Origin: Rebecca billardiae RCC1528
Taxonomy: Eukaryota > Protista > Haptophyta
Direction: 5' to 3'
NCBI GenBank assembly: GCA_965240325.2
Contig: OZ251230.1
Location: forward strand, 1,860,001 to 1,924,000
DNA length: 64,000 nt
The notes beneath the pieces are model-generated. The model was given only the letters and a program-made list of their open reading frames with translations, made no database searches and was not told the origin of the DNA. Below, piece after piece: positions 1-64,000 of the stretch (positions are counted from its first letter, which is position 1; each line of letters starts with the position of its first letter). The translations under genes were made by a program, and so were the position numbers.

Positions 1-26
1 ACGCGGACCACTCGGACGCCAGACCG

Positions 27-27
<1 letters not shown>

Positions 28-57
<30 letters not shown>
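28..57. repeat. Poly-G run
   Basis: About 30 consecutive G. Confidence 0.9.
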
Positions 58-60
<3 letters not shown>

Positions 61-340
61 ACGCCAGACCCGAGACCGGCAGACGGCGTGCGGGCTGAGG
101 CTCGGGGCTGTCACGCCGCCCGTATCTGGCCTCTGGGCCCGAATCGGCCCGTCGGTGGCGTCGGTCCGCTTACCGAAAACTGTGTTCGTCGATGTAGTAT
201 GCTTAGCCGGAAAGCCGGCGCCAGCGCTGATGCCACGGTGCCGCCCGGTGCCGCATGCCCATGCACGTGCTGTCATTGGCCGCCGGTGCTCGAGATCCCC
301 ATTGTCAGCGCACGCGCTCGAGCGGTCGTCAGCGCCGCCG

Positions 341-1321
341 TCATCGTGATCGGCTCAGTCGAGCTCGACCTGCGGTGCGGTTCCGGATGCCCACGACTGA
401 CGCCTTCCTACCGTTGCGGAGCATGTCGCGCAACTCCCGTGGCACGCCTGGCGCTTGCAGCGCCTCCTTCACTCGGTGGAAGTTGTAGATCTTCTTGTAG
501 TGCGCCGGCGGCGGCGCGCGCGTCCCCGCCTCCGCCTGCAGCACGGCCGCGATCGCCTCGGCCGGCAGGTCAAAGCCCCACTCTTTGAGGACCGCCTGAA
601 ACAGCCGCGCGCACCTCGGCACCGCGGTGCGGTCGTGCGTGAACTCGGCGAGCTCCTCGAGCGTGGAGACACGCGGCGAGATTTGCAGGCCGACGCTGGC
701 CAGCTGATCGCGCTGGCGCAGCGCGTGCCGCCGTATGCTCTCGAGCTTGCGCACGATCGTGCGCGGCTCGAGCCTCACGAGGAGCCGGCCGGCCGCGGCA
801 ATGTCCTTCTCGTGCTCGCGGCGTTTGAAGCACAGGCTCGACGCGGTGCCGTTGCTGAACACGGGAATACCCACCTCCTTCGGCTGGAAGCAGTCGTTCA
901 CGCCGCAGATCAAGAAGTCCAGCGCGTTCGCGCGATACGCAAACACGAGCCGAACGCCCGCGCGCTTGAACGCCTGCACCATCGGCGCAGTGCGCACCCG
1001 AGGGAGGTCGGCCTTGAAGACGAGCGCCCGGCCCCTGCCGACAGCCCGCGCGTTCAGAGCGAGAAACGCGCCGGCCTCGCCCAGCTCGGGTGTGTACAGC
1101 GGGTTCTTATCCGCTTTCAGAATCTCGTTGAGCGACTTTTCAACGCGCACGCTCGTCGTGTTCACGATGATCCGTTTCAGCGTCGACAGGACCCAGGTGG
1201 AGCCCGAGCAGTACATCATCGCCACGGCACGCGGCACGTTATCGGGCTCATCTGCCACGCCGCCGCGCGCCAACACGCCGAGGACGAGCACCAGCGTGAT
1301 GACGGCCGTTCCGCGCGGCAT
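341..1321 (-). CDS. Secretory-pathway sulfotransferase-like protein (P-loop, Stf0-like)
   Basis: ATG at 1321 begins MPRGTAVITLVLVLGVLA (signal/anchor). MMYCSGSTWV resembles the 5'-PSB PAPS-binding loop and FAYRANALD resembles the 3'-PB motif. Confidence 0.55.
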   Translation of the reverse strand: MPRGTAVITLVLVLGVLARGGVADEPDNVPRAVAMMYCSGSTWVLSTLKRIIVNTTSVRVEKSLNEILKADKNPLYTPELGEAGAFLALNARAVGRGRALVFKADLPRVRTAPMVQAFKRAGVRLVFAYRANALDFLICGVNDCFQPKEVGIPVFSNGTASSLCFKRREHEKDIAAAGRLLVRLEPRTIVRKLESIRRHALRQRDQLASVGLQISPRVSTLEELAEFTHDRTAVPRCARLFQAVLKEWGFDLPAEAIAAVLQAEAGTRAPPPAHYKKIYNFHRVKEALQAPGVPRELRDMLRNGRKASVVGIRNRTAGRARLSRSR

Positions 1322-1524
1322 CCTCGACGTCCGACAGGCGACAGCCGGAAAACTTTTCGCAAATCGCAAGCACAGTCGGCGAATTCCTCGCAAAATTGAT
1401 CTGCAATTGATGACATCATCAATTGACAGCTCGTCTGTGCCGGGCAGGCGCGCGGGTGTATGGCCTATGGGACAGTGACTGACTGTCCCCGCGGTCCCCG
1501 GGAGCCGAGGGCCCGAGGGCATTT

Positions 1525-1905
1525 CGCTGCCCCCGGGCCCGCGGCACGTCGGCCGCGAGCCGCCTCCCGGGTCGGGCTCCGCGGGCGCGGCGCGGGCCGC
1601 CCGCGGATGACGACGCGCAGCACGGCGCTCGGCTGAGCTGAGTCAGCTGAGCTAATCCTGATTCGTCTGTCGTGGTACTGGCCGAAGCTTGAGGCAGTGG
1701 TGGTGTGAGCACGTTGACGGCTGGTGGCCAGGGTTGTTGTTGTTGTCGTATGTGGTGAGAGTGCCGCGCTATTCCCCGGTAAGGCGGTTGGATTGCTCAC
1801 TGATTGCTGACAGACGCACGCCGCGGGCGCGGGCCCGTAGACGCAGTAGTTCGTCGGCAACCACACTAAGTCAGTTTTTGGCCCGGGGCGGGCCCGGGGG
1901 CAGCG
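1525..1905. repeat. 18-bp perfect inverted repeat pair, possible MITE remnant
   Basis: CGCTGCCCCCGGGCCCGC at 1525-1542 and its reverse complement at 1888-1905. The interior 1656-1717 also matches 59868-59932. Confidence 0.5.
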
Positions 1906-2662
1906 CGAGCCGGACGGCCGGACGCGGCCCACGCAGAGCGGCCACGGCCCGGCGGCGCTGCTCGCCGCAGGCGGAGGCGTCACAGACAGTCGAAGACAGT
2001 TGCCGTTTGCGTGACTACTGTTGCGGACGCGGCGTCACGGTGGCGTCGCCGTCCGAGTCGGAAGTCGTCGACGTCGTTGAAGTCAGATGACACGCTGACG
2101 GCGACGCGGACGGCAGCGGCAGCCACGCGAGTGACGCGTTACGACGCGGTCGTCGGACTGGCGCGTACGGCCTTACGCGGCACGCGCCGTATGCCGGTTC
2201 ACCGCGGTTCACTCCGTTCTGAAACTGACGAGACGTTCTCGGACATCAGTCGGCCTGGCCCTGACTCCTGAGCCGTCCGACGAGGAGTCATCTTGACACT
2301 CACTGAGACACGAGTGCTCTCTTGAGGCTGGTGTGTACTCGCTTCTAGAATACGCATTCGTCTTCCAGCAGTTGGTAAATGACTGCATGCCTGTCTATTT
2401 AAGAGGCGGCGCAGACTGTTACTACTCCTCGTTGCTCGAGTCACCCGGACTCACCGTGCGGTGCCGACGGCCGCCAACACTCACTGCGAGTGATCACCGA
2501 AACCGACAAAGTCGTTGTGGTCGGCGCAGCTCGTAGGGCGGCCAAGCAGTGCACGTGGGACGCAAATTCGAGGTAGACGCCTGCATATGGCCCTGACCGG
2601 AGAAGGCCGCGGGCGCCCTCGCCGGGACCGCGGCATCTCCTGCGTGCATCGGCAAACATGGC

Positions 2663-3182
2663 CTACTCGTCGCAGAAGAAGAACTTCTCCTCAGTGCAAT
2701 CGCCGAGCATGACGTCCGAGGAGACGGCCTCGAAGTAGGCGCAGTCAGCTGTGGGGTGGACGTTGGCGTCCAGCAGGATCTCCTGGCTGGCCTTCCACGG
2801 GGTGTACTTGGGCTTGCCGCCGCCCGCGCCGTCCTTCCAGATGCCCGGGTGACCGAAATCCGTGAAGCCCACCCAGATGTCGTCGCCGCCAGCGAGATCG
2901 AAGAGCAGCTGGTAATCCTTCCGCGTGCCCCACTCCGTGATCTTCGCACCCTCGTCCGAGCCGCTGACCTCGTGGCACCACTTCTGTGCCTGCGTGCGAC
3001 ACGGGCGTCGGGCGGGGGGCACGGAGCGAATCCCACATTTCGGTTAGCGCCGCGCCGGATGCACCGGAAGGGCACATGGGATGGAGGGCGCGCGCGAGCG
3101 CGCGCCGTCGCACGTGCGCGCTACATACCGCGTTGTAGTCCATCGGGCCGTACTTCTGGAAGATGGCACCCTGATCCGACAT
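2663..3182 (-). CDS. Small C-type lectin domain protein (2 exons; intron 2990-3128)
   Basis: Removing a GTATGT...CGCAG intron gives MSDQGAIFQKYGPMDYNAAQKWC...IWVGFTD...GIWKD...YTPW...DCAYF...DCTEEKFFFCDE, which has the CTLD WIGL-like motif and cysteine pattern. Confidence 0.8.
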
Positions 3183-3559
3183 GGTGACTGCGAGAAGGAC
3201 GGCGAGGTTGCGGGACGAGAAGTGGTGGACGAGACGGCCCTTTGATTGCACCCTGCACAGGCGCTCGCAAAGCTGTTACGTGCTCCTTTGCCCTGCCCGG
3301 ACACGGCTGCCCCGAGCGGCCCCAGCTACGGCCCTCGGCTGCCAGGCCGAGAATCCCAGGCGAATCCCGAAAGTTGAGCGTCCAAGATCTCAGATCACGC
3401 TGGTCCGGGTGCCCAAGGGCCGGTTTTAAACGTCCGGCTGGAGAAACGCTTTCCGGCGAAACTAAAATCCGGTGATTTCCTCCGGATTTCCTGTTCACGG
3501 TTGTTCGATGCCCACAGCACAACGACCGGGCTCGACCCACCCCACTGTATAGCTCGAGG

Positions 3560-5185
3560 ATGAAGGCGAGTCGCCGGCTCGGCAGGTTCCTTCTCCTGAT
3601 CAGCCTGCTCGCCGCCGATGGCCGCCGAAGCAACGTATCGATGCGCAAGCTAGTGTGCGCAGGCTTAACAGGCGGCGACAATGGACGCACGTTCAACTGG
3701 ACAACACCTGGCGCCCCCATGCACAGCACGAGGAGCGCCAACCGCACTGCGCTTGTGCACTGGTGGGACGACCTCCGCCTCGAGAGGGCGGGCTTTGCGT
3801 CCCGCCCGGTGCACGTCATCCGCGCGCTCGTGCAGCTTGGGTTCGAGGTTGATCTCTGGCTCGCGCATTGGAGTCCATCGGCAGCGCAACCGTCTCCCAG
3901 CAAGGATGTGCGCGCTTCGGGCGCACGCTACGTGTACGTGACGGAGCGTGGCATGCTCGCGGGAGGGCGCGGACCGTCCCCTTCGACCAAGTGGATAGTG
4001 CCCGAGGCATACGCCGTAGTCGTGTACTTCAACTTTCCGCCCGTTGAGCGACACTCGCACATCTTTGGTGCCTTATGCGCCTTCGTGCGCCACAAGCCGA
4101 CCATGCGCATTGTGGCTGTGGCTGACGACGAGAGCTCCGCGATGCGCAAACTCGGCACGCTGATACCGGAGACCACGCACGAGCAGCGGCTGGCGTGGGC
4201 CCGCGCGAGCGCGCCCAAGTGGATGGGAGGGCAAACTACGCGCGGCAGAGGCGGCGGCGACGGCGGCGGCAGGCGCGGTATCGTCGCCACCCAGCCCCCG
4301 GCCATGCCCAGGCTGAATGGATCGGATGCGAGACGCCTGACGTGGCTGCTGGCCCTCGAGCTCAAGGCGTACGTGCTGAGCGATGTCGTCCTCGGGATCA
4401 CCCCGGCGTGCGTCGCAGTCGTCCGCTCCGTCCTCCCCGCAACGCGCGTGGGCTTGCTCCCCTACTATCAGCAGCTGCGCTCTCCTGCAGCCACTGCTGC
4501 ACTCGCTCCAGCTCGACGGCCGCGGCTGGACCCGGCTGAGAGCCACTTCGTGTACGTGGGCATGAAGAACCTCCCGAATAGGCAGGCCGTGGGGTGGGTG
4601 CTGGGCAAGGTGCTCCCCGCGCTCCCCCCGACGTTTCGCTTCCACATCGTCGGGCGTGTCGCGTCTGTCGTGCCGTGCGGCGAGGACAAGCTGCAGCAAG
4701 TCACGTGCTACCCCGGCGTGAATGATGCGGTGCTCGATGCTCTGATGCGCGGATGCGCTGCGAGCATCAACCCTGCGGTCGTCCCGACTGGCATCGGGAC
4801 CAAGTCGGTGCGCTCGCTCGCCAACGGCGTGCCCATCGTCACGAGCACCAACGACGGAACCGTTGCGGTCGCACCGCCGCCGCGCGAGGCAGTGCACGTT
4901 TGCGCCCCGTTTGACGCCGGGTGCTTCGTGGCCGGGCTGCGTCGCTTTGGCAACCTGGCGGGCGGCGAGCGCCTGCAGGCGGGAAGGGTGGCGAGAGCGT
5001 TTGTCGACGACGCGTTCAGCTGGCGTGGGTTCATGCGCAACCTCACCCAGGCGCTGGTGGACGTCGACGTGATGACAGCAGCAGCCGGGGAACAGGCAGC
5101 GGAGCAGCACGATGCAGGGGCCCACGACACGGCGGGCCACAGAGGAATCACACTGATGCCTGGCAACGGTTCTACTTATTATTAG
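3560..5185 (+). CDS. GT-B glycosyltransferase (GT4 / Glyco_trans_1_4-like) with N-terminal signal/anchor
   Basis: C-terminal motifs FVYVGMKNLPNRQAVGW...FHIVG...INPAVVPTGIGTKSVRSLANGVPIVTS. Confidence 0.75.
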   Translation: MKASRRLGRFLLLISLLAADGRRSNVSMRKLVCAGLTGGDNGRTFNWTTPGAPMHSTRSANRTALVHWWDDLRLERAGFASRPVHVIRALVQLGFEVDLWLAHWSPSAAQPSPSKDVRASGARYVYVTERGMLAGGRGPSPSTKWIVPEAYAVVVYFNFPPVERHSHIFGALCAFVRHKPTMRIVAVADDESSAMRKLGTLIPETTHEQRLAWARASAPKWMGGQTTRGRGGGDGGGRRGIVATQPPAMPRLNGSDARRLTWLLALELKAYVLSDVVLGITPACVAVVRSVLPATRVGLLPYYQQLRSPAATAALAPARRPRLDPAESHFVYVGMKNLPNRQAVGWVLGKVLPALPPTFRFHIVGRVASVVPCGEDKLQQVTCYPGVNDAVLDALMRGCAASINPAVVPTGIGTKSVRSLANGVPIVTSTNDGTVAVAPPPREAVHVCAPFDAGCFVAGLRRFGNLAGGERLQAGRVARAFVDDAFSWRGFMRNLTQALVDVDVMTAAAGEQAAEQHDAGAHDTAGHRGITLMPGNGSTYY

Positions 5186-5245
5186 TGATGGCGGTAGTAT
5201 TGCCTGCCTATGTAGATGATTTCGTCTGATGAGCAAGCAGGGTCG

Positions 5246-8092
5246 TCAGCTGGCGGAGCTGACGACATGCGCCACGCGTATGTCGGCGCCGGCGGCGTGC
5301 AGGACGTCGATCCACGCGAGCTGCGCGTTGGACAGCGAGTCTCCAGGCCCCTTCACCTCCACCAGCTGTGCCCGCGGTGGCGGCGCGGCCGCCGAGGGGC
5401 CCGAGCCCGAGGGCCCGCCGCCGTCAGCATCTGAGTCCGACGCGGGCTCGGCCCACAGCAGTAGGTCTGGCATGCCATGCGACCACGTCCGAAAGTCCGT
5501 GGCGAGCCGTTCGCAGATCACGGCGAGCACGCGGCCGCCGAGCGCGGCGCAGAGGTGCTGCAGGGAGGCATGGCCGATGCCGTGCGCGCTGAGGGCCGCG
5601 AGCCGCACCCCGCCCAGCGTGGCCGCGCCGAGCGAATGCTGCGACCAGCCGTGCGCGAGGAGCCCGCGCCACTCGCCCCGGCGGATCCGGCCGAGCGCGT
5701 CGTCGAGCTGCGCGCGCCGCCGCTGCGCGAACGTACCGAGCTCCAGGTCCGCGGGTGCAAGCGCCCACGGCGATGGCAGCCATTGGCACTGCGAGTCCGG
5801 GCACTCCGGGGCGGAGGGCAGCGCGGGAGAGTCGAAGGTGAGCCCGGCGGCTGCGGACGGGAGCCTGACGGGGGTGCGGGCTCCGGCCGCGCGCTCGCCA
5901 CGGTAGGTGGGTGCGGACTCCGCCTGCGCCGTGGGCGCGCCGTCGCCGCGGGCTGCGGGCGCGCCGTCGCCGTGGAGCACGCGCCAGAGGAGCAGCGTGC
6001 ACAGGGTGTGCGCAAGCCCGTTCTCGGCGTGCACGCCGCGCCAGCACCACCCGTGCGCCGCGCTCGCGGCCGCCGAGCTGAGCAGCGCGTCCAGTGCAAG
6101 CTGCTCCACGCGTGCGGAGCCCGTAGCTGAGAGCGGCACGCGCAGCGTGAGACGCACGGCCTGCGCGCGTGCCGGGAGCGACGGCGCGCGCCAGCGCAGC
6201 GGCGGCGCGGCGAGGCGGCGCACGGTCGACTCGAGGCCGAGGCGGCACGCGCCCGCCACCTCCGTCTCGCTCGCGCCCAGCGCGCGCTCCGCCGCCTCGA
6301 GCGCCTCGCGCCGTCGTCCAAGGTGGATCAAGTCTCGCACGATGCGCACATGGACCGCGCCCACCGCCGAGCAGCCGCCGAGCACGCCGACCGGCGCGCG
6401 CGCCGAGGGCGGCGGCGCGGGCGTCGGCGGCGCCGCCCGGAGCAGGAGCCCCAGATAGTGCAGCGCCGCCGAGAACTCGGCCTCTCGCTCGAGCAGGCCG
6501 ACGCCTCGCAGCACGAGCGTGAGCGCTAGCAGCGCGTCGCGCCGCCGTGCGTGCGCGCGGCTGAGCCCGGCCTCCTGCGGCTGAAACTGCGGCGGGTGCT
6601 GCGGGTGCTGCGGCTGCGGCTGCGGCGGGTGCTGCGGCTGCTGCGGCTGCGGCTGCGGGTGCTGCGGCTGCGGCTGCGGCTGCGGCTGCGGCTGCTGCGG
6701 CTGCGGCTGCGGCTGCTGCGGCTGCGGCAGCCTGGCAGCGGCGTGCGGCGACCGCTCGGCGCGGTCGTCTGCGTGCTCGTCGACGAGCTCGAGCAGCACG
6801 CACGACGCCTCGTGCGCCGCGCGCCGCGCCGCGTCGCCCATCCCGGCGCGCACCGCCGCGTCCATCGCCGCCTCGTGCCGAGTCAGCACCCACCAGCGCA
6901 CACCCGGCTCGGCCGCGGCCGAGGCCGCGGCCGCGGCTGCTGCGCGCCCGAGCTCCGGACGAGTGCGGCGCGCGGAGGCGCGCAGCAGGAGCTCGCCGAC
7001 GCAGGGCGCGCGGGGTGCGAGCGTGCCGCCGCCGAGGCTGGCATCGCCGCTGGCACTGCCGCCGTTGCCCCCGCCGCAGTCGCCACCGCCGTCGCCACCG
7101 CGATCGTCGCCACCGCTGCCGCGGCAGCCACTTCCGTCGCCGGCGCCGGCGCCGCCCGTGGCCGCCGCCGACGGGCGCACCAATGCGGCCTCCAGCGCGC
7201 GCCACGGGCTGAGGCCCGCGGCGACGCAGCACGCCGCCTGTGCGCGCCACTGCGCGTCGGCCACGGCATCGCACGCGCGCACCAGCCGCCTCGCCGGCCC
7301 GAGCGCGCCGGCCGCGGCGCGCGCCAGCCGCCTCGCGGCCGCAGCTGCTAAATCTGGGGGCGCGCGCGCGCTCGCATTCGCCCAGCTGCTGAGCGCGCGC
7401 GCGGTGTCGGCGCGCGTCGAGCACGCGCAGCCGAGGGTGGCGGCGAGCGCGCTGAGCTGCCGCGCGCTCAGCGCCGCAGTGAGCTCCTCCGTCTCGGCGA
7501 GCAGCGCGCCGCCCGCGCACGCGCACTCTGGGCTAAGTAGCAGGGCGCGCGCGGCGAGCGCAGCCAGCGGGCGCGCGGCGTGGTCGGCGCCGTCCGCGGA
7601 CGGCATGGGGTCGGGCGCCGGCGCGAGCTCACTCGCGTCGTACACCTGCCAGCACGCGCCGAAGCTCGCGACGCGCGCCAGCGCCTTGCGCTCCTCCGCG
7701 CTCAACGGCGGCTCGTGCGCGCGGTGCGCGCATGCAGCCTCGGCCATGCTCGCCGCCACGTCCTCGTCAGGCGCTCGGCGGGCCGCGGCATCGTCGCGGC
7801 GCGCGAGCACGCCATAGCCGGGCGCGCTCCAGCCGTCGTCGAACGGGCTCACGTACTGCGCCGTGTATGGCCGGCATCTGCGGTCTGGCCGCACGTTGAC
7901 GCCCGTGCTGCGCTGCCAGCGCGCGCGCTCGTCCGCGGATGTGAGCGCGCCAAAGGCGGATGCGGGGACGGCGTCCTCGGCGAGTCTGGCGGGCGGGGGC
8001 GCCGGCGAAGCGAAGAAGTCGGTGATGCGCTGCGCCGAGCCGCCGCCCAGCCGAGCGCGCTTCACGCCCGAGCCGGGCGTCGTCGCCATCAT
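5246..8092 (-). CDS. FAN1: Fanconi-associated nuclease 1 homolog (VRR-NUC)
   Basis: C-terminal ERLATDFRTWSHGMPDLLLW...LVEVKGPGDSLSNAQLAWIDVL (intact PD-(D/E)xK), HAENGLAHTLCTLLLW, TPR-like helices and an N-terminal PIP-box-like QRITDFF. Confidence 0.88.
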   Translation of the reverse strand: MMATTPGSGVKRARLGGGSAQRITDFFASPAPPPARLAEDAVPASAFGALTSADERARWQRSTGVNVRPDRRCRPYTAQYVSPFDDGWSAPGYGVLARRDDAAARRAPDEDVAASMAEAACAHRAHEPPLSAEERKALARVASFGACWQVYDASELAPAPDPMPSADGADHAARPLAALAARALLLSPECACAGGALLAETEELTAALSARQLSALAATLGCACSTRADTARALSSWANASARAPPDLAAAAARRLARAAAGALGPARRLVRACDAVADAQWRAQAACCVAAGLSPWRALEAALVRPSAAATGGAGAGDGSGCRGSGGDDRGGDGGGDCGGGNGGSASGDASLGGGTLAPRAPCVGELLLRASARRTRPELGRAAAAAAASAAAEPGVRWWVLTRHEAAMDAAVRAGMGDAARRAAHEASCVLLELVDEHADDRAERSPHAAARLPQPQQPQPQPQQPQPQPQPQPQHPQPQPQQPQHPPQPQPQHPQHPPQFQPQEAGLSRAHARRRDALLALTLVLRGVGLLEREAEFSAALHYLGLLLRAAPPTPAPPPSARAPVGVLGGCSAVGAVHVRIVRDLIHLGRRREALEAAERALGASETEVAGACRLGLESTVRRLAAPPLRWRAPSLPARAQAVRLTLRVPLSATGSARVEQLALDALLSSAAASAAHGWCWRGVHAENGLAHTLCTLLLWRVLHGDGAPAARGDGAPTAQAESAPTYRGERAAGARTPVRLPSAAAGLTFDSPALPSAPECPDSQCQWLPSPWALAPADLELGTFAQRRRAQLDDALGRIRRGEWRGLLAHGWSQHSLGAATLGGVRLAALSAHGIGHASLQHLCAALGGRVLAVICERLATDFRTWSHGMPDLLLWAEPASDSDADGGGPSGSGPSAAAPPPRAQLVEVKGPGDSLSNAQLAWIDVLHAAGADIRVAHVVSSAS
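6583..6730. repeat. Coding low-complexity repeat (Pro-Gln-His tract) inside FAN1
   Basis: (GCTGCG)n-type array encoding PQPQQPQPQ...QHPPQ on the minus strand. Confidence 0.85.
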
Positions 8093-8222
8093 GCGAGATC
8101 GCGCGGCTCGCCTCACTTGCCTCACCGGACTGTCCAGCACTCCGGTCTCCGGCCTGCTTTCGAGCGGCTGGGCCGCTGAGTCCGCAGCCAGGGCGGCGGC
8201 CCGCACCGCCGCCACCGAGGCG

Positions 8223-9722
8223 ATGGCGGCGCTCAAGCGCCAGTACGAGGCGCCGGCGGACGAGGACGGCCGTGGGCGCACACCGCCGGGAGGCGTGAAG
8301 CCATGGCTGCTAGTGGCTGGCGTGGGTGTCGCGCTTGTGCTTCTCGCGGCGTTTGACGCCGGCTCCGCCGTCTCGTACCGGCCAGCCGTGCGCGCGGCTC
8401 AAGTGCCGCTCCCTGCTGCGAGCAAGCAGGGGCTCGGCCCGCGCCGCCACGAGCCGCGCCCCCAGTGCATGACGGGCGCGAGCGCACAATGCCCACCAGC
8501 ACCAGCGCCGGAGTTCTCCGGTGCGCGGCGATGGGCCGCCGACGCGCTGCCCGACCACCTCGCTGCGCTGGACGACGCCATTGCTCGCTCGACCACTATG
8601 CCCTCCGCCGCCATCGACGCCCGAGAGCTCCCGACGCTCTCGCCGGCCGCTGCGGCGACGGCATCGGCGGACCCGGTGGCGTTCGCGGCGCAGCTGGAAG
8701 GGTTCCTCGAGTACGGCTCGCGCCCGTTCGTCGCGCTGCCCGCGTACTGGAACACGACGGTGACGGCGGCGCTGCGCGCCGAGCTGCGCCGCTTCCAGGA
8801 GGCCGGCTGCGCCGAGGCGGGGGAGGGCGGCGACCAGCGCACCTTCGAGTGCGAGCGGTACTCGGCGCTGGCACAGCGGATGCGCGACGACAAGCTCGTC
8901 GCCGAGGTCGCGCGGAAGTACCTCGGCATGCGCCCCGGCGCCCCCTTCAAGCGGCACACCGTTCTGGCAGGGCGCGTTGCTTACTCGCCCGGCAGGGCGG
9001 TGTCGTCTGGCGGCGGGTGGCACCGTGACAAGGGTGCGTGCCGCGCCGCGCGGGGTGCGTGGGGATGGTGGGGGCACCGCGTGCGTCGCGCCTTCGTCTC
9101 TGACCCGCCATGCGCCCTGCCTGCGCCGCCGCCCCCCGCCCACCGATCCCACCGCCGCGTGCGCTCTGGACGTGTGGCCAACTGCCGCCATTTTTTGGGC
9201 TGAAATTGCTTGTTTGGATCTCGTCGTGAACGAAATGATGATGCATGCGCTGCCGGCGGGCACCTCTGCGCTCCAGCGGTCAAGGGCATCAAGTCCATGC
9301 TCTACTTGGAGGAGGTCACGCGCGAGAACGGGCCGTTCACGATGCTGCTCAACTATGACGACGCGACGCTGGCGGCGGCGTACGACCACGCCGACGCGAA
9401 GGGTCGCAAGACGCGCTTCAACGACACGGCGGTGCACCGAGCTCTGGACCCAGCGGCTGCGTCGGCGGCGCGGCGCGCGGCGCCGACCGCGCTGGAGATC
9501 TTGGGCGCGCCAGGCACGCTCGTCATCTTCCTCACGCACAACATTCACCGGGGCAAGCTGCTCGAGCGCGGCGAGCGCACATCCATCACGACCTACTACA
9601 ACGTCGGCCAACCGCCGGGCGGCGCAAAGTACCGGGCGTGCACACTCGACGCACGCCCGTCCGCCAATCTGAGCCAGGGCAGCGCCTTGCAGGCTGCGCG
9701 CAGACGCAGCAGGCTGCGATGA
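8223..9722 (+). CDS. Membrane-anchored PhyH-like Fe(II)/2-oxoglutarate dioxygenase (intron 9034-9276)
   Basis: Splicing GTGCGT...CTCCAG gives in-frame GGWHRDKAVKGIKSMLYLEEVTRENGPF...GAPGTLVIFLTHNIHRG...ERTSIT, an HxD...H triad plus Arg. TM segment WLLVAGVGVALVLLAAF. Confidence 0.8.
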
Positions 9723-9986
9723 ATCGACGAGCGCCACGACACTATCCCCATGTGAGGAGCAGGAGCCACTCTGACTCACTAGCCAGCAGGACTCTGCTCA
9801 GAATCGGAGTCTGCTCACGTCTGCTGGAGTCCTGCGGGCGCGCGCCGCGGCGTCCGTGCCCAAGCTGCCGTGCCAGTTGGCGGCTTGGCGCTGCCACTGC
9901 TGAGGCAACTTCCACCGGACAGCCGACCGCAGCCGGCCGGGTACAGCAGGTTTTGAACCGAAGGCCGTCATCGTCGTCGTCGTCGG

Positions 9987-12900
9987 ATGTCGCTGCACTT
10001 CTGGAGCTTCCTCCACGACGACGCGCCGGAGGCCGAGGCGAACGCGCTCCCGGCGCGAGTGAGGCTCTCGACGCCCGTCGTGCAGGTGGCGTGCGGCGCG
10101 CGCCACGTCGTCGTCCTGCGCGTCGATGCGCTCGTCCTCACGTTTGGCGCCGGCGCGTCGGGCGCGCTCGGCCACGGCGCATACGACGACAGCGCGACGC
10201 CTCGGATCGTCGAGGCGCTGCGCGGCGTGCGCACGCGGCACGTGGGGGCGGGTCGGTTCCACTCGCTCGCGCTCGCAGCTCCGAGCGGCTCCGAGCGCAG
10301 CGACGTGTACGGCTGGGGCGTGTGCGGCCTTGGCCTCGCTGAGGAGAGCGCGCTGGCCGAGCCGGTGCCGACGCGCGTCAGCGCGCTCGCGCAGGTGCAC
10401 GCGCACTCGATCGCGTGCGGCTGGCACCTGTGCGCGGCGGCGGGGCCGGGAGGCGGCGTTGCCGTGTGGAGCGGCGACTGGCGCGAGCCCGTGTGGGCCG
10501 ACACGACCGCGCTCGCCGCGCTGCGCGTGCCACCAGGCGGTCTTGCGTGCGGCACCCGACACGCCGCGATCCGGACTGAGGACGCGTGCGCGTACCTCGT
10601 GCGGCTGCGCGAGGACGGCAGCGGCTTCGACGCGCCGTTCGCCGTCGGCCAGCTCAACGGGCGCTGCGTCGGCATCGCCGCGGCCGGCGGGCTCACGTGC
10701 GCGCAGCTGGTACCAACGGAGGCGCTGCAGACACACGCGGCGCCGAACCCTCCGGCGGCGCCGCCCCCGGCGGCGGCGGCGGCGGCGGGCGTGGAGGCGG
10801 AGGCACGGGCCGGGCTTGCCGGCGCGGATGCAGATGGCGCGATGCACTTCGTGCTCGTGCTGGACAGCGCGAGCGACCGCCCGTCCCTGCTCGCCGCCGA
10901 GCGCGTGCTCAGCCGTGACGAGTGTGCGCGCGTTCGCGCGGCGGGAGGCGGCGCGCTGCGGCTGCTTGCGCTCGCGGCCGCGGGCAGCGTGGTCGCTGAC
11001 CTGTCCGCGCGCGTGCGCACGCTGCGCGCGCGCGACGGCGTGCGCGAGAGCACCGATCCGGACGACGCGGAGGGCGCCGAGTCCGGGCTGCCCGGCGGCG
11101 CGGCCGGAAGGCTGTTACTTCCATTACTCAACAACTTACCCACGCTGGGTGTCGCAGTGGGCGCGGGCATCGTGGCGGCGATCGCGCCGCTGGCGCGGGC
11201 GCGGGGCAGCGCGGAGGGCGGCGCGCTCAGCCCGCGCGCGGCGCGGCGCTCCGGCAGCGCCGGCAGCTCGCCGCGCTCCCCAGCCGGCGGCGCCGCCAAG
11301 CAGTTTCGATCCGGAGGAAGCCCGTCCCGCGCCGCGGCGCAGCGCTCGCCACCGCCGCGCGGGAGCGAGCAGCGGCCGCGGCGCGCGGCGGTGTCTGAGC
11401 GCTCGCCGTCGGAGGCGAACCGGCAGTGGCGGGAGGCGCCGAGCGCCGACGGCGCGCAGGGCGCGCTCGGCGCTGCGGAGGCTTCTGCCGAGCGCGCGGG
11501 CCCACCGCCCGCACGGCCTGATGCGCACGCGGCGGCACCGCCCACGGCCACCATTGCACCCTCGACGCAGCCCGGGAGATGGGGGTCCGGCGGCGCGGCA
11601 GCGGGCACAGAGGCAGCTAGCGCGGCGGCGGGCGCGCGCGTCGGTGGGTGGCAGCGCGGCGCGGACGGCTGGCGGCGCATCCCTCCGGCTCCGCCCGCGC
11701 CCGAGCCGCCGCCCGTCGGCGCGTGCGGCCAAGGGTTAGGGTTAGGCGGCTCAGGGTTAGGGTTAGGCGGTCAGCTGCCGTCTCCATCCTGCACCTTCGT
11801 GCCACGCTCGGCGAGCCCCGGAGGGGACGCGGGCGCAGCGGGCGGCGGCGGCGCGCGCAGCCTGCCGGCGTCGCCGTCCTCCGCCGGCGGGGCCGGCGGC
11901 GGCGGCGGCGGGAGCGCCAGCCGCGGCCGGGGCTGGCGCGACGGCGGCGCGGCGCTCGGCGGCCAAGTGCGGAGCTGGGCGGCGCGCGGCGGCGCCGGCG
12001 GCGGCCCCGGCCACGCGCCTCGCGCTCTGGAGGCTGCGTTCAGGCGCTTCGCCGAGGACGCGGACTCGCCCGGACCCGAGTCGGACTCGGCTGGGCCGAG
12101 CGCGCTGCGCGCGACCTGGCCTGCGCCGCTGGACGCGCGCGCAGCCGCCGTGAGCGCGCCGGCATCGCCGGTGGCCGGCGGCAGCGGCAGCACACGGCGC
12201 GCTCGCGGCGCCGCGGCTGGCGGTGTCGGCTCGCCGCCGCCAGCGGCGCCGCCGTGGGTGCAGCCGCCGTGGTCGCAGTCGCGCGGCGTGGGGCAGCCGG
12301 CGGGCGGGCGCGAGCGCGAGCGCAGCCCGATGGCCGCGGCCAGCGAGCCGCCGCACTCGCCACCCTCGCTGCCGCCGCCACCGCCGCGCTCTTCGGCCGT
12401 CAAGGCTTGCTCGCCCGCGGGCCGGAGCGCTCGGCGGCAGACACTCGTGCCGGCCGGCGCGGGGGTCGGCGCCGCGTCGGCGTCGCTGCTCGAGCTGTGG
12501 CTGAGCCACGCGGACGACGAGGGCGCGCAGGACGGCGCGGCCGAGGCCGAGGCCTTCCTGTACAGCCTGCGCCGCGCGCGCGTTGCCTTGACGTGGCGCG
12601 CGCTGCGCGCGTGGCGCGAGCGTGCACGCCGCGCGGCGCTCGCGCGCCGCCGTGCGTCGCACCTGCGCGCCACGCGCGCGTACGCCAGCGTGCGCGCGGC
12701 GATGTGGAGCCTTCGGCTGCGCGCGGCGCTGTGCGCGCGCGAGCGCACGCGCGAGGCCGCGCTCGCGCGCCAGCTCGCGCGCCTGCGCCGGCGCGCGGCG
12801 CTCGCGCGCTGGCGCGGCCGCGCGCGCGGCCGCCACCGTGGCCGCGATGAGCGCGCGCGCAGAGCGCGCCTGGCGCGCGCGCTCGCGCGGCTGCGCGCGC

Positions 12901-14369
12901 TGCACACCGCGGTGCGTGCCGCGCGCACCCTCGCGCGCGTGGGCAGCGTGCGCGCGGACGCGTCTCGCGCCGCGCGCGCCGTGGCACTCTGGCGTGAGGC
13001 GGCGGCGGCCGAGCGCGCGCGCCGCGCGCGCGCGCGCCGCTCGCGATCACGCGCGGCGCTGCGCGCGGCGCTCGGCGCGTGGGCGCAGCGCGCAGCCGAG
13101 GAGCGGCGGCGCGCGCACGCGCGGCGGCGCGCTGCGGAGGCGCTCGGCCGCGCGATGGGCGCGTGGCGCCGCGCGCTCGCCCGCTCGCCGCGCCACCGCG
13201 CCGCCGCGCTCGCCGCGCGCACTGTCGGCGCGCGCGCGCGCGCGCGCGATCTCAGTCGCGCCTTGCTCTGCTTGCGTGCGCAGCGCGCGGGCGGCGTGCG
13301 CGCGGCGCTGGTGGCGGCGCGGCGGCGTGCGGCCCGCGCGCTCGCGCTCGAGCGCGCGGTGCACGCGTGGCGCGCATCCGTCGCCGTGCGCGCCGCCGCG
13401 CGCGCGCTCGTCGTGCGCGCGCTCGGCGCGTGGCGCGCGCCGGCGTCCGCGCGCGCACTGCGCACATGGGAGCGACGGGCGCACGCGCGCCGGCAGCGGC
13501 GCGCGCTGCGCGTGGGCGCTGCCCTGCACCGCTGGCGCGGCGTGGCCGCCAGCGCGCGCGCCTCGCTGGCTCGGACGCGGCGCGCGCAACAGCTCGCCGC
13601 CGGCGCGCAGCTGCGCGCGTGGCGTGCCCACGCGCGCGCGCGCCGCGCCGCGCGCGCCGCGAGCCGCGCCGCTGAGGCGTTGGCCTTGCGGACGGCGCGC
13701 GGCGCGGCGATGGTGCGCGTGCGCGCGTGGCGCGCGACGGCGCGGCGGCGCGCGCGCGCGGCGCGGCTCGCTGCGGAGGCGCGGCGCGAGCGCGCGGCGC
13801 GCGCGCTGCGCTCCTGGGCGGCCACGGCGGCGACTCGCGCCGCGCAGGCGCGCGAGCGCCGCGCCGCGCTGCGCCGCGCGCTCGCGCGCTGGCACGCGCG
13901 CGCGCGCGCCGCGCGCTCGCTCGCGCGCCGCCGCGAGCGCGCGCTCGGCGCCGCGCTCGGCAGCGCTCTGCTCGCGAGCGCGCGCGACATGCTGCGCGCA
14001 TGGGCCGCCTCGGTGAGCGACGAGCGCACACGCGCGGCCCTGCGCACGGCCGCCGCCGAGGCGCGCGCGCTCGGCGCCGCGCTGCGCGGCGATGGCGATG
14101 GCGCCGCGCGCCCGCTGCGCGCCGCGCCGGCAGCGGCCGCCGACAGGCTGCTCTGGACTTGCGGCTATGAGCGGCTGATGCGCGCGCTCCACCGGTGGGC
14201 GGCGCCACTCGGCGTGCGCGGCGCGTTCGAGGCGTGGCTCGCCCTCGCGTTGCTCCTCGGCGGCCCGACCGCGCGGCTGCATACGCACATGGGCACCGGC
14301 GTCGGTGGCAGCCGCGGCGCGCGCGGCCGCGGCGTAGCCAGCGCGCGCTCGGCCGCACGGCGGCTGTGA
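9987..14369 (+). CDS. RCC1-repeat protein with C-terminal Sfi1-like Trp repeats
   Basis: N-terminal RCC1 blades (VVQVACGARHVVVL...FGAGASGALGHG; VGAGRFHSLAL; IACGWH; LACGTRH). The C-terminus has >12 A/L-x-x-W-R repeats in an Arg/Ala-rich helical region. Undetected introns are possible. Confidence 0.65.
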   Translation: MSLHFWSFLHDDAPEAEANALPARVRLSTPVVQVACGARHVVVLRVDALVLTFGAGASGALGHGAYDDSATPRIVEALRGVRTRHVGAGRFHSLALAAPSGSERSDVYGWGVCGLGLAEESALAEPVPTRVSALAQVHAHSIACGWHLCAAAGPGGGVAVWSGDWREPVWADTTALAALRVPPGGLACGTRHAAIRTEDACAYLVRLREDGSGFDAPFAVGQLNGRCVGIAAAGGLTCAQLVPTEALQTHAAPNPPAAPPPAAAAAAGVEAEARAGLAGADADGAMHFVLVLDSASDRPSLLAAERVLSRDECARVRAAGGGALRLLALAAAGSVVADLSARVRTLRARDGVRESTDPDDAEGAESGLPGGAAGRLLLPLLNNLPTLGVAVGAGIVAAIAPLARARGSAEGGALSPRAARRSGSAGSSPRSPAGGAAKQFRSGGSPSRAAAQRSPPPRGSEQRPRRAAVSERSPSEANRQWREAPSADGAQGALGAAEASAERAGPPPARPDAHAAAPPTATIAPSTQPGRWGSGGAAAGTEAASAAAGARVGGWQRGADGWRRIPPAPPAPEPPPVGACGQGLGLGGSGLGLGGQLPSPSCTFVPRSASPGGDAGAAGGGGARSLPASPSSAGGAGGGGGGSASRGRGWRDGGAALGGQVRSWAARGGAGGGPGHAPRALEAAFRRFAEDADSPGPESDSAGPSALRATWPAPLDARAAAVSAPASPVAGGSGSTRRARGAAAGGVGSPPPAAPPWVQPPWSQSRGVGQPAGGRERERSPMAAASEPPHSPPSLPPPPPRSSAVKACSPAGRSARRQTLVPAGAGVGAASASLLELWLSHADDEGAQDGAAEAEAFLYSLRRARVALTWRALRAWRERARRAALARRRASHLRATRAYASVRAAMWSLRLRAALCARERTREAALARQLARLRRRAALARWRGRARGRHRGRDERARRARLARALARLRALHTAVRAARTLARVGSVRADASRAARAVALWREAAAAERARRARARRSRSRAALRAALGAWAQRAAEERRRAHARRRAAEALGRAMGAWRRALARSPRHRAAALAARTVGARARARDLSRALLCLRAQRAGGVRAALVAARRRAARALALERAVHAWRASVAVRAAARALVVRALGAWRAPASARALRTWERRAHARRQRRALRVGAALHRWRGVAASARASLARTRRAQQLAAGAQLRAWRAHARARRAARAASRAAEALALRTARGAAMVRVRAWRATARRRARAARLAAEARRERAARALRSWAATAATRAAQARERRAALRRALARWHARARAARSLARRRERALGAALGSALLASARDMLRAWAASVSDERTRAALRTAAAEARALGAALRGDGDGAARPLRAAPAAAADRLLWTCGYERLMRALHRWAAPLGVRGAFEAWLALALLLGGPTARLHTHMGTGVGGSRGARGRGVASARSAARRL

Positions 14370-14685
14370 CAACGCGCATCACTGCGACGCATCGCCACGG
14401 GGCATGGCGCGCTCGCAGCAGCGGTGAGGTCGACACACCCCGCAGGAACCGATGAGGCAGCCGCGCGGCACGCTTGCTTCGGTCAGCGCAACGCGGCCCA
14501 TGCATCATGCGCGCACGGTCATGGACGAGTTCTCGTCAGCATTTCTCGTCAGCAACGGTAGTCGTCTGTCGGCAGTATACTGCGTTACGACACGACACTG
14601 CGGACACACGTGTCACGTCGTACACGTCATGGGCGGTCATGGCGACCAGTAATCAGCAGTAGTCGTAGTATAGTATCATAATTCA

Positions 14686-16805
14686 TGGCCCGCGGTGCAG
14701 GGCGGAGCGCGTAGCGTGGAGCCCCACCGGGGGCCCTCACTAAGTTACTTGAGTCACTACGTTGTCAAAAAGATCTTTTGATCAAAGAAAAGGGGACGGG
14801 GGACGATTTTTAGGGTTGTTGGAGGGTGAGTTTTCGATTTTTTGAGGGGTACGGTACAATGCTGTCCATCCCAAGCTTAAAAGGCCGCGCCCGGGTCATT
14901 TCGCGTATGTCGTTGGACGGCCGTCACATTGTCAGTAAACGAATCTGCGCCATTGGGTAATGCCCGGGGCCGGACTCCGCCCAGCACCAGACAACAGTGA
15001 TCCACTCCGGACTGGGCGGTCCGGCGATCGCTCCCGGCGATGAGTCGATGACCAGTGGACCTCTCGACCCGCAGTCAAACGCCGGCGACGCGGCGCGGGC
15101 GCGCAAGACAGATCAGAAATCCTGATTCCTGGACGCGCACGCGAACCGGCTCGGCATGCGGAACGCGTTGATGCGCTTGGGGACGCACGACATCGGGCCG
15201 TTCTGAAACGACACCGGGCGAAACTCTACCGCGTGCACGCGCGGACCGGCGGACCGCAGGCCGCGGCGTGACGACTGCGACACTGCGCGACGCGAAGGAG
15301 CAGGTGCTGGCGCCGCAGATGGCGGTGCGGGCGTTCTGCCCGAGCTGCAACAACCCGCTGCTCTCGGGCCAGGTGCATCAGCGCATCCAGGACCGCCGCT
15401 GCCACGTGCTAACCAAGGTGGTGGGCAAGTTGCGTGCGCCGAAGACACTACGCGACCGTGTGCGAGCAAGGCGTGCCAAGATGATCGACACGGCGAAGCA
15501 GGTGGTGATCGAGGCGCTGAGCCTGATCATGGTGAGGCGCATCTTCTCGACCTGCCCGACGCGCAGACCACGCAGGCGTCGCTTCCGGGCGCGTGGGACT
15601 CGCGCACCAAGACGGTGTGGCGCGTGGACCCTGTCGCCAAGGCGGTCAACTCCGCCTGGCCGCTGGAGGTGGTCGCTCGCCGCGCCTGGCCAACCTGGTG
15701 CACGAGGGGCCAGCTGATGGCGGCGGTGGTGCCACCGATGAAGCTGATCTTCGTGCAGCGCAAGGACGCGTCGGGCCCGTTCTCCCACGTGCTCAAGATC
15801 GTCTTCCGCGTCGCGACGATGAGCGTCGCTGCTCTGTGCGCGGCGCGCGCGCGCGCGCGCGCGCGCGACGGGCACGTGGCGCGCCGACCAGCCGTACGGC
15901 GCTGACTGTTGACGCACCTCGCGCATGCGCTACCCCGGCCGCGCCGCCGCCGCCGCCGCGCAGGCATGCTCTCGTAGGAGGAGACGGCGGAGCTGCGCGC
16001 ACACATGGCCGCGCGCGGCTCTCGGTCGGACGGTCGGCGATCACGGGCGCGCTGCCGGCCCGGCGCGCCGCTGAACGACGAGTAGGCCGCGCTGGAGGAG
16101 TACGTCCGCCGCCGCGCTCCGCCTGCGCGAGCAGCGCTCCGCCGCGCCCGACCCGCTGGCCGAGCAGCTGCGCAGCGACCGCGCCATCGCAGAGCAGCTG
16201 CAGCGCGAGGAGATGGCGGCACGCGCGGGCGGCGCGCCCGTGACGCTGCACTCGGCCGAGGTCGACGAGGACGCGCAGATGGCGCTGGCGCTGCTGCTCG
16301 TGTGCGAGGCGTGCGACCAGGACACACGCGCGCTGCGCAACGCTGAGCGCCGGATCCGTTTTCGGCGCCGTAAGGTGCGCAAGGCGCTGGCAGCGGAGCG
16401 CACCGGGGCGGCGGCGCATGCGCGCACGCGGCGCGCTCGCGGTCGATGCGCGGCAACTCCAACCGCCTCGGCAAGCGCAAGCAGCGGGACGATGGCGGCG
16501 CCGCGGCGGCGGGTGCGATGAACAAATCGGACGAGCGCGCCAAGTCCCGACGCATCGCCAACGCCGCCAAGCTGTTCGAGGACATGGACGGCGACGAGAT
16601 CGCGGCCGCGGCGCACGCGGCGGGCAAGCTGGACTGCCAACTTGCGACGCGTCTCGCAGACTGCCACTGCCACTGGGCCTGGCCCATTATAAATCTTCAT
16701 ACGACATTGAGCAGCTACGACATTGAGCAGCCGAGCAGCCGACGGAGGGTGCACCGCGGGCCCCTAACTGCGTTGGTTCTACGGAAGGACCGCGGAACGC
16801 GGTCA
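14686..16805 (+). mobile_element. Rolling-circle-like element, family A (diverged 2.1-kb copy with decayed cargo ORF)
   Basis: Starts A|TGGCCCGCGGTGCA. Inverted copy TGCACCGCGGGCC at 16750-16762, hairpin GACCGCG-GAA-CGCGGTC at 16788-16804, end TCA|T. Both ends match the elements at 37892-40936 and 41086-42377. Confidence 0.8.
15126..16726 (+). pseudogene. Frameshifted cargo gene of unknown function inside the element
   Basis: Coding-like fragments in several frames (FCPSCNN; DRAIAEQLQREE; DEDAQMALAL; CEAC) broken by stops and frameshifts. Confidence 0.5.
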
Positions 16806-17005
16806 TATACTATTAGTCTAATTATTACTATCATACGATGCCAGATTGCCAGCACTGCAGCAGGCCAGCCAGCAGCGGGCGGCAGCGGGCGCGGCAGACC
16901 GCAGTACTTAGCCGCACGGTATGTATGAGTCATCTGACATCTCGGCAGCCGCATCAGTAATTCAGTAGTAGTATAATCTGAGTAGTATATTTCTGAGTAC
17001 TCATG

Positions 17006-17583
17006 CAGGCGGCAATAATCGCGGGCAATAAGGAGCTGTCGTCACGTTAAGAAACTGGGGCTTGCTGCTATCTGCGGATCTGGCCTAGATTCTAGAAACT
17101 GAGACTAGCGATTGGCTGGTTCGCTATACGCATAGTCACGACACTAAGAAACCGGGACTAGCTACTGTCGTCGCGGCTGACCGGACGGAGTGGTCCGCCG
17201 AGGCGCAGTGCCCGTGGGACGCGGCGCGCGGCCCGACTACGAGTACAGGCCACGTCCCGACTCCTCTGATGACTGACTCCTGGACAGTGCACCGCGGCAT
17301 CCATGCAACATCGTTACAGTGCCAGAGTTGCTCCAAAATGGCCCATCAAAAAGTCATTAATTTCGTCGGCCTCGCCAGCCGGGCCTTTGAAAGACTCAGT
17401 GGGGGGCTCTGCCCCCCTGCCGCCCCTGCGCCCCCCGCGCCTGCGCGGCGGGCGGACCTATAGCGCTAATAAGAAACTGAGACTCCGTAGGCACTCGACC
17501 TACACCGAATGACGGCTAAGAAACCGAGACTACTGTAGCCGCAGTGAGATCTGCTCTGACTTCTTATTGCCCGCGATTGCCTG
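17006..17583. mobile_element. MITE with CAGGC...GCCTG termini
   Basis: TIR core AATCGCGGGCAATAAG (17017-17032) is inverted at 17563-17578. Five same-strand TA(A)GAAACYGRG motifs and an internal GGGGGG-CTCTG-CCCCCC hairpin. Confidence 0.7.
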
Positions 17584-17654
17584 TAGTGCATTGATCATCG
17601 GACTGTTCGACATCAGCCACGGTCAACTGCTACTGCTATAATTCGATGACGATA

Positions 17655-17853
<199 letters not shown>

Positions 17854-18123
17854 GCGGTTATATTAAACTATAACGACGATCGGCGGCAGCTAGACCTTAG
17901 CAGTAGCAATTCCTCATCACTGTCAGTTGAGTGCGCTGCTGCGATGAGCCGCTGAGACCCGGCGCCAGTCGTCGGACCGCGTCCGACCCGCCCCGGCCCC
18001 GGGCCTGAGACGCCTCGGAGTCGGAGAGTGACTGAGACGCCTCGGAGTCGGGTGAAGACGTCGGCGGATCACTGCGCGCGGTCGAGTCGTCCACGACGAC
18101 GGTACATGGGACCGGTCGCGCCT

Positions 18124-19215
18124 TCAGTGCGCCCCGCCCACGAGCAATGTTTTGTTCTGATTCGTGCCCTTGCGCAGCACCGTGGGCACCCACCCCTTTG
18201 GCATGGTGCCGGCAGGCGCGTCCAGAGCGGCCACGCCATGCTCGTTCGGGAGGAGGACGCCGAAGCCGAGGCTGGGCGGGAAGATCCCTCGGTTGTCGAC
18301 GATCTCCAGAATGCGCGAAGAGTTGCGCACGTTCGCCTTTAGGTGCGCCCAGAAGGCAGGCACGCCGCCGCGCATCCGCGGGCTCGCAAACGACGACCAG
18401 TCATAAACGTCGTGAAATAAAACGAGCCTGCAGTATGGGCCCACGCGCTCAAAGTCCGCCCGGACCGCGGCGTAGGAGTGATACGCGTCGATGTAGCACA
18501 CGTCGATGAGCTCTCCCCTCGCGCGCATCCCGTCGAGCATGGCGGGCAGCTGCGTCCGCGAGTCCACGTACTTGATGCCGATCGAGTTGAAGAGGCGCGT
18601 CGTGTTCCGCGTCATGAAGTGCATGGTGATGTCGGCGGCGTACGCCTTGAGGGCGGAGCCCGCCGGGGCGAAGCGGCTGAGGAAGGTGGACACGAGGCAG
18701 GCGTTCCAGCCCGTGAACACGCCGTACTCGAGGTACGTGCGCACCGGCGCGGCGTGCGCCGCGACCGTCTGCATCGCGCGCGACACCTGGTCCGGAATCT
18801 GGTACACGCCCTGCGTCTCAGAGTTCGCGCTGCGCGGGGTCATGAACTTGGCGTCCGGGCCAAAGAGGATCCGCCCATCCGGCGTGTTGACGAGGCCAAT
18901 GTCGCGTATGATCTCTACCGCGCGCTGCGTGTCGAACAGCTCATCGCAGGACATCGTGCACATTCGCAGCAGGCCTGTGCACAGCCGAGCGTTTGTGCTG
19001 TGGCCGGCGCGTTGTACAGCACATGCGCGCGCGAGGCTCTGGCAGGCGGGCGACGAGCGACTGCAATGCTGCCGCGCACGGTCCGGCATCGGCGCCCCGA
19101 CGCCGAGCCGGCAGCCGGCCAGGCCGAGGAGAAAGACGATGCTCCAGGACCCTGGCAGTGGTGCCCCCACCATCGCTACACAGATCAGCGTGATTAAATA
19201 AGCATCGGAACCCAT
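18124..19215 (-). CDS. Class I SAM-dependent methyltransferase (Methyltransf_24-like) with hydrophobic N-terminus
   Basis: YLEYGVFTG (motif I), IDVCYIDAYHSYAAVRADF, LVLFHDV, GVPAFWAHLK. The start may be 19215 or the next Met. Confidence 0.8.
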   Translation of the reverse strand: MGSDAYLITLICVAMVGAPLPGSWSIVFLLGLAGCRLGVGAPMPDRARQHCSRSSPACQSLARACAVQRAGHSTNARLCTGLLRMCTMSCDELFDTQRAVEIIRDIGLVNTPDGRILFGPDAKFMTPRSANSETQGVYQIPDQVSRAMQTVAAHAAPVRTYLEYGVFTGWNACLVSTFLSRFAPAGSALKAYAADITMHFMTRNTTRLFNSIGIKYVDSRTQLPAMLDGMRARGELIDVCYIDAYHSYAAVRADFERVGPYCRLVLFHDVYDWSSFASPRMRGGVPAFWAHLKANVRNSSRILEIVDNRGIFPPSLGFGVLLPNEHGVAALDAPAGTMPKGWVPTVLRKGTNQNKTLLVGGAH

Positions 19216-20883
19216 CGTTTTGGTCAAAACTGGGCGCAAACAAAGTCTGGCGGTCTTTCTGCCGGCGGATCGCGTGATGGCAGGGGAGCACTGCAGCTGC
19301 GCCTTCTCCCCCGGGCGACCCGGCGCCAGCGGCGCGGCGCGCGCGCGGCTGCGACTCGGCGCTCGCGCTCGACCCGTACGACAGCCGCACCGGACTCGCT
19401 GCGCCCCTTGGCTCGCTTGCCCACCGAGCGCCGCGCGGACCTGGCATGCGGGCCGCGGGCCATGCCCAAGGTACCAATCATCAAATTTGTGCGACGCCGC
19501 TAGCGGCGAGGTTGGCACCGGCGACGAGTAGGATGGGTTCTTGACCTCCGCACGTCCCACGCGGAAGTCAAGAGCGCGTCGGAGCGGCCGGGGACCGCGA
19601 CCTCGTCGCTGCCGCCGTCGCACAAATTCGCGCACGTCGGCCGTGCCGGTGGGCACGTCGCCGCACGATGGCGGCTGCCTGACAGTTATAATTATAGTGG
19701 CTTAACCCCTTACAGAAAGTGATCAGACTGGCGGCCGAAGCCTCTAATCCCTCTATCATATGATAGCTCTCCAGCCCTACCCTTCCAAGTTCCAACCAAT
19801 CACCACCCATCGACGCGCGCCGCTTCGGCGGCTTCGCGCGGTCACGGCATAACTAAACTTTATGTATTGACATACCCGTATCACACCGAGCTCTTGTCAG
19901 CATGTCCACCATCCGTCCGCCGACGGGCGGAGGGCGTAGACGCCGAGTCGTCGCCGCCGAACGCCTCGGCGTGGTCGCACACTCCCCTGAGGGTGTAAAT
20001 ACAGTCCAGGCGCGACGTCATCTCATCACCTGCGCGCGAAATGAGACCGGCGATGACGTCACCCTTGCAGGCCGCGGATCGGGTCTGATCGGTCCTGACG
20101 GCGGAGAAGTTTTGTGCAACACGGCCCCAGAGCCGGCATTTGGTCGAGTACACCCGCTCGCTGTCCGGTGCACTTGCCGGCGGCTCCACGGGTGTGAACG
20201 TAGTCCGCATTCCCCTCTCCGCGCCCGTGTTTGACCACGCCGCGGTCGCGGCAACGCGCGCGCACCCCGAGTAAGTTTCATCTGTCTGTAACAATTTGCG
20301 GAGCGCGGCCCGGACTGGCCCGACTGCGGCACCGCCCGACGCCGAGGCTTTTGATGCAGAGTGCAGACTCGACACTTATGGCGATACTATATAGCCCCCT
20401 GATCATAAATAATGGTAGTAATTAATGAAAGTAATAATATCTGTCGTACGCGGTCCGAGGCAAGACGGTCCGAGCAGCGGCAAGACGGACACTCGCGGAC
20501 CAACGCTGCTCCTGCTGGCATGCGGTGCCAGCCCGCGCCGCGGGGCGGTGACACACCGCTAACGCCTAAGCTATAATGCTGTCAATGACGCTGATGCACC
20601 GAGTGCACGATTCTGCCAGCAAGGCCAAGCCGCTGCCCATAGTATAGTAGGTCATTTAGGCAGCCGCGGTCCTGACGCCGGTCATTTGCGGCTTATAGTG
20701 CCGGCTTATTCAGGCCGGGCGGTTCAGAATCAGGGGCCGCTGGCGCGGCTAAACGAGCGAGTGCTAAGAGTATAAAGAGAGTGAAGAGAGAGCCAGTCAG
20801 CCAGAGAGAGAGATGAGAGTCAGTCGTGAGCTCAAAAGCTGCCGTCGGCAGGGTTTGAGCCCGCTGAGCCGGGGACGGCAGGC

Positions 20884-22437
20884 TCATGAGGCTTCTGGGA
20901 CGAGTGAAGCCATGTGTGCGAAGAGATGGTTGGCGATAGTCATGTGCACTTCGCGCCTGGCGTACCAACCGTGCATCCGGGCAATGTCGGCCGGCCGGTG
21001 TTTCTGGCACTCTTTCGCACCTTTGCCACGCGGCAGCATGCCGGGAGGCAGCTTCTTGCCCGTCGTCATCGCCATGGGCGACGCGCCCTTCTCCAGCAGC
21101 GCCTTGACCACCTCCAGCCGCTGGTCGTCGTCCGAGCGATCATTCCACGCGCACGCCCAATGGAGCGCGCTGAGGCCATCACAGTCCTGAGCGTTCGGGT
21201 CCGCGCCGGCCGCGAGCAGCGCGCGCACCGTGGCGACGCGGCCCCAGTGCGCGGCCCTTGTGAGCGCCGTCGCCTCGTTGCACTCGAACATCGCGTGATT
21301 CACGTCCACTGCCGAGCAACCGAGCAGCGCGTCCACCGCGCCCACGTACTCCCCCTTGTTTAATTGGATCGCCAGATAGAGGGGCGTACCCACGTGCTTG
21401 AACTCGTAGTTGGGGAAGGTGGCGTCGTCGCACGGGCAGGAGCGCAGGAAGTCCAGCAAGCTCTGCGTCAGCCCCTTGTCCTCGCAGTGCTTCGACTCGC
21501 GCCGGATCGCGAGTTCCAGCAGCTCCGCCAACTGCTGGCGCGTGAGCTTGGCCGCGCTCGTGCCGGCGGCGGCGAGGCCATCGGCCACCGTTTGCAAGGC
21601 TGCCGGGCGATCCTTCCCGGGGGTGTCCCTGATGGCGACCTTGAGCTGCTCGTAAAATTGTGAAATGGGATCTCCCCGCGCACGCTTCTGCGACGGGCCC
21701 GCGCTCTGAGCCGCCCGCGCCTGGCCCGCCCGCGCCGCCGGCGCGCGCTGGGCGTCGGCGCGCGGCTGGGGCTCATCTTCCCGCGCACGCTTCTGCGACG
21801 GGCCCGCGCTCTGAGCCGCCCGCGCCGAGCCCGCCCGCGCCGCCGGCGCGCGCTGGGCGTCGGCGCGCGGCTGCGGCTCAGCGGCGCGCGACGCGCGCTC
21901 GGGCGGAGTGGGCGGGACGTGAAAGGGCGCGGCTGGGCTGGGGTCGACGGCTTGCACCCTGGCCGTAGTGCGAAGCAGCCCGTCGCCACGAGCGTCGCCG
22001 TCGAGCCGTGCGGGCGAGGTGTACGCACCCGCGGCGGGTGGCGCCGTCGGCCCGACCGCAGCATCCGCCCGCGATGCGCCGTGCCATGCGCAGTCAAGCG
22101 GTGCGGTCGAGACGCGGGTGGCATCAGCTGAATCCAGTTCGACCACCTGGGCCTCGCTCTCGTTCTGCATGCCGGCCGTGTCCTCCCCTGTCTGCTGCCT
22201 CAGCAGCGCGTCGGCTTCCGCCTGCGCCGCCTCCAGGTTGGTCGCGGCGTCAAACCTCGCCTTGGCGAGCAGCTTGCCTGCCTTGAGCCGCGTGGACAGG
22301 TCCGAGGTCGAGCGCATCTTGGTCTGGGCCATGACTTCGCCGACGCTCTCGAGCTCGAGACTGTCCCCGAGCAGGCTCTTCACCAGCTCCAGCGCGAGCC
22401 ACGCCTGCTCGTTCACGTCACGCAGAGCCGACGACAT
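20884..22437 (-). CDS. Ankyrin-repeat protein with N-terminal coiled coil and 35-aa tandem duplication
   Basis: GTPLYLAI, TALTRAAHWGRVATVRALLAAGADPNAQDCDGLSALHWAC, VVKALLEKGASP. 105-bp-period tandem repeat at 21676-21879. Confidence 0.85.
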   Translation of the reverse strand: MSSALRDVNEQAWLALELVKSLLGDSLELESVGEVMAQTKMRSTSDLSTRLKAGKLLAKARFDAATNLEAAQAEADALLRQQTGEDTAGMQNESEAQVVELDSADATRVSTAPLDCAWHGASRADAAVGPTAPPAAGAYTSPARLDGDARGDGLLRTTARVQAVDPSPAAPFHVPPTPPERASRAAEPQPRADAQRAPAARAGSARAAQSAGPSQKRAREDEPQPRADAQRAPAARAGQARAAQSAGPSQKRARGDPISQFYEQLKVAIRDTPGKDRPAALQTVADGLAAAGTSAAKLTRQQLAELLELAIRRESKHCEDKGLTQSLLDFLRSCPCDDATFPNYEFKHVGTPLYLAIQLNKGEYVGAVDALLGCSAVDVNHAMFECNEATALTRAAHWGRVATVRALLAAGADPNAQDCDGLSALHWACAWNDRSDDDQRLEVVKALLEKGASPMAMTTGKKLPPGMLPRGKGAKECQKHRPADIARMHGWYARREVHMTIANHLFAHMASLVPEAS

Positions 22438-24281
22438 GATGATGACCGCGAACGGGACGACTGCGCCACAGCGCGAGGCCGCGAGCGCGCCCGGCCACGG
22501 CCAGGCGGAGCCAGGATCGGGCGTGGCGGCCGCGAGTCTGACTCGCGCCGCGCCGCTTGCGCAGGCTGATGCGCAGCCCTCACGGCGCGCACGCCCCCGC
22601 GCGCCGGCCAGATGGCACCCGGCGACACGGAGAAGCATCTCCGCCCCTCGTCTCTCTCCGCCGCGCAGGCCTGTTGCATTTCACCTGGCTCGGCCCGCGC
22701 TGCACGCACCCGCGCCCTAGATGCGGCGCGCGCGTGGCCCATGCAGGGCGAATTTCGAGCTGCTCTTGAGCTTGGCAAGTCGGGTCATACGCGAGTATCT
22801 GCTGCAAGCGTGCTCGTTCGTGCGCGCGGCGAGTCGCCGGCGCTGGGTGAGCTAGTGAAGCCGAAACAGTGCATCAAGTCAGCTGCCATCCAGACCGCAT
22901 GGATGCGCTAAGTTGCGTTGGCGCGCTGCCTACTGATCGGTCACGTTGGCGCGTCGACATGGACAGCTTATACAGCCTAGATGCTACGCTCATAGCAGTC
23001 GTCGATCGCGAGCGTGCGTGCGCTAGCCTGCGCTGAGGCGCCGATCGGCGCACGCGCTTGCAAGTCATCAGACTTGCTGCTGCGGCGCGCCCACCGGCCC
23101 ATGGATCTGACCGCAGAGGCGGCCGCAGACCGGTGGAGTGTGGCCGTGCGTTCGCTCATGAGCTGATAGCGGCAGTTGTCGATGGCGACGGGGCGGGCGC
23201 TTGTGCACGAGGCTCGTCGTGGCCTGCTTCCTCGGCGAGCGTGCACTTCGTGACAACGTGCGTGATGAAAATCGACTGGCCGCGAGCCTTGGCTTGGCAA
23301 CCTGCGCGTCCGCCTGACGCACCGCCGCCGGCGGCTGAGGCGCGTCAGCGGCTGCGCGCGGCGGCACGTGCTGCTCGAGCTCATGCACCTTGGCTGGGAA
23401 GCTCGCGCTCATGTCGCAGAGGGCTGCTGGCGATCGGGGCGAGCCTCGGGGCGCGCTCGGCGCATCGCGCAGCCGCAGCTCTGAGCTCAGTGGCCGGCCA
23501 CCTTGTCATGCGCGAGCAGGTGCGGCGCGGCGGTGAGCAAGGCGTCGGCCGTCATCTATGGTACCAGTGACAGCCGCGGGCGACTATCAGAATTATGCGC
23601 CCATGCACGCGCTGTGCTGCGGTCAGCTGCAACCCGCTGAGTCGTCTGTGTTGAGTCTGGGCGGCAGTCAGCGGATGATGATGAATCAGGAAATCATGAA
23701 CGCCGAAGGGAGTCGGCGCCGATTCATTCTTCGTTCAGTGGCTCAGTCATCGACGTACATCGTCAGTAAGCTACTACTGCTTCGTCCGACGACTACGACT
23801 ACTCGTCAAAGATTATATATATTCGGTTATTGTACTACTCGATGACTACGAGATCTCCCATGCAGCCAGTAGCTAGTTTTATTCGCGGTAGCTACGTATC
23901 CGGCATGCATCAGCCATCATCATTGTGCATGCATCAGCCATCATCATCGTCGGAGCTGACTTGCATGCTACCCAAAATGCGCGCAGCAGGGCTGCTAAAG
24001 CTGTGCACAGGAATAAGCGTGGGAGGTAGACTCTGGTGACCCTGCTGGCAATATAGTAATATACCTAGATTTTAGGCGGTCATACGCTTGCGCATGCCAC
24101 GCGCCCGGCAGTACCGAGTACGGTCTCATTGTCCGCCGTGAGCACACGATCTCGTACACGTCGAGGTGACGACCGCCGGGCGAGATGACGGACTTAGCGT
24201 CCCACTATCTCAGGGTCGCCGTTCACGAGGAGGGGATCCAACTGGGGCAGAAATGGCAGCGCGGCGCTCGCTTGTCCCTCG

Positions 24282-25076
24282 TCAGGCTGCGCGCTCATCC
24301 GCGCCGCAGCTTGGCGCGGCGCGCCTCCCGCCGTCAGCTCGCAGGGCAGCAGCGGCCACAACTCGAAACGGGCTGGGGTCGGTGACATGCGATCTCCCCG
24401 AGCCGGCAGGGGCGCGTCGCGACTCCCACTGGGACTCGCAACGCACCCCGCTGACCCAATCTTGAGGGATTGCACCAAGCCGCCAAGCCGCCGGCGCGCC
24501 CTGGGCGTCGGCAAGCGGCTTCTGCTCAGCGGCGCCCGCCGTGCGCTCGGGCGGTGTGGGTGGGACGTGAAAGGGCGCGGCTGGGCTGGGGTCGACAGCC
24601 TGCACCCTGGTCGAAGTGCGAAGCAGCCAGTCGTCACGGACGTCGGCGTCGAGCCGTGCGGGCGAGGTGTATGCACCCGCAGCGGGTGGCGCCGGCGGCC
24701 CGACGTGCGATGCGCCGTGCCACGCGCGGTCAAGCGGTGCGGTCGAGACGACGGTGGCTCCTGCTGAATCCAGGTCGTTCATCTGGGCCTCGCTCTCGTA
24801 CTGCATGCCGGCCGTGTCCTCGCCTGCCTGCTGCGTCAGCAGCGCGTCGGCTTCCGCCTGCGCCGCCTCCAGGCGGGTCGCCGCGTCAAACCTCGCCATG
24901 GCGAGCAGCTTGCCTGCCTTGAGCCGCGTGGACAGGTCCGAGGTCGAGCGCATCTTGGTCTGGGCCATGACTTCGCCGACGCTCTCGAGCTCGAGACTGT
25001 CCCCGAGCAGGCTCTTCACCAGCTCCAGCGCGAGCCACGCCTGCTCGTTCACGTCACGCAGAGATGACGACGACAT
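24282..25076 (-). pseudogene. Truncated duplicate of the ankyrin gene N-terminal half
   Basis: ~24489-25079 is a close copy of ~21840-22440 (LRDVNEQAWLALELVKSLLGDSLELESVGEVMAQTKMRSTSDLSTRL). There are no ankyrin repeats and the tail is unrelated. Confidence 0.7.
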
Positions 25077-25211
25077 GATTATGCCCAGCATTGTCGTCAC
25101 AACTGCCCCGGCCGGCCGTCACCGGCCGTCACTCCGTCTGAGACGGCGCAATCTCTTTTGGTCACCCTTCACATCGATCGATGGCCTCCTCAGGCTCCTG
25201 ACGGCGCGCCG

Positions 25212-26546
25212 ATGCTGAGCAGCCTGTTGATATGCTGCTCGGCGCTCGGCGCGTTGGTCCCGCCGCCCACGCTCGGGCCGCGAGCTCCGCGCCTGCTCGG
25301 CCCACTGCCGCCATCGCCGGCTGCACATGCCCCTTTCGTGGCGAGAGTTGCGACTCGCGCGCTGCCGCTCGCCGCCGCGCGGCCCTCGCCAGCCGGTGGC
25401 CATGCAAAGGGCCGCAAGGCGGCGGTCGAGCGGCGCGCGGAGGAGCAGCTTCGAAAGCAGGCCGTCTTCGACGCCGGGCTCGCGGAGGCAGCTGGCCTGC
25501 TCTTCCGACCCACGCCCGAGGGCAGCGCGATGCGACGCGTCGCCGTCACACTCAGCTCGCCTGAGCTGTGCGAGAAGAAGCTCGCCAAGGTGTGGGCGAC
25601 GCACGCGCGGATGTGGGGCCCGCCAGCAGGCCGGGCGGCGGCGCGGGCGCAGGTCTTCCGCGTCGCGCGCGAGTCCCTCGCCGCGACGCTGTGCATCGCG
25701 CGCGCGGTCGGGCTCGCCGCGTGCCGGGCGGTCAGGGACCGATGTGTTGATCTGTGCCTCTGGCTGTGCTCGCCGCTGCTCGGGCTGCGCCGCCGGCTGC
25801 GCGGCGCGGCGAGCGGGCTGGCGAGCGAGCACGACGCCGACGCCGCCGCGCCGGACGAGCCGCCCGCCGAAGCCCGCCCCGCCGGCCGCGGGCTGCGCGG
25901 CGTGAAGCGGCGGTGGCAGATTGCAGAGGTGTTGGTCACGACGCACCTCAAGCAGTTTTGGGACTCGCCGAATGGCCTCCTCGCGCTCCTGTGCCTGTGC
26001 GCGATGAGCTGGTTCGTGCTCTTCGAGGCGGCGTGGGCGGAGCTCACGCTCTTCGTCGCCGCGCGCATCTACGGCACGCCGCCGCCGCCGCCCGACCCGC
26101 TCGAGGGCCACCCGCTGCAGCAGTGGCTGCGCGACCGGCGGGCGGAGCTCCGGGGGCTGCCGCTGCCGCCGGCGTTTGGCGGCGCGGGGCCGGGGCACCA
26201 CGGCCTGGCCGAGCCGCTGCCTGAGTGGCTCGCGTGGCTGCCCCACAGCGAACCCGGCGCGCACCAGACGCGGACGGCGGGGCGCGCGGCGAGCAGCGCG
26301 CAGCACGCGCGCAAGGGCATCGCTGTCGCGCCGCCATCCGCGCACGTGCGGCCCGCGCCGTCGCACCGCGACGAGCTCGAGCCAGGCGGCGCGGCTGACG
26401 ATGCTGCGCTATCAGCGACGTCGCGCAGGCGCCGGCTGCCGCTGCTCGCGCGGCTGACGAGGCGACGAGGAGCCGCGGACGCTGCCGTGAGTGCGCGGTC
26501 GTCGGACACGCAGCAGGCCGGTCCTAGCGGCTCTGCGCCCAGCTAG
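25212..26546 (+). CDS. Hypothetical protein with signal peptide (possibly plastid-targeted) and TM segment
   Basis: MLSSLLICCSALGALVPP start, long ORF with host-like GC3 and hydrophobic LLALLCLCAMSWFVLF. Confidence 0.6.
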   Translation: MLSSLLICCSALGALVPPPTLGPRAPRLLGPLPPSPAAHAPFVARVATRALPLAAARPSPAGGHAKGRKAAVERRAEEQLRKQAVFDAGLAEAAGLLFRPTPEGSAMRRVAVTLSSPELCEKKLAKVWATHARMWGPPAGRAAARAQVFRVARESLAATLCIARAVGLAACRAVRDRCVDLCLWLCSPLLGLRRRLRGAASGLASEHDADAAAPDEPPAEARPAGRGLRGVKRRWQIAEVLVTTHLKQFWDSPNGLLALLCLCAMSWFVLFEAAWAELTLFVAARIYGTPPPPPDPLEGHPLQQWLRDRRAELRGLPLPPAFGGAGPGHHGLAEPLPEWLAWLPHSEPGAHQTRTAGRAASSAQHARKGIAVAPPSAHVRPAPSHRDELEPGGAADDAALSATSRRRRLPLLARLTRRRGAADAAVSARSSDTQQAGPSGSAPS

Positions 26547-26713
26547 AGCACATGCCTTGGCAGCCAAGGGCGGTACCTGACGCCCTTGCCTTGGCTTCGC
26601 CGGCCCGGAGGCGGCGAGTTGCGGAGAGCGGAGTGCCTGCCGCCCGCTGTGGCCCAACGAGTCACTTGACGATTGTGGGCCGCAGCCTCACTGCCTGTGC
26701 GGCTGCCTGCCGT

Positions 26714-26808
26714 CATCACCCCATCTGCATTCTGCTGCTGGGGTGATGCGGAGTGCCGACACAGTCACACTGACAATGATGAACAGTGTGACTGTGTCGG
26801 CACTCCGC
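26714..26808. repeat. Two adjacent perfect hairpins (10-bp and 25-bp arms)
   Basis: CATCACCCCA/TGGGGTGATG (26714-26748). GCGGAGTGCCGACACAGTCACACTG (26748-26772) is inverted at 26784-26808. Confidence 0.9.
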
Positions 26809-26848
26809 GCGACAGCGTTCGTCTTTTGACGATGGCGGAATCTGCATA

Positions 26849-29034
26849 CAGGCTGGTCTCACCAAGAACTTCCCGAGCGCTGCCGACGTGTCCGCGCTCG
26901 CGGCGGGCGAGCACGGGGAATCGGCTGAGTACGATCGCTCGCATCGTGGGTCTAGTCCCCGACAAAATTGTCCGCGGAGCCGCGCGCGTCGCTCACCTCG
27001 TGCCCGGCGCTCCGCCGCGGAGGCGCCGTCACAGTGGTTTTCACAGTGGGCCGAGCAGTCTGAAGTGGCGCTGAACTGAGGTTTCGTCGGGGTTTCCGCA
27101 GTCCGGCGGGCTTCTGCCGCTTCGGACGCCCAGGCGGCATCCATCACCACGAGGTCGGCCACGCGCGGACCTGGCCCGCGCGGAGGCGGAGCATGGCGCA
27201 CTGCTTGATGACTGCGCCCGCGCGAGCCGTTCCATGATCGCTGTGGTTACTGCCAAAGCCCCTGCCTCTGTTGGTGGGACCTCGCCAGATGCACTTGTCA
27301 CTTGCGCGCCGCTCGAACGGCTCCGAACGAACACGACGAGCACATTGCACTTCGTCGCAGTTGGCTCACTCGCAGCAGGTATTCGAATCTGTCGCAGTGG
27401 AAGCGGGGGGTGCGAGAGCCTACGTACGTCTGTCAAGGGCAGCCGCACGCTTCAACATTGCGAAGGAGTTCCGCCCTGAACAGTGCGGCGGCAAGGCGGG
27501 TTGAGTGTGCTCCAAGCAACATCGTCAGGCACTGATACAGGTGGGGAGGCGCAGGAAGGACGTTGCAACGAGCGCGATGAGGCCCACATACATCGACAGC
27601 ATGGGAGAGACGCGCTGTGGGACATGAAGACACCTGTCACTCATGCCAGGTCCCACGTTGACCCGCAACGCTCGGCGGCTTCTGCGGGCGAGAACAACGA
27701 CGCAATGTTTCAGTGCTACAGCGAGGGTGGGGATGAGGAGAGGGGCTTGGGGTACGGGCAACCGTGTGAACAACACCACTAGGGGTCGCACGGACCGAGA
27801 TCGCGCGCCGTTCATTTTTTGCAGGGGGGTGGGGGTTTGAATCTCGACATTACGGCGGGGCGGACAGAGGCGTGCGACCCCTCGTCGGAGAGCTCTCGAT
27901 GCGGCCGATTTAATGGCGCCATCGAGAATTCTGGAAACCCACGAGAACAAAGGCACGACTTCACGCTGGGGACCAGCCCGTCGCACCCCTTTATTTGACG
28001 CCCCGGCTCACCACCGGCCCAGTTTGTCGCCGGGTCACATAAGCGGAATTCGCGTATCCACTTACGCGCTCGATAGGACAAAAGCCGCTCGTCGTTCGGC
28101 GTTTTGCGTACTCACATTCGCGCGAATCGCATCGGCCCATTCGTCGTGTCGCGAGTTCACACTTCACATTCACACGATCCGTCACTTTCTCGCTAGACAT
28201 TTCACGAGCAGAGGGGCGCGCTGATATTGGCACGCGGGTATCATCTTGCATTGGACTACGAGCATCGGAGCAACCGCGCCTCGCATCGACCAAGGGCCGT
28301 GAAGGACGACAAGGCGGAGAGCCCACGCCATTCCAAGGGTCGCCCTTGCGATTGACGTCTCGTTCGGTCGCGCGACGAGCGGCTCGCGTGCGGCGCCAAG
28401 CGAGAGACGCGGGGCGCGCGGCGGGCGCACGCGCGAGGCTGCCCACCACGCGCACGCGCGCGACCCCGCCGGCTCGGGCGACACGCCGCCGCCTCAGCTC
28501 GAGCACGAGCGCGAGGCGTGGCGCCGGCTCGGTGGGCGGCGGACGGCTCGACCTGCACTGCGGTGCCAGCGGATGAAGCGGCAAGCCCGGCGGGCGCATA
28601 CGCGCAGGTCCGCCCTCCACGCGCGAGCGCGCGACTGCGTGTTCCACGAGCTGCAGCAGGCGGCCGCGGGCTGGTCGGCGGCCGGCGAGGTCGGCGGAGT
28701 GCCGCCCGGCCCGCGTTCTCGCTTGGGCGCGGGCCACACTCTCACTCACAGCGCGGGGCGTGGTGCTGCGGACGGGCCAGTCATTGCAGCGCGCACTCCG
28801 TGGTCAGACGTGCACACGCGCGCGCGTCGTCAGCCCCGCCGCTGCGCCCCTGTGGCGCCGTTGGCAGCGTCGGAATTCCGAGCTCGGGCTACCGGCCCGG
28901 CGTGCCATCATGCGTTTCAGAAACAGGTTTCCAGCCCAAGTTGACGCGCAGCGCCAACCCATATTTTCCGCAGACGCAGTGGGACTGAAAAAAAAAATCC
29001 AAAGCCTCGGGAAGTTCTTGGTGAGACCAGCCTG
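26849..29034. mobile_element. Non-autonomous TIR DNA transposon, Tc1/mariner-like ends (TA-flanked)
   Basis: 29-bp perfect TIR CAGGCTGGTCTCACCAAGAACTTCCCGAG at both ends, with TA at 26847-48 and 29035-36. No recognisable transposase ORF. Confidence 0.88.
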
Positions 29035-29035
29035 T

Positions 29036-30139
29036 ATGACCACGCCGATCGGCTCGAGCGCCCGCGGCGTCTTCATCAGACTCGCGGTCGCATCGGCGTG
29101 GCTGCTCGCGGCGGGTACCAGGGCAGGATCCCCACCGCAGCCGCTGCGCGACGCAGACGCGAGCGACGCGCCCACGGCAAAGCCGCCCATCGCCGTCGCC
29201 GCCGACGGCCCGGGAGCGGCGTACCGCGCCGCCGACCCGCGGCTCGACGCTGCGTGCCGCGCGGCGCACGGCGCGGCACCGGCGCCGGCGGGCGGCGTGT
29301 TGGCCGTGCGCACGGTGGAGGACGCCTTCGTCTCGGACGCCGCACAGCTCGCGCGCCTTCGCGGGACCTTCTTCCGGCCGTACGGCCGGCTGCTCAACAC
29401 GACGGGTGCGCTCGGCTCCGCCCTGTTCGTCGAGGTGCCCAAGGCGGGCTCGTCCACGTTCAAGAAGGCACTGGGCATGTACGAATGGACCAAGAGCGAG
29501 AAGAAGGTCCCCGAGAGGCACCGCGCCGAGGTGCTGCGCCTCGCGGCGGAGAACCGCTCGGTGCCCGCGTTTGCGATCGTGCGCGAGCCGCTCGCGCGCG
29601 CGCTGTCGGCGTTTGGAGAGGTGCGCACGCGCGCGGGCAAGGTGTGCGACTGGCTGGGGCCGCGGAACAAGTGGCGCTGGGCCGCGGTGTGCGAGCAGCC
29701 TTGGATCGACGCGCCAAACATGAGCTTGGCGCTCGCCGGCTACACGGACTGGCTCACGCACGGCGGCCTGGCGCGCGCCGCTGCCGCGCGCGGGCTCCTC
29801 TTCCACTGGAAGGTGGCATTGATGCACGCATTCTCACAGACCTTCTTCCTCTCGCTGTGCCCGTGGGCGCTGGCGGCGGTGGTGCGCCTGGAGTCGCTCG
29901 AGTCGGGCGTGCGCGCCTTCGAGGCGCAGCACGGCCAGCTGCTCCGCTTGCGCAAGGGCGGCTCGCCCAGACCCCGGCTGCAGCTGAACAGCAAAAGGCG
30001 AACGCACAACGTCGACCACGGCGGGGTCGTGCGCACGCTCGGGCAGGGCGGACGCTCGGCGGACCGGGCGATCCTGCGGCGGCTCGAAGAGTACTACCGG
30101 CAGGACTATGTGTGCCTTGGCTACGCGAGGACAGCATAG
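29036..30139 (+). CDS. Carbohydrate sulfotransferase (Sulfotransfer_2 / CHST-like)
   Basis: FVEVPKAGSSTF (5'-PSB), FAIVREPLARALSAF (3'-PB), HAFSQ, YYRQDYVCLGY and an N-terminal signal anchor. Confidence 0.85.
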   Translation: MTTPIGSSARGVFIRLAVASAWLLAAGTRAGSPPQPLRDADASDAPTAKPPIAVAADGPGAAYRAADPRLDAACRAAHGAAPAPAGGVLAVRTVEDAFVSDAAQLARLRGTFFRPYGRLLNTTGALGSALFVEVPKAGSSTFKKALGMYEWTKSEKKVPERHRAEVLRLAAENRSVPAFAIVREPLARALSAFGEVRTRAGKVCDWLGPRNKWRWAAVCEQPWIDAPNMSLALAGYTDWLTHGGLARAAAARGLLFHWKVALMHAFSQTFFLSLCPWALAAVVRLESLESGVRAFEAQHGQLLRLRKGGSPRPRLQLNSKRRTHNVDHGGVVRTLGQGGRSADRAILRRLEEYYRQDYVCLGYARTA

Positions 30140-30350
30140 CGAAGCCGCGCGTGCCTGTCGAGAGACTGGTAAGACTACGCGCGATACTGTAGCGTGTAGG
30201 ACCGCCACTCACTGTGCAGCAATCCTGACCACCCGCCCGTCCGGCTGTGTGCCGGAAACCGTTTCAACGGTTTCTTCGCCCGACGACAAACCTCCCAAAC
30301 GAGTTTGGCAAGCAAGGCTCGAGTCTCACGACCAGGACCCACGCCCAAAA

Positions 30351-32726
30351 ATGGCCGCGGTGCCCACGGCCGACGCGATGGCGGAAATTTCGCCGGCGCG
30401 GCGCGCCTCGGAGTGGTCGGAGTGGCCGGTGCCCGTGATCGAGAGCTCGCTCGAGGCGCGGTACGTGCCGCAGGAGATGCTGTCCGACGGCCCGTTCTCG
30501 CGTGTGCTCGTCGTCGAGCACAGGACGACGCGCGAGCGCTGCGCCGCCAAGGTGATCAGCCTGAAGCGGATGTCGCCCTCGCTCGCGCTCGAGGCGTCGC
30601 GCGCGGCCATCATGGCCGAGGCGTCGATGCTGGCCCACGTCGACCACGCGCACGTCGTGCGCCTGCTCGAGCTGCTCGTCTCCGACACCGAGGTCGTCCT
30701 GGTGATGGAGCTCGTCCCGGGCGGCGAGCTGTTTGAGCACGTCGTCGAGCGCGGCCGCTTCTCCGAGCGCGCGGCGCGGCGCGTGGTCGCGCAGCTCGCG
30801 TCGGCGCTGGCGCACCTGCACGAGCTGAACATCGTGCACCGCGACGTCAAGCCCGAGAACATCTTCGTCGCGCAGCACGACGCGCGCGCGCTCGACGTCA
30901 AGCTGGGAAGCTTTGGGTTTGCTACATATGCGGACGCGCTCGACGGGGTGGTCGGGCTTGCGGGCACGCTGGACTACGTCGCGCCGGAGGTGCTCACGTG
31001 GCACGACGCGTCGCGGGAGGAGGGCGTCACCCCCGCCGCGCGCGGCGTGCCGTACGGCCCCTCCGTCGACATGTGGAGCCTCGGCGTCGTCGCGTTCGTA
31101 CTGCTCAGCGGATATCCGCCGTTCTATGCCGACAGCGAGGCGGCGCTGCTGGCGCGCGTGCGCGCGGCGCGCTTCGAGTTCGCCTCGCCGTACTGGGACG
31201 AGGTCTCCGCCGAGGCGATCGACTTCATCTCGCGCTGCCTCGCGCTCCAGCCTAGCCAGCGCCTCACCGCGCACGAGGCGAGCTCTCACCCTTGGCTCTC
31301 GGGCGCGCGCGCCGAGGTGGGCGCGGCCGCACGCGGCGCGCGGGCCGAGATGCGCGCTGGCAGCAAGGATGGGGCGGCGGCGGGCGAGGTGTGGGCTGCG
31401 CTCCCGCACGAGGCATCGCAGCTCTCCGACGCCACGCAGGACGAGGACGCCTACGACGCCTACGACGACGAGGCCGCCTCCGCAGGCACAGCGGACCTGC
31501 CCGCCGCCAGAGACTATCCTCGAGCTGCGCCTCCGCCCGCGCAGCGTCACTCAGAGGGTCGGCGCCAGCTGCCGGCTGCGGAGCGGCAGCGTGAGCCGCG
31601 GGCGCGGGCACGGCAGGAGGTGCCGAGGAGAAAGGCGTGGGGGGACGAACAACCTGAGGGGCTGGGCGACGAACGCCGGCCGTCGCGCGCGCAAAGCCGG
31701 GCGGTGCGCGCGGGCCTGCAGCTAGAGGCGCAGCCTCCCGATGTGGCGGCGGCGCACGGCGGCGCGCGCGGGGCGGGCGGCAACCGCCGGCTCGAGCGCA
31801 CCCCGCCGCAGCAGCGCCCGCGGGCACACCGCGACGAGCCGCCGAGCCCAGAGCTGCACGACCACGACTCTGTGGAGGACGTGCACAGACCGAGCCGCGA
31901 GCCGCCGCGCTCGCACGCCGATGAGTGGTCGTGGCGCCAGCCGGCGTCGGCGCCGCCCGCCGCCATGGCGGCGGCGGCGCACGCTGCGCCGCCGCCGGTG
32001 TACGTGCACGCGCCGCCGCCGGGCATGCCCGTGATGATGCCTCCGCCGCCGTTCGGCGCCGCAGCCATGCTGGGCGCGCCCTACCCGATGCTCAGTGGCG
32101 GCATGGCCCCGCACCACCATGCGCTGCTCAGGGCGAGCCTGCCGCCAACCGGCGGCCCCCCGGCGCCTTGGCCGCCGCCGCCGCTGGCGCAGCCGCCGCT
32201 GCTGCACGCGCCCGCGTGGCTGCCGCCATCGGCACCGCCCGCGAAGCCGTCGTCGCGCGAGGCGTCGGCGGCGACGACCGAGCGCCACTCCCTCGAGTCG
32301 TTGCTCGGCCAGGCGAAGCAGCTTCGCTCCGAGTGTGACACGGTGCTGGTCGGAGCGGGCCAAGGGCAGCCGGCACCGGCGCCGAGCCTCCCTCGCGCGG
32401 CCTTCGAGGTGCAGATGGGCAGGCACGGGCCGCCGGGCGCGCCGAGCACGGAGCGCAGCGGGACGGGCGCCACGACGACCTTCGGCCCGCCCAAGCGGAT
32501 CGTCGAGCTGCGTACTGAGGGCGCGCATGTCGTGCGCCTCCCGGCGCACATGTACGACGAGATCACGAGCCTGTGCGACCGCGTGCACACGTGCCTGGTT
32601 CTACCGGAGGCGAGCGTGCACCCGCAGAGCGCGCAGATTGCGACGCGCTTCTCGCCGCTGCTCGAGCAGCTGGCAAACGAGGCGGCCTCGCACGCCCTTC
32701 GCGCCGCCACCGACCGTGGTGCGTAG
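30351..32726 (+). CDS. CaMK-family protein kinase-like (DFG replaced by SFG) with long Pro-rich tail
   Basis: AAKVI, LVMELVPGGELF, IVHRDVKPEN, KLGSFGFA, GTLDYVAPE, DMWSLGV, GYPPF, WDEVSAEAIDFI. Confidence 0.9.
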   Translation: MAAVPTADAMAEISPARRASEWSEWPVPVIESSLEARYVPQEMLSDGPFSRVLVVEHRTTRERCAAKVISLKRMSPSLALEASRAAIMAEASMLAHVDHAHVVRLLELLVSDTEVVLVMELVPGGELFEHVVERGRFSERAARRVVAQLASALAHLHELNIVHRDVKPENIFVAQHDARALDVKLGSFGFATYADALDGVVGLAGTLDYVAPEVLTWHDASREEGVTPAARGVPYGPSVDMWSLGVVAFVLLSGYPPFYADSEAALLARVRAARFEFASPYWDEVSAEAIDFISRCLALQPSQRLTAHEASSHPWLSGARAEVGAAARGARAEMRAGSKDGAAAGEVWAALPHEASQLSDATQDEDAYDAYDDEAASAGTADLPAARDYPRAAPPPAQRHSEGRRQLPAAERQREPRARARQEVPRRKAWGDEQPEGLGDERRPSRAQSRAVRAGLQLEAQPPDVAAAHGGARGAGGNRRLERTPPQQRPRAHRDEPPSPELHDHDSVEDVHRPSREPPRSHADEWSWRQPASAPPAAMAAAAHAAPPPVYVHAPPPGMPVMMPPPPFGAAAMLGAPYPMLSGGMAPHHHALLRASLPPTGGPPAPWPPPPLAQPPLLHAPAWLPPSAPPAKPSSREASAATTERHSLESLLGQAKQLRSECDTVLVGAGQGQPAPAPSLPRAAFEVQMGRHGPPGAPSTERSGTGATTTFGPPKRIVELRTEGAHVVRLPAHMYDEITSLCDRVHTCLVLPEASVHPQSAQIATRFSPLLEQLANEAASHALRAATDRGA

Positions 32727-33511
32727 CATTCTGAGCTGGCTGCCTCAGGCCCTCCGAGGCGGCTCAGGGCACGGCTGCGGCCAGCGCCGCCGCTCGCCGG
32801 CGACGTAAGTTACGACAGTCGTCATCAGTGACTTATATTAGTGTGACTGTCAGCACTCGTCAATATATACTCTGACTCAGCATCAGTGCCATCATTCACA
32901 TCACACTCACATTGCAGTGCGCACACCGCGTCACTAACTACTAAATAAACTATAATGCCTCTGACTCTCGGTGAGTCCGTGGCTGTAGACTGTATCGGTA
33001 CGTTTCGGTTATTTAGGAACCGATGTCGTCCGATCAATCGATCAGGTACTGTAAAGCATATAGCCTGGCAGCTTCATACACTAATTACAGCAGCTGAGAC
33101 TGACATCACTCAGATGTCGTCATCAATGACAATGTTATATTAGAATAGGCTGTAGCCTGAGTAGGGCGGCGCACGGTAGTACTGGGCCGGGCACCGGAGT
33201 CGGCGTCAGCCGGCGCTGACCGCGCGCTGAGAATGCCCGAGAACAGAAGTACGTGATGACCGTGTAATACTGTAGTCAACAGTCCGGTATTTTACTATTT
33301 AATAACTCAGCTATACCAGGTGATACGCCATTGATATTCGGAGTATTATCTGAATTACTATCGTAGTCACGATTGTCACGCCGCATTATTACCGGCGACC
33401 GCCAGTCCTCAATACAGTATACAGTATGCACGCCAGACAGCAGCTCGGCGTTGAAGGGTGGGCTGGTTGCCACTGACCAAAGTGCCGATCGGATGATGCC
33501 ACAGTCAGAAC

Positions 33512-34099
33512 TCAGAAGCAGAACTTGACGAGTGGATGCGATTTGAAGCGCGCATGCAGGTCCTGCACCATGGCTGCAGAGCCAACAAGGATGCGCATCT
33601 CGATCGAGACGTACTTCGACGAGCGCACCTCCGTTTTGAGGGCTGTGGGCGCCAGCCCGCACGCCTCGCGCGACAGCTCGGACAGCTCCGCAGCCACGTC
33701 CTTGTCCCCGGTCTGCTGGGCGACCACTCGGAACGTGTGCTCGGCCGGGAAGTCCATCAGGCCCTCGATCAGGCCAGTTCCGTGCTCAGTGTCCCGGTCG
33801 TCGTCGGATGGGCTGAACTCACCACTGAGGGCTCGCTGCGCCATCAAGAAGCGATCATTAAGGGGTTCCCCGCTTGCTTCCCCGAGCGAGCGTGTGATTT
33901 TGGCATCGGTGCATTTGTACGCAGGCGGCAGCTCCTCCTCGCCGGGTGCATCGCCGTCATCGGCGGCAGATGCGCTGAGTGCAATGCGCGTAGCAGCAGC
34001 TGCTGCGCGGCTGCGCGACGCGACTGGGATGACCACCGCGTGCCATGCGGCGCACCCAGCCGCGAGCAGCAGCGGTGCCAACGCCCTGCCGGCGCGCAT
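33512..34099 (-). CDS. DUF493 / YbeD-like protein with bipartite plastid-targeting-like presequence
   Basis: LMDFPAEHTFRVV...SSKYVSIEMRILVGSAAMVQDLHARFKSHPLVKFCF. The signal peptide ends CAA-W and is followed by an Arg/Ser/Ala-rich segment. Confidence 0.8.
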   Translation of the reverse strand: MRAGRALAPLLLAAGCAAWHAVVIPVASRSRAAAAATRIALSASAADDGDAPGEEELPPAYKCTDAKITRSLGEASGEPLNDRFLMAQRALSGEFSPSDDDRDTEHGTGLIEGLMDFPAEHTFRVVAQQTGDKDVAAELSELSREACGLAPTALKTEVRSSKYVSIEMRILVGSAAMVQDLHARFKSHPLVKFCF

Positions 34100-34282
34100 C
34101 TTTGCTCGGCGCTCGCGAACCGTCGCGGCCTTTCCTGACGAACCTTGAACTCACGTCCGCTGCCGAAGCGTTGGTGCAAGGGTACCGCCCTTGGTTGGTG
34201 GCTCGGACGCGAGCTTATTTATTCATCAAGGCTCCCTGACGACCGACCGTCTCCATCAGTGGCCTCACGGCCGCGGTTGAGC

Positions 34283-35470
34283 ATGGAGCTACGAGACGCA
34301 GAAGGCTCGCGAGAGGTGCTGCTCACGCCTGAACCTCTCAGCGTGACGACTTCAGTCCAGCGAGCTCGACGATGCGCGCTCATTGGCATCGTCGCGCTAG
34401 TCTTTGGTGTTGTCGTCGCGGCGAGCACAGTCCCGCGAATGATTGCGCGACAACGCTCGATGAGTACAGTCCCGCCGAGTGCCGCTGCGCAGCCTCAAAG
34501 CCCGCTTCCAGATGGACAGCCACAGGAACACACCCCAGATGGACAGCCACGGGAAGACGCGCCATCGACCCCTCACCATCGACGCCCCTACCTGTACGTG
34601 AGCTTCCGCGGCAGCTCGCCCGAGCACCCGGCCAAGCAGGGGGTGAATCAGGTGCTTCGGTACGAGGTGCACAACGGCTCGGCGGCGCCAACGGCCGTGC
34701 TTGGGCACGTCCACGACGGTAATGAGCCACGCGAGCTGCGCGGTCTGCATGCTGATCCGACGACGAACGGCCTGTTTGTCGCCAACGCGTACATCTTGGA
34801 CTCGCAAATCCTGCGCTACGGCCCGTGCGCGGCCGACGGGAGACGGCGCTTTGTCGGCCGCGTCACACCGCGCACTGAGCCTGGCCGGACACTGCTCCTG
34901 CACCCGTACGGGCTGGCAATGCGAAACGACACGCTCTACACAACGGCAGAGGACTCGGCCACCGTGCTCGGCCTCGACGTGAGCCTCCCCCTCGCGAACT
35001 CATCTGGGCTCACGGTCGTCGTGTCTGCACGTGCGCTGGGCATTCGCAACGTGGAGAAGTCGGGGCTTCGAGGCATCGCGGCGCACGGGGACTGCCTCTT
35101 CGTCGCGGAGCAGTCCAGCGGGGCAGTGCACCCGCTGTGCGAGCACTCCACTCGCGCGCGTATCCTGATCGAAAAGCCCGTTGGCCTCGCCGTGGACGCC
35201 GAGCGCGGGCTGCTGCTCGTGGGCTCGCGCGCGGAGAAGGACCCGCACGTGGCGGCCTTCGACATCGCGACGGGCGAGCGCGTGCACAGCTTCCACCACG
35301 CGGGCATGAGGCAGCCGGCGGGGCTGGTGGTAGACGGCCACCGGCTGTACGTCGCTGTGCAGGACACCAAAGCGATCCTTGAGTTCGATGTGCGCACGGG
35401 CCAGTTTGTGCAGATCGTCGTGGCCAGCCTGCCCGATGTGCCTGAATCGGTGATGATGTCAGATTGCTGA
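34283..35470 (+). CDS. Type II membrane beta-propeller (NHL/YVTN-like) protein
   Basis: TM ALIGIVALVFGVVVAAS and repeats HPYGLA, LRGIA, KPVGLAVD, QPAGLVVDG-LYVA. Confidence 0.7.
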   Translation: MELRDAEGSREVLLTPEPLSVTTSVQRARRCALIGIVALVFGVVVAASTVPRMIARQRSMSTVPPSAAAQPQSPLPDGQPQEHTPDGQPREDAPSTPHHRRPYLYVSFRGSSPEHPAKQGVNQVLRYEVHNGSAAPTAVLGHVHDGNEPRELRGLHADPTTNGLFVANAYILDSQILRYGPCAADGRRRFVGRVTPRTEPGRTLLLHPYGLAMRNDTLYTTAEDSATVLGLDVSLPLANSSGLTVVVSARALGIRNVEKSGLRGIAAHGDCLFVAEQSSGAVHPLCEHSTRARILIEKPVGLAVDAERGLLLVGSRAEKDPHVAAFDIATGERVHSFHHAGMRQPAGLVVDGHRLYVAVQDTKAILEFDVRTGQFVQIVVASLPDVPESVMMSDC

Positions 35471-35738
35471 GCCTGACACTGCGGATGCCGCTGCTGTGCA
35501 GCGATGCTGCTGATCGTAACTACTACTAATAACATTATTGATTATTCGACTACGACGACATTTTAAGTGCGCGCCGGTTGGGGTTATTTATTAGGACCGC
35601 CTCGTCGTTATTATCGTACCAGGCGGTGTGTTATCAGGCCGCCAAATATGACGGAATTGAGTGTGACTGTGAGTCGCCGGACCGAGTAATATCCAGAGTA
35701 CGGTCAGTCTAGCATCAGACTTTATTCGATATCGTCTC

Positions 35739-35740
<2 letters not shown>

Positions 35741-35776
<36 letters not shown>
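35741..35776. repeat. (TA)n microsatellite
   Basis: Direct inspection. Confidence 0.95.
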
Positions 35777-35777
<1 letters not shown>

Positions 35778-36634
35778 CTAGTCGGTCGTCCTACTGGCCA
35801 CTGCTACGGTCTACTGTACGCGACTCGTAACTAGTCGTACTTCGTAGCTTACTTGTAGGCCGGATCCGTATGCAGCGTATACTCTATCAGAGTAGACTCA
35901 GACTTGTCAGTGTGACAGTCGCCCCTGCATATTACGCGTACTGTAACTATCGCGTGGCATCATCATCGTTAGCAGAGAATAGTAGCGCAGTCACTGAGCA
36001 GCGTCGTCGTAGTAGTCATAAGCTATTGTCGGAGTCGGACGGTGTCTGTCTGATGGTGGTGTCGCCGCCAGACAGTCGTAGCCACCGTAGTAATAGTTCT
36101 CAATCGCGGGACTCACACTGGCTCACTCATTGCACGCGCTTCACCGGCCATCCGGGATATACACTATACAGTGCGGCATGCTCGTGCCTCTAGACGGGCA
36201 TCGAGCGGTGGCGAGCTCGCCAATCGCGTGGCGTAGACCCAGAGAACGTTGCCACAAGTAGCAGCCCTGATCAGCTTGCTAGCCGATGTCCGTCGATGAT
36301 CGCCCGGCTGTTGACAGGCGTGCACACGTATGCAGCATCACTCATTGAACAGCAGCTGTCTGACGCGGTGACACGACTACTGTACAGTACCAAACAGCCA
36401 ACCCTGTTCGTCAGACTCACGACGTGTGGGGTCTGACGGACATTGACATGTCTGCACCCTCGTACAAGACTACTACGCAGCATGCGACGGGCATTCAGCC
36501 ATTCACGGCTTCCATCACGCCCCGGATGTCGTGGACGTGAAAGCTGACGATGACGAAAGTGCATGCTGTTGGGACATGCGGACGACGACGGGTAAGGGTT
36601 CCAGCGTACTAACTACGGAGCGAGTGAGTGAGCG

Positions 36635-37429
36635 ATGCCGTCGTCGGCGCGTGCGCCGCAAAACCAGCGCAACGGCGAGACGAGCTGGTGGCGTGGGGGG
36701 CAGAAGCGCGACTCGGCGCCCTTCGCTCGCCTGCGCGACGTCGAGCCGGGCCTCGGGGCCGACGGCAAGGCGGCACACCTCCACAGCTCCGGTGGCGAGT
36801 CCGGCCACTGCGAACAGGACCTGTGGGCGTCTCTCCCGCTGCTCGCGCGCGAGCAGCTCGCGCTGCTGATCTCGGCGGACTTCTCGGCGGGCTTCTTCTC
36901 GCTCGCGTCGCGCGTAGGGGCCACCGTGCCCGCCGCCATCGCCCCCCCCGCCGCCGAGACGAGCGAGAGCGCAAAAGTCGATGTGCGGCTGCGCGCAGTC
37001 GAGGAGCGGTGCCGCGATCTCGAGTCGCTCGTGAAGGAGCTGCTCGCCGAGCGGGCGGAGCGCGGCAAGGAGGGCGACGCGAGGCGGCAAGGGAGCGAGT
37101 CTCAGCCCAGCCCCGCCGCGTCCGAGCGGCTGCGACGTGACGGCTCCTCGGCGGAGGGCGGCTGCGGCCCAGTCACAATGCAGCTCGTGTTCGGCCTGGT
37201 CGTCTCTCTCTACCGCGTGGTCGAGCACTGCGTCTTCGGCTACTTCGTCGCGTTCATCTCGTGCTGGAACGTCATCCTGTGGGCGCTCGTGACGATGGTG
37301 CTGGGCTACTTCCGTCTATTGGCGATTCTGATCGAGCGCCTGCTCGAGTGGCCGACCAACATCATCTGCACGACGGGTGTGGCGCTGATTCTGCTCATCG
37401 TCTTCTTCGCGCCACGGCCAGTCGCGTAA
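36635..37429 (+). CDS. Hypothetical membrane protein (coiled coil plus C-terminal TM segments)
   Basis: 264-aa ORF with host-like codon bias, VRLRAVEERCRDLESLVKELL and a hydrophobic C-terminus. Confidence 0.55.
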   Translation: MPSSARAPQNQRNGETSWWRGGQKRDSAPFARLRDVEPGLGADGKAAHLHSSGGESGHCEQDLWASLPLLAREQLALLISADFSAGFFSLASRVGATVPAAIAPPAAETSESAKVDVRLRAVEERCRDLESLVKELLAERAERGKEGDARRQGSESQPSPAASERLRRDGSSAEGGCGPVTMQLVFGLVVSLYRVVEHCVFGYFVAFISCWNVILWALVTMVLGYFRLLAILIERLLEWPTNIICTTGVALILLIVFFAPRPVA

Positions 37430-37891
37430 CCTATCGCCCGCAGTGGCACTGTCATGGCTGTGACTGACAGGTGTCGTCGTAGTAGTGCTAATAATAATAA
37501 TATATGTAATAATATTTGGAGTAGAGTGCGCGACGACGCGCTCAGGCGCGCCATTCATCTGTCGGCGTCATTCACGGACCATATGATACGCGACGCCGAT
37601 TAAGACTCGGCTCGGCTGCGAAGTGCTATTGTGTCATCAGCAATGTGCCCAATATATGTATGGTGTGAATGACGAAGTATCACATCAGCATCGGCAGCGG
37701 CGTAACTGTCATTACGACTTCTCGTCACGACTCATCGTAGCAGTCATGGCACGGACTCGTCGTCCGGATATCTGCAGCAGAGCGCGGCTGATCCGGAGCT
37801 GCGCCAGGCCAGTGGGCCAGGGCCCAGCCCCAGGCTAGCTCACTGCTGATGAGACATGCATATGCAACTGCTGCATCAAGTCATATAATAA

Positions 37892-40800
37892 TGACCGCGT
37901 TCCGCGGTCCTTTTCTGCATAGAATCAACGCAGTTGGGGGCCCGCGGTGGCCGTGCAATCGCGGCTCTCCGCCGTAGTTGCAGTTCGCCAGTTGAAGTCG
38001 GTTCTGAGATGACTGAATATGATCGGCTACGCCGATCTTCGGGTAGTGAACAACGAAGTTGACGGCGCACGGCCCTATAGTGGCTAGTTGTCGCGTTCTG
38101 TCTTATTCGTCACGAATCACGCAGCTTGTGAATGTGAGCAGCAGCCGGCTTGTGACGACACGGTCGGACGGTCGGACGGTGCCATGCGCCGAATGCAGCC
38201 GAGTCACTGGCGAGTCCGACAGCCGGGCGGCGGCGCCGGGGGTGCACGCGAGCTCGCACGCGCGTTGTGTGCGCAGCCGCGCTGCGCGTAGAGCAGCCAC
38301 TCAGCGCCGCGCCCGACCACTACGCGAGAAGCCGCTGCGCCGCGCGCAGCGGCAGCAGCGGCGCCTCCGCAGCGCGCGCCGAGCCGCCACCTCCCGCCCG
38401 CCTCACGGCCGCGGCCGCGGCGCGCGAGCGACTTGCGGCTTGCGGCGGCGGCGGGCAGCGGCGGCGCGGCGAGCGCGCACAGCGGCCCCTCGAGCGTGCG
38501 GCCGAGCGCCGCCGCGTACGTCGGGTCGCGCGCCGCGCGCCGTCGCCCACACGGCAGCAGCCCCGCGTGCGCCGCCGTCTGCCACGAGGGCGCGGAGCAC
38601 GGTGGTGCACACATTTTGGAGGCGCGCGCCGTCGAGGCGCGGGACGGGCGGGAGGGCGGACGGGGGCGGGAGGAGCGGCGGCGGCGGCGGCGGCGCGTTG
38701 CGCGAGCCGCAGCGTACGCCCGCGCCGATCTTGAATCTCGACGGCGGCGGTGCGGCGGCCGTGGCAGCGCGTGCGCGCGCGTTGACCAACGGCGGCGCGG
38801 CCTCTGCCGTCTGCGACGGCGGCACGGTGCGGCAAGGGCAGCGGTGGCGCGACGGCGTCGGCGGTGGCGCGCTCGCACAGCGTCTGCCGCCCGCGTGCGC
38901 CGCCGTCGTCGCCGTCGTCGCCGCGACGGCGGCACTGTGCGCCGACCGGTTAGCGCCCTCCGGCTCCGCCCCTGCGCTGACTGACGGGACGCCGAGGAGT
39001 TGACGGAGGGCGTGCGCGCGAGGTCGGCGGCGGTGTGCGCGGCGGCGCTGGGCGAGTGCGCCAGCTTCTCGGGCAGCGCATGCCCCGCCGCGCGCCTGCC
39101 GCCGCCCAGGCTCCCCGGCGCTCGGCCGCGCGCCACGCCGCCGCGCGCGCGCACGGGGCGGCACGTGCGCACGGCGGCACCGACGGAACATGACGCCTCG
39201 CGATCTGAATCGTCACGCGACTTATGCTGGTAGTCTTATTTTCGATCACACCCGCATTGGCTTCGGAATCAGTTTGCAATAAGGGGTGAGGAATCTTGAG
39301 TGACAATCGCAATAATTGCCCTTCCGCTCAGGCTGTCTAGGACACACTCACTACACTTCTTTCATCAGAGAGCTCTTAATCCTCGCAGATAAAGATTTCG
39401 AATCCCACCCGCATTGGGCCAAGAAGCCAATAACAGATGACTTCGTCCTATTTGCTTCCGATTTCTTCTATTACTTACTATCCAAGGATTAAGGAGCAGT
39501 ACAAACGCAATCATGAGCAGCGAAATGGACTCATTCTATGATTTAACGACACAGGTAGGACGACGCGGGTCTCCTGATTCGTCGGCGGCAGTGCCCGATC
39601 GTCGACACGAAGTCGGCGTTGGACTCAAATGCTCGGTTTCACACCTAAATCCACCTACAAAAATCCCCCCAAATCCTGCGCGCATCCTCTTTTTTGATTT
39701 TGATGCGGAGCACGTGCGCCGCCCCCCCCGGCTTTCGCTCACGCTCAGACCTTTCGGGGGGGCCGTGCGCCATAAGCTATTACTAGTCCGACCGTCGCCC
39801 TGCCTGCGCGACCGCGAGACTCATTCACACTTCACACAATCACAGCAGCGGACCTGAGACCGCACCCGGCACCGGTCGTCAAATCGGACGTCCGTCTGAC
39901 AACTAGCTGCCAAATGTCCAACTGGCTGATCAGCTCGGATCCGACCCGTCCGCGATCGTGCCATCGGCATCGGAATTACTACTAGTAGCTGCCAAACTGT
40001 GTCCAACTCTGGCTGATCAGCTCGGATCCGACCCGTCCGCGATCGTGCCGAGTGAGTCGTGCCGCGGAGCTCGGAGTACTGAAGGAGTCGGGTGTGACAG
40101 CAGGGTGCTTTAGCGCTGCGGCCCGTGCCAGCCAACGACCAGACGTACTCTGGCCACTTGACCCGTTGCACGGGTGAGTGACCGTACGCCCTGCCTAGTG
40201 CCTACCGCGCGCGCCGCGCGACCGGCGACTCGGGGTGATGGAGAGCGGATGGCGACAGCAGCAGCAGTCCTCATGAAGACGATGAAACTGGCGGCACGGG
40301 TGCACGAGGTGGCAGGCGAAAGCGCGCCGACGAGACCGCATTTGACACACCTGAGCCGCACGCGCGTGCCGTCGCCGAGCCGGCGAGCGCTGCAAACGCG
40401 CAACCGTACCGCGCGCGCCACGACGGCGCGGCACTAGCTGATGCAGGCCGTACTGCCGGCACTGCTTCTGCGATCATGCGCCACGGTCGCAGCTGACTGC
40501 GTGAGCAGCAAGCGGGAGGCGGGTCCGGAGGCACGTGCAGGCGCCGTCCCGCATATCCGCCATCGCCCATCGTGCCGGGGCACGTCACCTCCGACGATCC
40601 GGATGTGGCCCAGTCCGGACGTCACGCGATCCGGGAAGACGAGTACGATTCGCTCGTAACGAACCGTTACACTTATGTCACGGCCAGGCTCACGTCCCGT
40701 CCATCGATTACTTATGGAATCAGCTGGGCGCGCTCTTTTTCGGCCTAATAGACCTCTCTATGCGATCTCAAAAACTCGAAACTCGGTCTCCGCCAGCCCT

Positions 40801-40936
40801 AAAAATCGCCCCCCGTCCCTTTTTTTCCGCCGCCCCCCGTCCCTTTTTTCTTGACGATCAAAGATCTTTTTGAAACGTGGTTCGGGCCCGCTGGTGCGGG
40901 CTCCACGCTGCGCGCTCCGCCCTGCACCGCGGGCCA
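37892..40936 (-). mobile_element. Rolling-circle-like element, family A, interrupted by a nested family B element
   Basis: On +: A|TGACCGCG-TTC-CGCGGTC hairpin at 37893-37909, GGCCCGCGGTG at 37939-37949, other end CACCGCGGGCCA|T at 40936. Without the nested insert it is 1292 bp, the same length as 41086-42377. Confidence 0.9.
38020..39772 (-). mobile_element. Rolling-circle-like element, family B (nested, 1753 bp)
   Basis: On +: A|TGATCGGC-TAC-GCCGATC hairpin (38021-38037), CAACGAAGTTG, GGCGCACGGCCC (38064-38075) inverted at 39760-39771, end GCGCCA|T. It is absent from the sister copy, which reads GAATAT-AAGCT at 41210-41219. Confidence 0.88.
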
Positions 40937-41085
40937 TAAGCCGATCATAATAAGCTATCGGCATCGACCGTCCGAACTACTCGCTCATTAGTCGTCGTCA
41001 GTACGTACTCGATCAATAGCTACTCGTAATTCTCGAGTACTCCCGGATGCGGCGCAGCTGATACAATATATTATGACCGCGGAAA

Positions 41086-42377
41086 TGACCGCGTTCCGCG
41101 GTCCTTTTCTGCATAGAATCAACGCAGTTGGGGGCCCGCGGTGGCCGTGCAATCGCGGCTCTCCGCCGTAGTTGCAGTTCGCCAGTTGAAGTCGGTTCTG
41201 AGATGACTGAATATAAGCTATTACTAGTCCGACCGTCGCCCTGCCTGCGCGACCGCGAGACTCATTCACACTTCACACAATCACAGCAGCGGACCTGAGA
41301 CCGCACCCGGCACCGGTCGTCAAATCGGACGTCCGTCTGACAACTAGCTGCCAAATGTCCAACTGGCTGATCAGCTCGGATCCGACCCGTCCGCGATCGT
41401 GCCATCGGCATCGGAATTACTACTAGTAGCTGCCAAACTGTGTCCAACTCTGGCTGATCAGCTCGGATCCGACCCGTCCGCGATCGTGCCGAGTGAGTCG
41501 TGCCGCGGAGCTCGGAGTACTGAAGGAGTCGGGTGTGACAGCAGGGTGCTTTAGCGCTGCGGCCCGTGCCAGCCAACGACCAGACGTACTCTGGCCACTT
41601 GACCCGTTGCACGGGTGAGTGACCGTACGCCCTGCCTAGTGCCTACCGCGCGCGCCGCGCGACCGGCGACTCGGGGTGATGGAGAGCGGATGGCGACAGC
41701 AGCAGCAGTCCTCATGAAGACGATGAAACTGGCGGCACGGGTGCACGAGGTGGCAGGCGAAAGCGCGCCGACGAGACCGCATTTGACACACCTGAGCCGC
41801 ACGCGCGTGCCGTCGCCGAGCCGGCGAGCGCTGCAAACGCGCAACCGTACCGCGCGCGCCACGACGGCGCGGCACTAGCTGATGCAGGCCGTACTGCCGG
41901 CACTGCTTCTGCGATCATGCGCCACGGTCGCAGCTGACTGCGTGAGCAGCAAGCGGGAGGCGGGTCCGGAGGCACGTGCAGGCGCCGTCCCGCATCCGAC
42001 GCCATCGTGCCGGGGCACGTCACCTCCGACGATCCGGATGTGGCCCAGTCCGGACGTCACGCGATCCGGGACGACGAATACGATTCGCTCGTATAACGAA
42101 CCGTTACGCTAAAGTCACGTCCGGCTGACGTCCAGATCGCACTTTACTTATAGGGAATATCGTGGGCGCGCTCTTTTTCGGCCTAATAGACCTCTCTATG
42201 CGATCTCAAAAACTCGAAACTCGGTCTCCGCCAGCCCTAAATAAAAATCGCCCCCCGGGCCCGTCCCTTTTTTTCGCCCCCCGTCCCTTTTTTCTTGATC
42301 AAAGATCTTTTTGAAACGTGGTTCGGGCCCGCTGGTGCGGGCTCCACGCTGCGCGCTCCGCCCTGCACCGCGGGCCA
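41086..42377 (-). mobile_element. Rolling-circle-like element, family A (uninterrupted 1292-bp copy)
   Basis: Same termini as 37892-40936 and near-identical over its first ~900 bp. Contains an internal ~85-bp-period direct repeat (GGCTGATCAGCTCGGATCCGACCCGTCCGCGATCGTGCC x2). Confidence 0.92.
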
Positions 42378-42512
42378 TTAATATTTAATCAGCTACGACT
42401 GAATGATCGGTCGTCAATGATCATTGCAGTCTCAATAATACGACTATATTCGATTCAATATCGAATATGGCGACCGGATATTAGATGACGACGAAAATAA
42501 GCGCAGCAGCAG

Positions 42513-42744
42513 CTACTGTTGCCACGCCCGTGGATGCTGCTGCTGCTGCTGCGCGGCCGCAGCCCGCAACATGTTGGCCGCTCGCCATTTCTGCTTCTGC
42601 TGCCACTGCGCAGCTGGCGACAATCCCGCAGAGCCAAAGCCGCCACCCGCCTGTAGCGGGGCACGAAGTGACGACCCAGGCAAGAGCGGTGCGCTGGCCC
42701 ACGCGGGCTGACCGGGGCCTTGACCAAAGGCGCGCATGGCGGCA

Positions 42745-42776
<32 letters not shown>

Positions 42777-43946
42777 CATCACGGCCGCTGCTAGCTCGGG
42801 CCGAAAAAAGCCCGACTGCTTATCCTGCCCGGGGATGAGGAAGAATCCCGTCACCTTGGTCGGCGTGGGCACAGCGCCCTCCGCGCCGAGCCAGCCGACG
42901 TCGGCGTGCTTCGCGCGCGCGAGTCCGGCGCGCCCGCGCAGCTCGTTCAGCAGCGCGACCACCGCCATCTCAGGCGTGCCCGGCTGGCACTGATGGTAGG
43001 CGCCGGGTGTCTTGCACTCGCGCCACATCGGCCCGGGCGCGTTGCACCAGTGCGCGGCGATCGGAGGTCGGAGGTCGAGGCGGTCGACGCCAGGCATGTC
43101 GCACAGCGCGGGGTCGGCCTCCTGCCAGTCCTTGACCACCATCACGCGCTTCTGCCCGCCCTCGCCCACCGCGCCGCTCGAGCCCATCGCCTTCGTCATC
43201 GTCGAGTGGAGCTTTGCCATGCGCTCGCACGGGTAGTAGCGCATCTCTGGCTTGGCCTGATCCTCCCACCGGCTGGTGCACGGCGGCACGGGCGCGGAGT
43301 GGGTCTTCCACAGCATGAAGCATGGCGAGTTGGGCTGCATCAGTACGACGTGCGTGAAGCGCTCCCGCGCGATGAGCTTGCGCACGTTCGACACGATGGC
43401 GGCCGTGTTGTTGTCGGCGTGCTGGTACGTCGGGTCGTTCACGACGACCGTCAGCCGCGCGCCGTTGCGGAACTCGATGGCGTGCGAGTCGAAGAGCACT
43501 TCGTCCTGCGCCCACTTGAGCACGCACGACTTGAGCGTGGAGCTCGCGTTGACAAGGGGCGTCTCGCCGCACTGCTTGTCCGGGGACGCGAGCGAGCGCA
43601 CGCGCCTGGGCGGCGGGTTGTTGCACATGATGGCCTGCGCAAGCTGCAGCGTGATGCTCGTGCCGTACAGCAGGATGTTGGCGCCAGCGGGCAGCAGCAT
43701 GGCCTCGCGATCGATCGGCGGCAGGTTGGAGAAGTGCGCCGTGCGGTAGATTGGGCCGTAGCACCGGTGGCCGTTGCGGATGTACGGGCAGAAGACCTCA
43801 CTCGGCACGCGCTTGGCCGGGTACGGGCCGCGCGCGTGCCACGCGCGGTCGTCGATATCCATCCAGCGGCCGACGCGGCCGAGCGCGCTCATGGGGAGTA
43901 GGAGGAGAAGGAGCGCCCCCAGCGCCGCGCGCCGATCGCGCCCCAT
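42513..43946 (-). CDS. SGNH / PC-esterase (TBL-like) secretory-pathway protein, candidate polysaccharide O-acyltransferase/esterase
   Basis: Signal peptide AALGALLLLLLPMSALG, ILLYGTSITLQ (cf. GDS motif) and GAYHQCQPGTPEMAVVALL (cf. DCxHWCLPGVPDxWNELL). The 3' end is uncertain. Confidence 0.65.
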
Positions 43947-44175
43947 CCGCGCGTCAGGTGCGCTCCCCCATCCGCGCGTCAGGTGCGCGAGTGATCCGTG
44001 AGGACGCGGCGCCGCCATCATTGCCACCAGATGCGTCCAAAAAAAGGCCGGTGTGACTGCAGAATTCATTATTCAGATGGGAATTATCAACGTACCCCCA
44101 TAGCGGTTGCAGCCCACACGCACGCGTACGCAGCCTTCGGTACAGCAGTCACTGTGATCAGTCATTCAGTGCCAC

Positions 44176-45696
44176 TCACTGCACGCGCTGGCGCTTGGCC
44201 GACGAGAGCTGCGTGGCCATGTCCACGGCCAGTGCCTCCATCAGCTCACACGCCTCCACCGGGTCGTCGCGCTTGAACGCCGACCACTGCTCCTGCTTCA
44301 CGATCATGACGATCTGCTCCTTCGCCAGCTTGCGCACGCCCTCCACCACACGCGCGCACCCGCCCGCCGCCTTGGCGTGCCGTAGCAGGTCGAGGCAGTT
44401 GTCCACGTCCAGCCCGGCGAGCAGCACGTCCTCGCACCGCTGCACGACGCCGAGCAGCACATCGCTCTCAGCACGAGCGCGCGTGCCCTCCGAGCCTGCA
44501 CCGGGCGGCGGCTGCAGCTTGCTCGCCAGCCGCAGCAGCTCAAGCACCACCGACGGCTCGGTCGGCAGCGGCGCCACGCCCGCCGAGTGCAGCTGGCGCA
44601 GCAGCGCCTCGTGCGCCGCCGAGCTGAAGTCCGGGTCGGCGTCCACCTCGCGCTGGCTGCCCTCAGACAGGCTGCCGCACAGCTGGCGCGCGTAGTACTG
44701 CGAGTGCTGCGCCAGCAGCACCCGGCTCGCGCCCAGCTCGGTGCCGTCCGCGCACCGCAGCACCACGTCGTGCTGCCGCACGGGCGCGCCCACCGCGTCG
44801 CCCAGCGAGCACAGCCGCGCGTGCGCACCGCGCAGCTCCGCATCGCTGTCGGACAGTCGCACGTGCGTCTCGCCCGCCGACGCCAGCGCACGCTCACGCA
44901 CATTCACGCTGCTGCACGGCAGAACCTCCAGTGCGCCCAGCGCGTGCTGCCGAGTCTCGCGAGCTCTCTCGCCGCCGTCGGCATCGCCCTCCACAGCAGC
45001 GCAGCTGTGCACCAGGCCTAGCAGCGCGCTGACCAGCCCAGGGGTGCCGGCGATGGCAGCGCGCTGCGCGGTGCAGTGCGTGACGATGGTGTGCACGGTG
45101 GCAGCGGCATGCGCTGCGATCTGACGTGGTGCGGCCGAGCCGTCACGCACGCGCAGCAGCGGCACGAGGGCCTCGCACCCGCTGTCGGCAATGAGCGCGG
45201 CGCGGCACTGCTCAGCCGCTTTCGTGCAGAGGCAGATGTCAATGGCTGCGCTGAGTACCACGTCGACGTTGGCCGAGCGCAGCAGCGACGCAAGCGTGGG
45301 AATGGCGCCCGCCTCCGCAATCCGTGCGCACAGTGTGGGGTCAGAGGCGAGCCAGCTTAGCGCGCTGGCTGCTTCAAGCTGCACGTCCTGATTGGCCGAG
45401 CTCAGCAGCGGCACGAGCGCAGGGATGGCGCCGGCCTCGGCGACCGGCGCGCGCAGCGCGTGCGTATGGCCGAGAGCGCTCAGGGCAGCTGCAGCCTCAT
45501 GCTGCACGCGCTCGTGGTCAGACCCCAGCAGCAGCACGAGCGGCGGAATGGCCCCGGCGTCCGCGAGCGCACTGCGCACGTCCAGATGCACGCCGAGGCC
45601 CGCCACGGCACGCGCCGCGGCGGCCTGCACACCGGCAGTGCGATCGGGCGCGAGGAGCTGCACCAGCTCCGGCAGAGCCTGCGAGCCAATGATCAC
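44176..45696 (-). CDS. Armadillo-repeat + BTB/POZ protein (5' end unresolved)
   Basis: Repeated (A/D)EAGAIPxLVxLL ARM units and BTB HDVVLRCADGTELGASRVLLAQHSQYY. There is no in-frame ATG before an upstream TAA. Confidence 0.8.
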   Translation of the reverse strand: MIIGSQALPELVQLLAPDRTAGVQAAAARAVAGLGVHLDVRSALADAGAIPPLVLLLGSDHERVQHEAAAALSALGHTHALRAPVAEAGAIPALVPLLSSANQDVQLEAASALSWLASDPTLCARIAEAGAIPTLASLLRSANVDVVLSAAIDICLCTKAAEQCRAALIADSGCEALVPLLRVRDGSAAPRQIAAHAAATVHTIVTHCTAQRAAIAGTPGLVSALLGLVHSCAAVEGDADGGERARETRQHALGALEVLPCSSVNVRERALASAGETHVRLSDSDAELRGAHARLCSLGDAVGAPVRQHDVVLRCADGTELGASRVLLAQHSQYYARQLCGSLSEGSQREVDADPDFSSAAHEALLRQLHSAGVAPLPTEPSVVLELLRLASKLQPPPGAGSEGTRARAESDVLLGVVQRCEDVLLAGLDVDNCLDLLRHAKAAGGCARVVEGVRKLAKEQIVMIVKQEQWSAFKRDDPVEACELMEALAVDMATQLSSAKRQRVQ

Positions 45697-46140
45697 TTCT
45701 GCGTCAACATCCTTCTCGCCCTGTACTCGGCGGGCTCGAGCGCGACGATCAGAGTCTACGCTCTCGGCTTCTTCGGGCGCATGGCCTTGACCGACTTAGC
45801 GATCGCCTCCTGCCCGACCGGCGCGCGGGCCCGCTCGATGGTCATCGTTAGTCGCGGTGGCGTGTGGGTCCTCGGTCGCGGCGGCGGTTGGCCACTACCC
45901 GAACGGCCAGTAACCAGGCGGGTCAAGTAGTTACGTAGTACGTAGAACTTTGACACCCGCGACGTCAACATGAGACTCACCTCTTTGACTTGCTGGTACC
46001 CCACCTGGAGGTCGCCTATAGTCTGCATAGTCAACGCGGTTGACGACGGCTCCGCGCCGCCCGGCGCCGAGTGTCATATCCGACTAGAGGTGTTACTCGG
46101 TCCTAGTAGTCGGTAGTATGGTCGTCCCAGGCCGATGGTC

Positions 46141-47655
46141 CTATGCGCGCCCGTCGATCGCCTTAGCCGCAGCCGCCGCAGCCGCCGGCAGCACAGACAT
46201 GCTCGCGCCCGCACGCGCGTACATGGCGCTCGCTGAGGACGCATCCGTCGGCGCGTGCAAGAACGGGGACAGGAGCACCACGCTGATGGGCTCGCCGCCC
46301 GGGCAGGAGCCTCGGCGCGCGACCATCCGCGAGCTGCGGCCCGCCGGTCGCGGCCGCATCGCATCGCGCCCGAGGGCGGCGCAGCTGCCCGCCTCGCCGA
46401 CGCGGAACGCCGAGTTCGCGCGCTGGAGGCGCGGCGCCCGACGGCAGAGCGGCGTGCCCACGCCCGCAGGGCTGCCGATGCCGCTGCTGGCGCTGCACGC
46501 ACTCAAGCGCTGGCCGCCCAGGAGTGACACGAGCTCGCCGCTCTGCGACGAGCGGATGAGCGGCACGTTCGACTCCGCCGGCGTGGGCGGCGGCGGGCGC
46601 GTGCGCGAGACGACGTGCGCGTACGTGGCGGTGAGCAGCTCGCGCACATCCGCCGCGTCGACGACGGACTCAGCGTCGAGCAGCAGCACGTGTGCCACGC
46701 CCTGGACAACACAGGCGCGGCCGCACCGCGCGACGCGCTCGCGCGTGCGCGGCAGCACGCTCATCAGCGCGACGACGTCGTACGGCTTGATGCGGCCGCT
46801 GAGGTACGACGTGATGTCCGTCTGGCCGTCGAGCGAGTCCGGATCCGCCTCCTTCGCGCCCTCGCCGCCGAACGTCTCGAGGTACCACCGCTTGGTGCAG
46901 CGCGGCGGCAGCTGGCCGCAGCACAGCCGCTTCCACAGGCCGACGAGCCCCGCCTGCTGCGCGGCCGAGAGGTAGTGCAGCACGGGGCAGTCGCAGTTGC
47001 CCGCGGTGAAGTTGCGGATGCACTGCATCGGGATCATCGGCACGGCGCCGCGCGAGACCACGGTCATCGGCACGCCGTGCGCGAAGCAGAAGTCGTAGAC
47101 GAGCTCCGCGGCCGCGGGATCAAAGTTGTTGTTCACGGACGCGTCCGGCTTCCAGCCCCACCGGCTGGACGCGTCGGGCTCGAGGCCGCCCATCACGCTC
47201 ACCGCGCGTACCTTTGCAGTGACCAGGTCCGCGTGCTCCTTCGCGAGGTCTGCAAAGTCGCGCATCGAGCTGATGAGCAGCACCGTCAGGCTCGCCGGAG
47301 GCGCGAGCTCAAACGTGCTGCGCAGCAGCTCGGCTCCGTCCAGCAGCCGCGCTGGGTCGACGTCGTCGAAGCCGTCGAGGGCGTACTCGTGTGTCTCAGC
47401 GGTGTACTCTTCGCCCGGCGAGCCGACACCCACGGGCACGTCGAAGGCGCCAATGTGGTCAAGCACGCATCGGGCGAGCGCAGCTCGCTTCCGCACCTGT
47501 GCGGGCCCGCCGCCGTTGCAGACAACGGCGCGCAGCTTGATCTCGCGCGCCTGGTGCGCGACGGCTGCGGCGAGGCACGCCTTCAGGTCATCGGGGTCTG
47601 GGCCCGGATCTGTGACTATGACGAGCTGGTCGGGCTCATCGACGGTCGCGGTCAT
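46141..47655 (-). CDS. Nucleoside hydrolase-fold protein resembling the HopQ1/XopQ family
   Basis: IVTDPGPDPDD, VPVGVG, LLISSMRDFA, VMGG, PDASVNNNFDPAAAELVY, GLVGLWK, WYLETF, PYDVVAL. Confidence 0.8.
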   Translation of the reverse strand: MTATVDEPDQLVIVTDPGPDPDDLKACLAAAVAHQAREIKLRAVVCNGGGPAQVRKRAALARCVLDHIGAFDVPVGVGSPGEEYTAETHEYALDGFDDVDPARLLDGAELLRSTFELAPPASLTVLLISSMRDFADLAKEHADLVTAKVRAVSVMGGLEPDASSRWGWKPDASVNNNFDPAAAELVYDFCFAHGVPMTVVSRGAVPMIPMQCIRNFTAGNCDCPVLHYLSAAQQAGLVGLWKRLCCGQLPPRCTKRWYLETFGGEGAKEADPDSLDGQTDITSYLSGRIKPYDVVALMSVLPRTRERVARCGRACVVQGVAHVLLLDAESVVDAADVRELLTATYAHVVSRTRPPPPTPAESNVPLIRSSQSGELVSLLGGQRLSACSASSGIGSPAGVGTPLCRRAPRLQRANSAFRVGEAGSCAALGRDAMRPRPAGRSSRMVARRGSCPGGEPISVVLLSPFLHAPTDASSASAMYARAGASMSVLPAAAAAAAKAIDGRA

Positions 47656-49107
47656 TCTCTGGGCTCGTCCGCCGCCAACGCTCAGGGCGTGAGGTGGGAC
47701 AAGGCTGTTGCTGCGGTGTCGTCGTCGGCAGGTGGAGGACCAATCGAACATTGATGAAGATGCAATGAACGTGCGGTTCCGGCTCCAGAAGCTTCACCGC
47801 GTCTCCAACAACCTGCCACTAAGTGGTCTCGATCGACGCCGGCCCGCGCGAGCGTTCTATTGGTCAACTGGTCGTTAGAGCACCTTGATGGCCTGATCCG
47901 GTCCATAATCATTGAGCGACGTGGTCATTTATCGGGCGGTTTAACCCGATTCCGCCCGTTCATTGCACGGCCAGAAAATTCGTCGGTGCCCATCGGCTGT
48001 TACCGACCGTTTGGGGTTCTCAACGCAAGCCGAAAGTTCTGCCGTTTGTCATGTTGCTGCATGCCGAGGTCAGCCCGGCCCACGAGAACTCCGGGCGGCG
48101 CGGCGGACGCGTGCGTGTGAGTGACAGACGCGGAGGAAGACGGCGACGACAAGCGAAGCGTGTGGGGCAAAGATGAAAGAAGAGTGCAGAAGTCTCTCAC
48201 AGCAGCGCCGCCGGGCGCACCGCCGTCATGCGCACCTCTGCGCCCAGAGCGCCCGGCGCCCAACAACGGCGGCGGCATGCGGTGCCATAACCTCCCTTGG
48301 TCCGCGTGCCTCTCGCGCTGTCTAGAAAGCAGGACGTATGGTGGAACAAGGACTGAAGAAGAAGCCACGTGCCCTGTGCAGCGCGCTGCGGCCCCGTGCC
48401 TCAGAGAGCTCAGGGAGTGTCACAGCGCGAGAGGAAGCATCGCACGTGCCGAATGCAGACACTGTAGGGGGTCCATGACAGCAGCCCATTGATTTGTGCT
48501 TTTCGACAACCATGCGATTTAGGTGTCTGACGAGCGTGGCGCTTGCGGAGTCGCTTACAAATATGTCCCAGAGCCCAGCCCAGCCGTTGGAAGCACTCAA
48601 AACCGACTCCGCGCGCCGTCGCGCGGTCGTGCGCGCACGCCAGCTGCGCCACTGTGTCACATACAGATTCAGCCAAACGTCAAGGACTTGTGATGGCGGC
48701 TAAATGACGATATGTCGTCGGACTTACTTATTCATAACCGTTGCAACCCGCCCCAACAAAATTAGGGTGGAATTGCTAAATTTTAGTAGGCATGATGAGT
48801 GCGCGTAGCGGTCGGTGAAAAACTACTCCAAGATCGAGCATTTTACCCATTTAATTAGAGACCCCCTACCCGCACATACGCACAGACTTACCCGTTAATA
48901 TATAATACGGGTGCACTCTCCTATATATATTCATATTGGTGCCTATATGTGGGTACCGTGTTCAATATTGAGACTGGGTCATCCGAATAGGCGGCCGCCG
49001 CCGCGGACTCGGCGGAGCAGTCACTGCGGCTGCTCATGCCACTCGAACAGTGCCGCAGCAGGCCCGGACGGGCCTGATGCGGGCGGCGGGCTGCGTGCCG
49101 AGGCACA

Positions 49108-50610
49108 CTAGCAAGACCACCTCTGAGCATGCCACCATCCCAACACTGGCAGGAGAGCCCTCCGGCTCCGCCGTCGAGGCTTGCGTGCGCAGACTGGCAG
49201 TCGATTGCCGCCGCCAAGCTTGCCGCGGTCCGTTCGGCGACTTCCAAGCCCGTACTCTGTGTCACCGGCATCGTCGCCGTTCGTCGTACCCCGGCCCACG
49301 CGAGGCTGCCACCGGTTCACCGCTACTGCGACGGACTGCGCGCGCTTCGCCACGCGCTCGCCCCGAAGCTCCGCCGCTCTCCTCTCGCGCTTGAGCTCGG
49401 CGCCGTCGGCAGCCATGGCCGCCCGCTCGGCCGCAGCGCGATCTGTGCCACAGCACGCGCTGCGCTCGGCTTCGTCGGCGCGCAAGCTGGCGCGCGCAGC
49501 GTCGGCGACGGCGCGCGCGGTCGCCTTGCGCGACGAGTCCAGCTCCACCTGCTGCTCCGAGATGATCGCGTGCTCAGCAGGAGTCACGCGCTGCTCGTGC
49601 AGCGGCACCGGCACGCGGCCTGATGCGGAAATGCGCGGCGCGTCAGCGTCGGGGTGCGAGTCGAGGTCGCGGAAGGGGCAGCTGACGTGGGCGGCGCCCA
49701 GCAACTGGTCGTCGGTGTCCAGCTCCGCCAACCTCTCCGCCGCCGACGCGCCCAGCTTCCGGCTCAGGATGCGCTCCACGTCCTGGCGCTTGCCCTTCGA
49801 CCACCTGTGCACGGTCATCAGCCAGTTGCCGATCATCTCGAGCCGCGGCGAGTCGTGGCGCGCCGAGATGCCGTGCACGTCCGCGCAGGCGTGCGCGACC
49901 TTCTTGGGCTTCCTCATCCCACCGTCGCCCGCGGTCTGGGCGTATGCCGCGGTGAACACTCTGACCAACTGCTTGCGCTTTCTCAAGTTCTTCTCGAGCA
50001 TGAGGTCCACGAGCGTGCGGAGGAGGTCGAGGAGCACGAAGTTGAGCACCGATGCGTACCGCGGGTGCGTGCCGGCCACGAAGCGGCAGCCAAAAGTGTG
50101 CATCACGTGAATGGCGCGCGCCGCCGCCGCCGTCTCCTCGACCTGCTCCACGCGGACGTTGATGTCTGGCGGCAGCTCGAGCCTTGACTGCTGCACGCCA
50201 TCGTGGCCGTCCGCGGAGGAGGTGAGCCCCTCTGCGGTGCTGGCGGGGACCTCGGGCGGGTCGCACATGTCCATGGACACGCGCACATCATCATCCGCCA
50301 CGCCCTGGACCTCGTCATGCCCGGCACGGCGGTCAGCAAGTTGATCGACGTCGAGCGGCCCTTGCGGCAGGGGCCCGCGGGGAGCGTCAGAGCGCGAGAG
50401 CGCGGCGTCGGGTGGGCAAGGAGGCTGCGTCGAGTCGTTGTCGATGTCCACCCCACCGCGTAGGTCATGTTCGTCTCCGCGTAGGTCGCCAGCACGTGCT
50501 GCTAGGACTCGCTCCTTGGTCGCGAGCAGCACACGTTGAGCACGCAGATGCAAATTATGAAGCACGAGCTTCGGTTGGACCACGACTCCCAGCGAGAGCC
50601 CGGTCCGCAC
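49108..50610 (-). CDS. Hypothetical protein, possibly transposon cargo
   Basis: 500-codon open frame with coding-like bias in its core and AT-rich flanks. No clear ATG start and no recognised domain. Confidence 0.4.
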   Translation of the reverse strand: MRTGLSLGVVVQPKLVLHNLHLRAQRVLLATKERVLAARAGDLRGDEHDLRGGVDIDNDSTQPPCPPDAALSRSDAPRGPLPQGPLDVDQLADRRAGHDEVQGVADDDVRVSMDMCDPPEVPASTAEGLTSSADGHDGVQQSRLELPPDINVRVEQVEETAAAARAIHVMHTFGCRFVAGTHPRYASVLNFVLLDLLRTLVDLMLEKNLRKRKQLVRVFTAAYAQTAGDGGMRKPKKVAHACADVHGISARHDSPRLEMIGNWLMTVHRWSKGKRQDVERILSRKLGASAAERLAELDTDDQLLGAAHVSCPFRDLDSHPDADAPRISASGRVPVPLHEQRVTPAEHAIISEQQVELDSSRKATARAVADAARASLRADEAERSACCGTDRAAAERAAMAADGAELKRERRAAELRGERVAKRAQSVAVAVNRWQPRVGRGTTNGDDAGDTEYGLGSRRTDRGKLGGGNRLPVCARKPRRRSRRALLPVLGWWHAQRWSC

Positions 50611-51217
50611 GAGTCATGGCTACCCGTCCGCAGCCGCCCAGCCGCTTGACGAGGCGCCTGCACCGAGGTGGGTGCGCCCAATGGCGAGCGGACGGCCGTC
50701 GATGAGGGCCATCAGCCTCGCCGACCCCGTTCAGAGCTCCGCTCCCGCGCCGGGGCCAGCCGAGCGCGAGCGCGGATTTGGAATCTGCCGATCGCGAAAA
50801 CCCGCCGAACAAGTTCTGAATGGAAAAGAAAAGAAAATCAAAACTCAATTTAATCTGATGGACCCCCTAGACACTGCTGTCACTTTCGCCTGAGTAGGCC
50901 CAGAAGTGCGTGATCCTGACTGCCACCGAGCCAGGGAGAGCTGAGATAGCAACCTCATTTATCACTGCTTCATCACCGCGCCACGTTTGGCGGCATCTAA
51001 CGCCCGGTGGGCGAACCAGCTAACGGGAGCGGTGAGTACCGGGGCCGGGGGCCGGCACGGCCGCCACTTTCGGCACTGTGGCCACATTCGGGCCGGCGCC
51101 TGATAAAACAATGGTGCCCCCCCCCCCCCCCCCCCGAACCTTACCGTCGTATTCTGGAAACGAGCACTACGATTATTAGCGCTACATTTGGTCATCGTAT
51201 GAAACTTTTCGTCTAAG

Positions 51218-52308
51218 CGGATATCCCACTGCAACAGATAGGATCTGATCCTATGGCATAGGATGAGTTCACCAGAGCGCCAGCGGCTCAGTTTTGCGCA
51301 TACGATCATCGGTGTTGCTATATCGTACACACAACTCCACCGGCTGTCGACACACACCATCTCCGCCTGCCGCCACTGCCACGGCGGTCGCGCGCGCGCG
51401 CGCGCGACCGCGCGCGCGCGCGCGATCCTATGCCATAGGATCCGCGCCAGGGACGGCTACATAGGATCGGCATGACAGCGTCAGTTGCTCGCCCCTGGCA
51501 GCCGAGCGGCGACCCTGGGCACGGACGGCGCCGGCGGGTGCTCGCACCGGATGCCCGCGCTGCCGCCCGCACCGCCGCCCACGCCGCCAGGCGCGTTGCT
51601 GCCCGTGGCACACCATTCTGGGGCGGGGCGAAGAGAGGGCAACCGCCATCGTGCGTGCGGCCACGGACCTTCCACGATGGTGGCGGCCGTCCTTGTGGAC
51701 CACAGCCCACGAATCCAAGAGCGTGCGGGTCGAGCGTCGCGTAAATCGACTGCGGCATACGCATGGCGTGTCTACAGGTGCGATACCATCCACGCACGCG
51801 GCATGGCAAGATGCTCCGGCTACCTCCGAGGCTTGCTCAACATGCGCGCCGATGCTCGATCGCAACCACCTGACGACGCGAGCGACCCGCAGCGGCTTGC
51901 GCACGCAGCCCCGGCGTGACGTACAATGCCATGCTTGGCGAGGACCAAAACGCATTGTGGATGAACCTCGTACGGCTCCGGTCGAACACAGTGAACCGCG
52001 ATGTGTGAGCATCAAGCTGGGTGTCATCTACAAGTGCCACATGTCGGTCGGCGTTGCCGCCGTGGAGTCGCAAGGCGGCAGCGACCGCGACGGCTTCACG
52101 CGCTCCATCCGTGGAGCCCAAAACATGCGGTGGTGGTCGAAAATCACAACAAGCTCGCTCTGGCGGATGGTGGCGACACTGCTACCGACCCCTAGGTGCA
52201 GTCGTACCATTCGGCAACATGAGAAAATGTCGTCTGCTGAGTCGTCCCTGGGGCCATCCTATGCCATAGGATTGAATCCTATGGGATAGGATCGCAGTGG
52301 GATATCCG
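51218..52308. mobile_element. Non-autonomous TIR element with 4-bp TSD (TAAG) and internal palindromes
   Basis: 15-bp TIR CGGATATCCCACTGC / GCAGTGGGATATCCG, TAAG on both sides, and four ATCCTATGnnATAGGAT palindromes. Confidence 0.85.
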
Positions 52309-52523
52309 TAAGCAGTACTACAAGCAGTATCAGATATATACTGACTCGCGGTCCCGGGGCGGTGTGATGATTCACAGTTGTAGGACCTACCAGTAGCTGA
52401 TTCCCAGGAGTCCGACTGACGAGTGACGACACTGATGAGTATCTAGCAGCTACCGACGCCGCCCGGTTCCGCGCCGAGACCGATTGGCGAGTTCCGCGAC
52501 GAAATAATAAGCAGATCGGACCA

Positions 52524-52558
<35 letters not shown>

Positions 52559-52564
<6 letters not shown>

Positions 52565-55500
52565 ATTAATCCCGAATTTCCTCCGTGCACGATTTCTTTT
52601 CCTCTCCAGCAGGCGCTTGGATCCAACCGCCAGGAGAGGTCGAGTACCAGGTACTACTCGCTGTCGTACCTGCCCTCCCTGAACCGGCACGAGCGCGCTC
52701 GGCCCCTAATCCTATTGCTTTCGCCGCTGCCCGCAGGCGAACGCAAGCCGCCGGGTACGTATGTCCGTTTTCCCCCGGCGCTATTGGTCTAACGACCTAT
52801 CAGTTTACTGGTGCCGTTTGCTTTTGCACCTGTGTGGGACGACTCCCGCACCGCCCGCTCGTCCGCACGGACGACGCTGCTGACGACGTCCGCAGGGACA
52901 CTGTGATAAGCCCCTGCGTGACCGGGGAACTGGTAAGGCGGAATAAACATCATGAGCTCACGCGTGTGAACCCACGTACCGCCGGGCATGGCCCACCCGA
53001 CCGGTCGCAGCGTCGCGGGTGTCGCGACGAACGCGCGGGCAATGATGCTCGCGTGCAGCGCGCTCTGCATCGAGCAGCCGAGTGAAAGCGCGCAGACGAA
53101 CCAGATGCCCACGCACGGCGTGGTGTACGAGTTCGGTGACTACCAGAAGGACATCCGTTACGCAACCTCGAATGTCCTCCGCCTGCAGGGCGGCTGCGCG
53201 CGCGGTACGAACCGCGCGAGCATTGACGTGCCCGCGTGTGGCACTTGCGGTGACGACACCGCGGCGGGGGCCTGGATGGTCCTCGTGATCGACAACGTCG
53301 AGCACGAGCTCGATGATGATGGGAATGGAGACGATCCATACCCTTCACGGCATCCGCTGAGGCCGATGCTGCGAGCGCCCCGACCATCCTCACGAGAGGA
53401 CAGCCGGACTGGGCGCGAGGTGCTGCTCGACGACGGGCAGCAGCAGGTGATACACTCAAAGGACGTGTACATCATTGATGAGCAGTCGCTGGTCGAGGGG
53501 AGGCACACTCCATTCGCGGCCAGCGATGACAGTGCCGAGCCCGAGACTGAGCTGGGAGACGCCGCTGACGGCGAGCTCACCGGCGAGGGCGACGAGCATT
53601 TTGAGATTGAGGACGGCGCGGCCGATGACGGCGGCGCTGCTGCTCATGACGACGGTGGCGCGGCGAGCGAAGCTGCGCGACCGAGCGCCGACGGCGATGA
53701 CGCCGGAGGCGATGACGACGCACGAGCTGGTGAGTCCGCGGCGCCCGAGCTGCCGCGCGACTACGACCCGATGCGACGAGACCGAGCGAGGCGGAGCAGA
53801 CCCGCCGCGCAGACGGTGCAGGCTGTGACCGAGGCAGCGTTCCAGGCCGCGGGCGAGGAACGTACCGAGGAGGACAGCTTCGAGGCATTCGCTGCGACGA
53901 CGATCGCGCGGGTGAATGGTGTGCCGATCACCATCCCCACGACGTGGGACGAGGCGATGAAGTCGCCCGAGGCCAAGCTCTGGATGCAGGCCTGCCACGA
54001 CCACCTCGACGCGCACGGCGTGAGACACACGTTCTTCGAGGTGATTGTGCCGGACAACACGCGGACGATTCCTGTCAAGTGGGTGTTCGACGTGAAGACG
54101 CTTCCCGATGGCGAAGTGATCAAGTTCAAGGCGCGGCTGGTAACCCAGGGGTTCCGCCAGCGCGAGGGCATCGACTTCAATGAGGTGTTCGCCCCGACGA
54201 TACGACCAGAACAGCTGCGGCTGATGCTCGCGGTCGCGCTCAAGGCCAAAGGCGTCTCGATGACGGACGCGGCGAGCGCCAAGATCGTGGAGATGCGACC
54301 CGCCGACGTGCGGCACGCATACCTGAACAGCGACCTGCCGGAGGGCGAGGAGGCGATGACACCGCTCCCGCCTGGCTACACCCCGAAGAGCTCGACGCCG
54401 CTCGGCTCGAAGGTGGTCGCGAAGTTTGTGAAGGCGCTCCCAGGCATGCGCCAGGCCGGGCGCGTGTGGTACCTACACTTGCGTAAGTGTTTGCTCGAAC
54501 ATGGGTTCGAGCCGTGCCCGAGCGCGCCGTGCATCTACTCGAAGGCAGTCGATGGCGGCTACGTGTTCGTCGGTCACTTTGTCGACGATCTGCTGATGAT
54601 GAACATCTCGAAGGACAAGAACGCGTTGGACGCGCTGATGACGGCGTTGCTGACGCACTACGAGATGCAGGGCGCGGACTGCCTGAGCAAGTTCCTTGGC
54701 GCCGACTTTGAGACCACGGTGGACGGACTTTTTACCCACCTGAATCAGTACATCGGTGATGTGTGCGAGCGCTTCCACCTGAGTGGAGAGCGCCACCCAC
54801 CGACCCCCGAGTGCAGCGAGACGCGCGAGATCCCCCGCCCGCTGCAAGCCCTCCTGCTGCGCGCTGACCGCCAGCACTACCAGGAGATGACCGGTGCCCT
54901 CATGTACTGCATGACGACGTGTCGCCCCGACATCGCACACGCCGTGAACATGCTGGCACGCCGGATGTCCAATCCCCGGCTCTACGACTTGACCGCCGCG
55001 AAGCGCACGCTCCGATACTTGCTCGGCACGCGTCGGCGCGGCATCCTCTTCCGGCACGCGACGCACGCACAACACCCTGATTTGGTGGCGTACGCGGACT
55101 CAGACTGGGCGAACGATCGTGAAGATCGACGTTCTACGACGGGGTACCTTGTTATGTACAACGGGGTCCCGATCTCGTGGCACAGCGGACTGCAGAGCGT
55201 GGTCGCGTTGTCTACGTGCGAGGCGGAGTACATCGCGCTGAGCGAGTGCTGCCGCGAGGTGATCTACCTGCGCGACCTGGTCACGTTTTTGAACGAGCCG
55301 GTCGTGGAGCCCACGACGGTGATCTACGAGGATAACCAGGGCACGATCGATTTGACGAACAACCCGGTGCACCACAAGCGCACCAAGCACATTGACGTGA
55401 AGTACCATTTCACGCGGCGCGCGCAAGCCGACGGCGCCGTGCTGATCCAGAAGGTGTCGACCGACGACAACCGGTCCGACATCATGACCAAGGCTACCGC

Positions 55501-55980
55501 GACGAGTACTTTTCTCAAACACGTCGTGGCGATACTGCATGCTGTTCCACCACCTCCGCCGCCTTCGGCATGATGTCGAGGGGGGGTGTTGTATTAATCC
55601 CGAATTTCCTCCGTGCACGATTTCTTTTCCTCTCCAGCAGGCGCTTGGATCCAACCGCCAGGAGAGGTCGAGTACCAGGTACTACTCGCTGTCGTACCTG
55701 CCCTCCCTGAACCGGCACGAGCGCGCTCGGCCCCTAATCCTATTGCTTTCGCCGCTGCCCGCAGGCGAACGCAAGCCGCCGGGTACGTATGTCCGTTTTC
55801 CCCCGGCGCTATTGGTCTAACGACCTATCAGTTTACTGGTGCCGTTTGCTTTTGCACCTGTGTGGGACGACTCCCGCACCGCCCGCTCGTCCGCACGGAC
55901 GACGCTGCTGACGACGTCCGCAGGGACACTGTGATAAGCCCCTGCGTGACCGGGGAACTGGTAAGGCGGAATAAACATCA
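52559..55980 (+). mobile_element. Ty1/Copia LTR retrotransposon, internally deleted
   Basis: 394-bp LTRs TGTT...ATCA at 52559-52952 and 55587-55980, PPT GAGGGGGGG at 55578-55586, inserted in a (TA)n tract (TATAT on both sides). Confidence 0.95.
52988..55573 (+). CDS. pol: Truncated Copia pol: reverse transcriptase (RVT_2) + RNase H
   Basis: KWVF...KFKARLVTQGFRQREGIDFNEVFAP, HFVDDLL, YADSDWA, STCEAEY, IYEDNQG, RTKHIDVKYHF. Confidence 0.95.
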   Translation: MAHPTGRSVAGVATNARAMMLACSALCIEQPSESAQTNQMPTHGVVYEFGDYQKDIRYATSNVLRLQGGCARGTNRASIDVPACGTCGDDTAAGAWMVLVIDNVEHELDDDGNGDDPYPSRHPLRPMLRAPRPSSREDSRTGREVLLDDGQQQVIHSKDVYIIDEQSLVEGRHTPFAASDDSAEPETELGDAADGELTGEGDEHFEIEDGAADDGGAAAHDDGGAASEAARPSADGDDAGGDDDARAGESAAPELPRDYDPMRRDRARRSRPAAQTVQAVTEAAFQAAGEERTEEDSFEAFAATTIARVNGVPITIPTTWDEAMKSPEAKLWMQACHDHLDAHGVRHTFFEVIVPDNTRTIPVKWVFDVKTLPDGEVIKFKARLVTQGFRQREGIDFNEVFAPTIRPEQLRLMLAVALKAKGVSMTDAASAKIVEMRPADVRHAYLNSDLPEGEEAMTPLPPGYTPKSSTPLGSKVVAKFVKALPGMRQAGRVWYLHLRKCLLEHGFEPCPSAPCIYSKAVDGGYVFVGHFVDDLLMMNISKDKNALDALMTALLTHYEMQGADCLSKFLGADFETTVDGLFTHLNQYIGDVCERFHLSGERHPPTPECSETREIPRPLQALLLRADRQHYQEMTGALMYCMTTCRPDIAHAVNMLARRMSNPRLYDLTAAKRTLRYLLGTRRRGILFRHATHAQHPDLVAYADSDWANDREDRRSTTGYLVMYNGVPISWHSGLQSVVALSTCEAEYIALSECCREVIYLRDLVTFLNEPVVEPTTVIYEDNQGTIDLTNNPVHHKRTKHIDVKYHFTRRAQADGAVLIQKVSTDDNRSDIMTKATATSTFLKHVVAILHAVPPPPPPSA

Positions 55981-56438
55981 TATATATATATAATATGCTG
56001 AACATCGCGCCCTGCTATCGTCATAGCAGCAGCCTACTGGCAGTATAACTGTACCATATACTCTCGGTGCGCTGGCCCCGTGCTGACCGTCAATGATGTA
56101 GCCTTCAGGCCTTCAGCGCCACAGGCTACTCCGCGGCGTGTGGTCGGCGTGAACTTGCTGACGTCATCATTCATCACGACGCCGCCGACCGCGTCACGTG
56201 AATGACGTGCGGTCCGGTCGGCGTGAATGACGTTGTAGTGCCAACCGGCGCCGCGACCGGCGAGGCGAACCGCGGGTCCGGACTCCGGTCAGACTCCCGC
56301 GTTACGCTAACGCGGGCCTCGCCAACCGAGGTTGATATATATATATGCTTTTACCAGCATTATATTGCTGTCCCGGCGGGCGAGCGCGGCTGTCATTATC
56401 TGAGACTCTGTGCCCACTGCCCAGTGCCTCACTATGAT

Positions 56439-59400
56439 TCACATCATCTCCGATGGCTCGGATGACTGCTCGTGCTCAGCCTCAGGCCTTGGCCGCGGGC
56501 CACGCGCGCGGATGCGCGGCACGAAGACGTGTTCGGCTGCGAGAGTGAGCGCGGCACCGAGCGCGACGCACACAGCCGCGGCTGCCACGCCTGGCAGCAC
56601 CCCCCACGGCCGACCCCCAGCCTCGTGTGCGCGCTGGTGCACGCGTGCCGCCTGCGCCTCGAGCTGCGCGCGCTTCGGCGGGTGGATGATGTCGGGCAGC
56701 GTCGAGTCGGCGAGCGGCACCAAGCTGTCCCAGTCACACAACGACACCTTCTGGTAGTACTTGGGCAGCGCAAAGTCGGCGCCGGCGCAGAAGCGCTCGC
56801 CCATCCAGATCACGGTCGCGTCCTCCGGCTGGCAGTCCGTGACCACCTGCGGCGCGCGGGCGAGCACGCCGCGGTGCGTGGCACACGCGCGCGCCCGTCA
56901 CGCCGCTGCCCCGCCGATCGCGTGCGCATCGGCGGCGCGCGCGCGGCGCGGCGCCGCCCCGCCGAGCTCGCGCGCGCGCACCTTGCCAAAGTCCTTGATC
57001 ACCTTGCCCGAGGGCACGAGGAGGCTCGACTTGAGAGCGGTGAGGTTGACCTGCCAGCCGTCCGCCTGCAGCTCTGGGTAGAAGAAGCCGTTCGCCGCGC
57101 AGATGCCCAGCACCATCGGGTTGAGCCCGTTGTCGTCGAAGCGCAGGTACTGGTACGGCCACGCCGCGTTGATCGGGGACGCGCCAAAACCGTTCGTGCA
57201 GTACCTGCGTGCGGCCGGCGGCGTGGTCGCGACCACGCGCGCGCGCGCGCGTGCGTGCGTGCGTGCGCAAGCGCGTGAGCGCGTGCGCGCGAGCGCGCGT
57301 GCGCGCGCGCGTGCGCGCTCGGCGTGCGCGGCGTGCGCGGCGGCGTGCGCGCAGGGCGGGAGCGCGCACCCGCCACGCGGGTTAATGATGTGGTTGACCA
57401 TGTCCGTCTTGCACACGTCCGCCGCCGACTTTGGGTCGCCGTACACGTACTGCATGGCGAACGGCGTCCAAAAGTCGGTGAAGGTGAAGAAGTAGTTGAA
57501 CGCGTACGGCTTGGGCAGGCCGAGCCACGCGATGAGCTCGTCGACCGAGATGGGCGCGGCGCCGAGCCGCAAGCCCGCGTCGTGCCAGCCGGCGCCCATG
57601 GCGTCCGGCCCCTCGCTCCGGGCGCCGGCCGCGCGCGCGGCGGCCGCGTCGTCGTGCAGCCCGAGCGTTGACCACACCCGGTGCAGCTGCGCGAGCCTCA
57701 CGCCCTTGGGCTGCTCGAAGACGGCGAACGAGACGACGGTGTAGTTGAAGAAGTAGCCCGTCGAGAGCGGCCCGATGTACCGCTGGATCGTAGTGCCCTT
57801 CGCCACGTCCGAGCCCGGGATGTCCACGACGAGCCACTGCAGCGTCGTGTCGTCCATGCGCGGCTGAGGCGCCGACCACGCGACGAGTGTGTACAGGGCG
57901 TCGGGCTTGGCGGTCCAGCCGACGGCGGGCTGGTAGTTGTCCGCGCCGAGGCAGAGCCAGTCCTCCCCGCCGAACGCGCTCGCGCCCGAGTACCCCTGCG
58001 CGCCCATCGTCTCCGACGCGTTGCACGAGTACGAGTTGAGGTGCGCCGAGCGCACGCTCCACGGGGCGATCTGCTGAACGCCAAGAAACGGGTCGACGCG
58101 GAACGAGTGCTGCTCGGCGTGCACGCGGCGCTCCATGCGCTCGTTCCAGACGGACTGCATGCACTCGGTGAACACGCCGCCGGGCGAGTCGTACTCGATG
58201 CGCAGCAGCGAGCGCAGATCGTCCAGCGGCGCGAACGCGGAGTAGGCGTGGTGCTTGTGCGCGAGCTGCGCGAGCAGCGAGGGCGTCGGCGTGTGCTCGC
58301 ACGGCACGTATGTCGGGAACATGCGCCCGCCCTGCGCGCCCCAGTCGTTCTGCGCCGAGGCGCGGTACGGCGTGGTCCAGGTGCACGCGAACCACGAGTT
58401 CCTCGAGCACACCGCGCTCGTGAACGTGCTCGTCACCGCCTCGCCCTCGGCGGCGCCCGGCTTCCGCGCCGTCACCTCCCAGTGCGCCCACACGTCCGTG
58501 AGCGCGGCCGCGTCCGACGTCTCGTTCCAAACGACGGCGGAGAGGCGCCACGCGCGCGCGTGCGCGGGCACGCCCGGCGCGGAGTCGGCGTACGAGCCGT
58601 CGCCGAGCGGGCCGAGCGCGACCGCCTTCACCTCCGTCCACGGCACGATCCACTCGTCGTATCGATGCAGCCGGAAGCGCGCCGCGATCTCGAGCTCGGG
58701 CGCGGGCGGGTGCGGCGCGGGCGCGACCGCGACAATCTTGGTGAGCTGCAGCCGTGTGCCGCGCGGCTCGATCGTCACCGCCTGGGTGAGCGCCGTGGGG
58801 AACGGCGCGATCGTGGTGGGCGCGTCCGCCACCTTGGCCGGCCGGCCGCGCCGACGTCGGCTGCCGCCGCTCGGCACGTCGTGCAGCGACCTCGCGTTGA
58901 GGGCGACGCACCGGTCGATCGGCTCGCTCTCGCCGGCGATCTGGTCGTTCGCGACCCACCACGCGACCACGCGGATGGTGAGGCACACGGTCTCCACCTT
59001 CGTGAGCGAGCGAAAGTCCCAGCCCAGCGCCGCCACGCGGCGCGNNNNNNNNNNNNNNNNNNNNNNNNNNNNNNNNNNNNNNNNNNNNNNNNNNNNNNNN
59101 NNNNNNNNNNNNNNNNNNNNNNNNNNNNNNNNNNNNNNNNNNNNCCGCCACGCGGCGCGAGCGGCCGGCGCCGCGCTGCGGCTCGCCGTTGCCCAGGTTG
59201 CTCTCGTGCAGCTTGTACCCGTGCTCGGCCACGCCGACGCGCAGACCGTCCACGGAGTACGTGACGGTCAGGTTGAAGTCCAGATCCCCCTCGTTGTACA
59301 TCGTGTTCGACGCCATGGCGAAGACGCGCACCACCGACTCGTAGGACGGCGGCTCCTGCGCGCGCCAGCTGCCCGCGCCCGGCGTCACGACCGTGTACGC

Positions 59401-59550
59401 CTCGATGTCGTCCACCTCGACGATGGTCGATCGCGCGTCGAGCTCGACGGGCGGAGTGTAGGTCCGTGCGTGCGTCGGCGCAGGGCTGCTCACGGCATGG
59501 CCGCGATGGTGGTGCCTCACGGCCGCGGCCAGCAGCAGGAGAGCAAGCAT
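56439..59550 (-). CDS. Large type I membrane protein with a PEBP-like domain (introns 57205-57369 and 56847-56981; gap 59045-59144)
   Basis: Signal peptide MLALLLLAAA and PEBP-like QPAVGWTAKPDALYTLV...QWLVVDIPGSDVAKGTTIQRYIGP...FAVFEQP. GTGCGC...GCAG introns splice in frame. C-terminal TM VAAAAVCVALGAALTLAA. Confidence 0.75.
59045..59144. other. Assembly gap (100 N)
   Basis: Run of n. Confidence 1.
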
Positions 59551-59699
59551 GCCGCCGCCTGAGCCCCGACCGTCGGCGCCTGACTGTGAAGGCGGCGCTT
59601 GCCCGTCGTCGCTCAGCTTTGCTCGTCGCGAAGGCTATGATGTGATGCGGGTAGTACCCCATATGCGGGCACTACCCCCATATTGTACGGTACTTGTAT

Positions 59700-60920
59700 G
59701 GGGGACATACAGTTTACTATGATTTAACGTGCACACTTGGTTAAGGCGTGTTTACTAATTCTATGACTTTACTAATTCTATGATTTTTTTAAAGACACAG
59801 GCAGCCGCCAGTCTGATCACCCGGAGCCCGTTATAAAGGGGAATTTATAGGCACGAGGGCGCAGCTCTCCTGATTCGTCTGTGGTGGTACTGGTCGAAGC
59901 TTGCAGCAGTGGCAGTGGTGTGAGCACGTTGATGTTCAGGTCGCCATGGTGGACGTCGTTGTTGTCGTCGTCGACGTCGTCAGGCCCACCGGGGGGATGC
60001 ATGGGTACCAAATCAAACTGGCGAGTGAGCATATGTTGGCGTCGGCAAGGCCGTCCCCTACTTGGTCAGCAGCTGGTCGTGGATGATGTCGTCGCCTACT
60101 ACTTGGTCAGTGGCTGGTCATGGCGGACGATGGTGTAGCCTGTTATCTTGGTCAGCAGCTGGTGGATGATGTTGTGGCCGAAATTAGTACTAGTAGCCAA
60201 GTTGGACTCGCCGTCGGGGGCTGGTTCCGGTACTTGTGGGGGATGGTCGCGTCTCTGCTGGGCCTGGTAGTTCTGGTTGAGCTCGTCCTCCCCCCTCCCC
60301 TCCCCCCTCCTCTCCTTGCCCCCCCCCCCCCCCCCCCCCTCCCCAGCCCGGCGCTTGGGCACGGTTCCCCCACCCCGCTCCCAGGGGGCCTCTGGCCAGC
60401 CTGAGTTCTGCCTGCGGGGCCGGTGGCCTCAGTGGGCCTCAGACCTGGCCGTGCCCTTGGGACTGTGGTCCTGTAATGGCCTCTCCAGTGAGAGATGACC
60501 CTGGTCTGTCCGAGTGCGCCCGCTGCCAGCCTGGTGGCCACTTGGGGCCAGGGTAGCACCTCAATGTGCAGCGGGTCGTGCCGGTTGTACTGGGGGGAGC
60601 CTGGGCCTGTGGAAGACCTGGACCATACGAAGAGCCAAGAGGGGCGCCGGTGTGAGGGTCTCTGGTGACCAGGGCGACTGTGGTGTTCGCCCCTGCTGCC
60701 ACGCAGGGGAGGAGTGCATCTGCCAGCGGGGTGCCAGCCTCTCGAACAGTGCCCAGGGTGGCAGCCGCTGCAGCTGCCCTCTGTGCGCTCCCGTCGGGCT
60801 CGAGGTGGGCCTGCTGGGGGGCCACTGCAGCCGCCAAGGCCCTCTGGTGCTGCGCATCACACCGGTGCCATCGACGTCAGCATCCTCCAGTCCAGCTGCT
60901 GCATAGAAGCTCCATCAAAT
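59700..60920. repeat. Degenerate repeat-derived segment, partly CpG-poor
   Basis: 59868-59932 matches 1656-1717. Three ~43-bp units starting CTTGGTCAG lie at 60061, 60102 and 60147. CpG is visibly scarce at ~60390-60910. Confidence 0.5.
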
Positions 60921-60994
60921 GAATAAGAGACGCACACAGCTCAGGCAGGCGAGATTGACGCCCGCGCGGAGTGGGGCCCGGCGGCCGCTCGTCG

Positions 60995-61672
60995 ATGCGC
61001 AACGCGCTCGCGCTCGTGCGACTGTCGCTCGCCACCGCTCGCACGCACCCGGCGTCGCTCGCGACCATGGCAGCATCGGCGAAGCCCGCGCTGGTCGTCG
61101 ACCCTTTCTGCCACCGCCAGTTCGACGACCCCGGCTACGCGGGCACGCGCATTTCTGTGAGCAAGGAGGAGTTTGCTGCACGCGCCAACGCACACCTCGA
61201 GGCCAACCCGGCCTGCCTCGTCGACGGTTACGCGCCGTTCTGCAAGCACATCTTCATCGAGAACTTCCTCGAGGGCGCCACCCTCCCGTACGCCGCGCTG
61301 ACCGATGAGCTCCAGCCGCTTGTGCGCTCGGCGTACGAGGCGCGCACCGAGAAGGAGCTGCCGGTCCTCACGCGCTGGATCCCCGCGTCGGCTGTCGAGC
61401 CGAAGCGCGCGACGTACCTCGACCTGATCCTGTACTCGCGCGAGCAGATCAGGAAGGAGAACGCCGCCATGGGCGTCTCGTCGGACGAGGACGCGCCGTG
61501 GGGCATCATCTCCGTGAAGGCGCAGGACGTGCCCTACGAGGTGCCGATGAACCCGATCACGATGATGCGCAACGCGCTCGGCGTCGAGCACGGCGGCTCC
61601 GGTGTGCCCATCGAGCGCGAGAAATACTCGGCATCCGTGGAGTTCTGGCAGAAGCACGTCGTCCTCCGCTGA
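60995..61672 (+). CDS. DUF3228 family protein
   Basis: DPFCHRQF, LVDGYAPFCKHIFIENF, YEARTEKELPVLTRW, YLDLILYSREQI, PMNPITMMRNALG, GGSGVPIEREKY. Alternative start at 61068. Confidence 0.85.
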   Translation: MRNALALVRLSLATARTHPASLATMAASAKPALVVDPFCHRQFDDPGYAGTRISVSKEEFAARANAHLEANPACLVDGYAPFCKHIFIENFLEGATLPYAALTDELQPLVRSAYEARTEKELPVLTRWIPASAVEPKRATYLDLILYSREQIRKENAAMGVSSDEDAPWGIISVKAQDVPYEVPMNPITMMRNALGVEHGGSGVPIEREKYSASVEFWQKHVVLR

Positions 61673-62215
61673 TGTGAGCCGAGCCAGGTGCGTCAGGGCG
61701 GTCAGCTCGGCGGAACGCCGAACGGCAGCGGTCGGACCACTCTGCCCCTCCTGGCAGTCCTCCCGTCCTGCGGCGGTGACCCGCGGCCCTGCTGTAAAGA
61801 ATTAGCCTAAGTTCGTGCTCAGCGCCGCCGAGGGTCGGAGGTATGGCGCCTCGCGGTCGGGCGGCCCGCGAATCGCTGTCATAATCGGATCCGTGACCGA
61901 TTTAGATCCGACGGCCCCCCAGACCGACGGTCGGTCACGGGCCTGCGCGGTTGCAGGCACTCGACCGTGCCTGCAAGCGCGCCCCTGTGACGCTCATGCC
62001 TGCAGAAGCAGATGCAGATGGGCCCTCATATGCACCCTGGTGCGCCTAAGACCGGCGGGAGCGTCAGAGAGTAGAGACCGTCTCGGAGCGTCACTACTCA
62101 CTATCTTGACCCGTGCCCGCGTTGCACACTCAATCTCCGCAGTTAGCTCCATCTCGGACGGTCAGCGACACTGCTACTATCAGCAGACGCAGATGGGTAT
62201 CCGCAGATGTCGAAC

Positions 62216-63004
62216 TCACCACTCAGTTACCGCCTCGTTCTCCCACAGCGCACCACTTGGGCCGTCAGGTGGAAGCGTTGCTAGCAGCACTGCATTGCGA
62301 GCGCCCACTGCCGGCGGCCTTGGCCCCTTGTGTGAGGACATGTCTGTGTCGCACCAACCAGGGCAGCATGCGTTGGCCTTCAGAGCGCTGCCCTCGCGCC
62401 GGGCGAGCAGCTTGGTGTACGCAATCAGCGCGAGCTTAGAGAACGCATAGCTCGATCCGGACCATCCATGCACAAGATGTTCACCCGAAGCGACGTCGGC
62501 CTCAAACTCTGCAACAAGTGCGCGCAGTTGTTCAAGCGTGAGTTCAGGATCGTTGAACTGATGTTGACGCGCAAGAGAGAGCTGACTCAGCGCCCCCTTC
62601 ATCGACGCGACGAACACGACGCGAGCATCGCCTGCTTGGCGGAGGAGAGGTAAGAGCGCTTCGGTGAGGGCCACTGTGCCGTGAAAGTTGATCGCCACCG
62701 TCGGCTTGCTCTGCTCCTTGAACGGAGTCGCATCTGCCTCCTTGAAAGCGAAGCCAGCGTTGTTGACGAGAACATCCAGAGATGAGTGTTCCTGCTGGAC
62801 CTCGGCCGCGAATGCCTTCACGGACTCTAGGTCCGAGAGTTCAAGCGTGCCATGCCCGCACCCGAGCTCAGCAGCTGCGCGGGCGGCACAGCTCGGGTCA
62901 CGGCTGGTAATGATCACGGCAAAGTTCAGGGCGATCAGCTGCCGCGCAATATGGTAACCGATGCCGCGATTCCCTCCCGTCACGACAGCAAGCGGCCTGC
63001 GCAT
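62216..63004 (-). CDS. Short-chain dehydrogenase/reductase, carbonyl reductase (CBR1-like)
   Basis: VTGGNRGIG, LDVLVNNAG, YAFSK, NACCPGWCDTDMSSHKG. Confidence 0.92.
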   Translation of the reverse strand: MRRPLAVVTGGNRGIGYHIARQLIALNFAVIITSRDPSCAARAAAELGCGHGTLELSDLESVKAFAAEVQQEHSSLDVLVNNAGFAFKEADATPFKEQSKPTVAINFHGTVALTEALLPLLRQAGDARVVFVASMKGALSQLSLARQHQFNDPELTLEQLRALVAEFEADVASGEHLVHGWSGSSYAFSKLALIAYTKLLARREGSALKANACCPGWCDTDMSSHKGPRPPAVGARNAVLLATLPPDGPSGALWENEAVTEW

Positions 63005-63061
63005 TGTTGATGTTATGAGCCGCCCCTCGCCGTCGGGCCGGTGCGTCCGTGCACGCCCCAC

Positions 63062-64000
63062 GACACCCTTGGTTTCTCCACCAAGGGTGTCCAGGCAAGG
63101 GTGTCCAGGGTCCGCAACAGCCAGTGCGCAGCGCGGGAGGCTGTGTCATCGCGAGGTCGCCGCTCGCCAGTGGCACTCGCCCGCCCGCCGCCGTGCACGG
63201 CGGCGGAGCCGCTCGCGCCGTGCGCTCCTGCGGCCGTCGGATCGGGCTGCGTAGGCGGCGCGCGGCTTGGGCCGTCGCTGAGCCACCCAGCGCCCCTCGC
63301 TGCGCCGCGCGCCTTCCTCGTCCTCGCCTCCTCCGCGCCTTGAAGCAGCACGCACACGCGCGGCGCCGCCACAAAAGCAGCGCAGGCGCTCGCGTGCAAG
63401 CGCGCGCGCGCAGCGCGCGACGGGCTCGACTCAGGGCTCGCGCCGCTGCGGGGGCATGCAGCACCATCACATGCGCGCGCGACGCCACCTCGAACTTGCG
63501 CATCGCTGTGACCGTCACGCGCCAAATGCTCACACGTCCTCGTGTTGAAGTAGGCCCAATCTGACCAGAACCTGCCATGCGTCAGGACGACTTCTTAGGC
63601 AAGACACGATGACAGCTACGTACGCGGCGCTTCTCAGCAAGCGTGGAGACCACAAGAGAAGCGCACGCAAGCATGACCGTCCCCGCATCGATCGCGTCGA
63701 CGTACTCAAGGCCCGTTGTGGAAGCTTCCGTCGCACGTGTGATGATGCCAAGTCAGACCATTTTGTAACGTGCATCAGCGTGCACTGACGGTCAAACGCG
63801 CAGGCTCGAGGTGGCGTCGCGCGCGCATGTGATAGCACTGCATGTCCCCGCAGAGGCTCGAACACCGAGTCGAGTCCGTCGCGCGCTGCGCGCGCGCGCT
63901 TGCACGCGAGCGCCTGCGCTGCTTTTGTGGCGGCGCCGCGCGTGTGCGTGCTGCTTCAAGGCGCGGAGGAGGCGAGGACGAGGAAGGCGCGCGGCGCAGC
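63062..64000. mobile_element. Foldback / MULE-like element with long inverted arms, runs off the window
   Basis: 63299-63517 is the inverted copy of 63786-64000, with the outer ~130 bp near-identical. Hairpin GACACCCTTGG/CCAAGGGTGTC at 63062-63091. The left boundary is uncertain. Confidence 0.75.

Follow-up and report, generated by a model that had tools for sequence, protein, structure and literature searches.

The window, by which is meant the whole 64-kb stretch of DNA analyzed here (G000:C13:1860001-1924000), lies in an algal genome of 72 Mb with 41 contigs and a GC content of about 67%, and four transposable elements were recognized in it. Three of them are located in an AT-richer spacer directly downstream of an ORF ending at 37429. 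The first, a family A copy on the minus strand (A1, 37892-40936, 3045 bp), is split by the non-coding element B (38020-39772, 1753 bp), which is also on the minus strand, the Helitron2-sense strand. The part of A1 on the hairpin (3') side of B (37892-38019, minus strand) is 100% identical to 41086-41213, and the part on the 5' side occupies 39773-40936 of the same strand. The sister family A copy, A2 (41086-42377, minus strand, 1292 bp), has an uninterrupted target, and a partial extra terminus of 12 nt, TGACCGCGGAAA (41074-41085, minus strand), abuts its hairpin end. The fourth element is a family C copy of 2120 bp at 14686-16805 on the plus strand, which has only the A-type termini in common with family A, i.e., a 13-nt inverted repeat and the same hairpin. 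An Rfam search of 36000-44000 gave no match.

The plus-strand sequence of the filled site is ...GACTGAATA^TGATCGGC...GTGCGCCA^TAAGCTATT (here and below the caret marks the insertion point), and the empty sister site in A2 (41205-41222) reads GACTGAATATAAGCTATT, i.e., GACTGAATA^TAAGCTATT. The statement in the preliminary description that removal of the 1753 bp from A1 restores the length of the sister copy, 1292 bp, is true to the base. The match in length is nevertheless partly a coincidence; in the alignment of A1 and A2 the first 910 columns are identical, and the last 390 or so differ at 49 columns, including indels. The uninterrupted 18-mer was also found in four independent A copies elsewhere in the genome (L023, L024, L029, and L031), to which A1 without B is 99.7-99.9% identical. 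B was absent from all 20 aligned A copies besides A1, five of which (A2 and these four) carry the 18-mer while the other 15 have a different short variant at this place, and the composite of A1 and B was unique in the genome search. The nested insertion and its real empty site are thus confirmed by A2 and by four further uninterrupted copies. A1 and A2 do not stem from a simple tandem duplication, because A1 agrees over its whole length with distant copies and the last third of A2 is mosaic; they represent two separate insertions 149 bp apart.

B is also an independent element elsewhere in the genome. The genome search recovered ten near-full copies at 97-100% BLAST identity, together with many diverged relatives, all with unrelated flanks, and at least nine further near-full copies are 99.1-99.8% identical to the copy in the window. 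Seven of these copies have 99.7-99.8% identity to it and an eighth has 99.1%; compared with each other, the eight closest copies show 99.7-100% identity. The window copy has a private insert of 86 bp (39534-39619), with the 8-bp direct repeat TGGACTCA on both flanks, which is missing from nine other B copies, including an 86%-diverged one, and which is a third level of nesting at this locus. The earlier claim that B moved after A holds for the locus, where B is later than A1 and the composite is unique. It does not extend to the families as a whole: the substitution identity is 99.7-99.9% within the A subfamily to which A1 belongs, versus 99.7-100% for B. The two A subfamilies are about 2% apart, and the 96% BLAST identity obtained for A is due to gaps and to the divergent third of A2. 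Since the identity within the A subfamily is about that of B, both families were active at about the same time, and recently.

The GC-rich core of B (38200-39190) had been interpreted as a captured gene fragment of the host, for which a donor locus should be found by BLAST. This interpretation is not supported by the composition of the core or by any of its matches. The core has 81% GC, with 0.79/0.82/0.82 at the three codon positions versus 0.69/0.51/0.89 in the neighboring real ORF, and therefore no excess at third positions. Its ORFs of 262-322 aa are of low complexity, rich in Arg and Ala, and open on both strands, as is expected of stop-poor GC-rich DNA, and a Pfam search of the long ORFs gave no match. 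Every genomic match to the core was another multi-copy repeat, including B relatives at 77-93% identity (some at 88-93%, others at 77-79%), and the genome search gave no single-copy match that could represent a donor gene. B positions 276-589 are repeated in tandem in some elements, with three units of about 320-350 bp between B-type ends at C24:558656-560763, and five core matches of about 710 bp and 79% identity (e.g., C13:1440353) are without the listed B termini. As the matches are all multi-copy repeats, diverged B subfamilies among them, the core probably belongs to the B lineage itself, as an old internal part of satellite-like character.

The ends of the elements share one architecture. 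Read on the plus strand, an element starts with a T and a hairpin (a perfect stem of 7 bp with a 3-nt loop). At the other end, a final A is preceded by 11-13 nt that are exactly reverse-complementary to a stretch lying 43-47 nt inward from the hairpin end. If the minus strand of the window is taken as the sense strand, the layout is therefore 5'-T-repeat...repeat'-spacer-hairpin-A-3'; all copies begin with T-GGC and have 3' ends of the type ...GGTCA or ...GATCA, in which a single A separates the hairpin from the 3' terminus. The inverted repeat begins at nucleotide 2 and is present in every full copy, with 11 nt in A (GGCCCGCGGTG), 12 nt in B (GGCGCACGGCCC), and 13 nt in C. In B, the 3'-terminal hairpin lies at 38021-38037, the subterminal repeat at 38064-38075, 44 nt from the 3' end, and the terminal repeat at 39760-39771, one T from the 5' end, all on the minus strand. 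The corresponding features of A2 on the same strand are located at 41087-41103, 41133-41143, and 42366-42376, with counterparts in A1 at 37893-37909, 37939-37949, and 40925-40935, respectively. The extreme ends carry no terminal inverted repeats, and apart from the ambiguous AT nothing is duplicated.

The inverted repeats of A and B differ in sequence, each being complementary to its own partner, and the hairpin stems, GACCGCG/CGCGGTC in A versus GATCGGC/GCCGATC in B, differ at three of the seven positions, with every difference compensated. Repeats and hairpins that differ between two sister families and yet stay complementary within each are a case of natural co-variation, and as such are evidence for recognition of both structures by the machinery of transposition. 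The spacer between the subterminal repeat and the hairpin can be aligned between A and B, which indicates that the two families are related. At the 5' end a long and imperfect stem-loop was predicted, in which the terminal repeat pairs with bases downstream of it and, in A2 and B, makes up the foot; in all three families the stem closes within 1-2 nt of the terminus. Compared with shuffled controls, this fold is clear in A (z = -3.8) and not distinct in B (z = -0.6) or C (z = -1.5), owing to the very GC-rich sequence. A scan of the 64-kb window for the structure only (AT, a 10-mer, its complement, and a hairpin followed by AT) recovered A1, A2, B, and C together with a few low-complexity matches.

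All examined junctions were of the form flank-A^TG...CA^T-flank. An A precedes and a T follows each of the four elements in the window, as had been described before, and A-T was found after the hairpin terminus in 43 of 44 cases in all DNA examined. The listed A and B junctions agree as well, with the exceptions of L011, L034 (an A copy with its first base mutated), and three B copies in which poly-G expansions had displaced the end of the alignment. One base further out the sequence varies; in most cases a T and an A lie on the two sides, giving TA^TA, and this is frequently part of (TA)n. Conserved bases of the element start right beside the AT, so that any duplication could be at most the AT itself, and the five empty sites have a single AT each. 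The target is thus strictly A^T, in agreement with the rule proposed earlier and with the same ambiguity of 2 nt: judged from the sequence, insertion between A and T with no duplication and a 2-bp AT duplication that leaves one extra AT would read identically.

Elements with such ends are abundant in this genome. The hairpin-end motif occurs 1325 times in the 72 Mb versus once for the reversed control, and the opposite-end motif 1394 times versus 52 for its control; the numbers of the two ends are therefore in balance. An exact head-to-tail junction of two A elements, GGGCCA^TGACC, was found in L038. On contig C1, same-type paired termini are separated by 1.2-5.4 kb and fall into several size classes, including A-A pairs of 5.0-5.4 kb; the sole longer same-type pair is a B-B pair of 14.9 kb (C1:3179546-3194433). 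With the exception of this unread pair, the paired spans on C1 are too short for the RepHel genes of the genome, which encode 2600-3600 aa. A metagenome scan for the A-type 3' end gave no match.

Candidate enzymes of the Helitron type are present in the genome. The Helitron_like_N profile detected five loci with uninterrupted frames of 2606-3640 aa. The RepHel genes are of two types, one represented on contigs C23 and C33 and the other on C39, and Pfam gives Helitron_like_N and PIF1 in both; the copies on C23 and C33 are both complete and show 100% identity along the 1436 aa of the query. Twenty kb were read around each of the five loci, and A- or B-type termini around RepHel were absent from all of these 100 kb. 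The RepHel element of C23/C33 has the 3' end ...CTGCCTCAA, without a hairpin followed by A, and its flanks are not AT-rich, and at the C13 RepHel locus, which contains a head-to-head duplication, no terminus was found. A lone A-type 3' end is present at C39, local position 18124, on the same strand as RepHel and 8.8 kb downstream of its stop codon. It was rejected as the end of the RepHel element; it belongs to a fragment of 119 nt, and three or more further repeats, one an LTR-like element of 5.5 kb and another a foldback of 1.1 kb, lie between the two.

Based on these results, the A, B, and C elements most probably belong to a single group of rolling-circle transposons, Helitron-like and with ends of the Helitron2 type, of which they are non-coding and non-autonomous members. 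This kind of element is already known and is not a new type. A RepHel-type HUH transposase acting in trans would nick at flank-A^T-element and at element-A^T-flank, and one strand, presumably the sense strand, would then be peeled off and its ends joined as a single-strand circle with the junction ...GGTCA-TGGC.... This strand would integrate between the A and the T of an AT-rich site, mostly TA^TA, without duplication of the target. At the present locus, A1 and A2 had been inserted 149 bp apart in the AT-rich spacer, B then entered A1 between A38019 and T39773, and the 86-bp piece entered B later. There is some chance, though a small one, that the elements are driven by an undescribed enzyme or represent a distinct Helitron lineage in which Helitron2-type ends are combined with the A^T target of Helitron1. 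This is suggested by the more than 1300 young termini for which no autonomous partner was present among the RepHel loci that were read.

It is unlikely that the elements are HUH single-strand transposons that use another Rep instead of RepHel, e.g., a Replitron-like Rep or a CRESS-like Y1 Rep using host helicases. The lack of A and B termini at the RepHel loci read would be explained by such an enzyme, and one CRESS-type match to the Viral_Rep profile was obtained (33 bits, G000:C33:808355-808483, in an open frame of 295 aa). Replitrons are eukaryotic HUH transposons of algae, reported thinly in haptophytes, which mostly cause no target duplication and have a palindrome near one end, the right one (PMC10288648), and the 6-mer ACCGCG is found near both ends of family A. 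However, the CRESS-type match is single-copy and linked to no terminus. Replitrons form a transposon group with a Y1 Rep without helicase, defined by short direct terminal repeats (PMC10288648), whereas B has no such repeats at all and the 6-mer of A is merely part of its palindromes. The asymmetric inverted repeat together with two hairpins is the signature of Helitron2 and is undescribed for Replitrons. As for a Y1 transposase of the IS200/IS605 type, Y1_Tnp (PF01797) had no match in the 72 Mb, while the same search was positive in six of 14 control genomes.

Very unlikely, too, is an origin by cut-and-paste transposition, in which the element proper would be G...C and the AT a 2-bp target duplication. 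One AT at the empty site and two at the filled site would fit such a duplication. The extreme ends, however, are not inverted repeats of one another, and they are asymmetric, with a tight hairpin at one end only and the inverted-repeat partner 43-47 nt inside. Moreover, the existence of an exact head-to-tail array (L038) speaks against this mechanism, the presence of some 1300 copies with 98-100% identity favors copy-and-paste, and no transposase ORF was found in any element with such termini in the DNA read. Still less probable is a circular intermediate integrated by a tyrosine or serine recombinase, as in Crypton-like or IS607-like elements, with crossover at an AT core. In this case, too, each junction would have an AT and each empty site only one, with one AT supplied by the circle and the other by the target, and five weak Phage_integrase (tyrosine recombinase) matches exist in the genome. 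These matches, however, are below the Pfam cut-off, multi-copy, situated in long frames elsewhere, and unlinked to A or B termini; the Resolvase (serine recombinase) profile gave no match in the genome, and the architecture of the ends fits a described type of HUH transposon. Finally, the possibility that the short sister is a deletion derivative and that the 1753-bp segment is original to family A, which had been named beforehand as the refuting case together with B termini that never occur independently, is ruled out, since nothing was found in its favor, all 20 of the A copies besides A1 are without the segment, and B stands alone between unrelated flanks at many loci.

The A, B, and C families account for a large share of the repeats in the AT islands of this algal genome, and annotation of the genome gains base-exact boundaries, the A^T target rule, and a structural signature for elements that standard Helitron finders, which rely on TC...CTRR, would miss. 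Knowledge of Helitrons in general is unchanged by these elements, and their wider interest is limited to the question of which enzyme moves them.

Among the known systems, the bacterial Y1 HUH elements of the IS200/IS605 group are similar in having hairpins at both ends and extreme ends that are not inverted repeats, and probably also in sequence-specific insertion of a single strand without duplication. They differ in being prokaryotic, in inserting 3' of a tetra- or pentanucleotide, and in depending on a transposase of which the present genome has no Y1_Tnp match. Canonical Helitron1 elements have 5'-TC...CTRR-3' ends with a hairpin 10-12 nt from the 3' end and insert between host A and T. 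The A^T insertion, the 3' hairpin, and the presence of RepHel genes in the genome are therefore in common with Helitron1, whereas the ends of A and B are TG...(G)TCA instead of TC...CTRR, their hairpin is 1 nt from the end, and they carry a 5' hairpin and asymmetric inverted repeats.

The closest likeness is with Helitron2. According to its definition (Bao and Jurka 2013, PMC3627910), such an element begins with T at the 5' end, has an inverted repeat within 0-2 nt of this end that takes part in a 5' hairpin, carries the 3' repeat subterminally, immediately before a 3' hairpin, and inserts without duplicating the target. Four differences were observed. The subterminal repeat of A, B, and C is 43-47 nt from the end versus about 20-30 nt in published Helitron2 elements; the target is strictly A^T, in contrast to the targets reported for Chlamydomonas Helitron2, Helentron, and FoHeli (TTTT^T/C, T^T, and TNAT^A; PMC5148889); a single A follows the 3' hairpin; and a RepHel with matching ends was not present in the 100 kb around the five loci. 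On the other hand, the 5' T, the short asymmetric inverted repeats, and the 5' and 3' hairpins are all in common with Helitron2 elements such as Helitron-1N1_CRe of Chlamydomonas and FoHeli of Fusarium, and so are the abundant short non-autonomous derivatives and the head-to-tail arrays, tandem and neighboring Helitrons having been described in the literature (PMC5148889). Insertion without target duplication, if this reading of the A^T sites is right, would agree as well. In FoHeli1, too, one terminus is formed directly by a T and a hairpin with a 3-nt loop (PMC5148889).

On contig C1 of this genome, a 5' end and a hairpin (3') end, both of the type found in family B of the non-coding Helitron2-like elements, lie 14.9 kb apart in matching orientation and without any other partner (G000:C1:3179546-3194433). 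This interval is the sole long candidate element of the contig, and the genome search for RepHel, the Helitron transposase gene, gave no match within it. At the RepHel locus of contig C39, an apparently intact frame of 2606 aa (L050/L051, G000:C39:337001-357000) is followed downstream by three repeats, i.e., a multi-copy element of 5.5 kb with terminal direct repeats of 276-283 bp, a 1.1-kb foldback with arms of about 400 bp that is present in more than 25 copies at 98-100% identity, and a 119-nt fragment of an A-type 3' end.

Within the window, the nested B copy carries a private insert of 86 bp (39534-39619) with the 8-bp direct repeat TGGACTCA on both sides. This insert may represent either a small mobile element or a fragment from the end of such an element. 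Relatives of about 90 bp were also observed in the RepHel locus of contig C13 and in the genomic stretches L035 and L037. Beside A2, the sister copy of family A, a partial hairpin terminus of 12 nt (TGACCGCGGAAA, 41074-41085) directly abuts the hairpin end and may represent a relic terminus or a scar of end processing.

Several other repeats are present in the window. Two direct repeats of 395 bp (52559-52953 and 55587-55981), identical at 100% and spaced by 3028 bp, resemble the paired LTRs of a young element of about 3.4 kb. Another direct repeat, of about 600 bp (21839-22444 and 24487-25083; 90% identity, 2.6 kb apart), is adjoined by a 105-bp tandem duplication (21670-21879), and a foldback at the window edge (63299-63501 and 63798-64000) has inverted arms of 203 nt that are 94% complementary and separated by 296 nt. 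At 17631-17886, a long (CT)n microsatellite extends over about 250 bp, which is consistent with a eukaryotic nuclear origin.

On contig C33, an element of about 1.85 kb (L054, G000:C33:768001-778000, local positions about 7164-9027), with the inverted 10-mer TACAGTGGGC common to both ends, lies within a long (TA)n tract and is another TA-seeking repeat. The same contig holds the single genome-wide match to a CRESS-type Rep (PF02407; G000:C33:808355-808483, 33 bits). This match is situated inside an open frame of 295 aa and could stem from either an endogenous CRESS virus or a gene of Replitron-like type.
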